Position numbers and translations under genes: made by a program. From Pseudomonadota bacterium (GTDB lineage: Bacteria > Pseudomonadota > Gammaproteobacteria > Steroidobacterales > Steroidobacteraceae), in contig JADJOO010000020.1 of the NCBI GenBank assembly GCA_016713725.1, forward strand, positions 4,192 to 68,191: a stretch of 64,000 nucleotides of DNA, given 5' to 3'. Numbering within the stretch: position 1 is the stretch's first letter; each line of letters begins with the position of its first letter. Below, one piece after another: positions 1 through 64,000 of this stretch. The notes beneath the pieces were generated by a model. The model worked only from the letters and a program-made list of their open reading frames with translations, did no database searches and was not told the origin of the DNA.

Positions 1-123
1 AAGAACGGACAGGCCATTCCCGATTTTCTTCCTCACACCTAAGCGGGACGCCTGAAAGGATTTGCGTGCTGGAAATCGATCCTCGGCAGAGGGTCCCTGA
101 CCTGACTACAAGGGTGTGGCGTC

Positions 124-1008
124 GTGGCAAGAAAAAGCGTGACTAAGGGCAAGAAGACGCCGAGTCGTCGGCGTCAGACTATTACCGGTCCGCGCTCCCT
201 CACCCGGCTCCTCCGGCTATTCGAGGTGCTCGCAAAGAGTTCGAAGGGCCAGAGCCTTGCCGAGCTCAATTTGCTGCTCAAGTCGCCGAAGAGCAGCCTG
301 CTTAATCTCCTGCGCCCGCTCGTCATCGAGGGCTACCTGACTTACGAGGACGGGCGCTACTGGTTAGGCACGTCCATATTCCGGCTTTCAGCGAGCATCA
401 TGTCCGTCTGGAATTTCTCGAAAACGCTTCGTCCCTTTCTCGAGGAGTTGGCGGAACGATCGCACGAGTCTGCCTATGTTGGCGTACTTGACCCCGTACT
501 GAAGACGGTCACCTACGTGGATTCTATCGACAGCCCGAATCCGGTGAGATTCTCGGTTCCCATTGGCAACTCTGCTCGCTTTACTGCACGGCGGCGGGTC
601 GTGTGCTGCTCGCATATTCGAGCAACAAGTTCCGAGCAGATTACATGCGCACGGTCAAGTTTGGAGGTGCGAACGACGCGGACGATCACCACGCAAGACG
701 CACTGCGTGCGTCGATCGAAAAGGTTCGCGAATCTGGCATTGCCATGAGTGTGGGCGAATCGTTTCCGGGCGCCGCCGCGATTGCAGCGCCGATCTTCGG
801 GGCCGACGGCAAGGGTAATGGCTGCATTGTGGTCGGTGGCCCGGCGGAACGTTTGCCGCCGACGTTTCCCGCGTTGGAGCGACTCATCAAGGAAATCGCC
901 GGGCGGGCGTCCGGCTTCAACGCGCGGGCGCAGTTGGCCGCGGCGGCCCCTGTGAAGAAGCTGGACCGGGGATCCCGGGAGGGAAGCGAGAACGCCGGAC
1001 CGGTATGA
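124..1008 (+). CDS. IclR-family transcriptional regulator (ORF intact, but about 85 nt in the middle are read out of the family-consistent frame)
   Basis: N-terminal wHTH (LRLFEVLAKSSKGQSLAELNLLLKSPKSSLLNLLRPLVIEGYL) and C-terminal IclR effector domain (GIAMSVGESFPGAAAIAAPIFGADGKG). The expected LYCTAAGRVLLAYSS motif is encoded in another frame at about 578-665. Confidence 0.75.
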   Translation: MARKSVTKGKKTPSRRRQTITGPRSLTRLLRLFEVLAKSSKGQSLAELNLLLKSPKSSLLNLLRPLVIEGYLTYEDGRYWLGTSIFRLSASIMSVWNFSKTLRPFLEELAERSHESAYVGVLDPVLKTVTYVDSIDSPNPVRFSVPIGNSARFTARRRVVCCSHIRATSSEQITCARSSLEVRTTRTITTQDALRASIEKVRESGIAMSVGESFPGAAAIAAPIFGADGKGNGCIVVGGPAERLPPTFPALERLIKEIAGRASGFNARAQLAAAAPVKKLDRGSREGSENAGPV

Positions 1009-1565
1009 TCTGTCGGTGGTCAGGCATGCGCGGCTGCGAGAATAGATGAGGCGCTCCCTGAGCCCATGGTACGAGTCGTACGCAGTCGCTCAGTCGACGC
1101 CAGTCTCATCGAATCAAGTGTCGCTTATCGCGGCGCATATCGATCCTGAATTCCACATGGCGTACTCAGCGCCGGCAGTTACTCGCTGCCACGATCGCTC
1201 GACGCATCAACCTCGACCCTCCGGCTTGTAATGGGCGCAGGATCATGTCACACGCGCTGGCGCAGGCTTGATCTGCGCTGCTTTGGGCGGTGCCGGCGAA
1301 CTCATTGACAAGGCCTTTGCCTCCGTGCACGATATTCGCGAATCTGAACGGTGTTCAGCATTGGACGAGGTCTCGACGAAAGTCCCTGGCGCAGCAGTAC
1401 TGGCCACGGACTCCAGCGTTGAAGCTCACGCGGCAATGCAGCATCGTGCGTGCCCCGGCAGGCGATTGATCGCGTGCCAGGCAGTGCGTAGTCCCAGCAG
1501 GGCTGCCGCTGCATAGGGGCCGCCCGTGATGATGTCTAGTGACAAGAACCGGAGGGTGGTTGCAA

Positions 1566-3973
1566 TGTCTAGTGATTCAGCAGAACGGAATGGTCACTGG
1601 CTGCTGTCAGTTGGCGGCCCATCCTCGGCGCTCGTCGCGATTGCGCTCTGTGCGCCGACCGCGGGCTCGGCGCAGGGCCTGGCGCGAGTGTCGCCGAAAA
1701 AATGCCACGGTCCTGGAGGAGGTCATCGTCACCGCACGCCGGCGCAACGAAGACCTTGCACGCGTTCCGGGGACCATCGCTGTCTTCAACGATGCTCCGG
1801 CTCATCGAACGAGCGATCCGCAGCGATTCCGATCTGCAGTTCGCAATCCTGGCTGACCATTCGTCAGACCAGGGCAACAACTCGCTCACCTACTCGATCC
1901 GTGGGCAGAGCGCGGACACATTCAGTGGTTCTCCGTCCGCGGTCATCGCCTATATGAACGAGGTACCGCTGACCATCGGCAGTGCATCCTCATTCTACGA
2001 CCTCGAATCTATTCAGGTTCTTAAAGGTCCAAGGGCACCCTGTTTGGCAGGAATACGACAGGCGGAGCCGTGCTCTACACCTCGGCAAAGCCGACGAACG
2101 AGAATGAAGCACTCATGCGGGCACGCATGGGGAACCTGGACATGCGTGAAATCGAAGGCATGGTCAATGTCCCCATCGTGGACGACACCGTTCTGCTGCG
2201 GGCCGCTTTCAATTTCATCGAACGCGATGGTTACATTCATAACCGCGCCAACGGCCAGGATCTGGGCGAGATCGATCGCACCAGCGGCCGTCTCTCGCTC
2301 ACGATCAATGCTACCGACAACTTGACCAACGAAACGATGTTCCAGTACGCGGACATTGGTGGCACCAACACGGGCGCGTCCTACACCTACAGCGTCTATC
2401 CCTGCGGTGCGACCAACAATGGCTTTGCACTCACCTGCTCCAGTGGGCTGCTATTCAGCCCGGCACTCGACGCCGTATTCCAGACCCCGGGGGCCTGGGC
2501 TTCCTATCTAGCTGCCAACCCGGGCGCCTACCCTGCGGGCCTCGGGGCCTATGTGGATGAGCAGAAGCGCCTTGGCCCCTATGAAAGTTACTATCCGCTC
2601 GATGCACGGCAGGAAGGCACCGACTGGCTGCTGTCGAACACGACCACCTTCGATTTGAGCGACAAGCTCCAGATCAGGAATATTTTTGGCGCGTCGAAGT
2701 CAGAAACGGATTCTGACAGGCCGCAGATCGGCGCGCCGTTCGTCACCCATCCTCACGGCAAATGTTGCCACCGGCGAGGTAGGCAACGAGAGCGTCGTGG
2801 AGTCGATTTCCGAGGAATTGCAGCTGCAGGGCAAGACGAAAGCGGCAACCTCGACTATATCGTCGGTCTCTATCTCCAGCGCGAGGAGAGCGATACGATC
2901 TGGCCGCAGACCTATTTCGACCTGACCCCGGTTCTGCCGCCGGCTTCCGTCACGAATGCCTTCCACATCGAGAACGAGACCATTGCCCTTTACGCGCAAG
3001 GCATCTGGGATATCTCGTCATGGGTAGAGAACCTGCGCTTCACAGCAGGCCTGCGCTACACGTGGGAGAGCGTGAGCATCGAGCAGCTGCCCCGCGCGAC
3101 GTACACCTATGGTGCGCCAGACCAGGACAACTCGTTCAGCGATCCGAGCTGGGACGTTGGCCTGAATATCAGGCCACGCCTGATCTATTCACGTATATCA
3201 AGACGCGTGGCAGCTTCCGCAGCGGCGGTTTTAACGGTTCTGCGCCGCCAGTCGATGCGAGTGCCGAGGCAGGCGGCAATATCTTTGAGTCCGAGCACAC
3301 GCAGGACATTGAGGCGGGCTTAAAGTCCCGTGGCGACGCCTTCGGGCGCCCTGCCAGTGTCAATCTCGCCGCCTACTACCAGTGGATCCAGGATGTGCAG
3401 CGAGTCGAGTTCCCGGACCCGGACGGGCCCGGCGGCTTGGCTTCGATCGCAGTGACAGCCAATGTTCCGTCGGCTGAGGTCTACGGGCTCGAGCTCGACG
3501 CCACGATCCTGGCGGCTGATTGGCTGCAGCTCGGCGTCACAGGCGCATACACGCACTCCAGCTTCAGCGATGGGCACGTCGAACTGTTCGGGACGTCGTA
3601 TGAATTCGGGCCGGTGGCTAACACACCGGAGTTCGCGGGCACGTTCTTCGCGCTGGTCACCTTCCCGACCAACGGGAATACCGGTGACGTCAGCCTGAGG
3701 GGCGAAGTCTACACGCAGAGCAGCTTCTACTTCTCCAACGCCGCGGATGCCGTGGCGCCGGACACCGAATTGCCCAGCTATTCGTTGGTCAATGGACGTC
3801 TCCAATGGGCGGGCATCATGGGAAGCCATTTGACGGCGGCCCTGTTCGGCAGGAACTTGCTTGACGAGGAGCATTTCGTGGGCGGTATGGCCCTGGCATC
3901 GGCGCTTGGCCACAATGCCGCCGCGGTCGGCGAACCCCGAACCTATGGTTTAGAGCTGTCGTACGAGTTCTGA
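1566..3973 (+). pseudogene. TonB-dependent receptor, at least 6 frameshifts as sequenced
   Basis: The signal peptide, plug (VLEEVIVTARR, IQVLKGP) and barrel ending in the terminal ...YGLELSYEF are spread over ORFs 1526, 1539, 1702, 2070, 2686 and 3020. Frame changes lie near 1690, 1797, 2030, 2750, 2840 and 3170. Confidence 0.8.
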
Positions 3974-4025
3974 TCGGGGGAACGCCTTCGGACCAGGGCC
4001 AGGGGGTCGGCGGAATTTGGCTGGT

Positions 4026-4050
4026 GGTGCCGCTCGGGCAGAGCGGCACC
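4026..4050 (+). terminator. Stem-loop downstream of the TBDR gene (GGTGCCGCTC-GGGCA-GAGCGGCACC), no U tract
   Basis: Perfect 10-bp GC-rich stem with a 5-nt loop, 53 nt after the stop codon. Confidence 0.35.
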
Positions 4051-4099
4051 AGCGCGCGTGACGATCGAGGCGCGCTTGCATAGGAATCGGGAGGCCCAC

Positions 4100-5091
4100 G
4101 TGGTCGATACGATGCTGATGTTCGATATGCGCGCGCCGTCTTTCGGAGCGTCGCCGCGCGATCTCTATGCGGCAGCACCCGAGATGGCGGCCTATGCCGA
4201 CGAACACGGCATCGCCAGAATTTCCGCTTGCGAACATCACGGTGCAGACGACGGCTACATGCCCTGCAACCTGCTTTTTCTCGCCGCCCTTGCGACACGG
4301 ACAAAACGTGCCCGGCTCATGACGAATGCATTGATTCTGCCACTGCACGATCCGGTCAAGATGGCGGAGCAAATCGCGGTCACCGATCTACTAAGCGGTG
4401 GCCGCCTCGATGTCATTGTGGGCGGTGGGTACGTGCCATCGGAATTCGCCATGTTCGGCGTGTCCCTGGCAGATCGCGGCAGGTTGCTCGACGAAGGCCT
4501 GGAGGTGATGATCCGGGCACTTTCCGGCGAACGATTCGTGATGAACGGGCGGCCGATTTTCGTTCGTCCGCAGCCGTTACAGAAGCCGCATCCGCCGCTG
4601 CTTGTCGGGGGCGGCGTCAAGGCCAGCGCAATCCGCGCGGCACGCTTCGGCGCGGGCTTCTGCCCCTGAACGTAGATCTCTTTGAGGTCTACGATGCAGA
4701 GTGCAGGAAGTTGGGACGAGAACCTGGGCCGAAAATCGTTCTCGGTCAGGCGTGGTGCATTCATGTCGCGGAGGATCCGGACAAGGGCTGGGCCGAACTC
4801 ATGCCATACGCTGCCCACGTCGTGTCGTCTTATGCGCGTATGGCTGCAGAGGCGTCAAACTCTTCGTCGCCGTTTGACGAACTTGTGGGCGACGACGCCG
4901 TACGGAAATCAGGCTTGTTCCACGTTTTTACTCCCGATCAGTGTGTTGCCTATGCGCAGAAGTGCGGAGCGAGGGGGTACACAATGTCGGTTCAGCCGTT
5001 GATAGGTGGCCTTCCGCCTGAGATTGGCTGGCGGAGTCTGGAGCTCTTCTGCACGAAGGTTCTGCCCCGCGTCAACGTCCGCGCTGCGTGA
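4100..5091 (+). pseudogene. LLM-class (luciferase-like) flavin/F420-dependent oxidoreductase, one frameshift near 4660
   Basis: The N-terminal part (ORF 4058-4669) and C-terminal part (frame of ORF 4228-5091) join as ...AARFGAGF/PLNVDLFEVYDAE.... GTG at 4100 follows GGGAGG at 4089-4094. Confidence 0.7.
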
Positions 5092-5190
5092 AGTGACATA
5101 CCGGGGCTGCAGGCCCTGGGGGCATCGACCCGTCTGCGGTGACGCAAGGCTGCAGCGGTCGTTGCGTAGCAGGCATCGGAGGATGCAAAC

Positions 5191-6080
5191 ATGAACTGGA
5201 CCGGCTGGACCGCCGTCATCGGGGACGGGCTGGATAATTTCGCGCACATCGCCTACGAGAAGAAACACCATCTCAAGCTCGGCGGCGGTGTCGCGCGCAT
5301 CTCCTTCAACAGGCCGAAGAAGATGAATGCGCTGTCGCCGGCAGTCATCGAGGAGATGTTTCGCGCATTCTACGACGCCAACCATGACGCAAAGATTGGC
5401 GTGATCGTGGTCGGTGCGCGTGGCAAACACTTCGGCGCCGGCGGCGACGTGGAATGGGAGCAGTGGGGACTCCGCAGCGTTTTTTATAACCGCTATCCGC
5501 ACAATCGGCTCGTGCGCATCTCGCGCAAACCGGTTATCGCGCAGGTGCAGGGCTACTGCATCGGCGGACACAATCACATGGTCTACTGCTGCGACTTCAC
5601 CATCGCGGCGGACAACGCGATCTTCGGCCAGGCGGGTCCGCGCGTCTCCTCGCCGGCGGACGGGTATTTCGTGCCCTACCTGAGCCGGGTCGTAGGTGCG
5701 AAGCGGGCTCGCGAGATGTGGATGCTTTGCCGCAAGTACAAGGCGGAACAAGCCCTGCAGATGGGCCTCGTTAACTCCGTCGTGCCGCTGGAGGGCCTCG
5801 AGGCGGAGGTCGATCAGTGGTGTGAGGAACTGCTGGCTGTCAGCCCGGGATGTCTCGAGGTACTGAAGGCCGCGTTCGACCAGAGATGGATGGCTACAAG
5901 GAGTTCGGCACCATTTCAGCACAGCTGTATCCCGACTGGTTCGAGATGCCTGAGGGTCGGGAAGGTGGAGCGGCCTTCCTCGCGAAGCGCAAGCCGGAGT
6001 TCTGGACTCTCCGGGAGCGCGAAGCCGAGTTACGCCAGCAGTTGTTGCAGGAATACGAGTCGCGGCACGACAAGAAGTGA
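5191..6080 (+). pseudogene. Enoyl-CoA hydratase/isomerase (crotonase) family protein, one frameshift near 5883
   Basis: Crotonase N-terminus (ISFNRPKKMNAL...GAGGDV). The C-terminus continues in ORF 5850-6080 (EMDGYKEFG...EGGAAFLAKRKPEFW). Confidence 0.75.
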
Positions 6081-6123
6081 GTGCGCTCGTGTTGACGATT
6101 CGCGGGAGTCGACGGGAGGTCAG

Positions 6124-7266
6124 GTGATCAAGGACAAGGCTGCAATCGTCGGCGTTGCAGAAACTGACTTCGCCAAGCGTCTCGAGGGCAGCGAATGCGA
6201 ACTGGCGTCGATGGCGATACTCGCAGCGCTCGATGAAGCAGGAATCGCTCCGTCCGAAGTCGACGCGATGTCGTCGTACACCATGGAGACGACGGACGAG
6301 AACGAAATCGCCAGCAACCTCGGCTTTCGTGATATTCGCTTCTTCTCGCAGGTGGAGTACGGCGGCGGGGCCGGATGCGCTACGGTCCTGCATCTTGCCA
6401 TGGCGGTGGCGACCGGCCAGGCCAACGTGGCCGTGGCCTGGCGTTCCCGCAAGCGAGGCTCGGGGCCGCGGGTGTGGGCAACCACGACGGAGCGGCTGGA
6501 CGACGGATACAAATTTACCCGGCCCTATGGCCTGGTGCGCCCGGTCGATGAGCTGGCGGTGCTCACGCGCCGTTACATGCATGACTACGGTGCGACGCGT
6601 GATCACCTCGCCAACATTGCACTGGCGTGCCGGCGCATGGCTAACAACAACCCGCGGGCGGTGATGTACTCAAAGCCACTTACGCGCGAGCAATACATGA
6701 CCTCGCGGTGGATTGCCGAACCCCTGTGCCTGTACGACAACTGTCTTGAGACCGATGGGGCGCTGGCCTGCGTCATTGTCTCGGCTGAGCGTGCCCGGGA
6801 TTGCCGGCAACGTCCGGTCTACATCCACGCCGGGGCGCAGGGCATGTCTGCACCCCATCCGAGAATGATGAACAACTTTTGTGGGACGCCATTCAGAAGC
6901 CCATCCTACGCGGCAGCGAAGGCGCTCTGGCAGAACAGCGACTTCAAGCAGAGCGACATCAAGGTGGCCCAGATCTACGACGCCTTCACGACCATGGTGC
7001 TGTTGTCATTCGAGGCCTATGGCTTCTGCGGGCAAGGCGAAGGCGCCGCATTCACCGAGAACGGCTCCCTCGAGCTGGGCGGACGACTCGCGCTCAACAC
7101 CAGCGGCGGCAGCCTGTCGGAAGCCTATGTGCATGGGTTCAATCTGATCAACGAGGGTGTCAGGCAGATGCGCGGTACTTCGGTCAATCAGGTGTCCGGA
7201 GCCAACGCGTGCCTGGTGACCAGCGCCGACGACGTGCCGACCGGAGCGCTCATTCTCAGTAACTGA
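6124..7266 (+). CDS. SCP2/SCP-x-type thiolase-like protein (lipid-transfer/thiolase family)
   Basis: GTG at 6124 lies in frame within the artificial 691-aa ORF. Thiolase-like sequence: KDKAAIVGVAETDF..., NTSGGSLSEAYVHG. Confidence 0.8.
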   Translation: MIKDKAAIVGVAETDFAKRLEGSECELASMAILAALDEAGIAPSEVDAMSSYTMETTDENEIASNLGFRDIRFFSQVEYGGGAGCATVLHLAMAVATGQANVAVAWRSRKRGSGPRVWATTTERLDDGYKFTRPYGLVRPVDELAVLTRRYMHDYGATRDHLANIALACRRMANNNPRAVMYSKPLTREQYMTSRWIAEPLCLYDNCLETDGALACVIVSAERARDCRQRPVYIHAGAQGMSAPHPRMMNNFCGTPFRSPSYAAAKALWQNSDFKQSDIKVAQIYDAFTTMVLLSFEAYGFCGQGEGAAFTENGSLELGGRLALNTSGGSLSEAYVHGFNLINEGVRQMRGTSVNQVSGANACLVTSADDVPTGALILSN

Positions 7267-7293
7267 TGCAGCAATCATGGCGGGCGACGAAAA

Positions 7294-7731
7294 ATGATCG
7301 AGTCGTGGCCACTGCCCACGACGGATGGCCACGATGCACCGTTCTGGCAGGGGGCCGGGCGCGGTGCGCTCGTGATGGAAGCGTGCAGCAATTGCGGTGA
7401 GTTGCGCTTTCCGCCGCGCCCCATGTGTCCGTGCTGCCATTCGCGGCAGCGGGAGTGGCGCGAGCTTTCCGGCCGCGGCCGGATTTGGTCGTTCATCGTT
7501 TCGCACCCCCCGCTGTTCCCAGTATTTAATCCCCTGGCGCCTTATAACGTCATCATCGTCGAACTCGACGAAGAACCCACCATCCGGCTTGCAGGGAATC
7601 TCGTCAGCGACCCACAGGGTCCGATAAACAGCGTGAGCGCTGACACGATCCGGATCGGTGAGCCGGTGCAAGCGGTTTACGCGCCCATGACCGAGGACGT
7701 GACGCTGATCCGCTGGGTGCGGCGGGGCTGA
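7294..7731 (+). CDS. DUF35 OB-fold/zinc-ribbon protein (thiolase partner, BbsA/ChsH2-C-terminal type)
   Basis: Four-Cys ribbon CSNCGELRFPPRPMCPCC followed by an OB-fold region. It lies immediately downstream of the SCP2-type thiolase. Confidence 0.8.
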   Translation: MIESWPLPTTDGHDAPFWQGAGRGALVMEACSNCGELRFPPRPMCPCCHSRQREWRELSGRGRIWSFIVSHPPLFPVFNPLAPYNVIIVELDEEPTIRLAGNLVSDPQGPINSVSADTIRIGEPVQAVYAPMTEDVTLIRWVRRG

Positions 7732-7853
7732 GATCGCTAAGGCTGATGTCCAGCATTCCTGATCCGGGTCGAGCCCGTGACGGGCTGCAGTGGCACGCTG
7801 GTGGTCGGATACTCGATCCGGCTGGATTTGCTATCACGAGTGGAGGTCTGACC

Positions 7854-8648
7854 GTGCAACTGTCCGATTACAACTCGATCACCTTTCGACGCGACGGGCG
7901 CGTTCTGAACGCCACCTTCAATCGGCCCGAGACGCTGAATTCCATGGATGCTGAGATGCAGCACGAGGTCGCCCGACTGTTTCCGGAGGTGGCCACGGAC
8001 CCGGAGACGAACGTGCTCGTGATCACCGGTGCAGGTCGTGCATTCAGCGCCGGCGGCGACGTCGAGCTCATGCAGGGCATGATCGATCGTCCGGCGCTCT
8101 TCGTCGAGGCGACGGCTCACGGCAAGCAACTTCTCCATTCGATCCTCGATTGTCCCAAGCCAGTCATCGCCAAGATCAATGGCCCGGCGATCGGGCTTGG
8201 CGCCACAATCGCCCTGTTCTGCGACCTGATTGTCGCGGCGAATCACGCCAAGATCGCCGACCCGCACGTCAGGGTCGGGCTGGTAGCCGGTGACGGCGGG
8301 GCGGCGATCTGGCCGCAACTCGTCGGCTATGCCCGCGCCAAGGAGTACCTGCTCCTGGGCGATACACTGACGGGCGAGCAGGCCGCCAGCATCGGGCTGA
8401 TCAACCGCGCCGTTCCCGCCGAGGACCTCGACCGGGTTGTGGATGAGATCGCGCAGCGGCTGGCGAGCGGTGCGTCGCGCGCCATTCAGTGGACTAAGCT
8501 CGCAGTGAACATCCGGCTCAAGCAAGTTGTGAATGCGGTGATCGAAGACTCGTTCGCGTACGAAGCGCTTTCGAGTCAGACGAAGGACCACCAGGAAGCC
8601 GTGAATGCATTTCGTGACAAGCGCCAGCCTCATTTCTCCGGTGAGTAG
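7854..8648 (+). CDS. Enoyl-CoA hydratase/isomerase family protein
   Basis: ITFRRDGRVLNATFNRPETLNSMD...ITGAGRAFSAGGD. GTG at 7854 is preceded by GGAGG at 7842-7846. Confidence 0.85.
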   Translation: MQLSDYNSITFRRDGRVLNATFNRPETLNSMDAEMQHEVARLFPEVATDPETNVLVITGAGRAFSAGGDVELMQGMIDRPALFVEATAHGKQLLHSILDCPKPVIAKINGPAIGLGATIALFCDLIVAANHAKIADPHVRVGLVAGDGGAAIWPQLVGYARAKEYLLLGDTLTGEQAASIGLINRAVPAEDLDRVVDEIAQRLASGASRAIQWTKLAVNIRLKQVVNAVIEDSFAYEALSSQTKDHQEAVNAFRDKRQPHFSGE

Positions 8649-8732
8649 CCGGGACTGGGCGGTCGCCCTGAGCGCAGGGCGTCGGCAGGCCGGGGGTCGT
8701 GGATGATGTTGCAGAATGTCCAGCGAACGTCC

Positions 8733-8761
8733 TTGGCAGTACTGTTACTATTTTGTATATT
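8733..8761 (+). promoter_or_regulatory. Sigma70-like promoter TTGGCA-N17-TATATT in an AT-rich island upstream of the acyl-CoA synthetase gene
   Basis: Near-consensus hexamers with 17-nt spacing, inside the only AT-rich stretch (8738-8792) of the 250-bp intergenic region. Confidence 0.45.
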
Positions 8762-8899
8762 AAAAAACTGAACGGTGATCTGATAATTGAACCAGGCCGG
8801 TCGAAGTGGAAGCCTGTTGGGTGTGATGTGGAGATGGGCAGCAAAATGGCCGGCGCAGGAATCCCGACCATGACGAACTGACAGTCCGGGGAGGGCACA

Positions 8900-10570
8900 A
8901 TGGCCAAGCACAGTTTCCCTAGCTTTTCCGATGCCTACCGCAAGCGTTGGCGTGACGCCGGACTGTGGCTGGACGTGACGCTGCACCACGGATTCGACCA
9001 GACTGTCGCGGCGCAGCCAGACAAGGTGGCGCTGATCACCGCGGATCAAAGCTACACGCTCGCGCAATACAAGGCCGAATCCGATGCACTGGCCGCAGGT
9101 CTCCTGGGGGTCGGCATCGGGCCGGGCGACATCGTGGCTGTGCAGTTGCCGAACTGGGCCGAGTTCTGCTTTCTGCAGATCGCGCTATCGCGCATCGGCG
9201 CGGTCATTCAACCCATCCATACCGTCTTCCGCGAGCGCGAGACAGCCAATCTCCTCAGTCTCTGCGAGAGCGACGCGATCGTTGTCCCCGATACCTACAA
9301 GGACTTCGGCTTTGCGGACATGGTGCGCTCGCTGCGGCCCCAGCTCCCCGCGTTGCGCAAGGTGATAGTCGCTCGGGGTGAGGCGCACGCCGCGGCGGGC
9401 GAGTCGAACCTGAGCGATCTGATGGAAGAAGGCCGCCGCAATCTGCAGCGCCTGGCCGACGTCAAGACTACGGCAGACGACATCTACTACCTGAACTTCA
9501 CCTCGGGTACGGAGGGAAACCCCAAAGGCTTTCTGCACGTGCACAACGCCGTGATCTCGATGACCAAGCGGCTCATTCCGCTCATGCCGCCGGAAACCGT
9601 CATGCTGGCGTGCTCACCCATGACGCATACGTTTGGCCATTTCGAGATGTATTACACGGACCTCGCCGGTTTTCCCATGGTGGTGGTCGACCGTTACAGT
9701 CCCGGTGAAATCCTGACCCTGATCGAACGTGAGCGCGTGACCAAGCTCTCAGGAACGCCGGCGCATTTCTTCGGCCTGCTGCACCACCGCGATTTCGCCA
9801 AGTTCGACACGTCGTCAGTCAAGTCGGTCGCGGTCGGTGGGGCCCGCAGCTCGCCGGACCTGATCGCAGATCTGGGCCGCGTGTGGGGAGTGAAGTCTGC
9901 AAACACCTACGGCATGGGCGAGACCATCATCCATACCAGGACCGTGCCGGACGATCCCGAGGAAAGGATACGCAGCACCGTGGGCCGTCCGATATTCGGC
10001 GTCGAACTCAAGATCGTCGACCAGAAAGACCGCACGGTCGTGCAGCCGGCCGGCACCATCGGCGAGATCTGTTTCCGCGGCCCGACGCTATTCGTCGGTT
10101 ATCACAACCTGCCCGGGAAGACTGCCGATACGCGCGATGCGAACGGCTGGTTCTACACCGGCGACCTCGGCTACGTGGACGAAGCTGGCTATCTGTATTT
10201 CGTCGGGCGGGCCAAGGAAGTCATTAACCGCGGCGGCACCAAAATACATCCGAAGGAGATCGAGGATCTGCTGTGCCAGCATCCGGCCATACTCCAGGCC
10301 GCCGTGGTCGGTATGCCGGATGAGCGGCTCGGTGAGCGCGTTTGTGCCTATGTAGTCACGCGCGACGGCCACGAAATCAGCCTCGAGGAAGTTGGCCAGT
10401 TCTGCTGCGAGCGCAAGGCGACGAAATACCTGCATCCCGAGGTGCTCGTGCGCATCGAGGAGATGCCGATGACTCCGACGGGAAAAATCCAGAAGGTTGC
10501 GTTGCAGAAGGACGCAGTCAGTCGAGCGACCCTTTCCCGGGCAACAGCCGACCCAGCGCCCGCCGGCTGA
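8900..10570 (+). CDS. AMP-dependent acyl-CoA synthetase/ligase (class I adenylate-forming enzyme)
   Basis: Motifs YLNFTSGTEGNPKG, YGMGET, TGDLGYVDEAGYLYFVGRAKEVINRGGTKI. Confidence 0.9.
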   Translation: MAKHSFPSFSDAYRKRWRDAGLWLDVTLHHGFDQTVAAQPDKVALITADQSYTLAQYKAESDALAAGLLGVGIGPGDIVAVQLPNWAEFCFLQIALSRIGAVIQPIHTVFRERETANLLSLCESDAIVVPDTYKDFGFADMVRSLRPQLPALRKVIVARGEAHAAAGESNLSDLMEEGRRNLQRLADVKTTADDIYYLNFTSGTEGNPKGFLHVHNAVISMTKRLIPLMPPETVMLACSPMTHTFGHFEMYYTDLAGFPMVVVDRYSPGEILTLIERERVTKLSGTPAHFFGLLHHRDFAKFDTSSVKSVAVGGARSSPDLIADLGRVWGVKSANTYGMGETIIHTRTVPDDPEERIRSTVGRPIFGVELKIVDQKDRTVVQPAGTIGEICFRGPTLFVGYHNLPGKTADTRDANGWFYTGDLGYVDEAGYLYFVGRAKEVINRGGTKIHPKEIEDLLCQHPAILQAAVVGMPDERLGERVCAYVVTRDGHEISLEEVGQFCCERKATKYLHPEVLVRIEEMPMTPTGKIQKVALQKDAVSRATLSRATADPAPAG

Positions 10571-10597
10571 CGGCCACCGCCAACACGCAATCAGAGG

Positions 10598-11038
10598 ATG
10601 AGCATGGACGAAACACCGGAAGAGCGATTCGCGCGTGGGATGGAGACCCTGCAGAAGGTCTTCCCGCTCGGCTCGGGCGCCATGCCGCAGTTCCGCTATC
10701 CAGCAGAGATTGAGAGCGACTGGGGCCAATTCTCCGTGTCGACCGTGCTCGGCGACGTCTGGTCACGACCGGGGCTGGAGTTGAAGCATCGAGCCATGAT
10801 CGCCATTGCGGCGCTGGCGGCGCTGAACAAGCCGGGATCGTTGAAGGCCTACATCATCGCGGGCCTGAAGCAGGGACTGTCGCGAAACGAAGTGTGCGAA
10901 ATCATCTTCCAGATGGCGATCTACGCGGGTTTCCCTGCTGCGATCGAGGCCTTCGGTCATGCGCGTGAGGCGTTCGAACAGTTCGACCTGGCATCCGGCC
11001 CCGGCGCGAAGTCCGGCGCAACGGATCCGGGGGCGTAG
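10598..11038 (+). CDS. Carboxymuconolactone decarboxylase (AhpD-like) family protein
   Basis: CMD-family sequence (VWSRPGLELKHRAMIAIAALAALN...EVCEIIFQMAIYAGFPAA). Confidence 0.75.
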   Translation: MSMDETPEERFARGMETLQKVFPLGSGAMPQFRYPAEIESDWGQFSVSTVLGDVWSRPGLELKHRAMIAIAALAALNKPGSLKAYIIAGLKQGLSRNEVCEIIFQMAIYAGFPAAIEAFGHAREAFEQFDLASGPGAKSGATDPGA

Positions 11039-11385
11039 CAAATGGTGCCCGTAAGCGGCTTCGTCCGCCGCATCGTGAACGACGATCCGAATCGTTACAT
11101 CGACTGTGCCGCTGTCCCAGCACGCTCGGGTATTGCAGCTCGCATTTCGACGATTCGCTGCCTCGCCTTCGGCTGACCGATTCGGAGGGCCCGGATGTCC
11201 TCGCATGCGGGACCGCATTGGCGTGTTTGACCCCGCGGACCTGGTCAGTGTAACTTGAACGCTGTTCTGATATAGAAATGCAGACGCGGGCGTGACGGCG
11301 TCTCGTCCCGGAGGTGGATTGCGTCGCTGGACCAGGGCGCGGGCCGTCAGGCGGGCCTCAGGGCCGGAGCAACGCGGAGGCATCG

Positions 11386-12177
11386 ATGGATCTTTTCTCA
11401 CTCAGCGGCAGGGTTGCGCTCGTGACCGGCGCGTCGCGGGGACTTGGCAAGTCCATGGCGCAGGCTCTGGCACGTGCTGGAGCGACGGTAGTGCTGACGG
11501 CCCGTGATGTGGCGCGCCTCGAGGAGGTCGCCAGTGAGATCCGCCGTGAGGGGCACCAGGCTCACGTGGACGCATTTGATCTGCTAAACGAGGAAGCGGT
11601 GGTGGCTGCGGTCCCCAGAGTCGTCGAGCGCTTCGGACGCCTGGACATCCTCCTCAATAACGCAGGAATTTACGTCACGAGCAAGTTGCTGGATTCGACG
11701 CTGGAACTCTGGCACCGCACGATGGATACCAACCTCACGGCTGCGTACCTGCTGGCGCGTGAGGCGGCGCGGTCGATGATCCCCCAGAAGTCCGGTCGCA
11801 TCATCAACGTTGGCTCATATTGCTCGGTGCTGGGCAGGGAGCGCATGCAGGCCTATGCCGCGAGCAAGCACGGTCTTGCGGGACTCACCAAGTCGCTGGC
11901 CGGCGAGCTTGGGCGCTACGGCATTAACTGCAACGCCATAGCGCCCGGTTACTTCATGACCGACATGATCGAGCGGGTGGCCGATGACGCGGACCTGATG
12001 CAGGCTTTTACTGGCGCGATTGCCCTCAATCGTTTCGGCCGTCCGGACGAGGTTTGCGGTGCAGCGGTCTTTCTGGCCTCGGATGCCGCGTCCTACGTCA
12101 ACGGCCACATTTTGCATGTCGACGGCGGCGTGGCGAACGTCGTCTGCATCCGGCCGGTCAGAAGTCCCAAGCCGTGA
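11386..12177 (+). CDS. SDR-family oxidoreductase
   Basis: VALVTGASRGLG Rossmann motif and YAASKHGLAGLTKSLA catalytic motif. ATG at 11386 lies within ORF 11314-12177. Confidence 0.9.
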   Translation: MDLFSLSGRVALVTGASRGLGKSMAQALARAGATVVLTARDVARLEEVASEIRREGHQAHVDAFDLLNEEAVVAAVPRVVERFGRLDILLNNAGIYVTSKLLDSTLELWHRTMDTNLTAAYLLAREAARSMIPQKSGRIINVGSYCSVLGRERMQAYAASKHGLAGLTKSLAGELGRYGINCNAIAPGYFMTDMIERVADDADLMQAFTGAIALNRFGRPDEVCGAAVFLASDAASYVNGHILHVDGGVANVVCIRPVRSPKP

Positions 12178-12479
12178 TCCACTGCGGACCGAGGCAGGTG
12201 ATGCAGTACCGGGGTATGACGACGGCGTCGTGCGCGGCATCGATGAATTCGAGTGCCGATCCGTTGTTCGTACGGGCGGCGACTACTGCATCGAATTCGA
12301 CAGGCGCGACTGGGACCAGTTCAACGCGGCCCAGTACCCGGACGCGCGTTGGAATACCGGGCTGCCATTTGATACGTTCAACTGCGACGAACGAACCGGG
12401 AAAGCGGCTAATGACGTGCTATACGCTGTGTGGCGTGACTCTCATCACCTGGCGACGAATCCAAGGCTGACGTTCAAGT

Positions 12480-13094
12480 ATGAGCTGCTGGGCGCTAGTA
12501 CCGATCAAGGCTCGTCCCGAGTGCAAGGGTCGGTTGTCCGGCTGGCTTGCGCCTTCGGAACGAATCGACATCGTGCGGGAGATGGTCGGACGCGTGCTGG
12601 CAGCCCTGCGGGATGCACCCTCGATCGACAGCATCGCCGTCGTGACACCCGAGCGTGACTGGTTGCGCCCCGAGGTGCTGGTACTCGACGACCCGGGCCG
12701 TGGTCTCAATGCGGCTCTCGATTCAGCTCGTCGCGAACTCATTGTGCGGGGCATCGACGAACTCGTCGTGCTGCATGCCGACCTGCCGTTCGTCACTGCG
12801 ACCGACATTGAGTTGCTGGTGTCCAGGGGTCGGCGCACCGGATTCGCGCTGGCGTCAGACTCCGCTTGCTCGGGCACCAACGCGCTGTATCTCGCGCCGC
12901 CGGCGGCCTTTCGTTTTTGCTTCGGCGTGGACAGTTGTCGTCAGCACCTGCAGGAGGGTGCCCGCCTCGGCCTGACGGCCGAACTCGTTCACACGCGTGG
13001 CCTCGAATTCGACCTGGATCGAGGCGAAGACCTTTTGCAACTTTGCGAACAGGGCGATGCGCGGTTCACGTCCTTGAAACTTCTGCCGGCTTGA
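12480..13094 (+). CDS. cofC: 2-phospho-L-lactate (or PEP/3-PG) guanylyltransferase CofC/FbiD
   Basis: ALVPIKARPECKGRLS, GRGLNAAL, HADLPFVT and SGTNALYLAPP motifs. The stop overlaps the fbiC ATG (TGATG). Confidence 0.8.
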   Translation: MSCWALVPIKARPECKGRLSGWLAPSERIDIVREMVGRVLAALRDAPSIDSIAVVTPERDWLRPEVLVLDDPGRGLNAALDSARRELIVRGIDELVVLHADLPFVTATDIELLVSRGRRTGFALASDSACSGTNALYLAPPAAFRFCFGVDSCRQHLQEGARLGLTAELVHTRGLEFDLDRGEDLLQLCEQGDARFTSLKLLPA

Positions 13095-15506
13095 TGGATA
13101 TGGCTGCAACCGACTCATTACGGCTGATCGACGCTGCCGCCGCGGGCCAACGGCTCGACAGTACGGCGGCGGCGCTGCTGGTGCATGCGCCGCTCGCATC
13201 GCTCATGCACACCGCCGAGGAGCTGACCCTGGCCGGCTTCGGTTCGACGGTCAGCTACTCGCGCAAGGTCTTTATCCCGCTCACACAGTTGTGCAGGGAT
13301 GTCTGTCACTACTGCACGTTCGCGAAGGCGCCGCGCCGCCTCGCGCAGCCCTACCTGTCGCCGGATGAAGTATTGGCGATCGCGCGGGCGGGCCAGGCCC
13401 ATGGTTGCAAGGAAGCACTGTTCACGCTGGGCGACAAGCCGGAATTGCGCTATGCCGTGGCTCGCCGCGCGCTCGCTCAGCACGACGCCGTAACGACACT
13501 CGAATACCTCGAGCGGATGGCAGTGTTGGTGTTCCGCGAGAGCGGCTTGCTGCCGCACCTCAATCCGGGTGTCATGAATCGCGAGGAACTCGCACGCCTG
13601 CGGCCGGTCGCAGCCTCGATGGGGCTGATGCTGGAGTCGGGCGCCGAGCGGCTGGCGATGCGCGGTGGCCCGCATTTCGGCTCGCCGGACAAGCAGCCGA
13701 CGCAGCGTCTAGCGACGCTGCGCGCGGCAGGTGAACTCAGTATACCCGTGACGACTGGCCTGCTGATCGGCATCGGCGAAACCCGCCGCGAGCGGCTGGA
13801 GTCGCTACTTGGGCTGCGGGCGCTGCACGAGGAGTTCGGCCACCTCGGAAATCATCATCCAGAATTTCCGCGCCAAGCCGGGGACTCGCATGGCCTCCGG
13901 CGCCGGAGCCGACGCTCGAGGAGCAGCTCTGGACTATCGCGGTCACACGATTGCTGTTTGGTCCTCGGATGTCGATCCAGGCACCGCCGAATCTTCAGCC
14001 CAATGCGCTGGTACCGTTGCGGTCCGCCGGAATCAACGACTGGGGCGGCGGGTCACCCGTGACGCCGGATCACGTGAACCCGGAGGCGCCGTGGCCGCAT
14101 CTTGCGGCACTGGAGCGCCAGACGGAGGAAGCAGGGCGGGAACTCGTCGAGCGTCTTGCAATTACGCCCGCGTACGTGCGCGATGCGGGTCGCTGGGCAG
14201 ACGAGGGCATGGCGCGGCACATCCGCCGCATGAGCGATGCGCGGGGTTACGCGCGAACGAATGCATGGTTTGCCGGATCGGCTTCAGCGATCCCGGATGA
14301 GGCGGCGAACTGGATGTCGGGCGGTCCGCGCACTGTGGCCGGTCGGGGACGCCTGACTTCGATCCTCGCGGCAGCGCAGGCCGGACGGGATCTAGCCGAA
14401 CAGGAGATTGTTGAACTCTTTACGGTCGCGGATCACGACCTTCCGGCGGTGCTTACGGCAGCCGATGAACTGCGCAGAGTCGCCGTCGGCGAGACGGTGA
14501 CATACGTCGTCAACCGCAACATCAACTACACGAACGTCTGCAACTACCGTTGCGGGTTCTGTGCCTTTCGAAGGGGCGGAGTGCAAGGGGCCTGCGTGGC
14601 CCTGCGTACGATTTGTCCCCTGACCGAGATCGCGGAACGGACGCGCGAGGCCGCTGCGGTGGGTGCTACGGAGGTCTGCCTGCAGGGCGGCATCCACCCG
14701 AGTTACACGGGCGAGACCTATCTTCGTATCGTACGCGCAGTCAAGGAAGCGGTACCGTCGATGCACGTGCACGCATTCTCGCCGCTCGAGATCCGACACG
14801 GCGCCGCGACGCTGGGACTTGAGCTGCGGGAGTATCTGTCGCGGCTCGCCGCTGACGGACTCTCGAGCCTGCCAGGGACCGCGGCAGAGATTCTGGATGA
14901 CGAGGTGCGTAGAGTCATCTGCCCGGACAAGCTGACGACGTCAGAGTGGCTGGAGACGGTAGCTGATGCGCATGCCGTGGGGCTCAGGTCGACCGCAACG
15001 ATCATGTACGGCCATGTGGACGCGCCGGTGCACTGGGCACGTCACCTGCTGCGAGTCCGCGCGCTGCAGGCAGCGACTGGCGGGATCACCGAGTTCGTGC
15101 CGTTGCCGTACGTCCACATGGAGGCCCCCCTCTGGCGCCGCGGTCTCACGCGTTCGGGGCCGACCTTCCGCGAGGCGGTGCTGATGCACGCGGTCGCGCG
15201 ACTCGTGCTGCATCCGCTGGTGACAAACATCCAGGTCTCGTGGGTCAAGATGGGGCCCGAAGGCGCGGCGCTGTGTCTGCGAGCCGGAGCCAACGACCTC
15301 GGCGGAACTTTGATGAATGAATCGATCAGCGCGCGGCCGGTGGCGTGCACGGTCAACTGCTGACCCGCGAGCAGCTCGCGGCCATTGCTGCTAGCCTCGG
15401 ACGGCCGATCCGACAGCGCACAACGTTCTACCAGAGCACTGAGCAGAAAGTGGCGTGTGGTGGTTCGCGTCGCGTCGCTGCTGCAGCCGCCGATTCGTTC
15501 GCCTGA
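13094..15506 (+). pseudogene. fbiC: Bifunctional FO synthase FbiC (CofG+CofH radical-SAM domains), at least 5 frameshifts as sequenced
   Basis: CofG half (CRDVCHYCTFA...) and CofH half (NYTNVCNYRCGFCAF..., GGTLMNESIS). Frame changes lie near 13850, 13900, 14570, 14620 and 15340. The C-terminus (...GRPIRQRTTFYQS...) ends at TGA 15504-15506. Confidence 0.8.
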
Positions 15507-15614
15507 ATTTCGACGTGACCTGCTTGAAATACGGCTACAACGCGTCGGCCGGTCCATGGTCTCGACACGGTCGGAGCATCAAGGCGCGATCTAATCTTTC
15601 GGAGCACCATCGGT

Positions 15615-16298
15615 ATGAATGAGGCGACCTTCCCTGTAGTTGCTGTCATCGGCGGCACAGGCAACCTTGGTCACGCCCTTGCCAGGCGCTGGGCGCAGGC
15701 CGGCTACACGCTGGTGCTTGGGTCGCGTGACTCCGTCCGCGCCGACGCCGCGGCGACGGCAATGCGAGATGCGGTTCCCAATGCCAGGGTGCGAGGCCTT
15801 ACGAATCGAGATGCAGCGCTTGCGGCCGATATCGTTGTTCTGGCCGTGCCGTACGCTTCGCAGGAGGCAACCCTCGATGAGATTCGGGACGCCGTACAAG
15901 GCAAGTTAGTGGTCGACACAACCGTGCCACTTGTGCCGCCGAAGGTCATGCGCGTGCAACTTCCTCCGGAGGGTTCGGCGGCAGTTCGAGCACAGGGACT
16001 CCTGGGGCCGGCTGTGACGGTCGCCTCTGCGTTTCACAGCACAGCCGCACATCGATTGGAGACCGATGACACGATTGATTGTGACGTATTGGTCTTTGGT
16101 GACTCAGGGAAGCGCGTGATCGCGTCATGGGAGCTCGTCTCGGCAGCGAGGCTTCGCGGCCTTCATGGCGGCGCATTGGCGAACTCGGCTGCCGCCGAGG
16201 CATTGACGTCGGTCCTCATCTTCATCAATAAGCACTATACAGCCGACGGGGCTGGCATCCGCATCACAGGAAAGCTGATCCCACCCGCACCAGGTTGA
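15615..16298 (+). CDS. npdG: NADPH-dependent F420 reductase (Fno/NpdG)
   Basis: VAVIGGTGNLGHALARRWAQAGYTLVLGSRD plus a family-like C-terminus, inside the F420 cluster. Confidence 0.8.
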   Translation: MNEATFPVVAVIGGTGNLGHALARRWAQAGYTLVLGSRDSVRADAAATAMRDAVPNARVRGLTNRDAALAADIVVLAVPYASQEATLDEIRDAVQGKLVVDTTVPLVPPKVMRVQLPPEGSAAVRAQGLLGPAVTVASAFHSTAAHRLETDDTIDCDVLVFGDSGKRVIASWELVSAARLRGLHGGALANSAAAEALTSVLIFINKHYTADGAGIRITGKLIPPAPG

Positions 16299-17074
16299 GT
16301 GTGATGGCCAGCGCGTCGCTGATTTTCCATGCGCTGCCCAGCATTCCGGAGATTGCGCCGGGAACCGACCTTGCGTCGATCGCGGAGCACGCACTGCTGG
16401 CCGCCCGGATCGAGGTGCGCGCTGGCGATGTACTGGTTTTCGCGCAGAAAGTCGTCTCCAAGGCTGAAGGCCGCTTGGTGCGGCTCCGTGACGTCCAGCC
16501 TTCGAGCCGGGCGCTGGAACTCGCAGCGCGCTGCCTGAAAGACCCGCGACTGGTGGAACTGGTCCTGGCCGAATCGAGCGAGGTGGTCCGGGTCGCGCCC
16601 AATGTCCTGGTGACCCGACACCGTTGTGGATACGTCATGGCCAATGCGGGCATCGATCATTCGAACACCGGTACGGCACCGGATGCCGGTGTGGTGCTGC
16701 TCCTGCCGATCGACGCTGATGCATCCGCGCGCGCGCTGTGCAGCGCGCTCCGAGCCCGGCTCGGCATCGCTCCGGGCGTGATCGTCAGCGACAGTTTTGG
16801 CCGGCCGTGTCGCATGGGAACGGTCAATGTCGCGCTGGGTGTGGACGGGTTGCCGTCAATCGTGGACATGCGTGGTGGGTGCGATCGCGACGGGCGCAGG
16901 CTGCAGGTCACTCAGGTAGCGATCGCAGACGCCATTGCTGCCGGTGCAGGCCTGGCCATGGGCGAGGCCGCCGAGGGAGCGCCGATCGTGCACGTGCGGG
17001 GCTTTGCGTCGACCGAGCCATGCAGTGACGGCCAAGCACTGATCCGCCCGGCGAAGGAGGACCTGTTTCGGTGA
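16295..17074 (+). CDS. cofE: Coenzyme F420-0:L-glutamate ligase CofE (single domain, no FbiB-type C-terminal nitroreductase domain)
   Basis: VFAQKVVSKAEGR, VMANAGIDHSN, VIVSDSFGRP.R.G..NVALG motifs. Overlaps the npdG stop and the cofD start. Confidence 0.85.
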   Translation: MSVMASASLIFHALPSIPEIAPGTDLASIAEHALLAARIEVRAGDVLVFAQKVVSKAEGRLVRLRDVQPSSRALELAARCLKDPRLVELVLAESSEVVRVAPNVLVTRHRCGYVMANAGIDHSNTGTAPDAGVVLLLPIDADASARALCSALRARLGIAPGVIVSDSFGRPCRMGTVNVALGVDGLPSIVDMRGGCDRDGRRLQVTQVAIADAIAAGAGLAMGEAAEGAPIVHVRGFASTEPCSDGQALIRPAKEDLFR

Positions 17075-18045
17075 CCAAGACTGCGAAAGTGCTCGCCATC
17101 TCGGGTGGCATCGGTGGCGCCAAGCTGGCGCTTGGTTTGCAGCGCGTGCTGCCGCCGGGCGACCTTGCCGTGCTCGTGAATACCGGCGACGATTTCCGGC
17201 ATCTCGGGCTCGCGATCTCGCCCGACCTTGATACGGTGCTCTACACATTTGCCGGCGTTGCCAATGCCGGGGCCGGTTGGGGTCGCGAAGGCGAAACCTG
17301 GAATTTTCTCGAGGAACTGCGTCGGATCGACGGCCCAGCCTGGTTCCAGCTGGGCGACCGCGACCTCGTGGTCCACGTCGAGCGGACGAGCCGGCTGGCC
17401 CTCGGTGAGTCACTCACTTCGATCATGGCCGCCCTCGGCCGCCGATTCGGCGTGCCGAGTGCGATCCTTCCGATGACCGACGACGCGGTGGCCACCCTGC
17501 TCGACACGGACGCCGGAGTGCTGGAGTTCCAGGAGTACTTCGTGCGCCGGCGTTGTGAACCGAGGATTCGTGCCGTGCGGTACGCAGGGGCCGCAACCGC
17601 TACCGCAAACCCGGCGTTGACCGGGCTGCTGGCGTCGCCGGAGCTGGAATGCGTGGTGATTTGCCCGTCGAATCCGTACCTGAGCATCGGACCGGTCCTC
17701 GCGATCGCTGGGTTGCGCGACGCCCTGGCCCGCTGCCCCGTCCCCGTCGTGGTGATCTCGCCGATCATCGGCGGGCGCGCGGTCAAAGGGCCGACGGTCA
17801 AGCTGATGCGTGAACTCGGTGTCGATGTTTCACCACGATCCATCACGGAGCACTATGCAGGCCTCATCGACGGCCTCGTGGTCGATTCCGAGGACATGGC
17901 GTTTGCATCGGCCACTGGGGTGCCTACGCTAGTGACGCCAACGCTCATGCAGACCCTTGTCGACCGCGAGGCACTGGCGCGGGCCGCGCTCGGTTTCGCG
18001 GCATCGCTGGCGGCCGCGCCGCGGTTGCCGAGAACTGTACCGTAA
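17071..18045 (+). CDS. cofD: 2-phospho-L-lactate transferase CofD/FbiA
   Basis: VLAISGGIGGAKLALGL...VNTGDDF.HLGL.ISPDLDTVLYT. GTGA overlap with cofE. Confidence 0.9.
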   Translation: MTKTAKVLAISGGIGGAKLALGLQRVLPPGDLAVLVNTGDDFRHLGLAISPDLDTVLYTFAGVANAGAGWGREGETWNFLEELRRIDGPAWFQLGDRDLVVHVERTSRLALGESLTSIMAALGRRFGVPSAILPMTDDAVATLLDTDAGVLEFQEYFVRRRCEPRIRAVRYAGAATATANPALTGLLASPELECVVICPSNPYLSIGPVLAIAGLRDALARCPVPVVVISPIIGGRAVKGPTVKLMRELGVDVSPRSITEHYAGLIDGLVVDSEDMAFASATGVPTLVTPTLMQTLVDREALARAALGFAASLAAAPRLPRTVP

Positions 18046-18197
18046 GCGGCTACGCCGCTACTTCCGCGTCTCCGTATCAGCCCGGCCAACCTGTGCAGCC
18101 TGGCTGCGCGCTTCACTATCCGCCGGCGACACTTTGACGATGCTTTCGTCGTCGCTGTTCCGCGCGCCGGTAGGACTCAGCCCGAGGAGTAGCCCCT

Positions 18198-18326
18198 GGC
18201 GATCGATCCAGTCGTTCTTCCCGAGCTTGGAAAGGCAGACACGCGCCCGGGAAGAACGACTGGATCGATCGCCTGCGGCACGGCGCCTGGGCTCGTCCTC
18301 GGCGCGCCGAAAACTGCGCACGGCGC
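18198..18326 (-). repeat. Two-hairpin repeat element, copy A (3' of the minus-strand TBDR gene)
   Basis: Perfect 26-bp stem (18198-18223 / 18248-18273) around a loop containing GCGCGTGTCTGCCTTTCCAAGCT (sense orientation), plus a 5' module at 18284-18326. The same loop and 5' module recur at 24171-24292. Confidence 0.7.
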
Positions 18327-18372
18327 ACGGTGCGTCGAGATGTGGCAACCCCAGCGTATGAGTCCGGTGGGC

Positions 18373-20463
18373 CTAAAACCTTACGGTCGCGGCAACCCGC
18401 AGCGTGCGCGGCTCCGCAGGATGGAAGTGAATGTCGGCGACGGGCTGCGATTCGCTGGGCAGCTGCGACTCGTAGAAGTAGCTGATGTCGCTGGCTTCCG
18501 CATCGAACAGGTTGAAGACCGACGCCATCACGCTCAGGCGTGGCGAGAAGCGGTAGCCGGCCTGCGCATTCACGGTCGAGGTCGAGTGCGAGCGTACGCT
18601 GTTGTCCTCGATCAGCGGGGCCGGGCCGAAGTAACGCCAGCGGGCGCCACCGAACCAGCCCAAGTCGCGCTGGATGCTGAGGCCGACCGACACGACGGTC
18701 TCCACGGCACCGGGAATGTAGTTGCCCGCGGGGTCGTACTCGGTGAACCGGGCATGCGACCACGAGTAGTCCGCGTCCAGGATCACCGTTTCGAACGGGG
18801 TCCAGTACGCGCCGAGTTCGACGCCATAGCGCCGGGTTGCGCGGCTTGGCTCGGTGATGCCGCCGTCACCGACGAACAGCAGTTCCGAGTCGATGTCCAG
18901 GTTCCACAAGGCGGCCGTCAACTGCAGGCCGGGCACAGCCGCGGTGCGGACGCCGATTTCCGTGCCGGTGGCCGGCACGATTGGATCGACGGGATCGGCC
19001 TGGGTAACTCCGTCCGTGGGATCGACGCGGATCGTCGTGCCGCGGGCGTCGTTGGTGTGAAAGCCGCGACCCGCGTTCAGGAAGACCTCCGTCTCCGCCC
19101 ACGGCCCCAGCACGACCGTCAGTTTCGGGCTCGCGATCGAATCGGTCTCGTCGCCGGAGTTGGCCGGGAGATCGCTGTCGACCGAGAAATCCAGGTAGTC
19201 GAAGCGGAGTCCCGCCTCCGTGCGCAGCCAGTCCGTCCAGCGCTGGTCATGGATGACGTAGGCCGAGTACTGCGCCTGGCGGACGTCGTCCTTGCGGATC
19301 GTCTCGAACCGCTCGCGGGCGAAGGTCCGGTACAAGGCGACCGGTGTGATGTCGTCCATGCGCAGTTCGGCGCCGGCGCGCAGTGAGCCGTCGAGCCCGT
19401 TCAACGAAGCCGGCAAGTCGTACTCGAAGTGACCGCCGTACACGCGGCGACTGTCGTACTGCTCGAACTGGTCGCCGTCGACCGGGTCGAGCGCGTAGGT
19501 GAAGTTCGAGAACAGGTCGAGGTGGTAGTCGATGGCGTAGGCCAGCGCCGACCAGCCGCGCCCGTCGTGCCGGGACCACGCGTCGAGCGACAGGCTGTAG
19601 CGATGCGACTCGCCGCCCGTGGTGTCGTCCACGTGACCGAAGCGCGGGATCAACCCGGCATCCACGGCCCGCTGCGGAACCTGGTCGGTGCTGTCCCAGC
19701 TGCCGTCGTAGCCCATGCCCGTGACGGCGAACCCGGCCTCGGCAGTGCCGCGGCTGTACTTGATGACCCCGCTGGTCTTCTGGAAATCCTCGGGCAGTGT
19801 CCAGGGCCCGTCGGTCTGCGACCAGTCGAGGCCCAGCAGCAGCGTCCCGCCCGCCACCTGCGGCGAGGCGCTGGCGAACAGCCGATAGTAGTTGTCCTCG
19901 CCGACCGTCAGGCCCAGCGTTGGCGCGCCGCTGTCGCGGATGTAGGAGATGCGCGCCGCGCCGGCCGCCGAGAAGTTTCCTTCTTCAGCAAAGTAGGGAC
20001 CCTTGCGGTATTGCACGGTATCCACCAGCTCGTGGACCAGGAAGTTGATGTCGGCGTACCCCTGGCCATGGGCGTGGGTCGGCATGTTCACCGGCACGCC
20101 GTCCACGTAGCTCGCAAAGTCGGTGCCATGGTCGAGGTTGAAGCCGCGCAGGAAATACTGGTTCGCCTTGCCGTCGCCACTGTGCTGCGTGACAACCAGC
20201 CCGGGTACGACCTCGAGCACTTCGCCGGGTCGCAGGACCGGCCGGCCCTGCAGCTGCGCACTCGTGACGATGCCTTCGCTCGCGGCCCGCGACTCGCCGA
20301 TCAGCCCGATGCGCTGGGCAGTGACCACGATCTCCTCGAGCGGGGTGCCGGTGGGAATGCCGGAGGCCAGGGCGCTGCCCGGCAATGCCAGGATGACGAG
20401 CGCTGCGGCGGTTGCCAGCGACGGTTGGCGCTGATTGCGTGGCATGGGCAGGCTGTCCATCAT
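18373..20463 (-). CDS. TonB-dependent receptor, probably nickel-regulated
   Basis: Signal peptide, plug (EEIVVTAQR, NQYFLRGFNLDHGTD) and terminal ...ATVRF. A NikR-type operator lies in its promoter. Confidence 0.9.
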   Translation of the reverse strand: MMDSLPMPRNQRQPSLATAAALVILALPGSALASGIPTGTPLEEIVVTAQRIGLIGESRAASEGIVTSAQLQGRPVLRPGEVLEVVPGLVVTQHSGDGKANQYFLRGFNLDHGTDFASYVDGVPVNMPTHAHGQGYADINFLVHELVDTVQYRKGPYFAEEGNFSAAGAARISYIRDSGAPTLGLTVGEDNYYRLFASASPQVAGGTLLLGLDWSQTDGPWTLPEDFQKTSGVIKYSRGTAEAGFAVTGMGYDGSWDSTDQVPQRAVDAGLIPRFGHVDDTTGGESHRYSLSLDAWSRHDGRGWSALAYAIDYHLDLFSNFTYALDPVDGDQFEQYDSRRVYGGHFEYDLPASLNGLDGSLRAGAELRMDDITPVALYRTFARERFETIRKDDVRQAQYSAYVIHDQRWTDWLRTEAGLRFDYLDFSVDSDLPANSGDETDSIASPKLTVVLGPWAETEVFLNAGRGFHTNDARGTTIRVDPTDGVTQADPVDPIVPATGTEIGVRTAAVPGLQLTAALWNLDIDSELLFVGDGGITEPSRATRRYGVELGAYWTPFETVILDADYSWSHARFTEYDPAGNYIPGAVETVVSVGLSIQRDLGWFGGARWRYFGPAPLIEDNSVRSHSTSTVNAQAGYRFSPRLSVMASVFNLFDAEASDISYFYESQLPSESQPVADIHFHPAEPRTLRVAATVRF

Positions 20464-20504
20464 GAACTCCCGGCTTCAACCGACGGGCGGTGCTCCGGGT
20501 CCGG

Positions 20505-20533
20505 AGACTATCCGGCGGTATGATGTTTATCAA
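20505..20533 (-). promoter_or_regulatory. Candidate sigma70 promoter of the TBDR gene (TTGATA-N17-TAGTCT on the minus strand)
   Basis: The -35 hexamer (20528-20533) lies inside the NikR-type palindrome. The -10 hexamer is at 20505-20510. Confidence 0.4.
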
Positions 20534-20545
20534 ATAAGTGCATAC
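20518..20545. promoter_or_regulatory. NikR operator-like palindrome GTATGA-N16-GCATAC
   Basis: One mismatch to the E. coli NikR operator GTATGA-N16-TCATAC. The arms extend as GGTATG...CATACC. It sits in the divergent TBDR/nikR intergenic region. Confidence 0.65.
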
Positions 20546-20571
20546 CCTAACCCGGCCGTGGAGGCCTCCAG

Positions 20572-21145
20572 ATGCAACGCACGACGATCACGCTCGACGA
20601 CGACTTGATGGAGCGGCTGGATGAGTTCATGGCGGATCGCCGCTACGCCAACCGCAGCGAGGCCATTCGCGACCTGGTGCGCGCCGGCCTCGAGCAGTCG
20701 ACCCTCGATGGCGCAGCCGACGCGCAGTGCCTCGGGGCGGCCATCTACGTCTTCGATCACAACGCCAGGGAGCTCGCGAGCCGGCTCACCCACGCAGCGC
20801 ACGATCATCACGACCTGTCGGTCGCGACGCTGCACGCACCTCGATCACGACAGCTGCATGGAAGTCAACGTCCTGCGCGGGCAAGTCGGCGATGTTCGTC
20901 ACTACGCCGATCACGTCATTGCGGAGCGTGGTGTCCGGCATGGGCGCCTCGTGCTGGTGCCTGCTGAATTTTCGACGGAAACCCATGCGCATGGCGGTGC
21001 GAAGCTTTCGCGACACTCGCATTTGCACGTCAAGCGATCCCTAGGCGGGGCTTCGCCTCATTGCTTGAATGGCCAGAGATCTCGTCGCAACGATCAAACG
21101 GGCGGACTGCGGATAACCGCAGGTCGCGGACCGCGCCCGCCCTGA
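20572..21145 (+). pseudogene. nikR: Nickel-responsive regulator NikR, one frameshift near 20835; 3' end uncertain
   Basis: RHH N-terminus MQRTTITLDDDLMERLDEF...NRSEAIRDLVR. The C-domain HDLSVATLH / HLDHDSCMEVNVLRGQVGDVRHYADHVIAERGVRHGRL continues in the frame of ORF 20621. Confidence 0.8.
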
Positions 21146-21216
21146 CCTAGACTTTCTTCACGAACGCCCGCTGGACACAAAGTCGCAGGACCCACCTCTG
21201 GGTCACGCTGCTGCTG

Positions 21217-21567
21217 TTGCCCGCCCTGGCGTGTCGCATGCTGGTGCCGCCTGGTTTCATGCCGGGCACCGGTGCAGATCATTCGCCCACGATGCAGATG
21301 TGCCACGGCGCCGGGCCGCTGCCGCAGGGCGCGCAATCGCCCGCAAAGGATGATGGACAGCGGCCTGGGAGTCCTGCGCATCACGAATCGCCTTGCGTCT
21401 TTGCGGCCGCCGGCACGGCTGCGCCACCACCGATCACGTTGGCGGTTCTGGATGGTCCCGCAACGCCAGACGCCATTCCGTCGCCACCGGACCTCGCCGT
21501 TGTCTTCCGGACACCGCATCGCGCCAACCCGCCCAGGGCGCCTCCCACCATCGTCAGCCCCGCCTAG
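21217..21567 (+). CDS. DUF2946-family protein (copper-uptake associated)
   Basis: LLLLPALACRMLVPPGFMP...MQMCH...HHESPCVF pattern, directly upstream of an OprC-like TBDR. The start codon is unclear (TTG 21217). Confidence 0.55.
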   Translation: MPALACRMLVPPGFMPGTGADHSPTMQMCHGAGPLPQGAQSPAKDDGQRPGSPAHHESPCVFAAAGTAAPPPITLAVLDGPATPDAIPSPPDLAVVFRTPHRANPPRAPPTIVSPA

Positions 21568-21815
21568 GGCTCGACTGCCCGTTTGAGGCTGGGCGCCTGC
21601 ATTGGCGCCCCGGCCTCGGCCCGCCGGGCATCCGCTGTCCTGCCCGTAGTTCCATCTCGACCGCTGCACACATGAGCGGCGGTCGTGGGCTGCGCATGGC
21701 ATCGCGATGAATCGGTGACAGCCAACCGCAACGACACCGGGCGGTGCTTGAAGGCGACCCAGCGGGGCCTCGGCAAAGCTCCCACTCCTTGATTTTGATT
21801 TTGGAGTCTGAAGAC

Positions 21816-24157
21816 ATGCGACCTCGTCCGATTGCAGTTACCGTGTTCCCTTGGCCCTCTACGCCGCCCAGGGTGTGGCGGCGGATAGTGCCCCCAACCT
21901 CGAAGAAATCATGGTCACGGCCCGGCGGATTCTCACGCCCGGCCTCGGCGCCATCGGCCTCGATGGCGCCGAGATTGCCCGCAAACGCGCCCGCACCAGC
22001 GACACCGCCAGTCTGCTCGCGGGCCTTCCAGGGGTCAGCGTCTATGGCGCCGGAGGAGTTTCCAGTCTGCCGGTCATCCGCGGCCTCGCGGACGACCGCC
22101 TGCGCACGCAGGTGGACGGCATGGACCTCGTGGCCGCCTGTCCCAACCACATGAACTCACCACTCTCCTATATCGACCCCACGGCCGTGGCCAGCGCCGA
22201 CGTTTACGCTGGCGTCACGCCGGTGAGCGTCGGCGGCGACAGCATCGGCGGCAGCATCGTGGTGCGTTCTGCGGACCCCGCGTTCGCGCAGCCTGGCTCT
22301 CATCTTGTGCAGGGTGAAGCCGGCACGTTCTATCGCGGCAACGGTGATGGATGGGGCGGAAATCTCTCCGGCACGTTCGCTACGGAAACCTTCAGCCTCA
22401 ACTACACCGGCGCCTTCGCCCAGGCCGACAACTACCAGGCTGGCGACAGCTTCAAGCACTACACGTTCACCGGTCGGGCGGGCCACACGCTACCCACCGC
22501 CGAAGTCGGATCCACGGCCTACGACTCCCGCAACCAGACAGTCCGGCTTGCATGGCGCAGTGGCAGTCACCTGCTGGATTTCAGTTACGGCTTCCAGGAC
22601 ATCCCGTACGAGCTCTATGCCAACCAGCGCATGGACATGGCGGAGAACCAGAGCGACCGGTTCAACCTTGCCTACACCGGCGGTCTCGACTGGGGAACCC
22701 TGCAGGCGCGGGTGTACTACCAGCACACCGAGCACGAGATGGACTTCGGCGACGACAAGCGCTTCTGGTACGGACCGGGACAGCCGCCAAGCGGGTCAGG
22801 CGGGGATACAGCCCTGAACGGCTCACCCTGCTCGCCGATCTCCGGCTCGATGATGGTGAGCGGCCAGATTGTCGGTTGCGCTGCCGGCATGCCGATGATG
22901 ACTGACGGCAGGAATACGGGAGTCTCCGTCAGCGCGGCGATCCCGCTGGCCGAGCAGAGTCTGCTGCGCGTCGGTGGCGAGTATCAGGAGAATCGGCTGG
23001 ACGACTGGTGGCCGCCCTCCGGTGCGGGCATGTGGCCGTACGATTTCCTGAACCTGAACGACGGACAGCGTGACCGCTACGCCGCTTATGGTGAATGGGA
23101 GATTGGCAACGAACGCTGGACGCATATCCTGGGCGCCCGCTTTGAAACCGTGAACATGAGTGCAGTCCCGGTTCACGGCTACAACCTCGACTCGTATCCG
23201 ACCAGCGGCGTTGGCGGCATGGGCAACCAGACGCGAGACGCGGCGCTGTTCAACGCCAGCTCACGCGGCAAGACGGACGACAACTGGGACCTCTCATGGA
23301 TCGGCCGCTTCGTACCGGGCGCGACTCAGGCTTACGAGATCGGCCTGGCGCAGAAGACCCGCTCGCCCAACCTGTATGAGCGCTACACCTGGTCCACGTG
23401 GCAGATGGCGGCGTTCATGAACAACTTCGTCGGCGACGGCAACGGCTACGTGGGGGACGTGAACCTGAAGCCGGAGGTGGCTCGCACAGTGAGCCTCACG
23501 GCCAACTGGCACGATGCCGATTCCGAGCAATGGAGTGCCAAACTGACACCGTACTACACGGACGTGCAGGACTACATCGACGCGGTGCAATGGGATGCCG
23601 TGACGAACACGCGCCGCGCCGTGCCCGTGGTCGGCAACTTTACCGTGCTCCGGTACGCCAACCAGTCCGCCCAACTCTACGGCGCAGACCTTGCGGCTGA
23701 CTACCGGCTGACAGACACGACCGATTACGGGAAGTTCTCAGCCCAGCTCGTGGCGAGCTACACCAGGGGCAGGAACGAGGATACGGATGGCAACCTCTAC
23801 AACATCATGCCGCTGAACGCCAAGCTGGCTTTCACGCAAGAACTCGGCTCGTGGCGCAATGCCCTGGAGGGCGAATTCGTGGCGGCGAAGGATGACGTCT
23901 CCGCGGTGCGCAACGAAATGCAGACCGCGGGCTACGGTCTTGCGCACCTGCGCAGCCGCTACGAGCGAGCCACCTGGAGCGTGGAGGTCGGCATCGAGAA
24001 CCTGTTCGACCGTTACTACGAGCTGCCGCTGGGCGGCGCTTACGTCGGTCAGGGCACGACGATGACGGTCCCGCCCGTGCCCAACCAGCCGCAATGGGGC
24101 ACTCCGGTGCCCGGTGCGGGCCGTTCAATATATGCGAGCGTCAACATGAAGTTCTAA
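21816..24157 (+). CDS. OprC/NosA-like TonB-dependent copper receptor (frame break in the signal-peptide region near 21845; ORF intact from 21851)
   Basis: ATG at 21816 with GGAG upstream encodes MRPRPIAVTV... and joins LALYAAQGVAADS. Plug EEIMVTARR; CPNHM (CxxxM) and HEM (HxM) motifs; terminal ...SVNMKF. Confidence 0.8.
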
Positions 24158-24170
24158 AGCCAGCCTGCGA

Positions 24171-24292
24171 GCGCCGTGCAATTTTCCGGCGTGCCGGGAA
24201 ATTGCTCAGGCGCTGAATCGCGAGCGTTCGGTCCGGGGCCTTTCCCGGAGCGCGTGTCTGCCTTTCCAAGCTCCGGGAAAGGCTCCGGATCG
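24171..24292 (+). repeat. Two-hairpin repeat element, copy B (3' of the plus-strand OprC-like TBDR gene)
   Basis: 12-bp hairpin 24178-24189/24194-24205 (loop CGTG). Then a 22-bp stem 24229-24250/24271-24292 around the same loop sequence as copy A. Confidence 0.7.
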
Positions 24293-24393
24293 GACGCCCG
24301 CTATCACTCCTTGAGCACTCGTCCCGCATACCCAAAGCAGCAACACGCCCAGCAGCGACGAACAACCGCTACTGGACGCGTCAGGTGCGCCGG

Positions 24394-25842
24394 TCAGGCC
24401 TGCTGCCGGATCCGCGAATGCTTGTAGCCGTACAGGAAGTAGATGAGGAAGCCGAGTCCAGTCCAAAGCGCCAGCCGGATCCACGTGTCGTGCGGCAGGA
24501 AGAGCGTCATGGCGAGGCAGATTGCCACGCCGGCCACGCCGGTGAAGGTGGCGAACGGCACGCGGAACGGACGCGGCGTATCTGGCTGCGTGCGGCGCAG
24601 CACGACAACGCCGGCGCACACCGCGCTGAATGCCAGCAGGATACCGATCGAGATCAATTCGCCAAGCACGTCGAGTGGAAAGATGCCGGCAAAGAACGCA
24701 GCGACCAAGCCGGTGATGATCGTAGCAACGTGCGGCGTGCGGTACTTCGGATGCACCTTCTGCATCGACGGCGGCAGCAGGCCATCGCGCGACATTGCCA
24801 TGAAAATGCGCGGCTGGCCGAGCAGCGACATCAGGATCACGGAGGTGAGGCCGACGATCGCACCGATCTTGACCGGCAGGCCGAGCCACTTCAGCTCCGG
24901 ATGGGCGTCGAGCGCGACCGCGACCGGTGCGGCGACGTTGAGTTCCGTGTACGACACCATGCCGGTCATCACGGCAGACATAAGGACATAGAGCACCGTC
25001 GAGATGAGCAGTGCCGCGATGATGCCCCACGGTACGTCGCGCTGCGGATTGCGGGCTTCCTGCGCCGTCGTCGCGGCCTGGTCGAAGCCGATGTAGGCAA
25101 AGAAGATGATTGCGGCGCCCTGCATGATGCCACTGAAGCCGAATTGTCCGGAGGTGCCTGTATTGGCGGGAAGGTAGGGCTGCCAGAGGTCGGGTGTCAC
25201 GTATTTGATGCCGACCGCGATGAACAGGACGATGATCAGGATCTTGATGATCACCATCACGTTATTGACGCGGGTCGACTGCTTCACGCCGACGTAACAC
25301 ACCCAGGTGAGCAGCGCGACGATCAGCACGGCCGGCACGTTGACCAGGGCGCCCGTCCTCACCAGGTGATTTTCCGCGCCTTTGCCAAGCGGCGCATTGG
25401 TGAGCGCGTCGGGCAGGTGGAGGCCGAATTCGGCGAGCAGGTTGACGACGTAGCCCGACCATCCGACCGCGACGGCAGCGCCCGACATCACGTATTCCAG
25501 CGCGAGGTTCCAGCCGACGAACCAGGCGACACCCTCGCCGAGCGTCGCGTACGTATAGCTGTAGGCGCTGCCCGAGATCGGGATCATCGAGGCCAGCTCG
25601 GCATAGCAGAGCGCGGCCAGACCGCAGCCGATGGCGGCCACGAGGAAGGCGAGGGTGACGGCGGGGCCAGTGTGCTGGGCGGCCACGGTGCCCGTCAGGA
25701 CGAAAATGCCGCTGCCGATCATCGAGCCCAGGCCGACGGAGGTCAGCGCTCGGCGGTCCAGTACGCGATTCAGCTTGGGCCCGGATTCGATTTCGCGAGT
25801 CATCGCAGCCACCGATTTGCGGGCTGCCAGCTGTTTCAGCAC
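24394..25842 (-). CDS. APC-family amino acid permease
   Basis: 12-TM profile with SVGLGSMIGSGIFVLTG and AELASMIPISGSAYSY motifs. Confidence 0.9.
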   Translation of the reverse strand: MLKQLAARKSVAAMTREIESGPKLNRVLDRRALTSVGLGSMIGSGIFVLTGTVAAQHTGPAVTLAFLVAAIGCGLAALCYAELASMIPISGSAYSYTYATLGEGVAWFVGWNLALEYVMSGAAVAVGWSGYVVNLLAEFGLHLPDALTNAPLGKGAENHLVRTGALVNVPAVLIVALLTWVCYVGVKQSTRVNNVMVIIKILIIVLFIAVGIKYVTPDLWQPYLPANTGTSGQFGFSGIMQGAAIIFFAYIGFDQAATTAQEARNPQRDVPWGIIAALLISTVLYVLMSAVMTGMVSYTELNVAAPVAVALDAHPELKWLGLPVKIGAIVGLTSVILMSLLGQPRIFMAMSRDGLLPPSMQKVHPKYRTPHVATIITGLVAAFFAGIFPLDVLGELISIGILLAFSAVCAGVVVLRRTQPDTPRPFRVPFATFTGVAGVAICLAMTLFLPHDTWIRLALWTGLGFLIYFLYGYKHSRIRQQA

Positions 25843-25916
25843 GAAGCTCTCCCCCTTTGCGAATTTGGCCCAAGTCTCTCACAGCCGCCCGGGCAGCCGC
25901 ATCCCGTTGCCTTATC

Positions 25917-27422
25917 ATGGAGGCAATGACGCCGAAGACGCCAGAAGCCAGCGCCTCGCCCGACTGGACCAGGCCACGTCCCATCGACACCACGTATTGG
26001 GTCGTGCCGGGCCGGTTCCTGGTGGGAGAACATCCGGGCTCGCGGTCACGCGCCCGGTCGATGGATCGGTTGCGCCGGTTCCTCGAGGCCGGCATCACCT
26101 GCTTCATCGACCTGACCGAGCCGGACGAAAGTTCCGCCTATGACCGGCATTTGCCGTTCGAAACATCGTCGGGACGGCGCATCGACTATCGGCGCCAGCC
26201 GATTCCGGATCACGGCGTACCGGCCGACCGCGCCACCATGGACCGTATCCTGGCGATGCTGGACGACGCCCTCTCAACCGGCCACGGCGTGTACCTGCAC
26301 TGCCGGGCCGGCATCGGCCGCAGCGCGACAGTCGCCGGCTGCTGGCTTGCCGAACGCAATCCGGGCGGGGGTGAGGCAGCGCTCACCGAGCTGGGCGACT
26401 ACTGGCGACAGTGCCGGCAATCGAGGTCATGGCCGCAGGTGCCGGAAACCAGCGAGCAGGAGGAATTCGTACGCAACTGGCAACCGTTGCGGCCAGGGGT
26501 GAAAGGCGTCGCAAAATCGTCGGGGCCGGCCAGGGGTCTTGCGCTGGAGCAGCGCGTGCGCGGGGGTTGGTTCGGGCTCGCGCTGGGCGATGCGCTCGGC
26601 GCAACGAGCGCAGCCGCGGCAACGAGGAACCTGCCGCTGGCATGGACACAGCACACGTCGCTCGCGCTCTGCCTCGCCGAAAGCCTGAACGCCCTCGGGC
26701 GCAGCGATGCGCGTGACCAGATCGAGCGCTACTGGCGTTGGTTCAAGGATGGACACCTGACGGCTACGGGTCAGCCCGGCGAAACCGGCGCGTCGCCCGA
26801 TGTCGCGAAAGCGCTGGCGACCTTCCGCTGGCGCGGCTTGCCGGTGGCCGGTTCGCACGATCCGAAGGACGCCGCCGCGACGAGCTTGCCGCGCGTCCTC
26901 GCTGCCGCGCTGTTTGCGGGTAACAATCCCGCAGGTGCCATCGCACTTGCTGCCGAGTGTTCGCGCACCACCCATCAGTCGCCCCTGGTCCTCGACACCT
27001 GTCGCGCCTACTCGGCGATGTTGCTTTGCGCACTGCGCGGGCAGCCGGCGCACGACTGGTTGCGGGCCGTTCCCGAACCCCTGCCCGGGTGCTGGACAGC
27101 CAAGCCGTTGCGCAAAGACGTTCAGGCTGCGGTTGCCACCGCGCCGCCTGCCGAAGGCGCCACGGCGACCGGTGGCACGATCGACGTGGTGCAGGCGCTC
27201 GCACTCGCGCGTCGTATCGCCGGCGACGCAAAAGATTTCGATGCCGCCATCGTTGCGACAAGACGCAACGCGGGCGACGAGGCAGCCCTGGTCGCAGGGC
27301 TCGTCGGCACGATGTTCGGCCTGCAGCACGGTATGGACGTGCTGCCCCCGGATGCAAGCTCGGCCGGCTCGCGGGCCGCACGCACCTCGAAGTTACGGTC
27401 GATCATTGCGTTGCGCGCCTGA
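25917..27422 (+). CDS. Fusion protein: dual-specificity/Cys-phosphatase domain plus ADP-ribosylglycohydrolase (ARH)-like domain
   Basis: HCRAGIGRS P-loop (CX5R) with upstream PIPDHG. The C-terminal ARH fold is marked by GLALGDALGA, SRTTHQSP and LVAGLVGTMFG. Confidence 0.75.
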   Translation: MEAMTPKTPEASASPDWTRPRPIDTTYWVVPGRFLVGEHPGSRSRARSMDRLRRFLEAGITCFIDLTEPDESSAYDRHLPFETSSGRRIDYRRQPIPDHGVPADRATMDRILAMLDDALSTGHGVYLHCRAGIGRSATVAGCWLAERNPGGGEAALTELGDYWRQCRQSRSWPQVPETSEQEEFVRNWQPLRPGVKGVAKSSGPARGLALEQRVRGGWFGLALGDALGATSAAAATRNLPLAWTQHTSLALCLAESLNALGRSDARDQIERYWRWFKDGHLTATGQPGETGASPDVAKALATFRWRGLPVAGSHDPKDAAATSLPRVLAAALFAGNNPAGAIALAAECSRTTHQSPLVLDTCRAYSAMLLCALRGQPAHDWLRAVPEPLPGCWTAKPLRKDVQAAVATAPPAEGATATGGTIDVVQALALARRIAGDAKDFDAAIVATRRNAGDEAALVAGLVGTMFGLQHGMDVLPPDASSAGSRAARTSKLRSIIALRA

Positions 27423-27444
27423 CGGCGACGGGCGGAGTGGCGAA

Positions 27445-28482
27445 GTGAAACCTCGTCGGCGCCGGTTGCGCGAACCTGCGTGGACGCGGCTCGACGATGA
27501 GGCGCTGCTCGACATGCGCCTCTGCGACCTGCGCCTGTCGCTTGCACGGTCGGGCCTCGACCAGCCGGTGCAACGCCTCTACGAGGAATTGCGGCTCAAG
27601 GGCATCCTCTTCCGTCCGCATGTCTGGCTGTCCGAAGAATGGTTCTCGCCGGACGGCGTTCCCGGGATCGCCGTGCCGTTCTTCCTGGCGCATCCGCGGC
27701 TGCAGCGCCTCGAACGGCGCTTCATGCGCGAGGTCGAGGGTGGCAACGACAAGTGGCTGATGCGCATCCTGCGCCACGAAACCGGGCATGCGATCGACAC
27801 TGCGTTCGGGCTGCGGCGGCGCAAGACCTGGCGCGACACGTTCGGCAAGGCCTCGCGCCGATATCCGTCGCGGTATTCCCCGCGGCCAGCCAGCCGCCGG
27901 TTCGTGCTGCACCTCGGCCACTGGTACGCGCAGAGTCATCCCACCGAAGATTTCGCCGAAACGTTCGCCGTCTGGCTGCCGCGCAGATCGCGCTGGCGCA
28001 GCCAGTACGCCGGCTGGCCCGCGCTGCGCAAGCTCGAATACGTCGACGCGACGATGCGCAACCTGCATGGCAAGCGCGCGGTGTGCCTGAACCGCGATGT
28101 CGTCGAGCCGCTGGCCGAGAATACCCGCACGCTGCGCGAACACTATCGGCGCAAACAGCGGCGTTACGAACTCAACACCGCGCGCACTTACGATCGTCGC
28201 CTGCTGCGCGTGTTCGGCACCGCAGAGGATCACCCGTCCGGGCCGCAGGCCAGCAGGTTCCTGCGCAAGGTGCAGCCGCAGGTCGAGCGGTTGATGATTC
28301 GTCGCGCGAGAATGCACCCGTACCTGGTCCAGCACGTCCTGAAAATAGCGACCCAGCGCGCACGCCGCATGAACCTGCGGCTCAGTCACAACCAGCGCGA
28401 CACCAAGCGTGCGGTGCTGGTGATGCTCGAGCGCATCATGCTTGAGATGTTGCTGCGGGACCGCGAGAACTACGCCCTATGA
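27445..28482 (+). CDS. Putative zinc metallopeptidase (HExxH), conserved partner of the downstream ATP-grasp gene
   Basis: LRHETGHAID motif and HPTEDFAETFAVW. GTG at 27445 lies 22 nt after the upstream stop. The stop overlaps the next start (ATGA). Confidence 0.7.
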   Translation: MKPRRRRLREPAWTRLDDEALLDMRLCDLRLSLARSGLDQPVQRLYEELRLKGILFRPHVWLSEEWFSPDGVPGIAVPFFLAHPRLQRLERRFMREVEGGNDKWLMRILRHETGHAIDTAFGLRRRKTWRDTFGKASRRYPSRYSPRPASRRFVLHLGHWYAQSHPTEDFAETFAVWLPRRSRWRSQYAGWPALRKLEYVDATMRNLHGKRAVCLNRDVVEPLAENTRTLREHYRRKQRRYELNTARTYDRRLLRVFGTAEDHPSGPQASRFLRKVQPQVERLMIRRARMHPYLVQHVLKIATQRARRMNLRLSHNQRDTKRAVLVMLERIMLEMLLRDRENYAL

Positions 28483-29510
28483 CCAAGAAACCCCTGCGCG
28501 TGCTCGTGCTCGTGCACGAAACGCTGGTGCCTCCCGAGTCCACCGACGGCTACTCTCCACAGGAGGTCGACGAGTGGCGCACCGAGTACGACGTGACCTC
28601 GTCGCTGAAGGCGATGGGGCACGAGGTGAGGGCGCTTGGCATGGGCGACAACCTGGCCGAACTGCGCTCCACGATCATGGAGTGGAAGCCCGACATCGCC
28701 TTCAACCTGCTCGAGGAATTCCAGGGCATCGTCACGTACGACCAGTACGTGGTGGCCTTTCTGGAGCTGATGCGGCTGCCGTACACCGGCTGCAACCCGC
28801 GCGGCATGATGATCTCGCGCGACAAGGTGCTGTCGAAGCAGATTCTCGCCTACCACCGCATTCCCACCGCGCGGTACGCGCTGCTGCCGCGCAAGCGCCG
28901 CTATGTCGAGCCGCGCAAACTCAAATTCCCGCTGTTCGTCAAGTCGGCCACCGAGGATGCCTCGCTCGGCATCTCGCAGGCCTCGATCGTCTACGACGGC
29001 CAGAAGCTGCGGGAGCGAGTCGAGTTCATCCACGAGCAGACGAATTCGGATGCTCTGGTCGAGGAGTACATCGAAGGCCGCGAACTCTACATCGGCGTGA
29101 TGGGCAACGAGAGGCTGACGACCCTGCCGGTGTGGGAACTCAATTTCGGCACGCTGCCCGACGTGATGTCGATCGCGACGCGCAAGGTGAAGTGGGACCG
29201 CAAGTACCAGGTGCGGCACGGCATCGGCACGGGTCCCGCCCTTGATTTGCCGCCCGGCCTGTCGCCGCGGCTCGCCACACTCGTGCGGCGCATCTATCGC
29301 GCGCTGTCACTCAGCGGGTATGCGCGAATCGACTTGCGCTTGAAGCCGGACGGCGGGGTGTACGTGCTCGAGGCAAATGCGAATCCCAACCTCGCCCAGA
29401 TCGAGGATTTCGCGACCTCGGCGCTCGCTTGCGGCATGGAATACGACGCCGTGCTGGAGCGGATCCTGCAGTACGGGCAGAACTACGACGCGGCATGGCG
29501 GCAGTCCTGA
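28479..29510 (+). CDS. ATP-grasp protein, D-alanine--D-alanine ligase family
   Basis: LRVLVLVHE...KPDIAFNLLEEF..., FPLFVKSATEDASLGI, EEYIEGRELYIGV, ARIDLRL...YVLEANANPNL. Confidence 0.85.
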   Translation: MTKKPLRVLVLVHETLVPPESTDGYSPQEVDEWRTEYDVTSSLKAMGHEVRALGMGDNLAELRSTIMEWKPDIAFNLLEEFQGIVTYDQYVVAFLELMRLPYTGCNPRGMMISRDKVLSKQILAYHRIPTARYALLPRKRRYVEPRKLKFPLFVKSATEDASLGISQASIVYDGQKLRERVEFIHEQTNSDALVEEYIEGRELYIGVMGNERLTTLPVWELNFGTLPDVMSIATRKVKWDRKYQVRHGIGTGPALDLPPGLSPRLATLVRRIYRALSLSGYARIDLRLKPDGGVYVLEANANPNLAQIEDFATSALACGMEYDAVLERILQYGQNYDAAWRQS

Positions 29511-29623
29511 CTACGCGCCGATGATCTGAGGCGTGCGAGTGGCGGCGGCGCCTTGTCGCGAGCGCGAGTGTGCCTCTTGGCCCAAGCTCAGGGACAGGCG
29601 CCTGATCGCACGCCTGGATCGGT

Positions 29624-30022
29624 CTAGAGCGTGCGGCCCGTCTTCTGGAAGTGCGTGCGCTCGAAGATCGTCTGGCAGTCGATGCAGCGCAACGCCTGTG
29701 GCGTGAGGTTCAGCCGCTTCACATCGATCGGCTTGTCGCACGCTTCGCAGACGCCGTAGCTGCCATCCGCCACTCGCAGCAGCGCTGCGTCGATCGCGCG
29801 CAGTTCGTCGAGGTCGCGATCGATTTCGGCGAGGCCGACGTCCACGATCAGGTCGGCGAACGATTCGTCCTCCAGTTCCCGCACCGAGTCGGCGATCTGC
29901 AGATAGTGTTCCGAATCGCTCCGGATCAGCGCCTGGCGGATTTCTTCGCGCAACTGGATTTGCCGCGCGCGCATGGCCGTTTGCAGCGACTCGAGCTGCT
30001 TGTTCTGGAGGTTGCGAGTCAT
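29624..30022 (-). CDS. DksA/TraR-family C4 zinc-finger protein
   Basis: CEACDKPI...CIDC zinc finger after a coiled-coil region. ATG at 30022 is 7 nt from AAGGAAG. Confidence 0.75.
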   Translation of the reverse strand: MTRNLQNKQLESLQTAMRARQIQLREEIRQALIRSDSEHYLQIADSVRELEDESFADLIVDVGLAEIDRDLDELRAIDAALLRVADGSYGVCEACDKPIDVKRLNLTPQALRCIDCQTIFERTHFQKTGRTL

Positions 30023-30133
30023 CGCCATCTTCCTTGGGACACTGCCCAAGGATCGGACGCGATCCGCGCCACAGATATAGGGAAGATGCGAAATTCATTG
30101 CGCCAAATGCGGCTGGTCCTGCGGATGGCCGTG

Positions 30134-30670
30134 TCAGTCGGGCGGCAGGGCGCTCCGGTCCGGGAACAGTTCGTCTTCGAAGCCGAACGAGCGCATGTCG
30201 GCGACCCGCATCGGATAGAGGATGCCGTCGAGGTGATCCACCTCGTGCTGGACGACGCGCGCATGGAAGCCCTTCACGGTGCGATCGATCGGCTGCCCGT
30301 CCAGGTCGAAGCCGCGGTAGCGCAGGTTCGTGTGGCGAGCAACCACGCCACGTAATCCCGGCACAGACAGGCACCCCTCCCAGGCTTCGTCGCGCTCATC
30401 GCCAAGCAGGTCCAGCAGCGGGTTGAGCAGTACCGTATACGGTACCGGCTCGGCCTGCGGGTACCGTGGGTTGTGCGTGACCTCGAAGATCACGGCTCGC
30501 AACGACACGCCGATCTGCGGCGCGGCGATCCCGGCGCCATTCAGCGCGCGCATGGTGTCGTCCATGTCGGTCACGAGCTGGCGCAATTCGGCGGTACCGA
30601 AGCGCTCGACGGGGGCGGCGACCCGCTGCAGCAGCGGGTGACCCATGCGGAGAACGGTGCGGACGGCCAT
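30134..30670 (-). CDS. def: Peptide deformylase
   Basis: GIAAPQIG, EGCLSVPG and HEVDHL motifs. ATG at 30670 lies inside the over-long ORF 30134-31141. Confidence 0.9.
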   Translation of the reverse strand: MAVRTVLRMGHPLLQRVAAPVERFGTAELRQLVTDMDDTMRALNGAGIAAPQIGVSLRAVIFEVTHNPRYPQAEPVPYTVLLNPLLDLLGDERDEAWEGCLSVPGLRGVVARHTNLRYRGFDLDGQPIDRTVKGFHARVVQHEVDHLDGILYPMRVADMRSFGFEDELFPDRSALPPD

Positions 30671-30778
30671 GCGGGATTCCAGGGAGCGGGAACGCAAGCG
30701 TAATCGAGTGCGGCCGATTGACAAGGCCGGGAGGTGAGCGTAGCTAAGGCGCGATCCGAACACCCCTGAGAACGACCG

Positions 30779-31081
30779 ATGGACAATGGCTTGCGCTGCT
30801 GGAAATGCGGAGTGTCGCTCGCCGACTATTCGCTGCCGCTGCGGCGACTGGAGGAGTGCCGGGCATGCCATGCGGAACTGCACACCTGCCGCATGTGCGA
30901 GTTCTACGACACGGGCAAGGCCAAGCACTGCCGCGAGACCATCGCCGAAGAAGTGAAGGACAAGCAGGTGGCGAATTTCTGTGACTACTTCCGGCCGACT
31001 CCGTCGGCTTACCGACCCGAGGCCCTGAGCGCGGCCGACAAGGCCAAGGCCGAACTCAATGCGCTGTTCGGCCACAAGTAA
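30779..31081 (+). CDS. Small Cys-rich (zinc-ribbon-like) hypothetical protein
   Basis: CWKC...CRAC...CRMC...C..C pattern. It sits 17 nt upstream of the next gene. Confidence 0.55.
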   Translation: MDNGLRCWKCGVSLADYSLPLRRLEECRACHAELHTCRMCEFYDTGKAKHCRETIAEEVKDKQVANFCDYFRPTPSAYRPEALSAADKAKAELNALFGHK

Positions 31082-31097
31082 AGACCAGGAGACGACT

Positions 31098-32756
31098 GTG
31101 ACGGTGATCCGACGAGCGGTACTGACAGGAATCGCGGCCATAACGCTGCTGGCGGGCGCGGCAGCGGCTGGAGAATCGGCCGCCCGGAAGGCAGCGGAGG
31201 CAGCGCCTGCGATGACGGCAGTGCGACCAGAGATCTACGCGCCGGTGACGCTGGCCGTGGACCTGTCGTCCCTGAGCGCCAGTGAACGGCAGATGCTGGG
31301 TCTTTTCATCGAGGCCGGCGAAATCATGGACGAACTGTACTGGCGGCAGACGTACGGCGACCGCGATGCGCTGCTGAAAGGCATCGTCGATCCGCGCACC
31401 CGCGAATTCGTCGCGCTGAACTATGGCCCCTGGGACCGGTTGGCCGACAATGCACCGTTCGTGCCCGGTGTCGGTGCCAAGCCGGAAGGCGCGGAGTTCT
31501 ATCCGCACGACATGACCCGCGAGGAATTCGAGAAGGCGAACCTGCCGCTGTCGCGCAGCGAATACACGCTCCTGCGACGCGACGCCAAGGGCGCATTGCA
31601 GGTCGTGCCATACCACGTCGAGTACCGCGAGGCGCTCGAAAAGGCAGCGCTCAAGCTTGAGCAGGCGGCCGCGCTGGCAGAGGACCCCGGTCTGAAGCAG
31701 TACCTGTCGCTGCGTGCGCAGGCGCTGCGTACCGACGACTACCGCGCGAGCGATCGCGCGTGGCTCGACATGAAGTCGAACCGCATCGACCTGGTGATCG
31801 GCCCGATCGAAACCTACGAGGACGCGCTGTTCGGCTACAAGGCCGCCTACGAGGCCTACGCGCTGATCAAGGACATGGAGTGGAGCAAGCGCCTCGAACG
31901 CTATGCCGCCATGTTGCCGGCACTGCAGCGCGGCCTGCCGGTCCCGGACGCCTACAAGGCCGAGCAGCCAGGCACGGATTCCGACCTCAATGCGTACGAC
32001 GTCGTCTATTACGCGGGCCACAACAACGCCGCTTCGAAGACCATCGCCATCAACCTGCCGAACGACGAGCAGGTGCAGCTCGAGAAGGGCACGCGCCGGC
32101 TGCAGCTCAAGAACGCGATGCGCGCCAAGTTCGACAGGATCATGCTGCCGATCGCCGACGAGCTGATCGTGCCGGAGCAGCGCAAGCACGTGACGTTCGA
32201 AGCGTTCTTCGCCAATACCATGTTCCACGAGGTGGCGCACGGCTTAGGCGTAAAGAACACGCTCGACGGCAAGGGCACGGTTCGTGAAGCGCTGACGGAA
32301 CAGGCGAGCTGGCTCGAGGAAGGCAAGGCCGATATCCTCGGGCTGTACATGGTCACCAGACTGCACGAGAAGGGCGAACTCGGCGGGTCGCTCGAGGACT
32401 ACTATGTGACGTTCCTGACCGGCATCTTCCGTTCGGTGCGGTGGGGCGCCGCCGAAGCCCACGGCCAGGCGAACATGGTGCGCTTCAACTACTTCGCCGA
32501 TCGCGGCGCGTTCAGCCGCGATGCCAACGGCCACTACCGCGTCGACATGGCGAAGATGCGCAAGGCGATGGATGAACTGTCGGCCGACATTCTCAAGCTG
32601 CAGGGCGACGGCAACTACGCGGGCGTCAAGGAGCTGCTCGCCCGGATCGGCGTGCTGAAGCCCCAGTTGTCTGCCGACCTCGCGCGCCTCGGCGCCCGCA
32701 ACATTCCGGTCGACGTCCGCTTCGAGCAGGGCAAGGCCGTGCTGGGCCTGAAGTAG
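31098..32756 (+). CDS. Secreted DPP III (M49)-like zinc hydrolase
   Basis: GTG at 31098 after AGGAG; signal peptide; FHEVAHGLG (HExxH) and EEGKADILG second motif. Confidence 0.7.
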   Translation: MTVIRRAVLTGIAAITLLAGAAAAGESAARKAAEAAPAMTAVRPEIYAPVTLAVDLSSLSASERQMLGLFIEAGEIMDELYWRQTYGDRDALLKGIVDPRTREFVALNYGPWDRLADNAPFVPGVGAKPEGAEFYPHDMTREEFEKANLPLSRSEYTLLRRDAKGALQVVPYHVEYREALEKAALKLEQAAALAEDPGLKQYLSLRAQALRTDDYRASDRAWLDMKSNRIDLVIGPIETYEDALFGYKAAYEAYALIKDMEWSKRLERYAAMLPALQRGLPVPDAYKAEQPGTDSDLNAYDVVYYAGHNNAASKTIAINLPNDEQVQLEKGTRRLQLKNAMRAKFDRIMLPIADELIVPEQRKHVTFEAFFANTMFHEVAHGLGVKNTLDGKGTVREALTEQASWLEEGKADILGLYMVTRLHEKGELGGSLEDYYVTFLTGIFRSVRWGAAEAHGQANMVRFNYFADRGAFSRDANGHYRVDMAKMRKAMDELSADILKLQGDGNYAGVKELLARIGVLKPQLSADLARLGARNIPVDVRFEQGKAVLGLK

Positions 32757-32764
32757 GCGCGGCC

Positions 32765-33646
32765 GTGTCGAGTCCGGTCGAACGCGTCATCGAACCGCGG
32801 CCGCGCGATCTCGGTGATTTCGCCGTGCGTCGCGTGCTGCCCGCGGTGGGTCTGCAGACTGTTGGTCCTTTCATCTTCTTCGATCACATGGGACCGGCGG
32901 ACTTCGGGCCGGGGCAGGGCGTCAACGTGCGGCCGCACCCACACATCGGCCTCGCCACCGTGACGTACCTGTTTGAAGGCGCTTTCATGCACCGTGACAG
33001 CCTCGGCACGGCGCAGTTGATCCGTCCGGGCGACGTCAACTGGATGGTGGCCGGGCGGGGCATCGTGCATTCGGAGCGCACGCCACCGGAGGTGCGCGAC
33101 GCGGCAGGCCGCACGCGTGCGCACGGCATCCAGACATGGATAGCACTGCCGCGTGCGGAGGAAGAGCGGGAGCCGTCCTTTGCGCATCACGGCGCTGCCA
33201 GCTTGCCGCGCATCGAGCGGCCTGGCGTAATCCTCACCGTGATCGCCGGCACGGCGTACGGCGAGCGGTCACCGGTCGACATGTTCTCGCCGACGCTGTA
33301 CGTGGATGCACAGCTGGCCGACGGGGCTGCGATCGAGGTGCCGGACGAGCACCTGCAGCGGGCGGTCTACGTCGCGCAGGGCCGGATCGAAATTGCAGGC
33401 CAGGTCTACCAGGAAGGCCAGTTCATCATGCTCGCGTCCGCTGCGGGTCCGGTGTCGATCCGCGCGCTCCAGGCCTCGCGCGTGATGCTGGCTGGAGGCG
33501 CTGCGCTCGATGGGCCGCGGCACCTCTACTGGAACTTCGTTTCGAGCACGCGCGAGCGCATCGATGCGGCCAGGCGCGACTGGCGCGAGCACCGGTTTGC
33601 GCCGGTGCCCGGCGATGCGGAAAGGATTCCCCTGCCCGACGAGTGA
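32765..33646 (+). CDS. Pirin-family protein
   Basis: RPHPHIGLATVTYLFEG...HRDS.G cupin motifs. Confidence 0.9.
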   Translation: MSSPVERVIEPRPRDLGDFAVRRVLPAVGLQTVGPFIFFDHMGPADFGPGQGVNVRPHPHIGLATVTYLFEGAFMHRDSLGTAQLIRPGDVNWMVAGRGIVHSERTPPEVRDAAGRTRAHGIQTWIALPRAEEEREPSFAHHGAASLPRIERPGVILTVIAGTAYGERSPVDMFSPTLYVDAQLADGAAIEVPDEHLQRAVYVAQGRIEIAGQVYQEGQFIMLASAAGPVSIRALQASRVMLAGGAALDGPRHLYWNFVSSTRERIDAARRDWREHRFAPVPGDAERIPLPDE

Positions 33647-33647
33647 C

Positions 33648-33667
33648 GCCGCGTCCCTGGACGCGGC
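33648..33667. terminator. Short GC hairpin between the convergent pirin and lipoprotein genes
   Basis: GCCGCGTC-CCTG-GACGCGGC, 8-bp stem, no clear U tract. Confidence 0.3.
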
Positions 33668-33677
33668 ACGATTCGCG

Positions 33678-34448
33678 TCAACGTGCGTTCAGGCGAGTGC
33701 CGCAACCGCGCAAGGTCTGCCCACCCGATTCCAGGGTCACGACGTGGTCGAATTCCACCTCACCATCGTCCACGCAGCGCTCGGCCCGGATCGTGGCCTG
33801 GATCTTGATCGCATCGTTCTGCGCCGTGTAGACGATCGCACCGTCAGGCGCGGTGGCTGCCTGAGCCTGCTCGAAGTCGAAGCGGTCCTGGCCGAAATTG
33901 GTGGTCCAGTTCAGCCTGTTCGCGGGACCGACTTCGAGGACCCAGCCCGGTTCGTTGCCGAGCGCGCGGTAAACCACGCCACGCACCCTGGCGTCCTCGC
34001 GCAGGGAGGCGGCTCGCCGTTCTTCGCATTGCACGGTCGGCGTGCCCTGTCGCTCGAGCGTTGCCGTGCCGCCCTTGGTCCAGAACACCACCACGCTGTC
34101 CGCGTAGCGCACGCCAGAGGCGCTGACCGTCTGGTCGAGCCGCCGCGTGCCGTCGTGGAAGTCGATGGCAATCGCCTTTTCGCGGAACAGGTTGCGCATT
34201 ACCAGCGTCTGGCCATCCGTGCACTGCCACACGTAGGCGCGGAGCACGCCTGCGGGAACGTCGTCCGTGGCGGGCGTCGGTGCCGGTGCGGTTGCAGGGA
34301 CGGATGCCGCCGGCTCCGCGTCCGCAGCGGTTTCGCCCGCGGGCGATTCCTTGCGCTGGCAGCCTGAGGCTGCAATCAGCGCGATGCCCGTGCAACAGAC
34401 GATCAACAGGCGGGATGACAGCGTGGGCGAAGTCGTCAAGCGGGTCAC
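33678..34448 (-). CDS. Lipoprotein with MliC-like N-terminal domain and COG3650-like C-terminal domain
   Basis: Lipobox LIAASGC; YVWQCTDGQTLVMRN...GVRYAD pattern; C-terminal ...ESGGQTLRGCG. Confidence 0.55.
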   Translation of the reverse strand: MTRLTTSPTLSSRLLIVCCTGIALIAASGCQRKESPAGETAADAEPAASVPATAPAPTPATDDVPAGVLRAYVWQCTDGQTLVMRNLFREKAIAIDFHDGTRRLDQTVSASGVRYADSVVVFWTKGGTATLERQGTPTVQCEERRAASLREDARVRGVVYRALGNEPGWVLEVGPANRLNWTTNFGQDRFDFEQAQAATAPDGAIVYTAQNDAIKIQATIRAERCVDDGEVEFDHVVTLESGGQTLRGCGTRLNAR

Positions 34449-34486
34449 CTGGCAGGCGGGGTGTGCCTGATTTTACACAGGACGCC

Positions 34487-35014
34487 TCAACAGTTCGCTT
34501 CGCGCAGGCGAACCTTCGCTTCGCGCCAGCGTTCCCACAGCCTGCCGGCCTCGCGCGCCGAGTAGCCTGTACGCATCCGCGAATCGAGGCTGTCGAGCGT
34601 CGCCTGCAGTTTCTGGCAGGTCGCCGCGTGTTCGGTCTCGCCCTCGTCGGGGTCGGCATCCTCACGCCCGGTTGAAATTCCGCGGCTCGGCGCCGCTCGC
34701 TCCCTGGTTTTGGCGAGTTCCGGTGACGCTCCAGCCGCAGTGGGCGCGGGCGCGCTCACCTTCAATTCGCGCACTTCCGGCAGGGGGCCGCACGGACGGT
34801 CGGAAAACGTGACCAGGTCTGGCGCAACGCAACTGTAGACGAGCCGGCGTGTCGACTGCGCGCGCGGCTTGACCGGCTCGAGCACGACGGAGCCGCCACC
34901 CCCCGCCGGGCTATCGACGGTCGGCAGCAACAGCGCGTTGGCGGCGTGCGGTGAGGTGGACAGGAAGAGCATCGCCTGCGCGGCGAGGTGCAGGCGGACG
35001 GCAGGACGTGTCAC
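34487..35014 (-). CDS. DUF4124 domain protein
   Basis: Signal peptide plus the YSC...VTFSDRPC motif. Confidence 0.6.
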   Translation of the reverse strand: MTRPAVRLHLAAQAMLFLSTSPHAANALLLPTVDSPAGGGGSVVLEPVKPRAQSTRRLVYSCVAPDLVTFSDRPCGPLPEVRELKVSAPAPTAAGASPELAKTRERAAPSRGISTGREDADPDEGETEHAATCQKLQATLDSLDSRMRTGYSAREAGRLWERWREAKVRLREANC

Positions 35015-35149
35015 GGCGAACCCTCCATGGACTGAAGGGCCATGCTCGGGTCAGCGCTATGGATTGTCTTGCGCGATTCGTGGTGCGTGCGCGCAATTAG
35101 GCGCCGGCCTTCGTATTGGTCTCGGACCTGTCACGCGCGCGATCGGGCT

Positions 35150-35464
35150 TCAGGCGCGTCCAACGTTCGAGTCGGTGGGCGCGTGGAAGTATTGGCTCTC
35201 TGCCGAGAATTGTTCGACCAGCCGGCGCAATTCGGCCATGCGGGCCTCGGCAGTGCCGATCGCCAGGCAGTCCTCGCAGCGGGGGTCGCCGCAGGGCTGT
35301 CGCGTGTACAGCCAATACTGCACGGCTCCCGCGAGCAGGCCATCCGCGATGTCCCACAAGTCGGCCTTGTCGTCGCCGTCCGCGATCTGGTTGCCGAGGT
35401 CGACGGCACGACTGAAGGCCTGGTCGAACGGTTCGGAGTCTTCGATTTGCGTAGTGGCGGTCAC
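35150..35464 (-). CDS. Small hypothetical protein (DUF3144-like)
   Basis: A 104-aa ORF with coding-like composition. The family assignment is from memory only. Confidence 0.45.
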   Translation of the reverse strand: MTATTQIEDSEPFDQAFSRAVDLGNQIADGDDKADLWDIADGLLAGAVQYWLYTRQPCGDPRCEDCLAIGTAEARMAELRRLVEQFSAESQYFHAPTDSNVGRA

Positions 35465-35570
35465 GTTGGGAAAAGCAGTCAGGGGACCAGCCGCAATGAT
35501 ACCAGAAACGCCCGCCGTAACGATGTCGAAATGTACAAAAACTGCTTATAAATCAGTCGATTCTGGCGCT

Positions 35571-35837
35571 TCAGATGCCGGCCTTGGCGAGCGCGTCGAC
35601 GAATGCGCGGACGGCGCCGGCGAGGCCCGGGTGTTCGGTTTCGAGGCGCACCGCGGCGTTCTCCAGCGCGTCGGCCGGTGCGAGGTCCTGGGCGGAGCCG
35701 GCCTGGCCCTGCGGTGCCAGTGCCCGCTGGATGTCCGCCAGGGCCCCCTCCAGCAGCGCACGTTGTTGCGGGTCGAGTTGCGGGACGTCGGCCAACTCGC
35801 GGTGCAGGTCGCGCAGCGTCTGTTGCAGGTCGTTCAT
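35571..35837 (-). CDS. Small hypothetical protein (DUF4404-like)
   Basis: ATG at 35837 (MNDLQQTLRDLHRELADV...) lies within the over-long ORF 35571-36056. Confidence 0.5.
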   Translation of the reverse strand: MNDLQQTLRDLHRELADVPQLDPQQRALLEGALADIQRALAPQGQAGSAQDLAPADALENAAVRLETEHPGLAGAVRAFVDALAKAGI

Positions 35838-35965
35838 TGCATTTCTCCGCCGAAGGCGTTGGCGAAGAGTGTAGCAGCGACCGGTGTCGCCCCGGCTGTG
35901 GAAAGACCGGACGCCACTACGTCGCGGCCCACTAAAATGGTGCCCTCGAAAACCGGGAGTGCCGC

Positions 35966-36620
35966 ATGAATTCGTCCACCAGGTCGTCTTGGGTACCACT
36001 GCTCGCAATGGCCGCGATGCTCGTCGCGCCGCTGGTGGCGCAGGCCGACTCGCCACGCTTTGAATTCACTCCGTTCGTCGGCGGTCGAATGGGTGGCGGT
36101 TTCGACGTCACGGCCGCGGACGGCACCAGCAGTTCGGTCGACCTCGACGCCGGCATGAGTTTCGGGATCGATCTCGGGCTGTATCGTGATGACCGGTCGT
36201 TCTACGAACTGCTCTATTCGACGCAGACGACGAGCTTCGACTCGACGGACCCGTCGCTTGACCGGGTCGATCTGCGCGTCGACTACCTGCAGTTCGGTGG
36301 CACCGCCTTCTTTCCGCAGGACAGCGATCACTTCATGCCTTACTTGTCGCTCACGATCGGCGCGACGCTGATGGAGCCGGACAGCGGTGGCCTACGACTC
36401 CGAGACCAGGTTTTCAGGCAGCATCGGCGGCGGCTTCCGCATTCCGTTCAACGACAACGTCTCGCTCAACCTGGGTGTGCGTGGTTACCTGACGCTACTC
36501 GATTCCGATTCGAGCCTGTTCTGCGTCAGCGATTCCGGGGAGGCCGGCTGCCTCCTGCGATCGTCGGGCAGCACGTTCTTCCAGGCCGAAGGCCTGCTTG
36601 GGCTCAGCGTCCGGTTCTGA
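35966..36620 (+). pseudogene. Outer-membrane beta-barrel protein, one frameshift near 36385
   Basis: Signal peptide (LLAMAAMLVAPLVAQA) and alternating beta strands. It continues in ORF 36387-36620 and ends ...GLSVRF. Confidence 0.65.
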
Positions 36621-36689
36621 AGGTGACCTCAGCCAGCCGGCGTCGAAATTTCGGCGCCTGCCAGCAACGCACGGCGCCGTCTGTCCAGG

Positions 36690-39600
36690 TCAGACGAGGA
36701 CCCGTTCGATGCCGCCCGCGTTGGCCCGTTGCACGTAGGATTCGAGCCAGGCGGGGCCCAGCAGGTGCCGCGCCATCTCGACCACGATGTAGTCGGCGCC
36801 GGTGCCTGCGTCGTCATCGTACCGCGACAAGCCCTGCAGGCACGACGGGCAGGAGGTCAGCACCTTCACCTCCCCGCTGAAGCCATCGCCCCGGAGCTTG
36901 CCGGCGCCCAGTTCCATCTCGCGCTGCTTGCGGAACCGCACCTGCGTGGCGATGTCCGGCCGTGCGACCGCGAACGTGCCCGCTTCACCGCAACAGCGGT
37001 CGTTCTTCTCGATCCTGCCGGTCGTCCCGGCGGCCAGCAGCGTGTTGACGACCTTGAGCGAGTCGTGCGTCTTCATCGGTGAGTGGCACGGTTCGTGATA
37101 CATGTAGCGCACGCCCGTCGCGTTCTCGAGCCGGATGCCCTTCTCGAGCAGGAACTCGTGGATGTCGAGGATGCGCGAGCCCGGAAAGATCTGGTCAAAC
37201 TCGTAGCCCTGCAGCTGGTCATGGCAGGTGCCGCAGCTCACCACGACGGTCTTGATGTCGAGGTAGTTGAGCGTGTTCGCCACGCGATGGAACAGGACGC
37301 GATTGTCCGTGATGATTTTTTCAGCCTGGTCGAACTGCCCGGCGCCGCGCTGCGGATAGCCGCAGCAGAGGTAGCCCGGAGGCAGCACAGTCTGCACGCC
37401 GGCGTGCCAGAGCATGGCCTGCGTCGCGAGTCCCACTTGCGAGAAGAGGCGTTCCGAGCCGCAACCCGGGAAATAGAACACTGCCTCCGAATCACTGGTC
37501 GTGCCGACCGGATCGCGGATGATCGGCACGTAGTTGCGATCCTCGACGTCGAGCAGCGCGCGCGCCGTCTTCTTCGGCAGCCCGCCAGGCATCTTCTTGT
37601 TGATGAAGTGGATTACCTGCTCGCGCACGGGCGCCCGCCCGCCGGTCGTCGCCGGCGGACGCTTCGTCTGCGCCGCGCCGAGCTTGCCCAGCGTCCGGTG
37701 GCCGAGACGCTGCGCCTTGTAGCCCCAGTCGATCATGAGCTTGCGCGTCAGCCTGATCGTGCCCGGGTCGTTGGTGTTCAGGAAGAACATGGCAGCCGAC
37801 TTCGCAGGATTGGCGCCCTGGTTGCCCAGTCGTCGCAGCACATCGCGCATCGCCATCGAGACATCGCCAAAGTCGATGTCGACGGGGCAGGGCGTTTCGC
37901 ATTTGTGACAGACCGTGCAGTGATCAGCGACGTCACCGAACTCGTCCCAGTGCTGGATCGAGATGCCGCGGCGCGTCTGTTCCTCGTACAGGAACGCCTC
38001 GATCAGCATCGAGGTGGCGAGGATCTTGTTGCGCGGCGAATAAAGCAGGTTCGCGCCCGGCACGTGGGTGCTGCAGACCGGCTTGCACTTGCCGCAGCGC
38101 AGGCAGTCCTTGATCGCGTCGCTGATCCCCGCGATGTCCGACTGCTGCATGATCAGCGATTCGTGGCCGAGCAGATTGAAGCTCGGCGTATACGCGTTGC
38201 GCAGGTCCGCGCCGGGCAGCAGCTTGCCGGCGTTGAAACGGCCTTCCGGATCGACGCGCCGCTTGTAGTCCCGGAAGCCGAGCGTCTCGTCGTCCGTCAG
38301 GTATTCGAACTTGGTGATGCCGATGCCGTGCTCGCCGGAGATCACGCCACCGAGTTCGCGGGCAACCCGCATGATGCGGCCGACGGCGCGGTTGGCCGCC
38401 TGCAGCATCTCGTAGTCGTCAGAGTTGACCGGGATGTTGGTATGGACGTTGCCGTCGCCCGCGTGCATGTGCAGCGCGACGAACACTCGACCGTGCAACA
38501 CGTTCCGGTGAATGTCCCCAAGCTCGGCCAGCAACGGTACGAACGGGCCGCCGGCAAAGATACGCGTGAACTGGCTGCGCAATTCGTGCTTCCAGGATAC
38601 GCGGATCGTCCTGTCCTGCAGCAGATCGAATACCGTCAGGCCGGGTTCGCCGGCACTGCGTCGGGTGGCCGCAGCCGCAATCTCTTCAAGTCCGAGTCGG
38701 CGCAGGTCCACGAGCGCGTCAGCGAGCGGTCGGCCCATGCTCTTCGAGTACCACGACCAGCGTTCGCGAACCTGCGTGATGGCATCGACGGCCTGGCCAA
38801 GCCGGGCGCCAAGCACTTCGTCGCGCGGCATGCGGTCGATGTCGGCGTCGCCAGTCTTGCCGAGCTTCGGTTCGCCAAGCAGGTACGCCTCGAGCGCGTC
38901 GAGCAGCCGCAGCTTGTTGGCGAGCGAGAACTCGATGTTGATGCGCTCGATCGCGTCGGTGTATTCGCCGAGGCGCTCGAGCGGGATCACGACGTCTTCG
39001 TTGATCTTGAAGGCGTTGGTGTGGCGGGCGATTGCGGCGGTCTTCGCGCGGTCGCGCCAGAAGGCCTTGCGTGCCTCCGTGCCAGCGGCGATGAAGCCCT
39101 CGCCGTGCCGCGCATTGGCAATGCGTACCACGTCCGAGGCGCAGCGTGACACGGCGGCTTCGTCGTCGCCGACGATGTCGCCGATCAGCACCATCTTGGG
39201 CAGCGCGCCGCGCTTCGATTTCGTCGTGTAACCGACCGCCTTCAGGTAACGCTCGTCGAGGTGCTCGAGGCCCGCCAGCTGTACGCCGCCCACGCGTCCC
39301 TGCCGCGCGAGTTCGTCGCGAATCTCGACGATCGCTGGAATCGCGTCGCGTGCCTGGCCGAAGAACTCGAGGCACACCGTGCGGATGTGCGCCGGCATCC
39401 GGTGCACGACCCAGCGCGCGGAGGTGATGATGCCGTCGCATCCCTCTTTCTGGATGCCGGGCAGGCCGCCGAGGAACTTGTCGGTGACGTCCTTGCCGAG
39501 GCCGGCCTTGCGAAACGTCGATCCGGGAATCTCGAGCCGTTCCGTGCGGAGCACCTTCGCGACGCCGGGTGAATGACGCCCGTCTTTCCAGGTCAGCGCG

Positions 39601-40670
39601 AAAGTCGCGACCGGCGCGTCGTGGATCTTGCCGCGGTTGTGGCCGATCCGCGTCACCTCGAGCCAGTTGCCCTCGGGGTCGACCATGCGCCACCACGCGA
39701 GGTTGTCGAGCGCGGTGCCCCACAGCACGGCCTTCTTGCCGCCGGCATTCATCGCGATGTTGCCGCCGACGACAGACGCATCGGCGGAGGTGGGGTCGAC
39801 GGCGAACACGAAGCCCGCATGGTGCGCCGCTTCCTCGACGCGACGCGTCACGACGCCTGCTTCGGTGAAGACAGTCGGCACGTGGCCCTCGACTCCCGGC
39901 AGCAACTGCGGTTCGATGTTACCGATGCGCTCGAGTTTTTCCGTGTTGATGACGGCCGCGAACGGCGTTAGCGGAACGGCGCTGCCGGTGTAGCCAGTGC
40001 CGCCACCGCGCGGAATGACGGTCAGGCCGGACTCGATGCAGGCCCGCACGAGTCCCGGGATCTCGTCCTCGGTGTCGGGTGCAAGCACGACGAACGGTGT
40101 CTCGACCCGCCAGTCGGTCGCATCTGTCGCGTGTGCAACGCGGGCATAGGCGTCGAAGCAGACGTTGTCTGCACGGGTGTGCGAAGCGAACGCCTTGCGC
40201 GCCCGGCGCCGCAGTGTGTCGGTCCTGGCGAACGAACCCGCGAAATCGAGGACGGCGGCGCGCGCAAATTCGAGCAGCCTGCCGACCTTGTCGTCGCGCA
40301 CCGCGTCGCTGGTGTCGCGGCGCTTTTCGATATCGGCGAGCCGGTGATGCAGCGCCTCGACCAGCAGTTCACGCCGCCGCGGGTTGTCGAGCAGGTCCTG
40401 TTCCAGGTACGGGTTGCGCCTGACAACCCAGATGTCGCCGAGCACTTCGTACAACATGCGTGCCGAGCGTCCGGTGCGACGCTCGGCGCGGAGATCGTCG
40501 AGCAGTGCCCAGCCCGTGGCGCCGAGCAGGCGGATCACGATCTCGCGGTCCGAGAAGGACGTGTAGTTGTACGGAATTTCGCGCAGCCGCGGCGGCGGAT
40601 CGAGGTCTGCTGCGTGCGGTGCGGTCGCGGAGTCGGTCTGGAAGTGAGGGTCGGTGGTGGGTGAGTTCAC
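36690..40670 (-). CDS. DUF3683-containing FAD-linked oxidase / 4Fe-4S / CCG-domain oxidoreductase (YdiJ / GlcD-GlcF-fusion-like)
   Basis: 1326 aa, intact. FAD-binding PCMH domain ([16 protein letters not shown]), two CxxCxxCxxxCP clusters, and CCG-type Cys motifs at the C-terminus. Confidence 0.85.
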
Positions 40671-43411
40671 TTAGCTGAGTCGAACTTGGCAGTGGCCGGA
40701 ACGGCACCGCCAATGTTACGCGGCCGCGTCTCGACGGGTAGCGTGGATGTTCCGGTTGCGACGGGTTCCAGCTCGGGCGCAAGAGCCGCGGCGGTTTCGT
40801 CGAATACGGGATCGCACGCTTCGCCGATCCAGTCGCCACGCAGCTGCAGGCTGCTGACCAACGAAACCATGACGGCGGCCGCGTAAGGAATGGATTGCAC
40901 CAGCAGCACTGTGACCCAGACCGTCAGGTCGGGGCTGCCGACGAGTCCCGGCAGGTCGCCGTCCATCTGCGGAATGCTGCTCACGGCGAACGCGGCCATC
41001 CACAATCCGCACATCAAGACCGCTTCCTCGCGCGCTGCCGCGAGCGATTGCAGCCATGCGTGGCGCGTCGTCCGCTTCGGGGTCCGGAAGAACGGGCGGT
41101 CCTTGTTGACGAAGCCACTCAACATCGCAGAACCGACCGTGTGCGACAGACCGAGCCCGGCGATGGCCGCGGCGATGGTCTGGGTGAACGTCGCGCCCAC
41201 CCGTGCTCGGTAGAGGTGCAGCAGCTTGACGAGCTTGAACAGGAACAGCGACAGCGGCAGCACCGAGAACAGCAACAGCGGCGGCTCGATGTGGCGCGGG
41301 AACAGCACCATCACCAGGGACCAGACGAGGGCGGCCAGGTTGACCAGCAGGTTGAAGCCGTCCGCAAGCCAGGGCAGCCAGCCTGCCACGAAGTGGTACC
41401 GCTGGCCCGAGGTCAGGCCCGTGTCGCGCCCGTGGATCAGCGCATCGAAGTGACGGCGCAGGATCTGCATGGCACCGAAAGCCCAGCGCGAACGCTGCTT
41501 CTTGAAATCGAGGAACGTGTCCGGCATCAGCCCGCGACCGTAGCTGCGGGCGATGTACGTCGTCGCGTAACCCTCGTCCAGGATGCGCAGGCCGAGTTCG
41601 GCGTCCTCCGTGATGCACCACTCCGACCAGCCGATGCGCTCCAGCAGGTCGCGGCGCACCATCGTCATCGTGCCGTGCTGGATGATGGCGTTGCGCTGAT
41701 TGCGCGTGACCATGCCGATGTGGAAAAAGCCGCGGTACTCCGCGTGGCACATCGCCTTGAATGCGCTCTCGGCAGCGTCGCGGTAATCCTGCGGTGCCTG
41801 GACCACGCCCGTGCGCGGATTGGCGAAAGCGGGCGCGAGGTCACGCAGCCACTCGGGCCGCACCACGTAGTCGGCATCGATCACGGCGACCACGGTCGCA
41901 TCCGGCGCGGTGTGGCGCAGTGCGAAATTGAGCGCGCCTGCCTTGAAGCCGTCGAGCGGCGCCACGTGGAAGAAGCGGAACCTTGCCCCGAGCTTCGCGC
42001 AGTGTGCCTCGACGGGTCGCCACACGGACTCGTCCCGCGTGTTGTTGTCGATGACCAGGACCTCGAAATCCGGGTAATCGAGGGCAGCGAGGGAGTCCAG
42101 GGTCTCGATCAGCATGTCCGGCGGCTCGTTGTAGGCCGGCACGTGGATGGAGACTCGTGGCAATTCGGCGTTCGAGACCCTGGCCGGTCGCAGCAGACGA
42201 TCATGCGTCGTTACCCAGCGCGCTTCGGCCCACTCGTGCGCCTCGGCGAACAGCACGGCGACGACTCCCAGCATGCCGACCATCAGCACGGCGCCGACCA
42301 GCACGCTGCTTACCGTCAGGTACTGCTGCGAGAAGTCGTAGATCGTCCACACGAGCAGCGTCGCCGTGGAGTACACGATGACAGCGAGGAAGCTGCGGCC
42401 CCGGTTGCGTAGTGTGTGGCTGTGGAAATAGAACAGCCACAGCATGAACGCCGCCGCAAGAACCGACGCAGCAGCGAGCACATGCCAGTGCGGCACTCGC
42501 ACGATCGGCGCGCGGAATTCGAACTTCTGCTGGCGGTCCGCGTCGTATACGCCCCAGTACGCGCCCACCTTGCCTTCGGCCGCCGTTTTCCACGGCTGAT
42601 CGAACGCTTCCATCACGAAGTACTCGAGCCGCTTTTGTTCGGCGTAGGCAAGAAAACGACGCAGGAACAGCGCTTCGTTCGCGGTGGTCGCGACGGCGGA
42701 CTCGCGCGTGCGGCCTTCGCTCGGCCAGCCTACTTCACCGATCACGATCGGCTTGCCGGGAAACGCGTTGCGGACTTCGCCGAGCTTTGCGACGACGTAC
42801 CCGACGGCAGCTTCGACTTCGACGCCTTCCCAGTACGGCAGCATGTGTACCGTGATGAAGTCGACGTGCGCCACGAGCTCCGGATGCTTGATCCAGACGT
42901 GCCAGGGCTCGGCGGTGCTCACCGGCTGCTTCGTGGCGGCGCGCACGCGGTCGAGGTGCGCGATGAGATCCTCGATCGGCAAGTCGCCACGCAGGACAAC
43001 TTCGTTGCCGATGAGGATGCGCGTGACGTTGCGATTGGTATTGGCGAGCCGGATCGCCGCTTCCACTTCGCGGGCGTTCCGCTCCCGGTCCGAGTCGATC
43101 CAGCTGCCGAGCATCACGTTCAGCCCGTGCCTGCGCGCAAGCGCCGGTATCTGCCCGAGGGTGCCGATCGAGCTATAGGTGCGGACGGCGCGGGTCGTAC
43201 CGGCAAGCAGCTTCAGGTCCGCGTCGATCTGTGCGGCGGTCGGGTCCTCGCCTGCGATCGCGTCCTGGTCCTTCTGATACGGCTGGAATGCGAACCCATG
43301 GATGACGCGCGGCAGCGCCGGTTCGGATGTCGGCCGATTGGCATAGCCCCACGCGCCCACCGTCAACATGGCGAACAGGACGACGATCAGGAAACCCGAC
43401 AGCTTTTTCAT
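40667..43411 (-). CDS. Bifunctional GH17 glucanase/transglycosylase plus GT2 glycosyltransferase, NdvB-like (beta-1,3-glucan synthesis)
   Basis: N-terminal GH17 (GFAFQPY...[12 protein letters not shown]...[10 protein letters not shown]), TM block, then GT2 ([11 protein letters not shown]...VLVIDNN...QAPQDY). The stop overlaps the downstream GTG (GTGA). Confidence 0.8.
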
Positions 43412-43582
43412 GCACCACCCGCGCGACGAGCCGCGATTCTAGGTGCCGTGCAATATGGCGTGCGGGCCGCCGGGTGTCGGGTATTGGCGACAATCGGACG
43501 ATTGCGCCCGTTGCCGCACCACCATGACGCATTTCTTCCCGGAATCAATACGTTGAGCCGCGGTCGGGACGCGGGCTGTACG

Positions 43583-44113
43583 TCAGACGAGGTTCAGTTG
43601 CAGTGTGTCGGCACGACGGCACGACGGCGCGCTGGTCGCGTTCTCGGTGTCCATCCAACGCATCCGATAGGCGCCGTCGGCGGCCAACGAATTGCTGAAG
43701 TTGTAACCCATGCCGATGCCGACCTCGTAGGCGAGACCGTCGACCGTCCGCGTGTCCTGCCAGGACGTGCAGATGTAGCCCCACCACGGGTGCCACCAGC
43801 AACCGACCTCGGGTGGCGCGGAGGCGATGTTGGTGTCGACCCAGGCCCAGCCCACGCCACCAACGACGTAGGGTGTCAACGGGCCAGTGAGGAAGGTATA
43901 GGCAGCATCGAACATCACCGACATCGTGTCGAGGCTGCCTTCGATCGCATGAGACTCGCCTGGGGAGTCGCCCACAACGTCGGCGAATTGGAGGTGATTG
44001 CGCCGACGTTGACCCGGTTGCGTCACCGGGTGGACAAGACTGGCTGAAGGCCAGCTTGCCTGTTCGGTCAAGGGGTTAAGACTGAGCGGGCGCCTCAGTT
44101 CCAGAACTTCCAC
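43583..44113 (-). pseudogene. Outer-membrane beta-barrel domain fragment without a signal peptide (probable remnant)
   Basis: C-terminal beta-barrel-like sequence (VVGGVGWAWVD...AYEVGIGMGYNF...AYRMRW). The N-terminal 60 aa lack any export signal and overlap the bamD 3' end. Confidence 0.35.
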
Positions 44114-44928
44114 CAGTGATCGTCCTTGGGCTGATCCTGGTCGAGCTGGATGGCGACATCCGGTGACACGTTAGCCTTGCGGACGTTGTCGGCGACCTGC
44201 GCCAGGTCATCGAGCTCCAGCCTGCGGTACGCAGCCGCAAGGATCTTGAGTGCGTCGTCCACGGCCGGCGCACCGTCGTAGCCTGTGATGACGCCCTTGG
44301 CGCGATTGGCCGCACCCACGTAGGCGCCACGCTTCAGGTAGAAGCGCGCCACCGCGATCTCGTAATCAGCCAGCCGGTTGCGCAGGAAAATCATGCGCTG
44401 GCGGGCATCGGCCGAGTACGGGCTCTTCGGGTACTGCTGCACCAGCACCTGGAAGGACTGGAACGATTTGCTTGCTTCGTGCGGCGGGCGCTTGGCGATG
44501 TCGGCCTTGAACTTGCGTTCGAGCCAGTTGGCCCCCGACTCGAAATACACCAGGCCGCGGACGTAATAGGCGTAGTCGACTCGCGGATGTGTCGGGTTTT
44601 CGCGGATGAACTGGTCCGCCTGGTCGATCGCCGCGTCGGCTGACCGGTTCTTGTAGTACGCGTAGATCAGGTCCAGCTGGCCCTGCTTGGCCTGCTCGCT
44701 GAACGGGTAGCGGGCCTCGAGCATTTCGTAGCGCTGGATTGCGCTCGGGTAATTGTTGCTCTTGATGTCGTGGATGGCGTCCCGGTAGAGCTGCTCCGGC
44801 GAGCCCTCGATGACCTTGTCCCCCTTGTCCTTGTCCCAGAACTTGAGGCTGCTGCAGCCGCTGGTGCCCAGCAGCGCCATCGCGAGCAGGGCCGAAGCGA
44901 GAAATCGTCGGGAAAAGGCAGCAGCCAT
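44095..44928 (-). CDS. bamD: Outer membrane protein assembly factor BamD
   Basis: Lipobox LLGTSGC and TPR-like YfiO sequence. Divergent from rluD, as in other proteobacteria. Confidence 0.9.
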   Translation of the reverse strand: MAAAFSRRFLASALLAMALLGTSGCSSLKFWDKDKGDKVIEGSPEQLYRDAIHDIKSNNYPSAIQRYEMLEARYPFSEQAKQGQLDLIYAYYKNRSADAAIDQADQFIRENPTHPRVDYAYYVRGLVYFESGANWLERKFKADIAKRPPHEASKSFQSFQVLVQQYPKSPYSADARQRMIFLRNRLADYEIAVARFYLKRGAYVGAANRAKGVITGYDGAPAVDDALKILAAAYRRLELDDLAQVADNVRKANVSPDVAIQLDQDQPKDDHWWKFWN

Positions 44929-44984
44929 GGAGGATCCTGGGTCGAGCCCTGCGGAAGGGCGTGAAGTATATAGAATTCGACCCC

Positions 44985-45950
44985 ATGCCGACCTCAACCG
45001 TTCAACTCAGCCTGCAGATTCCCGACACCGAAGCGGGCCAACGTCTCGACCAGGCGCTTGCCCGCCTGCTGCCCGACTATTCCCGCAGCCGCCTCAAGAC
45101 GTGGATCGAGGCCGGCGAAGTGCTGGTCGATGGGTCCGTTCGCCGCCCAAGGGACAAGGTCAACGGCGGTGAAATGGTCACCGTCGCCGGCACCGTGACC
45201 GAAGAATCGACAGCGCAGGCTCAGGCCATTCCGCTCGTGATGGCGTACGAGGACAAGCACGTCTTCATCGTCGACAAACCTGCCGGGCTGGTCGTGCATC
45301 CAGGCGCCGGCAACCCCGACCAGACGCTGCAGAACGCGCTGCTGTCGCGCGACCCCGACCTCGGCAATCTGCCTCGCGCCGGCATCGTGCACCGGCTCGA
45401 CAAGGACACGAGCGGGTTACTGATCGTGGCCCGCACGCTCAAGGCGCACACCGCGCTGGTGCGGATGCTCGAGGCGCGCGATATACACCGCGAATACGAA
45501 ACCATCTGCCGGGGCGTGATGACGGCGGGCGGCACGATCGACGCGCCGATCGACCGGCACCCGACCGACCGCGTGCGCATGGCGATCCGCGACGGCGGTC
45601 GCGATGCCGTTACGCATTACCGCGTGATCCGGCGTTTCCGTGCGCACACCCACGTCCGTGTGCAACTCGAAACCGGGCGCACTCACCAGATCCGCGTGCA
45701 CCTTGCACACGTCAACTACCCGATCGTCGGTGACCGCGTTTACGGCGGCCGGCTCGCGCTGCCGAAAGGCGCGACCGAAGAGTTACGGACCGCGTTGCGT
45801 GAATGCCCGCGTCAGGCACTGCACGCTGCGAGGCTGCAACTGGAACACCCCGTGACGGGCAAGCCGCTCGAAGCGCAGGCACCGCTGCCCGGGGACATGC
45901 TGGGACTCCTGGCTGTGCTCGCTGCGGACCTCGCCACCGCCAAGGCATGA
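44985..45950 (+). CDS. rluD: 23S rRNA pseudouridine synthase RluD
   Basis: S4 domain followed by HRLDKDTSGLLIVA and the RluA-family core. Confidence 0.9.
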   Translation: MPTSTVQLSLQIPDTEAGQRLDQALARLLPDYSRSRLKTWIEAGEVLVDGSVRRPRDKVNGGEMVTVAGTVTEESTAQAQAIPLVMAYEDKHVFIVDKPAGLVVHPGAGNPDQTLQNALLSRDPDLGNLPRAGIVHRLDKDTSGLLIVARTLKAHTALVRMLEARDIHREYETICRGVMTAGGTIDAPIDRHPTDRVRMAIRDGGRDAVTHYRVIRRFRAHTHVRVQLETGRTHQIRVHLAHVNYPIVGDRVYGGRLALPKGATEELRTALRECPRQALHAARLQLEHPVTGKPLEAQAPLPGDMLGLLAVLAADLATAKA

Positions 45951-46759
45951 CGCAAGGCGTGTCCTCGCCGCAGGGGTCGTGGCTGACGCCCGACTGGGAC
46001 GTCGCGCCGAACGTGCACGCGCTCTCGACGCTGCGCGGCGGCGGCCTGAGCGCGCAGGCCTACGCGAGTTTCAACCTCGCGCAGCACGTCGGCGACGATC
46101 CAGAGCACGTGCGTGCAAATCGCGCGCTGCTGCGAGCCGCAGTGAGGTTGCCGTCGGAACCGTTCTGGCTCGAGCAGGTGCACGGCATCAACGTCGTCGA
46201 GCATCCGGGGCCCGCCGCCACGCGTGCCGTGCAACCGCTTGCGGATGCGGCCGTGGCCTTCGCGCCAGGACGCGTCTGCGTGGTGATGACGGCCGATTGC
46301 CTGCCGGTCGTGTTCGCGGATCGCGCCGGCACATGCGTCGGGGTGGCGCATGTGGGCTGGCGCGGACTCGTGGGCGGCGTGCTCGAAGCCACCGTGGCGG
46401 CGCTGCAAGCGGAGCCCGATCAGCTCGTCGCCTGGCTCGGACCGGCGATCGGACCGGACGCGTTCGAAGTCGGATCCGAGGTGCGTGCGGCGTTCATCGC
46501 ACGTGACGCCGCCAACGACGACGCGTTCTTGCGCAACCAGGCTGGTCGCTACCAGGCCGACTTGTACCGCCTGGCGCGCCGCGCGCTGGCCCGTGTCGGC
46601 GTCCATCACGTCAGTGGCGGTGGGCGCTGCACGCAGCGCGAGGCCGCGGAATTCTTTTCATTCCGACGCGATGGCGGCCGGACCGGCCGCATGGCGACGC
46701 TGGCGTGGCTTACGCCCCGCACCCCCGCCGATTCCCACGCAAGGCGCGTGTTAACCTGA
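45947..46759 (+). CDS. pgeF: Peptidoglycan editing factor PgeF (YfiH, laccase-domain protein)
   Basis: ADAAV...VVMTADCLPV...GVAHVGWRG motifs. ATGA overlap with rluD. Confidence 0.85.
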   Translation: MTQGVSSPQGSWLTPDWDVAPNVHALSTLRGGGLSAQAYASFNLAQHVGDDPEHVRANRALLRAAVRLPSEPFWLEQVHGINVVEHPGPAATRAVQPLADAAVAFAPGRVCVVMTADCLPVVFADRAGTCVGVAHVGWRGLVGGVLEATVAALQAEPDQLVAWLGPAIGPDAFEVGSEVRAAFIARDAANDDAFLRNQAGRYQADLYRLARRALARVGVHHVSGGGRCTQREAAEFFSFRRDGGRTGRMATLAWLTPRTPADSHARRVLT

Positions 46760-46795
46760 CCGACATCCCCAGACTCGCACGCAGCAGTACGACCC

Positions 46796-47575
46796 TTGAG
46801 TAGCCTGGCCCTGATCGTCGTGTTCACGGCGCTGAGCGGTGTGTTGAGCGCCCTCGCGGCCGGCGTGTTCCTGGCACTCGATGCGCGTTGGCGAACGGCC
46901 ATGCTGCCTCACCTCGTCAGCTTCGCGACCGGGACGCTGCTCGGCGCGGCTTTCCTGGGGCTGATTCCGCACGCGCTCGACGTGGCTGGTCCGGGGTCGC
47001 CGCATCGGGTGGGTCTCGCCCTGCTGTTCGGCATCCTGCTGTTCTTCCTGCTGGAAAAATTCGTGCTCTGGCGACATTGCCACGACGATCCCTGCGAAAT
47101 GCACTCGCCGGGCCACGACGCGCGCGACCGTGCGTCGGCCAACCTGATTCTCGCAGGCGACACGTTTCACAACCTGCTCGATGGCGTGCTGGTGGCGGCG
47201 GCGTTCATGACCAACCCGCAACTCGGCATCGTCACGGCGCTTGCCGTGTTCGCCCACGAAATCCCGCAGGAAGTGGGCGACCTCGCGATCCTGCTGCAGG
47301 GTGGTTTCAGCCGCGCCCGGGCGATGACCCTGAACCTGGTCTCGAGCCTCACGTCGGTGGTGGGTGGCGTCATCGCGTACTACGCGCTCAGTACAGCGTT
47401 GGATCTCCTGCCCTATGCGCTGGCCCTGGCGGCCTCGAGTTTCATCTACGTGGCCGTGGCCGATCTCATCCCCGGACTGCACCGCCGCGTGGATCTGCGC
47501 GCGAGCCTCGGCCAGGTGCTGTTCATCGCCATGGGGGTGGGGCTGGTGTACCTGACGCACCAGGGCATGCACTAG
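46796..47575 (+). CDS. zupT: ZIP-family divalent metal transporter (ZupT-like)
   Basis: FAHEIPQEVGDLAILL signature and a His-rich loop (HCHDDPCEMHSPGHD). TTG start. Confidence 0.8.
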   Translation: MSSLALIVVFTALSGVLSALAAGVFLALDARWRTAMLPHLVSFATGTLLGAAFLGLIPHALDVAGPGSPHRVGLALLFGILLFFLLEKFVLWRHCHDDPCEMHSPGHDARDRASANLILAGDTFHNLLDGVLVAAAFMTNPQLGIVTALAVFAHEIPQEVGDLAILLQGGFSRARAMTLNLVSSLTSVVGGVIAYYALSTALDLLPYALALAASSFIYVAVADLIPGLHRRVDLRASLGQVLFIAMGVGLVYLTHQGMH

Positions 47576-47577
47576 GA

Positions 47578-47728
47578 GGGGATAGGGGTTAGGGGTAGGG
47601 GATAGTCGGAGGGGCGGCCAAGGCCGGTCAGAATTGGCGTAATTGGCTGACAGGTATGGATTTTGATCGCTGCTGTGCGCGGTCCGACGTGCGTTCCGAC
47701 TATCCCTAACCCCCTATCCCCTGACCCC
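47578..47728. repeat. Inverted pair of G-rich heptamer arrays (G-quadruplex motifs on both strands) with an 86-nt spacer
   Basis: GGGGATAGGGGTTAGGGGTAGGGGATAGTCGG (47578-47609) versus CCGACTATCCCTAACCCCCTATCCCCTGACCCC (47696-47728). Confidence 0.75.
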
Positions 47729-47788
47729 TTTTATCTCGCGGCATCGGCCCCACTTCTGGGCGCATACCGTCCCACGGACAGAGCCCCC

Positions 47789-50378
<2,590 letters not shown>

Positions 50379-50430
50379 TCCGCAGCCGTTTCGTCTACCC
50401 TAGGCCACGTTGCACCGCGCCGGACCGACC

Positions 50431-50874
50431 ATGCCGATTTACGAATACCAGTGCCAGAAGTGCCACCATCACCTGGAGGCGCTGCAGAAGATCTCCGACA
50501 AGCCGTTGCGGGAGTGCCCCGAATGCGGCAAGCACACGCTGCAGCGCCTGATGTCGGCGCCGATGTTCCGCCTCGCGGGCAGCGGCTGGTACGAGACCGA
50601 TTTCAAGTCGGACAAAGAGAGCAAGCGCAACCTGGCCGGCAAGGACGAAGCTCCTCCGGCCGAGAGTTCTGCCGCGGTCAAGTCCGAGACGAGCGAAAAG
50701 GCTGCCAACAAGGTCGAGACGAAGGCAGAACCTGCCTCGACCAAGAAGAGCGTCGCAGCCAAGAAGCCCGCGGCGAAGCCGGTCGCCAGATCCAAGCCGG
50801 CCGCGAAGAAATCCGCGGCAAGAAAGCCGTCCGCAAACGCTGAATCGCGCGGGCAGGGGCCCGCGCAGGAGTGA
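50431..50874 (+). CDS. FmdB-family zinc-ribbon protein with Lys/Ala/Pro-rich tail
   Basis: [11 protein letters not shown]...CPECG, then [25 protein letters not shown]. Confidence 0.8.
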
Positions 50875-51608
50875 ACCGAGTGGCTGATCCGACATCGACC
50901 GACCACCACGACGGCGATGACGCGGGTGCGGGCGACGACAAAGGTAGTCGCCGCAGCTTCGCGCGCCGATTGCGCAATCACCTGATCGCGGGTCTCCTGA
51001 TCTGGGTTCCCGTCATGGTGACCGTGTGGGTCATCCGCTTCCTGTCGCGCATCCTCGACCAGTCGCTCGTGCTGTTGCCGCCGCCGTGGCGACCCGAGGC
51101 ACTCTTCGGCACCTACATCCCCGGCGTCGGCATCGTCCTGTCGTTCCTACTGCTGGTCACTACAGGCGTCGTGGTCCGCAACCTGTTCGGCGGCCAGATC
51201 GTCGAAGGGTTCGAGAACCTGGTGCGGCGTATCCCAGTGATTGGCGCCGTTTACGGTGGCGCCAAGACTTTCAGCGAGACCGTGCTCACCGACAAGGGGA
51301 AGTCGTTCAAGCAGGTGGTCCTGTTGGAGTTCCCGCGCAAGGGCCTGTTCAGCGTGGGTTTCATCACGTCCGAGGAAATGGACGAGGTCCAGGCCAGGAC
51401 CGAGCAGGACGTGGTCTGCGTCTTCGTCCCGACCACGCCGAACCCGACCACGGGATTCCTGGTGGCCGTCGACCGCAACGAGATTGTCCGGCTGGACATG
51501 ACCGTGGACGAAGCCTTCAAGATGCTGCTGACCCTGGGCGTCGTCGTGCCCAGGTGGCAAAAGCCCCCCGTTGCGGCTGATCTTGCGCCGCAGCAACCCC
51601 CTCCGTAA
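50871..51608 (+). CDS. DUF502 membrane protein
   Basis: [13 protein letters not shown]...IPGVGIV...IPVIGAVYG pattern. Confidence 0.8.
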
Positions 51609-51679
51609 CATCCTCCGGCTCCGCGTGGCGCGCGGGCCCAAGGGCCGTTCGCCGCGCACCTTTTGACGGGATTTCCCCC

Positions 51680-53460
51680 ATGCCCATGCGCACTCACTAT
51701 TGCGGCGACGTCAACGAACGCCTCGTCGGCTCCACTGTCGACGTGGCCGGCTGGGTCCACCGTCGCCGCGACCACGGCGGCGTCATTTTCGTCGACCTGC
51801 GCGACCGCGACGGCCTGCTGCAGGTCGTCTTCGATCCAGACGCGGCCGAGGTCTTCGCCGAAGCCGAGCGTCTCCGTGGCGAGTGGGTGATCAAAGTGAC
51901 CGGCACGGTGCGGCCGCGGCCCGCGGGCACGGCCAATGCGAACCTGGCCTCGGGCCAGGTCGAGCTGCTCGCGCGCGGCATCGAAGTGCTGAACCGCTCG
52001 GAGCCGATCCCGTTCCAGCTCGACGAGGAAGTAAAGGAAGAGACGCGGCTCAAGTACCGCTACATCGACCTGCGCCGCGACGTGATGCAGAAGCGCCTGC
52101 GTCAGCGTCACGCGATCACGCGCTCGATGCGCGAGTACCTCGACGGCAACGGCTTCATCGACGTCGAGACGCCGATGCTGACCAAGGCCACGCCGGAAGG
52201 CGCGCGCGACTACCTGGTGCCAAGCCGGACGCAGCCGGGCAAGTTCTTCGCGTTGCCGCAGTCGCCGCAGATCTTCAAGCAGCTGCTGATGATGTCGGGC
52301 TTCGACCGCTACTACCAGATCGTGCGCTGCTTCCGCGACGAGGACCTGCGCGCCGACCGCCAGCCCGAGTTCACGCAGCTCGACATCGAGACGTCGTTCC
52401 TGACGCGCGACGAGATCATGGGACTCATGGAGAGCCTGGTGCGCAAGCTCTTCCAGGACGTGCTCGGCCAGTCGCTGCCCGAGCCGTTCCCGCGCATGAC
52501 GTACGCCGAGGCGATGCGCCGCTACGCGTCGGACAAGCCGGACCTGCGCATCCCGCTCGAGCTGGTCGACGTCGCCGACCTGGTCAAGGACTGTGAATTT
52601 AAGGTGTTTTCCGGCCCGTCAGCGGATCCGGAAGGTCGTGTCGCCGCGTTGCGCGTCCCGCAAGGCGGGGAGAAGCTGTCGCGCAAGCAGATCGACGACT
52701 ACGCCGCATTTGTCGCGCGCTACGGCGCGAAGGGCTTGGCATACGTCAAGGTCAACGATGTGACGAAGGGCCGCGACGGCCTGCAGTCGCCGATCCTGAA
52801 GTTCCTGTCGGACGCGGCGGTCGCGGGCCTCCTGCAGCGCACCGGCGCGCAGACCGGCGACCTCGTTTTCTTCGGCGCCGACAAGGCCAAGGTGGTCAAC
52901 GACGCGATCGGCGCGTTGCGCATCAAGGTTGGCCAGGACCTGGGACTGGTCGCCGCGGGCTGGGCGCCGCTCTGGGTCATCGACTTCCCGATGTTCGAAT
53001 GGGATGCGGATTCGAAGCGCTGGGCCGCGATGCACCACCCCTTCACGTCGCCGGTCAACGACGACGCGGCGGCGCTCAAGGCCAGCCCAGGCGAGGCGCT
53101 GGCGCGCGCCTACGACATGGTGCTGAACGGCTCCCGAGATCGGCGGCGGCTCGGTGCGTATCCATCGCAACGAGATGCAGTCGACCGTGTTCGAGATGCT
53201 CGGCATCGGCGCCGAGGAGGCCGAGAAGAAGTTCGGCTTCCTGCTCGAGGCGCTCAAGTACGGCGCGCCGCCGCACGGCGGCATGGCGTTCGGGCTCGAC
53301 CGCCTGGCCATGCTGATGGCGGGCGCCGGGCTCGATCCGCGACGTCATCGCCTTCCCGAAGACGCAGACCGCCACCTGCCCGCTGACCGACGCCCCGACC
53401 GAGGTGTCCGAGCAGCAGCTGCGCGACCTGCACATCCGCGTCAAGCTGCCTGAGAAATAG
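51680..53460 (+). pseudogene. aspS: Aspartate--tRNA ligase, two frameshifts near 53135 and 53335
   Basis: MRTHYCG..., [18 protein letters not shown]. The C-terminus is spread over three frames ([18 protein letters not shown]...[18 protein letters not shown]...KLPEK, stop 53458-53460). Confidence 0.9.
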
Positions 53461-53552
53461 GGGACATTCACCTATTTCCACTCATTTCCAAACGCAGTGC
53501 TGGTGGTGCATGGACGGTTGCCGGAAATAGGTGAATGTCCCCTATTTCTCAG
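53450..53552. repeat. Perfect 30-bp inverted repeat with a 43-nt spacer
   Basis: CCTGAGAAATAGGGGACATTCACCTATTTCC (53450-53479) pairs exactly with 53523-53552. The left arm contains the aspS stop codon and the right arm the ATG of the next gene. Confidence 0.85.
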
Positions 53553-54228
53553 CGCGATCCGGTCATCCTGGTTCACGGCCTGTGGATGACAGGGCTGGAA
53601 TTCGGGGTGTTGCGCCAGCGCCTGCAGACGCGGCACGGTTTCGACGTGCACGTGTTTTCCTATTCTTCGTTGCATGGCAGCGCCGTCGAGATTGCGGGCG
53701 AGCTCGCGGAGTTCGTCGGTGTGCAGGCGCAGGCGAGCGGGCGCGTGCACCTGGTCGGTCACAGCCTCGGTGGTGCGATCGTCTACAAGGCGCTGGCAGA
53801 ACACGGCCTGCGCGACCGCCCGGGCAACGCGGTGCTGTTGGGGTCGCCGCTCAACGGCAGTCGCGCCGCGCAGGGCGCTGCGCGCCTTGCCGTGCTGCGA
53901 CCGCTGCTCGGCCCCCACATCCTGCACGGCCTGGCCGAACCCTGCGGCCGCTGCTGGTCGTGCGGCTCGCCCACGGCGTTGGGCGCGATCGCGGGGACGC
54001 GACGCATGGGCGCGGGCCAGTTCTTTGCGCACTTCGACGAGGAGAACGACGGCACCGTCGCCCTGAGCGAGACCATGATTCCCGGCCTCCGATGACCACC
54101 TGGTTCTGCCGCACAGCCATATCGGCCTGCTGTTCGCGAACGACGTGGCGGGCCAGGTCGCACATTTCCTGAGGCATGGACGTTTCGAGAAGGCGTCGGC
54201 AGGACGAACCAAGCTTGACGGCAGGTAG
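53535..54228 (+). pseudogene. Alpha/beta hydrolase (lipase/esterase-like), one frameshift near 54090
   Basis: PVILVHGLW, nucleophile elbow GHSLGG. The C-terminus continues as DHLVLPHSHIGLLF... to TAG 54226-54228. Confidence 0.7.
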
Positions 54229-54370
54229 ATGCCACCGATCGCTCACTCGAGACCCTCCGGCATTCCCCTCACGTCGGCCGCGTAGACGGTTGACGCACTG
54301 CTCGGCAACGGCGCAGCCTTGCGACCGATGCAGTGCGCGCCGCTACTGCGGGATCGCGGGGAGGAAGGCA

Positions 54371-54895
54371 ATGTCGCGTGCACACCTTGTCGTTCTGGCA
54401 TTGAGCGCGGCACTGGCACCGTCGGCGGCGAACGCCTGCAAGTCGGCCGGCCCGGCGACGGCGATCGACGCCGTGCGAGTTCAGCGCGCCGCTTTCAACG
54501 CAGCGATCGCGACCAAGGACATCGAGGCCGTGGCTGCGACCATGCATGACAACATCATCCTGGTGACAGGCACGGCGAGCGAGGTTTTCACCGGCCGAGC
54601 GGCGCAGCTGTCGCTGTGGCAGAAAGATTTTGCGACCACGGGGCGGGCCGTCTATGTTCGAACGACGGACTGCGTTCGCGTATCAGAGGTCTTTCCGGTC
54701 GCGCTCGAGACCGGTCACTGGCGTGGCGTGCGCGAGGGCCAGGCAGACGGTTCTGGAGCCAGGAGTTTCGCGGCTGGCGTCTACGCCGCGAAATGGCGCC
54801 GCGTCGACGGTACGTGGTTGCTCGAATCGGAGGTCTTCGCGACCGAGGTCTGCGGCGGCGATTTCTGCCCGGTGGACGACGGAGACACGCCTTAG
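54371..54895 (+). CDS. Secreted SnoaL-like/DUF4440 (NTF2-fold) protein
   Basis: Signal peptide MSRAHLVVLALSAALAPSAANA. NTF2-like pattern ending ...KWRRVDGTWLLESEVF. Confidence 0.6.
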   Translation: MSRAHLVVLALSAALAPSAANACKSAGPATAIDAVRVQRAAFNAAIATKDIEAVAATMHDNIILVTGTASEVFTGRAAQLSLWQKDFATTGRAVYVRTTDCVRVSEVFPVALETGHWRGVREGQADGSGARSFAAGVYAAKWRRVDGTWLLESEVFATEVCGGDFCPVDDGDTP

Positions 54896-54904
54896 AAACC
54901 CGAT

Positions 54905-54939
54905 TTGGCTGTAGACCGTTAATGGACTATATTCAGTCC
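54905..54939 (+). promoter_or_regulatory. Candidate promoter (TTGGCT-N17-TATATT) with overlapping inverted repeat GGACT-N6-AGTCC upstream of the TA pair
   Basis: Hexamers at 54905-54910 and 54928-54933. The palindrome at 54924-54939 spans the -10, as is typical of antitoxin autoregulation. Confidence 0.4.
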
Positions 54940-54964
54940 TCCCACGGTATGCCGGGCCTGCACA

Positions 54965-55242
54965 ATGCGCTACTCGACGCAGATCAAACCCATCAGCTAC
55001 CTCAAGGCGAATGCGGCCGAGGTGCTGAATGAACTGACGGAGCAGCGCAGGCCTCTCGTCATCACACAGAACGGCGAGGCTCGTGCCGTCATCCAGGACG
55101 TCGCCTCCTTCGAGGAGACGCAGGAGATGCTCGCGCTGCTCAAGATCCTGGCGCTGGGGAATCAGCAGGTCACCGAAGGCAGGGTCAAACCAGTCGCCGA
55201 CGTCGTCAAGCGACTTCGCGAGCGCTCGGCGACCGGGAGTGA
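54965..55242 (+). pseudogene. Phd/YefM-family antitoxin, frame break near its 3' end
   Basis: ISYLKANAAEVLNELTEQRRPLVITQNGEARAVIQDVASFEE. The expected stop (TGA 55240-55242, overlapping the toxin ATG) is in a different frame from the N-terminus. Confidence 0.7.
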
Positions 55243-55569
55243 TGCGCCGGGAGGTCCTGCTGACCGCCGACGCAGAGCGGGATATCGAGGATCTGGTACA
55301 ACTACATCGTCGACTTCGACTCGCGGGTCAGTGCCGACCACGTGCTGGATCGTCTGCTTGCAACCGCGGAAAGCCTGTCGGCGCTTCCTGACCGCGGGTC
55401 GCAGCCGAAGGAGTTGCGCGCGCTCGGAATCACGGAGTTCCGGCAGGTTTTCTTCAAGCCCTACCGGATGATCTATCGGGTCGTCGACAGACGGGTAGTC
55501 ATCTACCTCATCGCGGACGGCCGCCGTGACCTGCAGGAGTTGCTTTCGCGCCGTCTATTGCGAGGCTGA
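55242..55569 (+). pseudogene. RelE/ParE-family toxin, one frameshift near 55290
   Basis: MRREVLLTADAERDIEDL (frame of ORF 55083) joins ...YIVDFDSRVSADHVLDRLL...FRQVFFKPYRMIYRVVDRRVVIYLIADGRRD (ORF 55342). Confidence 0.7.
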
Positions 55570-55645
55570 GCGCCACGTGAGGCTCGATCGTATGGAGTTC
55601 GGACTCCCTCTCCCGGCGTCTCCTCCCTGACCCTCGGCGGCACCC

Positions 55646-57472
55646 TCAATCACAGCGGAAGTCGTCCGGTCCGACCGGCTGGCATTGCTCGGGGAAGCCC
55701 GCCTTGCGCCAGTAGTCGTACACACCGCTTTCGCGGATGTAACGCTTGAACTGCGGTGACTGCCGGTAGCGCCGGTTGTCTTCACCCCAGAGCAACGGCA
55801 TGTTGGGCAAAAGATCGTACGCACCCAGCGGCATCAGGAGCAGCGGCACAAACACGCCGTCCGTGGCGATGCGCTCTTTCTTTGCAAACTCCAGGATCTC
55901 GCGGACGAGTTCATCGTGGTCGGCCATCGGGTTACGAAACGCTTCATACAGCGCCTCGTGCCGGTGCCAGCGTGGCAGCCACTTGGACTGATTGCTGGCG
56001 AACAAGAACGCTGCCTTCTGTTCGTAGCGCGCCAGCAGCCGGAAGTTGGCGTACTGGTCGGTGATCGCGCCGCGGTCGAGCGCAGCAAGGTAGCGCTGCC
56101 AGGCTTCGTCGTAGCGGCCCAGGGTGTACAGGACGTCGTACTCGTTCTCGCTGCAAGCGGAGGCCAGTGGGTCGACCTGCAGGCAGCGCAGGAACGCGTC
56201 CAGGCCCTTGCCAGGTTGCCCGACGTTTGCATAGGCCAGGCCGAGCCAGTTCAAGGCATTGACGTTGCTCGGATCCAGCTTCACCGACCGCTCCAGATCG
56301 ACAATCACCGCAGCGACATCGTGTCGCCCGCGCAGTTGCTCTGCCGCGAGTCGACGCAGGTTGGCCTTGACTGCCAGCGCCAGCGCGCTGTCCGGGGCCA
56401 GCGACAAGGCACGGTCGGCATACCCGGTGCCGCGCCGCTCGAGCTCCTCCACCGTCAGCGGCGTGTCGGTGTACTCGCCGAGCAGCGGCTGCAGGGCGGC
56501 GCGCAGCTCCCAGGCAGGCGCATATTTCGCATCCTGCTGCAGCGATTTTTCCAGCAGCTGGTCGGCAAGCATCAGCTCCCGGCGCGAACGCACCAGCGCG
56601 CGCGCCTGCAGGTAGGTGTCGTAGGCGCCGAGGTCGGTCGTGGTCGCCGCCCGGCCAACCGCGCCGACCTCGGTAGCCGGCAGCGCGGCGACCAGCGCGG
56701 CGACGATGGCCTTGGCGATCTCGTCCTGGATCGCGAACACGTTCTCGGCAGTGAGCGGCCGGTCGAAGGTCTCGGACCACAGGGGGCGATCGACATCGGC
56801 ATCGATCAGCTGCGCGGTGATGCGGATCGTGCCGCCCGCGCGACGCACGCTGCCTTCGAGCACGTGACGCACGCCGAGCTGCCGGGCAATCGCCGGGATG
56901 CCAAGATCCTCCTGGTCCTTGAACGCGAACGACGAGGTGCGCGACGCCACGTGCAATCCCTTGACCTTGGCCAGCACGTTGAGGATCTCTTCGGCCATGC
57001 CGTCGGAGAAATAGCCCTGGTCGCCGGCCTGCGACAGGTCCGCGAAGGGCAACACGGCAATGCTGGCGGCCTCGATCTTCGCGTCACCCGCATGGTCGGT
57101 CGTCTGGTCGGTGGCAACCGGCGCCAAGGCGGGCGACGGCGCGTCACTCGCCTTGTCGTAACGCCAGAAGATCCCTCCGCCAAGCAGGAACAGCAGCGTG
57201 AGGATCGCGAGTTCGGCGCGGCTCACGCGCTGCTGGCCGCGGTCGCCGTGATACCAGGCAAGCACCAGCACGACGGGCAAGCCGATCAGCAGTGCGAGGA
57301 TCGCGATCTGCCGCAGCTGACCCGGCCAGTCGAAGGATTCACTTACATACTCGAGGCCCTGCAGGAAGCCCCAGGCGCCCGCCGCATAGACGAGGCCCCA
57401 CTGCGCCACCTTGCGGCGGCGTAGCTTGTCCCAAGTGCGTTCGACCGCAGGCTCCGTGGATACGTCGTTCAT
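55646..57472 (-). CDS. Membrane-anchored TPR-repeat protein with TolB-N/FlgO-like domain
   Basis: ATG at 57472 (MNDVSTEP...), two TM helices, IAVLPFADLS...GYFSDGMAEEI module, then TPR repeats. Confidence 0.7.
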   Translation of the reverse strand: MNDVSTEPAVERTWDKLRRRKVAQWGLVYAAGAWGFLQGLEYVSESFDWPGQLRQIAILALLIGLPVVLVLAWYHGDRGQQRVSRAELAILTLLFLLGGGIFWRYDKASDAPSPALAPVATDQTTDHAGDAKIEAASIAVLPFADLSQAGDQGYFSDGMAEEILNVLAKVKGLHVASRTSSFAFKDQEDLGIPAIARQLGVRHVLEGSVRRAGGTIRITAQLIDADVDRPLWSETFDRPLTAENVFAIQDEIAKAIVAALVAALPATEVGAVGRAATTTDLGAYDTYLQARALVRSRRELMLADQLLEKSLQQDAKYAPAWELRAALQPLLGEYTDTPLTVEELERRGTGYADRALSLAPDSALALAVKANLRRLAAEQLRGRHDVAAVIVDLERSVKLDPSNVNALNWLGLAYANVGQPGKGLDAFLRCLQVDPLASACSENEYDVLYTLGRYDEAWQRYLAALDRGAITDQYANFRLLARYEQKAAFLFASNQSKWLPRWHRHEALYEAFRNPMADHDELVREILEFAKKERIATDGVFVPLLLMPLGAYDLLPNMPLLWGEDNRRYRQSPQFKRYIRESGVYDYWRKAGFPEQCQPVGPDDFRCD

Positions 57473-57716
57473 TTTTTTTGAGCTCCCCTCACCGTCAGAG
57501 TCTAGCGGGTTCCGCGTCACTGGCGACACGGGCCGGGCTGAAGGTCGTAGGCTTGCTATGTCCCCGCAGGGCGAGGGCAGGGGAGCGTTCCAATGCGACG
57601 TACTTCCGCGGGTCCAAGGTGAACGCAATGGCACCGCGGAGCAGTCGGTTTGACACGGGCCACAACCGTGTCGATCGGGTGATGTGCGAAACCGACGTAG
57701 CCTGGAGCCCCGGCCC

Positions 57717-58451
57717 ATGATCCTGCGCCGCGTCATCGTTCATTTCCGCAAGCAGGATTGGACCGCGATCGCGATTGATTTCCTGATCGTGGTCGTTGGA
57801 GTCTTTGTCGGCCTGCAGGTGAATAACTGGAACGAGGCGCGACAGGACAGGAAGGATGAGCGCTTCTATCTCGCGCGGTTGCAAGAAGTCCTGGTGAACG
57901 CTGGGAAGTTCAGCAGCCGCCTGCGGCAACAGCGGATCGACAAGCTCGACGCGTTGAAGTCGGCAACCCAGGCGCTCTTCGGAGAATTCCGTCGTGAAAC
58001 TCTTAGTGAAGAGGAATGCCACGCGTTGGGGACGTCGCACATCGTCAGCTTTGCGCTGCCGGAATTGCCGGCACTGACGGAGCTGCAGAGTTCAGGTCGC
58101 CTGTCGATCATTCAGGACGAAGAAATAAGGGCGGCCTTCATCGCTCTGCAACGGGCTCAGTACGTGCTCGGCAGATCGATGGTCGAAAGCGATCAGGGCG
58201 CGGTGCCGCTCGGCGATCAATTTCCAGGTCCTCTGGCCATCGACGCCTACGTGGTTGATGAGACAGGGGAACTGCGGCTCAAGTCTGTCTGCAATGTCGT
58301 TGCGATGCAGGGTGATCGCGCCTTTCTGAACATTCTGGCCGACAATGCCGATCGATATGACGCATATGTTCGATTCAACCTTGTGCCCTGGGCTGCGCAG
58401 TTTGAGGCAGTGCGCAAGTTGGTCGACGGCGCAATCGGGAGCGAGCATTGA
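57717..58451 (+). CDS. Membrane-anchored hypothetical protein (DUF6090-like)
   Basis: HFRKQDWTAIAIDFLIVVVGVFVGLQVNNWN N-terminal anchor. The family assignment is from memory only. Confidence 0.5.
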   Translation: MILRRVIVHFRKQDWTAIAIDFLIVVVGVFVGLQVNNWNEARQDRKDERFYLARLQEVLVNAGKFSSRLRQQRIDKLDALKSATQALFGEFRRETLSEEECHALGTSHIVSFALPELPALTELQSSGRLSIIQDEEIRAAFIALQRAQYVLGRSMVESDQGAVPLGDQFPGPLAIDAYVVDETGELRLKSVCNVVAMQGDRAFLNILADNADRYDAYVRFNLVPWAAQFEAVRKLVDGAIGSEH

Positions 58452-58582
58452 AGGCAGGACCGTCTTCCTGAGTCGGCGTGTCGGTTCGGCATTGAACCTG
58501 AACGTGCACATCCACCCTGACGCAGTCGATCACCCGCTACCGCTCCTGCTATCCGCGGGCTCCTGGATTCCGCTGATAACAC

Positions 58583-58729
58583 CTTAATGAAGCGCGCGCC
58601 CGAACCCGCGCCGCCGGCCAACGCGCGGTAAAGGTCGACGTAACCGACCACGCGCGCGACTTGCGACTGCGCGAGCTCGATTCCCGATGCGAGGTTGATC
58701 AGCATCGGCGAGCGTGGCCAGCTTTGCGT
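58583..58729 (-). pseudogene. C-terminal remnant of an outer-membrane efflux factor (TolC/NodT family)
   Basis: ...SPMLINLASGIELAQSQVARVVGYVDLYRALAGG matches the family's terminal helix and LY.ALGGG signature. No upstream body or proper start is present. Confidence 0.4.
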
Positions 58730-58866
58730 CGTCAACGGGATGTCCAGGGATTTCCGGGACTTCGACATCGAGACAACCGAGCGGTTGCTTGAGTGCATGC
58801 AGGCCATGACGCGGGTGCTCGACGCGCCGGCGGCTGGAAAGTGACGCAACGATCGACGCCGCGACC

Positions 58867-61454
58867 TCACGCCGGATCGTTGCGTTCGTCCAGCAGCTCC
58901 TTCAGCCGGTATAGCACGTCGAGGGCCGCGCGCGGACTGAGCGACTCGGGGTCGACGCCCTCGAGCATCCTGCGCAGCACGGATTCGGTTTCGTTCTCCG
59001 GCATCGACAATGCCAGCTCCTGCTGCGGCGTCGGCGGCCTGGTCGCGTGCTCGCGCTCTTCCAGGTCGTGCAGGTACCGACGGGCTTCCCCAATGACGGG
59101 CTTCGGCACGCCTGCCAGGCGTGCGACCTGCAGTCCGTAGCTCTGGTTGGCCGGGCCCTCCTTGACGGCGTGCAGGAAGACGAGCTGGTCCCCGTGCTCC
59201 GTGGCGTCCAGATGGACGTTGGCGCAAGCGGGCAGTTCGTCCCCGAGCGCGGTCAGCTCGAAGTAGTGCGTCGCGAACAGTGTGAACGCACCGATTTCGC
59301 GTCCCAGGTGCCGGGCGCACGCCCACGCCAGCGACAGGCCATCGAACGTGCTGGTGCCGCGACCAATCTCGTCCATCAGGACCAGGCTGTGGCGCGTGGC
59401 GTTGTTCAGGATGTTCGCGGCCTCGGTCATCTCGACCATGAACGTCGAACGGCCGCCAGCGAGATCATCTGCTGCGCCGATACGCGTGAAGACGCGATCG
59501 ACCGGTCCGATGCGTGCGGACTCCGCCGGCACGAAGCTGCCGATGCCGGCGAGGATGACGATCAGCGCCGCCTGCCGCATGTAGGTTGATTTGCCGCCCA
59601 TGTTCGGGCCCGTCACGATCAGCATGCGACGTCCATCGCGCAGGTCCAGGTCGTTCGGCACGAACGGACCGTCGATGTGCTGCTCGACCACCAGGTGCCG
59701 CCCGCCTCGGATGTCGATGCGTGATTCCTCGCAGAGTTCGGGCCGCGCCAGTCGCAGCGAGATGGCACGCTCGGCGAGATTGCCGATCACGTCGAGCGCG
59801 GCGAGCGCTGCGGCCATCGCCTGCAATGCCGGCAACGTCTCGGTGAGTGTGTCGAGCAACCCCTCGTAGAGTTCGCGTTCGCGGGCCATGGCGCGATCGC
59901 GTGCCCCCAGCACCTTGTCCTCGAACGACTTCAGTTCGCTCGTGATGTAGCGTTCGGCGTTCTTGACCGTCTGTCGCCGCACCCAGTCGGCCGGTACACG
60001 GTCGGCCTGGCTGCGGCTCACCTCGATGAAGTAGCCCTGCACGCGGTTGTAGCCGAAGCGCAGGTTCTGGAAGCCGGTGCGTTCGCGTTCGCGCGCTTCC
60101 AGGTCGAGCAGCGCTTCGTCGCTGTGCTCGCTGATGCGGCGAAGTTCGTCGAGGCAGGCGTCGAATCCGGTGGCAAAGACACCACCTTCGCGCAGCAGCG
60201 TGGGTGGCGTTTCGATCAGCGCCTGCAGCAGATGCTGGTAAATCGCGGGATGCGTGCCGACGCCCGCGGCCAGGCGCTGCAGCAGCGGGGCGTCCAGTGT
60301 CGCGAGTTGCGTCTGCAGTTCAGGCAGGCAACCCAGGGCTGCGCGCAGCTGCGACAGGTCGCGGGGCCGTGCAGACCGCAGCGCCACGCGCGCGAGGATA
60401 CGTTCGACGTCTCCAACCTTGCGCAGCAGGGCGTGCAACGACGAATGCGAACCTGCATCGAGCAGTGTCTCGATCGCCTGCAGCCGCAGCATGCGCGGCT
60501 CGACGCCACGCAGTGGACGCTGGATCCAGCGCCGCAGTTCGCGTCCGCCCATCGCCGTGGCCGTGCGATCGAGCACGCCGATCAACGTGCTGTCGCTGCG
60601 GCCCGACAGGCTGCTGTCGAGTTCCAGGTTACGACGCGTCGCCGCATCGAGCAGCAGGCTGTCTTCGCGCAACTCGGTGCGAATTCCGCGCAGGTGGGGG
60701 AGGGCAGACTTCTGGGTTTCGCGGACATAATTGAGCAGGCAGCCCGCCGCACCAATCGCGAGTGATTGGCCGGCGAGGCCGAAACCCGCGAGATCGCGCG
60801 TACCGAACTGGTCGCACAATTGCCGCTCGGCGCTGCCCGCTTCGAAGTGCCACGGCGGGCGCTGTCGCACGCAGATGTCGCCGCGACCCTGCAGCCGTTG
60901 CAGCGCGTTCTCGGGAACGAGCAGTTCCGCCGGGCGGAGTCGTTCCAGCTCTGCGGCGAGCGCTTCCTCGCCCGCGGCCTGCAAGGCGTGAAAGCGCCCG
61001 CTCGGAGCTCCAGCCAGGCGAGGCCAAAGCCGTCTGCGCCGGGGGAGATGGCTGCCAGCAGCGTGTCGCGACGTTCCTCGAGCAATGAGTCGTCGGTGAC
61101 TGTGCCGGGCGTGACGACACGCACCACCTGACGTTCGACCGGGCCCTTTGCTTTGGCTGGGTCGCCGACTTGTTCGCAGATCGCGACTGACTCGCCCTTG
61201 CGCACGGCACGCGCGAGGTAGTTGTCGAGCGTCTGCACCGGCACGCCCGCCATCGGAATTGGCTCACCACCGGACGTGCCGCGGGCCGTCAGCGTGATAT
61301 CGAGCAGTCGCGAGGCCTTGCGGGCGTCGTCGAAGAACAGCTCGTAGAAGTCGCCCATGCGGTAGAACAGGAGCACGTCCGGGTACTGCGCCTTGATGCG
61401 CAGGTACTGGGTCATGACGGGGGTGTTGGGCGGAGATTTGAGCTGTTCGGTCAC
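58867..61454 (-). pseudogene. mutS: DNA mismatch repair protein MutS, one frameshift near 61000
   Basis: N-terminus [30 protein letters not shown] (frame of ORF 60582-62093, GTG 61454). The C-terminal 705 aa carry the Walker A motif GPNMGGKST. Confidence 0.9.
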
Positions 61455-61583
61455 GCTGCGGGATTCTAGCCTTTTGCCCGGTCGGTCAGCGAACGAGCGC
61501 GTGCACGGCGGGCACGCTGCATCGGTTCGCCCCGAATGGGTCAAACTAGGACGCCCGGCCGTACTGGCCCGCGAGGATTCCGC

Positions 61584-63420
61584 ATGCGCAAGACGATCGA
61601 CTTCCTGCTCAACGACTGGCTCGACGTGGCGTCGCTGGTCGAGCGGTCGCGGTACAGCGAACACAGCCGCGAAACCTTCGAGTCGGTGCTCGATACCTGC
61701 CAGCGCATTGCGGAAGAGAAGTTCGCGCCGTTCAACCGGCTCGTCGACGTGCAGGAACCGCGCCTCGAAAACGGGGTTGTCATCCTGCCGCAGTGTGCCT
61801 ATGACGCGGCACGGGCCTACGTCGACTCTGGAATGCTTGCGGCAACGCAGGACTACGACGTCGGCGGCATGCAGCTGCCCTATGTGGTCGAACTGGCCGC
61901 CAATGCTTTTTTCGCCAAGGCAGGGGTCGGCCTCGGCGGCGGCGGCATGCTCACGGTCGGCAACGCCAACCTGCTGCTGGCGCACGGGACTCCGCGGCAG
62001 AAGGCCGTATTTGCGCAGCAGGAAATCGACGGCAAGTGGTTCGGCACCATGTGCCTGTCGGAGCCGCAGGGCAGGCTCGAGCCTGTCCGACATCCTGACG
62101 CGCGCGACTCCCGACGGCGACGATTTTGCCCAGGACGAACTCGGACCGCGTTACCGGCTCACCGGCAACAAGATGTGGATCAGCAACGGCGAGCACGACC
62201 TGTCCGAAAACATCGTGCACCTCGTGCTGGCCAAGATTCCCGCCGCGGATGGCAAGCTGGTGCCGGGCGCCAAGGGCATTTCGCTGTTCATCGTGCCGAG
62301 GTTGCTGGCCAATGCTGCCGGTGAACTCACTGGCGAACGCAATGATGTCGCACTCGCGGGCCTCAATCACAAGATGGGTTGGCGCGGACTGCCGAACACG
62401 CTGCTCAATTTCGGCGAGGGCACGTTCCCGGTGGGCGGTCGTCCCGGCGCTGTCGGCTACCTTGTGGGCCGACCCGGTGACGGCCTCAAATGCATGTTCC
62501 ACATGATGAACGAGGCCCGCATCGGTGTCGGGCTCGGTGCCGTGGGTATCGGCTACGCGGGCTACGAGGCGAGCCTCGATTACGCCCGCAATCGCAAGCA
62601 GGGGCGTCCGTCGACACCGGCTGGCAAAGATCCCGCATCGCCACCCGTGAGAATCATCGAGCACGCCGACGTGAAACGGATGCTGCTCGCGCAGAAGTCA
62701 TACGTGGAAGGCGGGCTGGCGCTCGAACTCTATTGCGGCCGGTTGGTCGACGAGGCGAGGACGGGACCCACCGGGAGCGTCGCTGCGATCAAGGCACTGC
62801 TCGAGATCCTGACGCCGATCGCGAAGAGCTGGCCAAGCGAATGGTGCCTGGAGGCGAACAACCTCGCGATCCAGGTGCACGGTGGCTACGGCTATACGCG
62901 CGATTTCCCGGTGGAGCAGTACTGGCGCGACAATCGCCTCAACATGATTCACGAGGGGACGCACGGCATCCAGGGGCTGGATCTGCTGGGACGCAAGGTG
63001 CTGATGGACGACGGCAGGGCGCTCGGCCTGCTGGCACATCGCATCGGCCAGACCGTGCAGCAAGCTGGGGAGCACGCCGAGCTGAAGAGCGAATCCGCCG
63101 CGGTTGCGCGCGGACTGCAGACATTGCTGGATGCGACCCGTGCGGCGTGGAGCACGCATCAGCCCGATGAGGCACTGGCGAACGCGACCCCGTACCTGCA
63201 GGCGTTCGGCCACGTCGTCGTGGCGTGGCTCTGGCTCGACGTTGCTTGCGCAGCGGTCGTGGCCGCTGCCGGCAGGGACGACGGCTTCCTGCGTGGCAAG
63301 CTGCAGGCGGCGCGCTATTTCTTCGACTTCGAACTGCCCAGGATCGACGCGTGGCTGGCCGTGGTTGCAGCGCGAAATCCGACATGCCGTGAAATGCAGG
63401 ATGCCTGGTTCGAGACCTGA
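61584..63420 (+). pseudogene. Large (about 610 aa) acyl-CoA dehydrogenase, one frameshift near 62075
   Basis: [12 protein letters not shown]... (ORF 61536 frame) joins ...[12 protein letters not shown]...GNKMWISNGEHD...YWRDNRLNMIHEGTHGIQ (ORF 61393 frame). Confidence 0.85.
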
Positions 63421-63558
63421 GCGTTGCCTGTCGCAAAAGGCGCGCCACGGCACTCTGGTGTGGCTAAAATCACCGGCTGAAAGTCCGGCGGCGCCCGGGC
63501 GCCGCGCGGGGATGGGCCGTGCGTTTTCCATCAAGCGACTAACTGGAGCAGTTCAACA

Positions 63559-64000
63559 ATGAAACTCGTCAAGCTGTCGATCGCGACCATTCTCCTGGCA
63601 TGCGCTGCGGGTGGCGCGACTGCGGCATTCGCGGCAGACCCGGCGGCGGCTCCGAAAGGCGAAACGCTGGTCGCAACCGTCGAAGCGACCGCCGTCGTTA
63701 CAGCGATCGATCAGTCGACGCGTGAAGTAACGCTGAAGCGGGAAGACGGCACCGAGGCCACTTTCGTTGCTTCCGAGGACGTCAAGAATCTCGCGCAGGT
63801 GAAGCCGGGTGACGTGCTGCACGTGGTGTACGGCGAAGCGCTGGCGTACGAAGTGAAGAAGGGCGGCACGACGGTGGGGCAGGTAACCGAAGTTGGCGGC
63901 GGTTCGGCCGAACTCGGCCAGATGCCGGCTGGTGCGCTGGTGCGCCAGACCACCGCGACCGTCGTGATTACGGCGATCGATGCCAAAGCGCCTTCGGTGA
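63559..64000 (+). CDS. Secreted hypothetical protein, 3'-truncated by the window edge
   Basis: ATG at 63559 after CTGGAG; signal peptide MKLVKLSIATILLACAAGGATAAFA. Internal repeat (ATAVVTAIDQSTREV / ATVVITAIDAKAPSV). Open to 64000. Confidence 0.55.
   Translation, partial: MKLVKLSIATILLACAAGGATAAFAADPAAAPKGETLVATVEATAVVTAIDQSTREVTLKREDGTEATFVASEDVKNLAQVKPGDVLHVVYGEALAYEVKKGGTTVGQVTEVGGGSAELGQMPAGALVRQTTATVVITAIDAKAPSV

Follow-up and report, generated by a model that had tools for sequence, protein, structure and literature searches.

A conserved gene pair encoding a Ddl-fold ATP-grasp ligase and a basic zinc peptidase, joined by a phosphatase/ARH fusion gene in some Steroidobacterales-type loci

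Gene organization of the locus

Three co-directional genes, here called g1, g2 and g3, lie next to a divergent permease gene in the window, the stretch of 64,000 nucleotides that was analysed:

24394–25842, reverse strand: APC-family amino-acid permease with an AA_permease_C domain (Pfam), divergent from g1; context only
25917 (ATG)–27422, forward strand: g1, 501 amino acids, fusion of a Cys-based dual-specificity/PTP-type phosphatase and an ADP-ribosylglycohydrolase (ARH) fold
27445 (GTG)–28482, forward strand: g2, 345 amino acids, HExxH gluzincin, a distant relative of Peptidase_Mx
28479–28482, forward strand: ATGA stop/start overlap of g2 and g3
28479 (ATG)–29510, forward strand: g3, 343 amino acids, three-domain ATP-grasp ligase with the Ddl fold

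The layout given in a preliminary description of this DNA, a 22-nt gap followed by an ATGA overlap, is borne out by the open reading frames and the junction sequences. The gap (27423–27444) has this length given the GTG start of g2, which is preceded by GGAG and backed by orthologue alignments. No terminator was found between g1 and g2 (two terminator-like matches sit within g1, at or below shuffle level), and g1 is probably co-transcribed with g2–g3 in this genome. The ATGA overlap implies translational coupling of g2 and g3, and 4-nt overlaps are likely in many loci of other phyla, as judged from ORF coordinates with each ORF's first start codon taken as the gene start (for example, 7002/6999 in L089, 4093/4090 in L109 and 7011/7008 in L126). 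The permease, whose AA_permease_C domain we take to be a mark of cationic amino-acid transporters, shows synteny with g1 among close relatives (63–99% identity in L035–L037, L055–L059, L061–L063 and L067) and lies outside the conserved g2–g3 pair.

Conservation and distribution of the pair

In all 19 primary loci from the order and phylum samples, g2 and g3 are immediate neighbours on one strand and their order is unchanged; a twentieth locus has a g2 paralogue (35% identity) with a convergent ATP-grasp gene (38% identity). The arrangement is also kept in 74 of 80 loci from a species-representative genome collection. Of the six exceptions, four fall at the end of a contig, and the two real ones (L070 and L133) have g2 without an adjoining g3; more distant g2 paralogues without a ligase occur in L140 and L141. 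This linkage is far beyond chance, so the tight coupling of a peptidase to an ATP-grasp ligase proposed from the window alone is upheld: the genes are linked, rather than scattered, across genomes. The earlier view that no substrate could be assigned from the sequence also stands; we found no characterised orthologue of the pair and no paper on it.

The pair is found across Gammaproteobacteria, Planctomycetota, Acidobacteriota, Nitrospirota and Gemmatimonadota, with g3 orthologues 47–99% identical across phyla. It is missing from most bacteria, being present in 33 of 151 genomes of the order, 4 of 301 in the phylum sample and 36 of 151 Planctomycetota, and absent from all 14 control genomes; there were 2015 clusters at 50% identity (E ≤ 1e-3). 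Identities between orthologues, taken pair by pair, rise and fall together for g2 and g3 (Pearson 0.79, 3916 pairs), the tree of g2 implies 7 changes of phylum where 5 is the lowest number possible, and within phyla the pair has mostly been passed on vertically as a self-contained two-gene module. Across loci, it was not found to be accompanied by a third gene, a defence signature, or a riboswitch or other element that senses metabolites, and no other neighbour, biosynthetic and transport genes included, was found to be shared across phyla. The conserved core is g2 and g3 only, with g1 outside it.

A lineage-specific accessory gene

Two motifs of g1 bear on its activity:

26298–26324, forward strand: HCRAGIGRS, the CX5R(S/T) phosphatase active-site loop
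26643–26657, forward strand: WTQHT, at the ARH metal-binding (S/T)DDT position

Residues 27–184 of g1 match DSP/PTP phosphatases in Pfam (PF22785, 5e-12; PF22784; PF00782) and residues 216–478 match ADP_ribosyl_GH (PF03747, 6.5e-32). It had been suggested that g1 adds a phospho- and ADP-ribose-handling activity. The first part agrees with the alignment, in which all 28 real orthologues carry HC(R/H)(A/G)G(I/V)GR(S/T) (row L110_-653, a spurious ORF, was left out); PIPDHG, upstream of this loop, is a candidate general-acid loop. The second part is not supported in the lineage of the window. In the ARH family, the DD pair of (S/T)DDT binds metal; more distant g1 orthologues (L091, L095, L101, L048, L049, L051 and others) retain both W(S/T)DDT and GGxxD, whereas the window's own g1 clade has WTQHT and AGDEAA instead, and its ARH site is therefore degenerate.

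Upstream of the pair, g1 is present in 29 of the 80 database loci, all Steroidobacterales-type, and on the tree three subclades have it and intervening subclades do not. It is absent from the loci of other phyla, including every Planctomycetota, Acidobacteriota and Nitrospirota locus. We regard g1 as a lineage-specific accessory of the pair in Steroidobacterales-type loci, so that, of the three genes first described together, only g2–g3 form a conserved unit.

It is distinctly unlikely that g1 shares its substrate with the pair, for instance to strip off a phosphate, or a group derived from ADP-ribose, either ahead of the ligation step or following it. Such a role would fit the short g1/g2 gap without a terminator, the invariant CX5R motif and the occurrence of g1 before the pair in three separate subclades in which the genes further upstream differ (a permease in one, TtcA/M32 in another). 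However, several Steroidobacterales-type subclades and all other phyla do without g1, its ARH site has decayed here, it evolves much faster within the genus than the pair does (54% identity versus 75–84%) and type-B pairs of the same genus lack it.

A Ddl-fold ligase with altered substrate residues

Two segments distinguish g3 from D-alanine–D-alanine ligases:

28782–28799, forward strand: YTGCNP, a family-specific invariant of g3 (C105 and N106 in 89 of 89 orthologues)
29400–29414, forward strand: IEDFA, with E309–D310 in place of S281–L282 of DdlB (the D-Ala2 carboxylate site)

The protein matches Dala_Dala_lig_C (PF07478, 1.6e-27) and, partially, RimK (28.7 bits, amino acids 114–201). Its best NCBIfam Ddl models give 116–131 bits against cut-offs of 243–246, and it falls below every Ddl/Van cut-off. 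Among the 50 Foldseek matches listed for its AF2 model (pLDDT 90), all are Ddl/VanA-type (D-Ala–D-Lac) ligases, with TM ~0.75 and 19–25% identity.

Residues were mapped to Escherichia coli DdlB by hhalign, with column counts over 89 orthologues. The equivalents of K97, K144, E180, E187, R255, D257, E270 and N272 are present in 89 of 89; all ATP, Mg and acyl-phosphate residues are thus kept, and the catalytic machinery is predicted to be intact. By contrast, the residues that bind D-Ala1 and D-Ala2 are swapped in ~97–100% of orthologues: the E15 equivalent is variable (K/Q/A), that of S150 is A/G in 88 of 89, that of S281 is E in 86 and that of L282 is D in 87. K238 and N302 join C105 and N106 as new invariants, and W239, Y243 and Q244 come close to invariance. 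The lid, which is conserved (IATxKVKWDxxYQ), is larger than in Ddl, and the loop after β1 is longer. Residue mapping is uncertain for the omega loop and the N-terminal domain, and for K215/Y216 the equivalents given by HMMER and by hhalign differ. The Glu-Asp at the former acceptor-carboxylate site makes a positively charged amine the most likely acceptor, an argument from one structural homology; the acceptor of g3 is probably a cationic amine other than D-Ala. The name 'D-alanine--D-alanine ligase' that orthologues bear in public records is probably wrong.

These substitutions also bear on whether the genes could encode an alternative Ddl/Van-type ligase and a VanX-like dipeptidase that remodel peptidoglycan precursors, which we consider highly improbable. 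The closest fold and sequence relatives of g3, the public names of its orthologues and a glutamate racemase gene adjoining the pair in one locus (L139, assigned by eye) point in that direction. Against this, the D-Ala residues have been replaced, g3 scores were judged to fall below half of the Ddl/Van thresholds, and the genome carries its own housekeeping ddl (G000:C7:99346–100240). Furthermore, g2 is an HExxH zincin for which no VanX-type dipeptidase match was found in Pfam, and no mur/fts or van genes were linked to the pair in the neighbourhoods searched.

A basic zinc peptidase

The catalytic features of g2 lie in two segments:

27775–27789, forward strand: HETGH, zinc-binding/catalytic motif, amino acids 111–115
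27925–27969, forward strand: YAQSHPTEDFAETFA, near-invariant block with Y161 and E168

The Pfam match of g2 is to Peptidase_Mx (PF15887), at 28.7 bits against a cut-off of 27 and over profile positions 83–164 of 236. R110, H111 and H115 are invariant and E112 is kept in at least 95% of 89 orthologues, across which the block YAQSHPxEDFAETFA is also kept. The roles and spacing of the Glu zinc ligand and transition-state Tyr are established for M34 enzymes; because fold class and spacing match M34-type gluzincins, E168 by analogy probably supplies the third zinc ligand, and Y161, which precedes it by seven residues, is the probable transition-state Tyr.

The AF2 model (pLDDT 92) predicts a lethal-factor/PPEP-1/MtfA-like catalytic core (amino acids ~1–190) and a helical C-terminal domain. 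Foldseek comparison with M34-type structures and 4l7a gave a probability of 0.98, but E 0.1 and TM 0.24–0.26; M34/PPEP/Peptidase_Mx/MtfA cores are the only structural neighbours, and the 155-residue C-terminal domain had no structure match in Foldseek. No lipoprotein signal was found in g2, which is predicted to be cytoplasmic.

The g2 protein here has a pI of 11.3 and a net charge of +35. Its family has a median pI of about 10 (9.7–10.5), Lys-rich low-GC members included, and a net charge of +19 to +35 that is spread over both domains and is compositional, not positional; one member (P0127) has a 120-amino-acid extension of only K and R. This family-wide positive charge suggests an anionic docking partner.

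Possible functions of the pair

Our preferred reading, held with moderate confidence, is that the translationally coupled g2–g3 pair is the functional unit, in which a cationic-amine ligase and a zinc hydrolase act on a shared family of amide-linked substrates. As an active ATP-grasp ligase evolved from the Ddl lineage, g3 would follow the mechanism of its family, in which ATP phosphorylates a carboxylate and the resulting acyl-phosphate is coupled to an amine. Its D-alanine pockets would have been rebuilt, with the donor α-ammonium anchor (E15/S150) gone, and the acceptor would be a polyamine, a basic amino acid, or the amine of a Lys or an N terminus. An active cytoplasmic hydrolase of the HExxH...E type, g2 could undo the ligation, trim a precursor for g3 to extend or destroy a competing product, possibly while docked through its positive charge on an anionic partner. 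In Steroidobacterales-type genomes, the phosphatase/ARH fusion would have been added upstream of the pair. A basic g2 and a cationic g3 substrate are not readily reconciled with one simple small molecule, which tells against this reading.

The ligation/removal logic proposed earlier for the two enzymes is plausible as a hypothesis. A ligase and a hydrolase of one bond that are made together would, however, form a futile cycle, which counts against simple reversal. Cut-then-join or VanX/VanA-like removal of a competitor would fit equally well and would avoid the futile cycle expected from overlapping ligase and hydrolase genes.

Two rival explanations can be considered. In the first, which is possible but tentative, the product of g3 is a dipeptide, a pseudopeptide or an amino-acid/polyamine conjugate, formed in the manner of L-amino-acid ligases or glutathionylspermidine synthesis, and g2 turns this product over or supplies a building block from peptides. 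The Ddl fold and conserved lid of g3 are consistent with this, as are nearby transporters (the APC permease here, MFS in Pyrinomonadaceae and a dicarboxylate/amino-acid symporter in L138, assigned by eye) and small-peptide hydrolases among 98 neighbours (S9 at 4 loci; M32, S15 and NlpC/P60 at 2 each; Asparaginase_2 at 1), with M32 at 21 loci of Steroidobacterales type and an M49-like enzyme in this window. These neighbours are not kept across phyla, though, and no metabolite-sensing element was found. A small cationic product would also leave the extreme charge of g2 unexplained.

That charge would fit a macromolecular client, the second explanation, which we rate as somewhat unlikely. Here g3 would modify an acidic protein tail, or another client associated with a polyanion, by attaching amines or basic amino acids to its carboxylates, and g2 would dock on a polyanion (ribosome, nucleoid or acidic protein) and remove or trim the tag, much as RimK/RimB act on ribosomal protein S6 and TTL/vasohibin on tubulin. 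The basic character of both g2 domains, the K/R-only extension of P0127, the endopeptidase-type (M34-like) core with its extra helical domain, the high conservation of g3 across phyla, as expected of a universal client, and the lack of a universally linked biosynthetic or transport gene all argue for it. Opposed to it are the compact, lidded three-domain Ddl architecture of g3, which is typical of small-substrate ligases, and the failure to find a linked candidate client gene at any locus. The pair is also missing from most bacteria, control genomes included, and a client would therefore be dispensable or lineage-restricted.

Comparison with known systems

In its three-domain ATP-grasp fold and its nucleotide, Mg and acyl-phosphate residues, g3 resembles Ddl and VanA, from which it differs in overall identity and score, in its substrate residues (E15/S150 and S281/L282), in its longer loop after β1 and in its expanded lid. 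As in VanA/VanX, the ligase gene adjoins a zinc-hydrolase gene; in the Van system, the hydrolase clears a competing product, not that of the ligase itself. Unlike that system, the partner of g3 is an HExxH gluzincin, and a cell-wall gene context is absent.

Similar to Peptidase_Mx and the small gluzincins M34, PPEP-1 and MtfA, g2 has HExxH and, ~50 residues further on, a helix that contains Glu (EDFAE), and the profile and fold matches of its catalytic core to this group are weak but specific. With Peptidase_Mx (PF15887) we group PDB 4l7a and 9urd and NCBIfam TIGR04549, 'substrate import-associated zinc metallohydrolase lipoprotein'. In contrast to that family, g2 has no lipoprotein signal, is predicted to be cytoplasmic, is highly basic, carries the helical C-terminal domain and is paired with an ATP-grasp gene in most database loci.

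RimK/RimB (Pseudomonas rimABK) and tubulin tyrosine ligase/vasohibin each combine an ATP-grasp writer with a peptidase eraser of C-terminal residues, and the pair shares with them the genetic or functional coupling of an ATP-grasp amide ligase to its own peptidase; a client bound to the ribosome or to a polyanion would agree with the basic character of g2. However, g3 belongs to the Ddl clade and to neither the RimK nor the TTL clade, and g2 is a zincin as opposed to a retropepsin-like or transglutaminase-like protease.

Glutathionylspermidine (Gsp) synthetase/amidase and LysX–LysW–LysK link carboxylate–amine ligation by an ATP-grasp enzyme to later hydrolytic release. Sequence and domain kinship of the pair with these systems stops at the ATP-grasp fold, and no linked carrier protein or intermediate enzymes were found in the neighbourhoods searched. 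The Gsp acceptor is a cationic polyamine, and LysW is an acidic carrier bound by basic enzyme surfaces, which may offer a parallel for the basic g2. The g2–g3 pair is an uncharacterised form of this ligase/hydrolase-pair theme.

Organization of the locus

Three genes on the plus strand make up the locus: a fusion of a Cys-based phosphatase with an ADP-ribosylglycohydrolase (ARH) fold (g1), an HExxH zinc peptidase (g2) and an ATP-grasp ligase of the D-Ala-D-Ala ligase (Ddl) fold (g3). The ORF listing and junction sequences place g1 22 nt upstream of g2 and join g2 to g3 by an ATGA overlap; together with the Pfam matches, they bear out the preliminary description of the genes. Judging from ORF coordinates, a 4-nt overlap at the g2/g3 junction probably occurs in other phyla too. 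Close protein relatives carry the label Steroidobacteraceae.

Features of the locus (window positions)
24394–25842, minus strand: APC-family amino-acid permease with an AA_permease_C domain, divergent from g1
25917–27422, plus strand: g1, phosphatase–ARH fusion, 501 aa (ORF listing and junction sequences)
26643–26657 and 27267–27290: degenerate ARH metal-binding motifs of g1, WTQHT and AGDEAA (g1 orthologue alignment)
27445–28482, plus strand: g2, zinc peptidase, 345 aa; GTG start with GGAG ahead, the start backed by orthologue alignments
28479–29510, plus strand: g3, Ddl-fold ATP-grasp ligase, 343 aa (ORF listing and junction sequences)
31059–32756, plus strand: M49-like (DPP III-like) peptidase, 1.5 kb downstream of the g2–g3 pair

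A long-range inverted repeat (GATCTGAGGCGTGCGA ... TCGCACGCCTGGATC) at 29513–29620 spans the intergenic region between the convergent g3 and dksA-like genes. The fold stability of the intergenic region 3′ of g3 is not above that of shuffled sequence (z = −0.49).

Linkage and distribution of the pair

The g2 and g3 genes are linked in other genomes, not scattered. We searched for g2 in genomes of the same order and the same phylum and fetched the surrounding 17-kb regions; g3 lies directly 3′ of g2 and co-directional with it in all 19 primary loci, and the ATP-grasp neighbour of a 35%-identical g2 paralogue in these samples is convergent. A g2 profile run against a species-representative genome collection gave at least 599 confirmed relatives, and g3 follows g2 in 74 of the best 80 loci, which we analysed. 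Of the six exceptions, four fall at the end of a contig. The other two are L070, which has lost the ligase yet shares its genome with a second, complete pair, and L133, in which an S9 peptidase occupies the place expected for g3.

Besides Gammaproteobacteria, mostly Steroidobacterales, the 80 loci represent Planctomycetota, Acidobacteriota, Nitrospirota, Gemmatimonadota and other groups. Occurrence is patchy (33 of 151 genomes of the order, 36 of 151 Planctomycetota and 4 of 301 in an even sample of the phylum), with the g2 family present in about a quarter of the sampled Planctomycetota and Steroidobacterales genomes; the family is large, with 2015 clusters at 50% identity (E ≤ 1e-3). The g2 tree requires seven phylum changes against a minimum of five, and inheritance has therefore been mostly vertical, with a few transfers. 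Pairwise identities of g2 and g3 co-vary (r = 0.79). Two relatives from the same genus as the window (G431 and G438; loci L035, L036 and L039) carry two copies of the pair, type A with the permease and g1 and type B bare; in another genome (G604; L070 and L142), the ligase is gone from the type-A locus and type B is intact. Apparent fusions in three genomes (G381, G594 and G560) were rejected, as their long open frames are high-GC artefacts and the genes are separate.

A role in defence or conflict was also considered and rejected, because none of the three genes matches a PADLOC defence model at E ≤ 0.01 and the tree follows phyla.

A Ddl-type ligase with altered D-alanine sites

By family membership, g3 belongs with the Ddl branch of the ATP-grasp enzymes: it matches Dala_Dala_lig_C (PF07478) at 96.8 bits, against a cut-off of 24, whereas its match to RimK (PF08443) is partial, covering residues 114–201 at 28.7 bits. 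It falls below the cut-offs that define D-Ala-D-Ala ligases (130.8 versus 243 bits for NF002378; 116.4 versus 245.65 for TIGR01205). All 25 listed of its 39 NCBIfam matches are far under their own cut-offs, and the scores to the Ddl and Van models are about half of the cut-off or less. The AF2 model (pLDDT 90, built from a 33-sequence alignment) has a three-domain Ddl-like fold, and its 50 listed Foldseek neighbours are all Ddl or VanA-type (D-Ala-D-Lac) ligases (TM 0.68–0.77, 19–25% identity). Among solved structures, the sequence of g3 likewise hit nothing but Ddl and VanA-type ligases (E 1e-22 or weaker).

The gene is not the housekeeping ddl of this genome, which has a separate copy elsewhere (contig C7:99346–100240) with a much stronger TIGR01205 match (236 + 80 bits). 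That copy, outside the window, is split over two adjacent frames of 236 and 80 bits, which is a frameshift or an assembly or sequencing error in an essential gene.

A profile alignment with E. coli DdlB gave the equivalent residues, and their columns were counted over 89 orthologues. The DdlB numbering was confirmed by counting for E15 only; the aligned motifs agree with a HMMER alignment to Y. pestis Ddl. The ATP-grasp catalytic set is complete, as equivalents of DdlB K97, K144, E180, E187, R255, D257, E270 and N272 are present in 89 of 89 orthologues. The D-alanine sites, namely the E15, S150 and Y216 triad for D-Ala1 and S281 and L282 for the D-Ala2 carboxylate, differ across the family: the E15 position is variable (K/Q/A/E), the S150 position is A or G in 88 of 89, and the S281 and L282 positions are E in 86 and D in 87 of the 89, respectively. 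The equivalent of Y216 differs between alignments. New family invariants appear in g3 itself, namely YTGC105N106P, K238 and N302, and the lid is expanded (IATxK238VKW239DxxY243Q244), with W, Y and Q near-invariant.

The retained catalytic set, taken together with the altered D-alanine positions, would make g3 a ligase that can still form an acyl-phosphate but has given up the Ddl mode of D-alanine binding. Two acidic residues at the site of the Ddl acceptor carboxylate suggest that its acceptor may be positively charged. Public records name orthologues of the pair ‘putative zinc-binding metallopeptidase’, ‘hypothetical protein’, ‘Ddl-like protein’ and ‘D-alanine--D-alanine ligase’; the residue pattern argues that the last of these labels is wrong for g3 orthologues, and such a mislabel could mislead annotation of cell-wall or vancomycin-resistance genes. 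A literature search found no paper on the pair; an earlier in silico mention is possible in a 2009 comparative-genomic survey of ATP-grasp amidoligases.

A strongly basic zinc peptidase

The Pfam match of g2 to Peptidase_Mx (PF15887), also the precomputed Pfam label of its orthologues, is marginal (28.7 bits against a cut-off of 27) and covers only profile positions 83–164 of 236. The HExxH motif is HETGH at residues 111–115, and neither Pfam nor NCBIfam matches g2 to the VanX-type dipeptidases. R110, H111 and H115 do not vary in a 46-sequence alignment, in which E112 and the block Y161-AQSHPx-E168-DFAETFA are near-invariant; E112 and this block are also conserved in 95% or more of the 89 orthologues. 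The family thus keeps, near-invariant, the HExxH motif, a downstream Glu that is the putative third zinc ligand and a putative catalytic Tyr, with the Tyr-to-Glu spacing of M34-type gluzincins.

The g2 model (pLDDT 92) has weak Foldseek matches over a core of only about 155 residues (probability 0.98, E ~0.1, TM 0.24–0.26) to M34-type structures, PPEP-1, the Bacteroides Peptidase_Mx structure 4l7a and an MtfA-like hydrolase; its helical C-terminal domain has no Foldseek structure match. Neither the g2 sequence nor its profile had a significant hit among solved structures (profile E 0.4–0.5 to 4l7a and 9urd). No signal peptide was found in g2.

Charge is the most striking property of the protein, which here has a net charge of +35 and a pI of 11.3. 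The family median pI is 9.7–10.5, the two domains have median net charges of +11 and +14, and the basic charge is found in Lys-rich, low-GC members as well. Given that g3 is near neutral, the strongly basic character of g2 points to docking on an anionic partner.

Among longer metagenomic members of the g2 family, extra N termini were dismissed as low-complexity or spurious, except for that of the K/R-rich homologue P0127, in which 120 residues of almost only Lys, Arg, Thr, Ser and Pro precede a basic peptidase.

The phosphatase–ARH fusion as an accessory

The N-terminal half of g1 (residues 27–184) matches DSP/PTP phosphatase families of Pfam and has the CX5R(S/T) loop and upstream Asp loop of Cys-based PTP or dual-specificity enzymes; HCRAGIGRS (residues 128–136) and the upstream PIPDHG are kept in all 28 real orthologues, one further candidate row having been left out of the alignment as a spurious ORF. 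The C-terminal half (ADP_ribosyl_GH, residues 216–478) is a strong fold match (111.8 bits) that lacks, in the clade of the window, the acidic di-metal motifs (S/T)DDT and GGDxD of ADP-ribosylglycohydrolases. More distant orthologues within Steroidobacteraceae still carry W(S/T)DDT and GGxxD. These alignments indicate that the phosphatase half is under selection and the ARH half decaying in this clade.

The preliminary description had proposed a modification system of three genes. This framing of three genes holds locally but not in general: g1 accompanies the pair in only 29 of the best 80 loci (among at least 599 relatives), all of the Steroidobacterales type. Loci with g1 form three subclades of the tree that alternate with subclades without it, and within a genus g1 changes faster than the pair (54% versus 75–84% identity). 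This patchiness and fast change, with CX5R kept and the ARH motifs lost, mark g1 as a long-standing but dispensable accessory; the decaying fusion gene is a local peculiarity of this window.

Search for further components

ORF clustering over the 80 loci found no third gene common across phyla, nor did a Pfam scan of 98 genes flanking the pair at 25 loci, in which the top families, S9 and BD-FAE, reached 4 of 98. Small-peptide hydrolases are in loose excess near the pair (S9 at four loci; M32, S15 and NlpC/P60 at two each; Asparaginase_2 at one), and solute and amino-acid transporters are also seen repeatedly, one of them the APC permease that diverges from g1 here. Genes that handle peptides or amino acids thus recur beside the pair in several lineages, and none is kept across phyla. 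No riboswitch or leader was detected at window positions 20000–34000 (E ≤ 0.1) or beside the pair in 11 loci. In one Nitrospirales MAG (L118), a 38-repeat CRISPR array (RF01322, 8173–10842) lies directly 3′ of the pair and a cobalamin riboswitch (379–636) 5 kb upstream of it; both look like local context only.

An F420 gene cluster about 10 kb upstream of the three genes raised editing of the F420 tail as a candidate function. The marker cofD (TIGR01819) occurs in 38 of 151 genomes of the order and in 13 of the 33 that have the pair, for which about 8 are expected. The idea was rejected because two genomes of the same genus (G431 and G438) both have the pair without cofD.

Possible function of the pair

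The g2–g3 pair is a real feature and an uncharacterized form of the ligase/hydrolase-pair theme. The best-supported reading is that g2 and g3 work as a dedicated pair of enzymes on a single family of amide-linked substrates other than D-Ala-D-Ala. The substrate may be a small conjugate or a macromolecular tag, and the hydrolase may reverse the ligation, cut before the ligase joins or remove a competitor. If ligase and hydrolase acted on the same bond, making both at once would spend ATP needlessly; sequential and VanX-like relations therefore deserve as much weight as that of a ‘writer/eraser’ pair.

Once found, the substrate of the pair would define a new reaction for the Ddl branch of the ATP-grasp enzymes and perhaps a new metabolite or protein modification in bacteria that are abundant in soil and water; were it a protein or another macromolecule, the importance of the pair would be high. 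In the most far-reaching version, which we offer as speculation and consider improbable, the pair would be an undescribed, phylum-spanning system of reversible modification, in which a Ddl-derived ligase puts a basic amino acid or polyamine on carboxylates of a client, either an acidic protein tail or something else bound to a polyanion, a zincin with a net charge of +20 to +35 docks on that same polyanion and trims or erases the tag, and, in Steroidobacteraceae, both are further coupled to a phospho/ADP-ribose-processing enzyme. Such a system would resemble RimK/RimB or the tubulin tyrosination cycle, built on the scaffold of a cell-wall enzyme.
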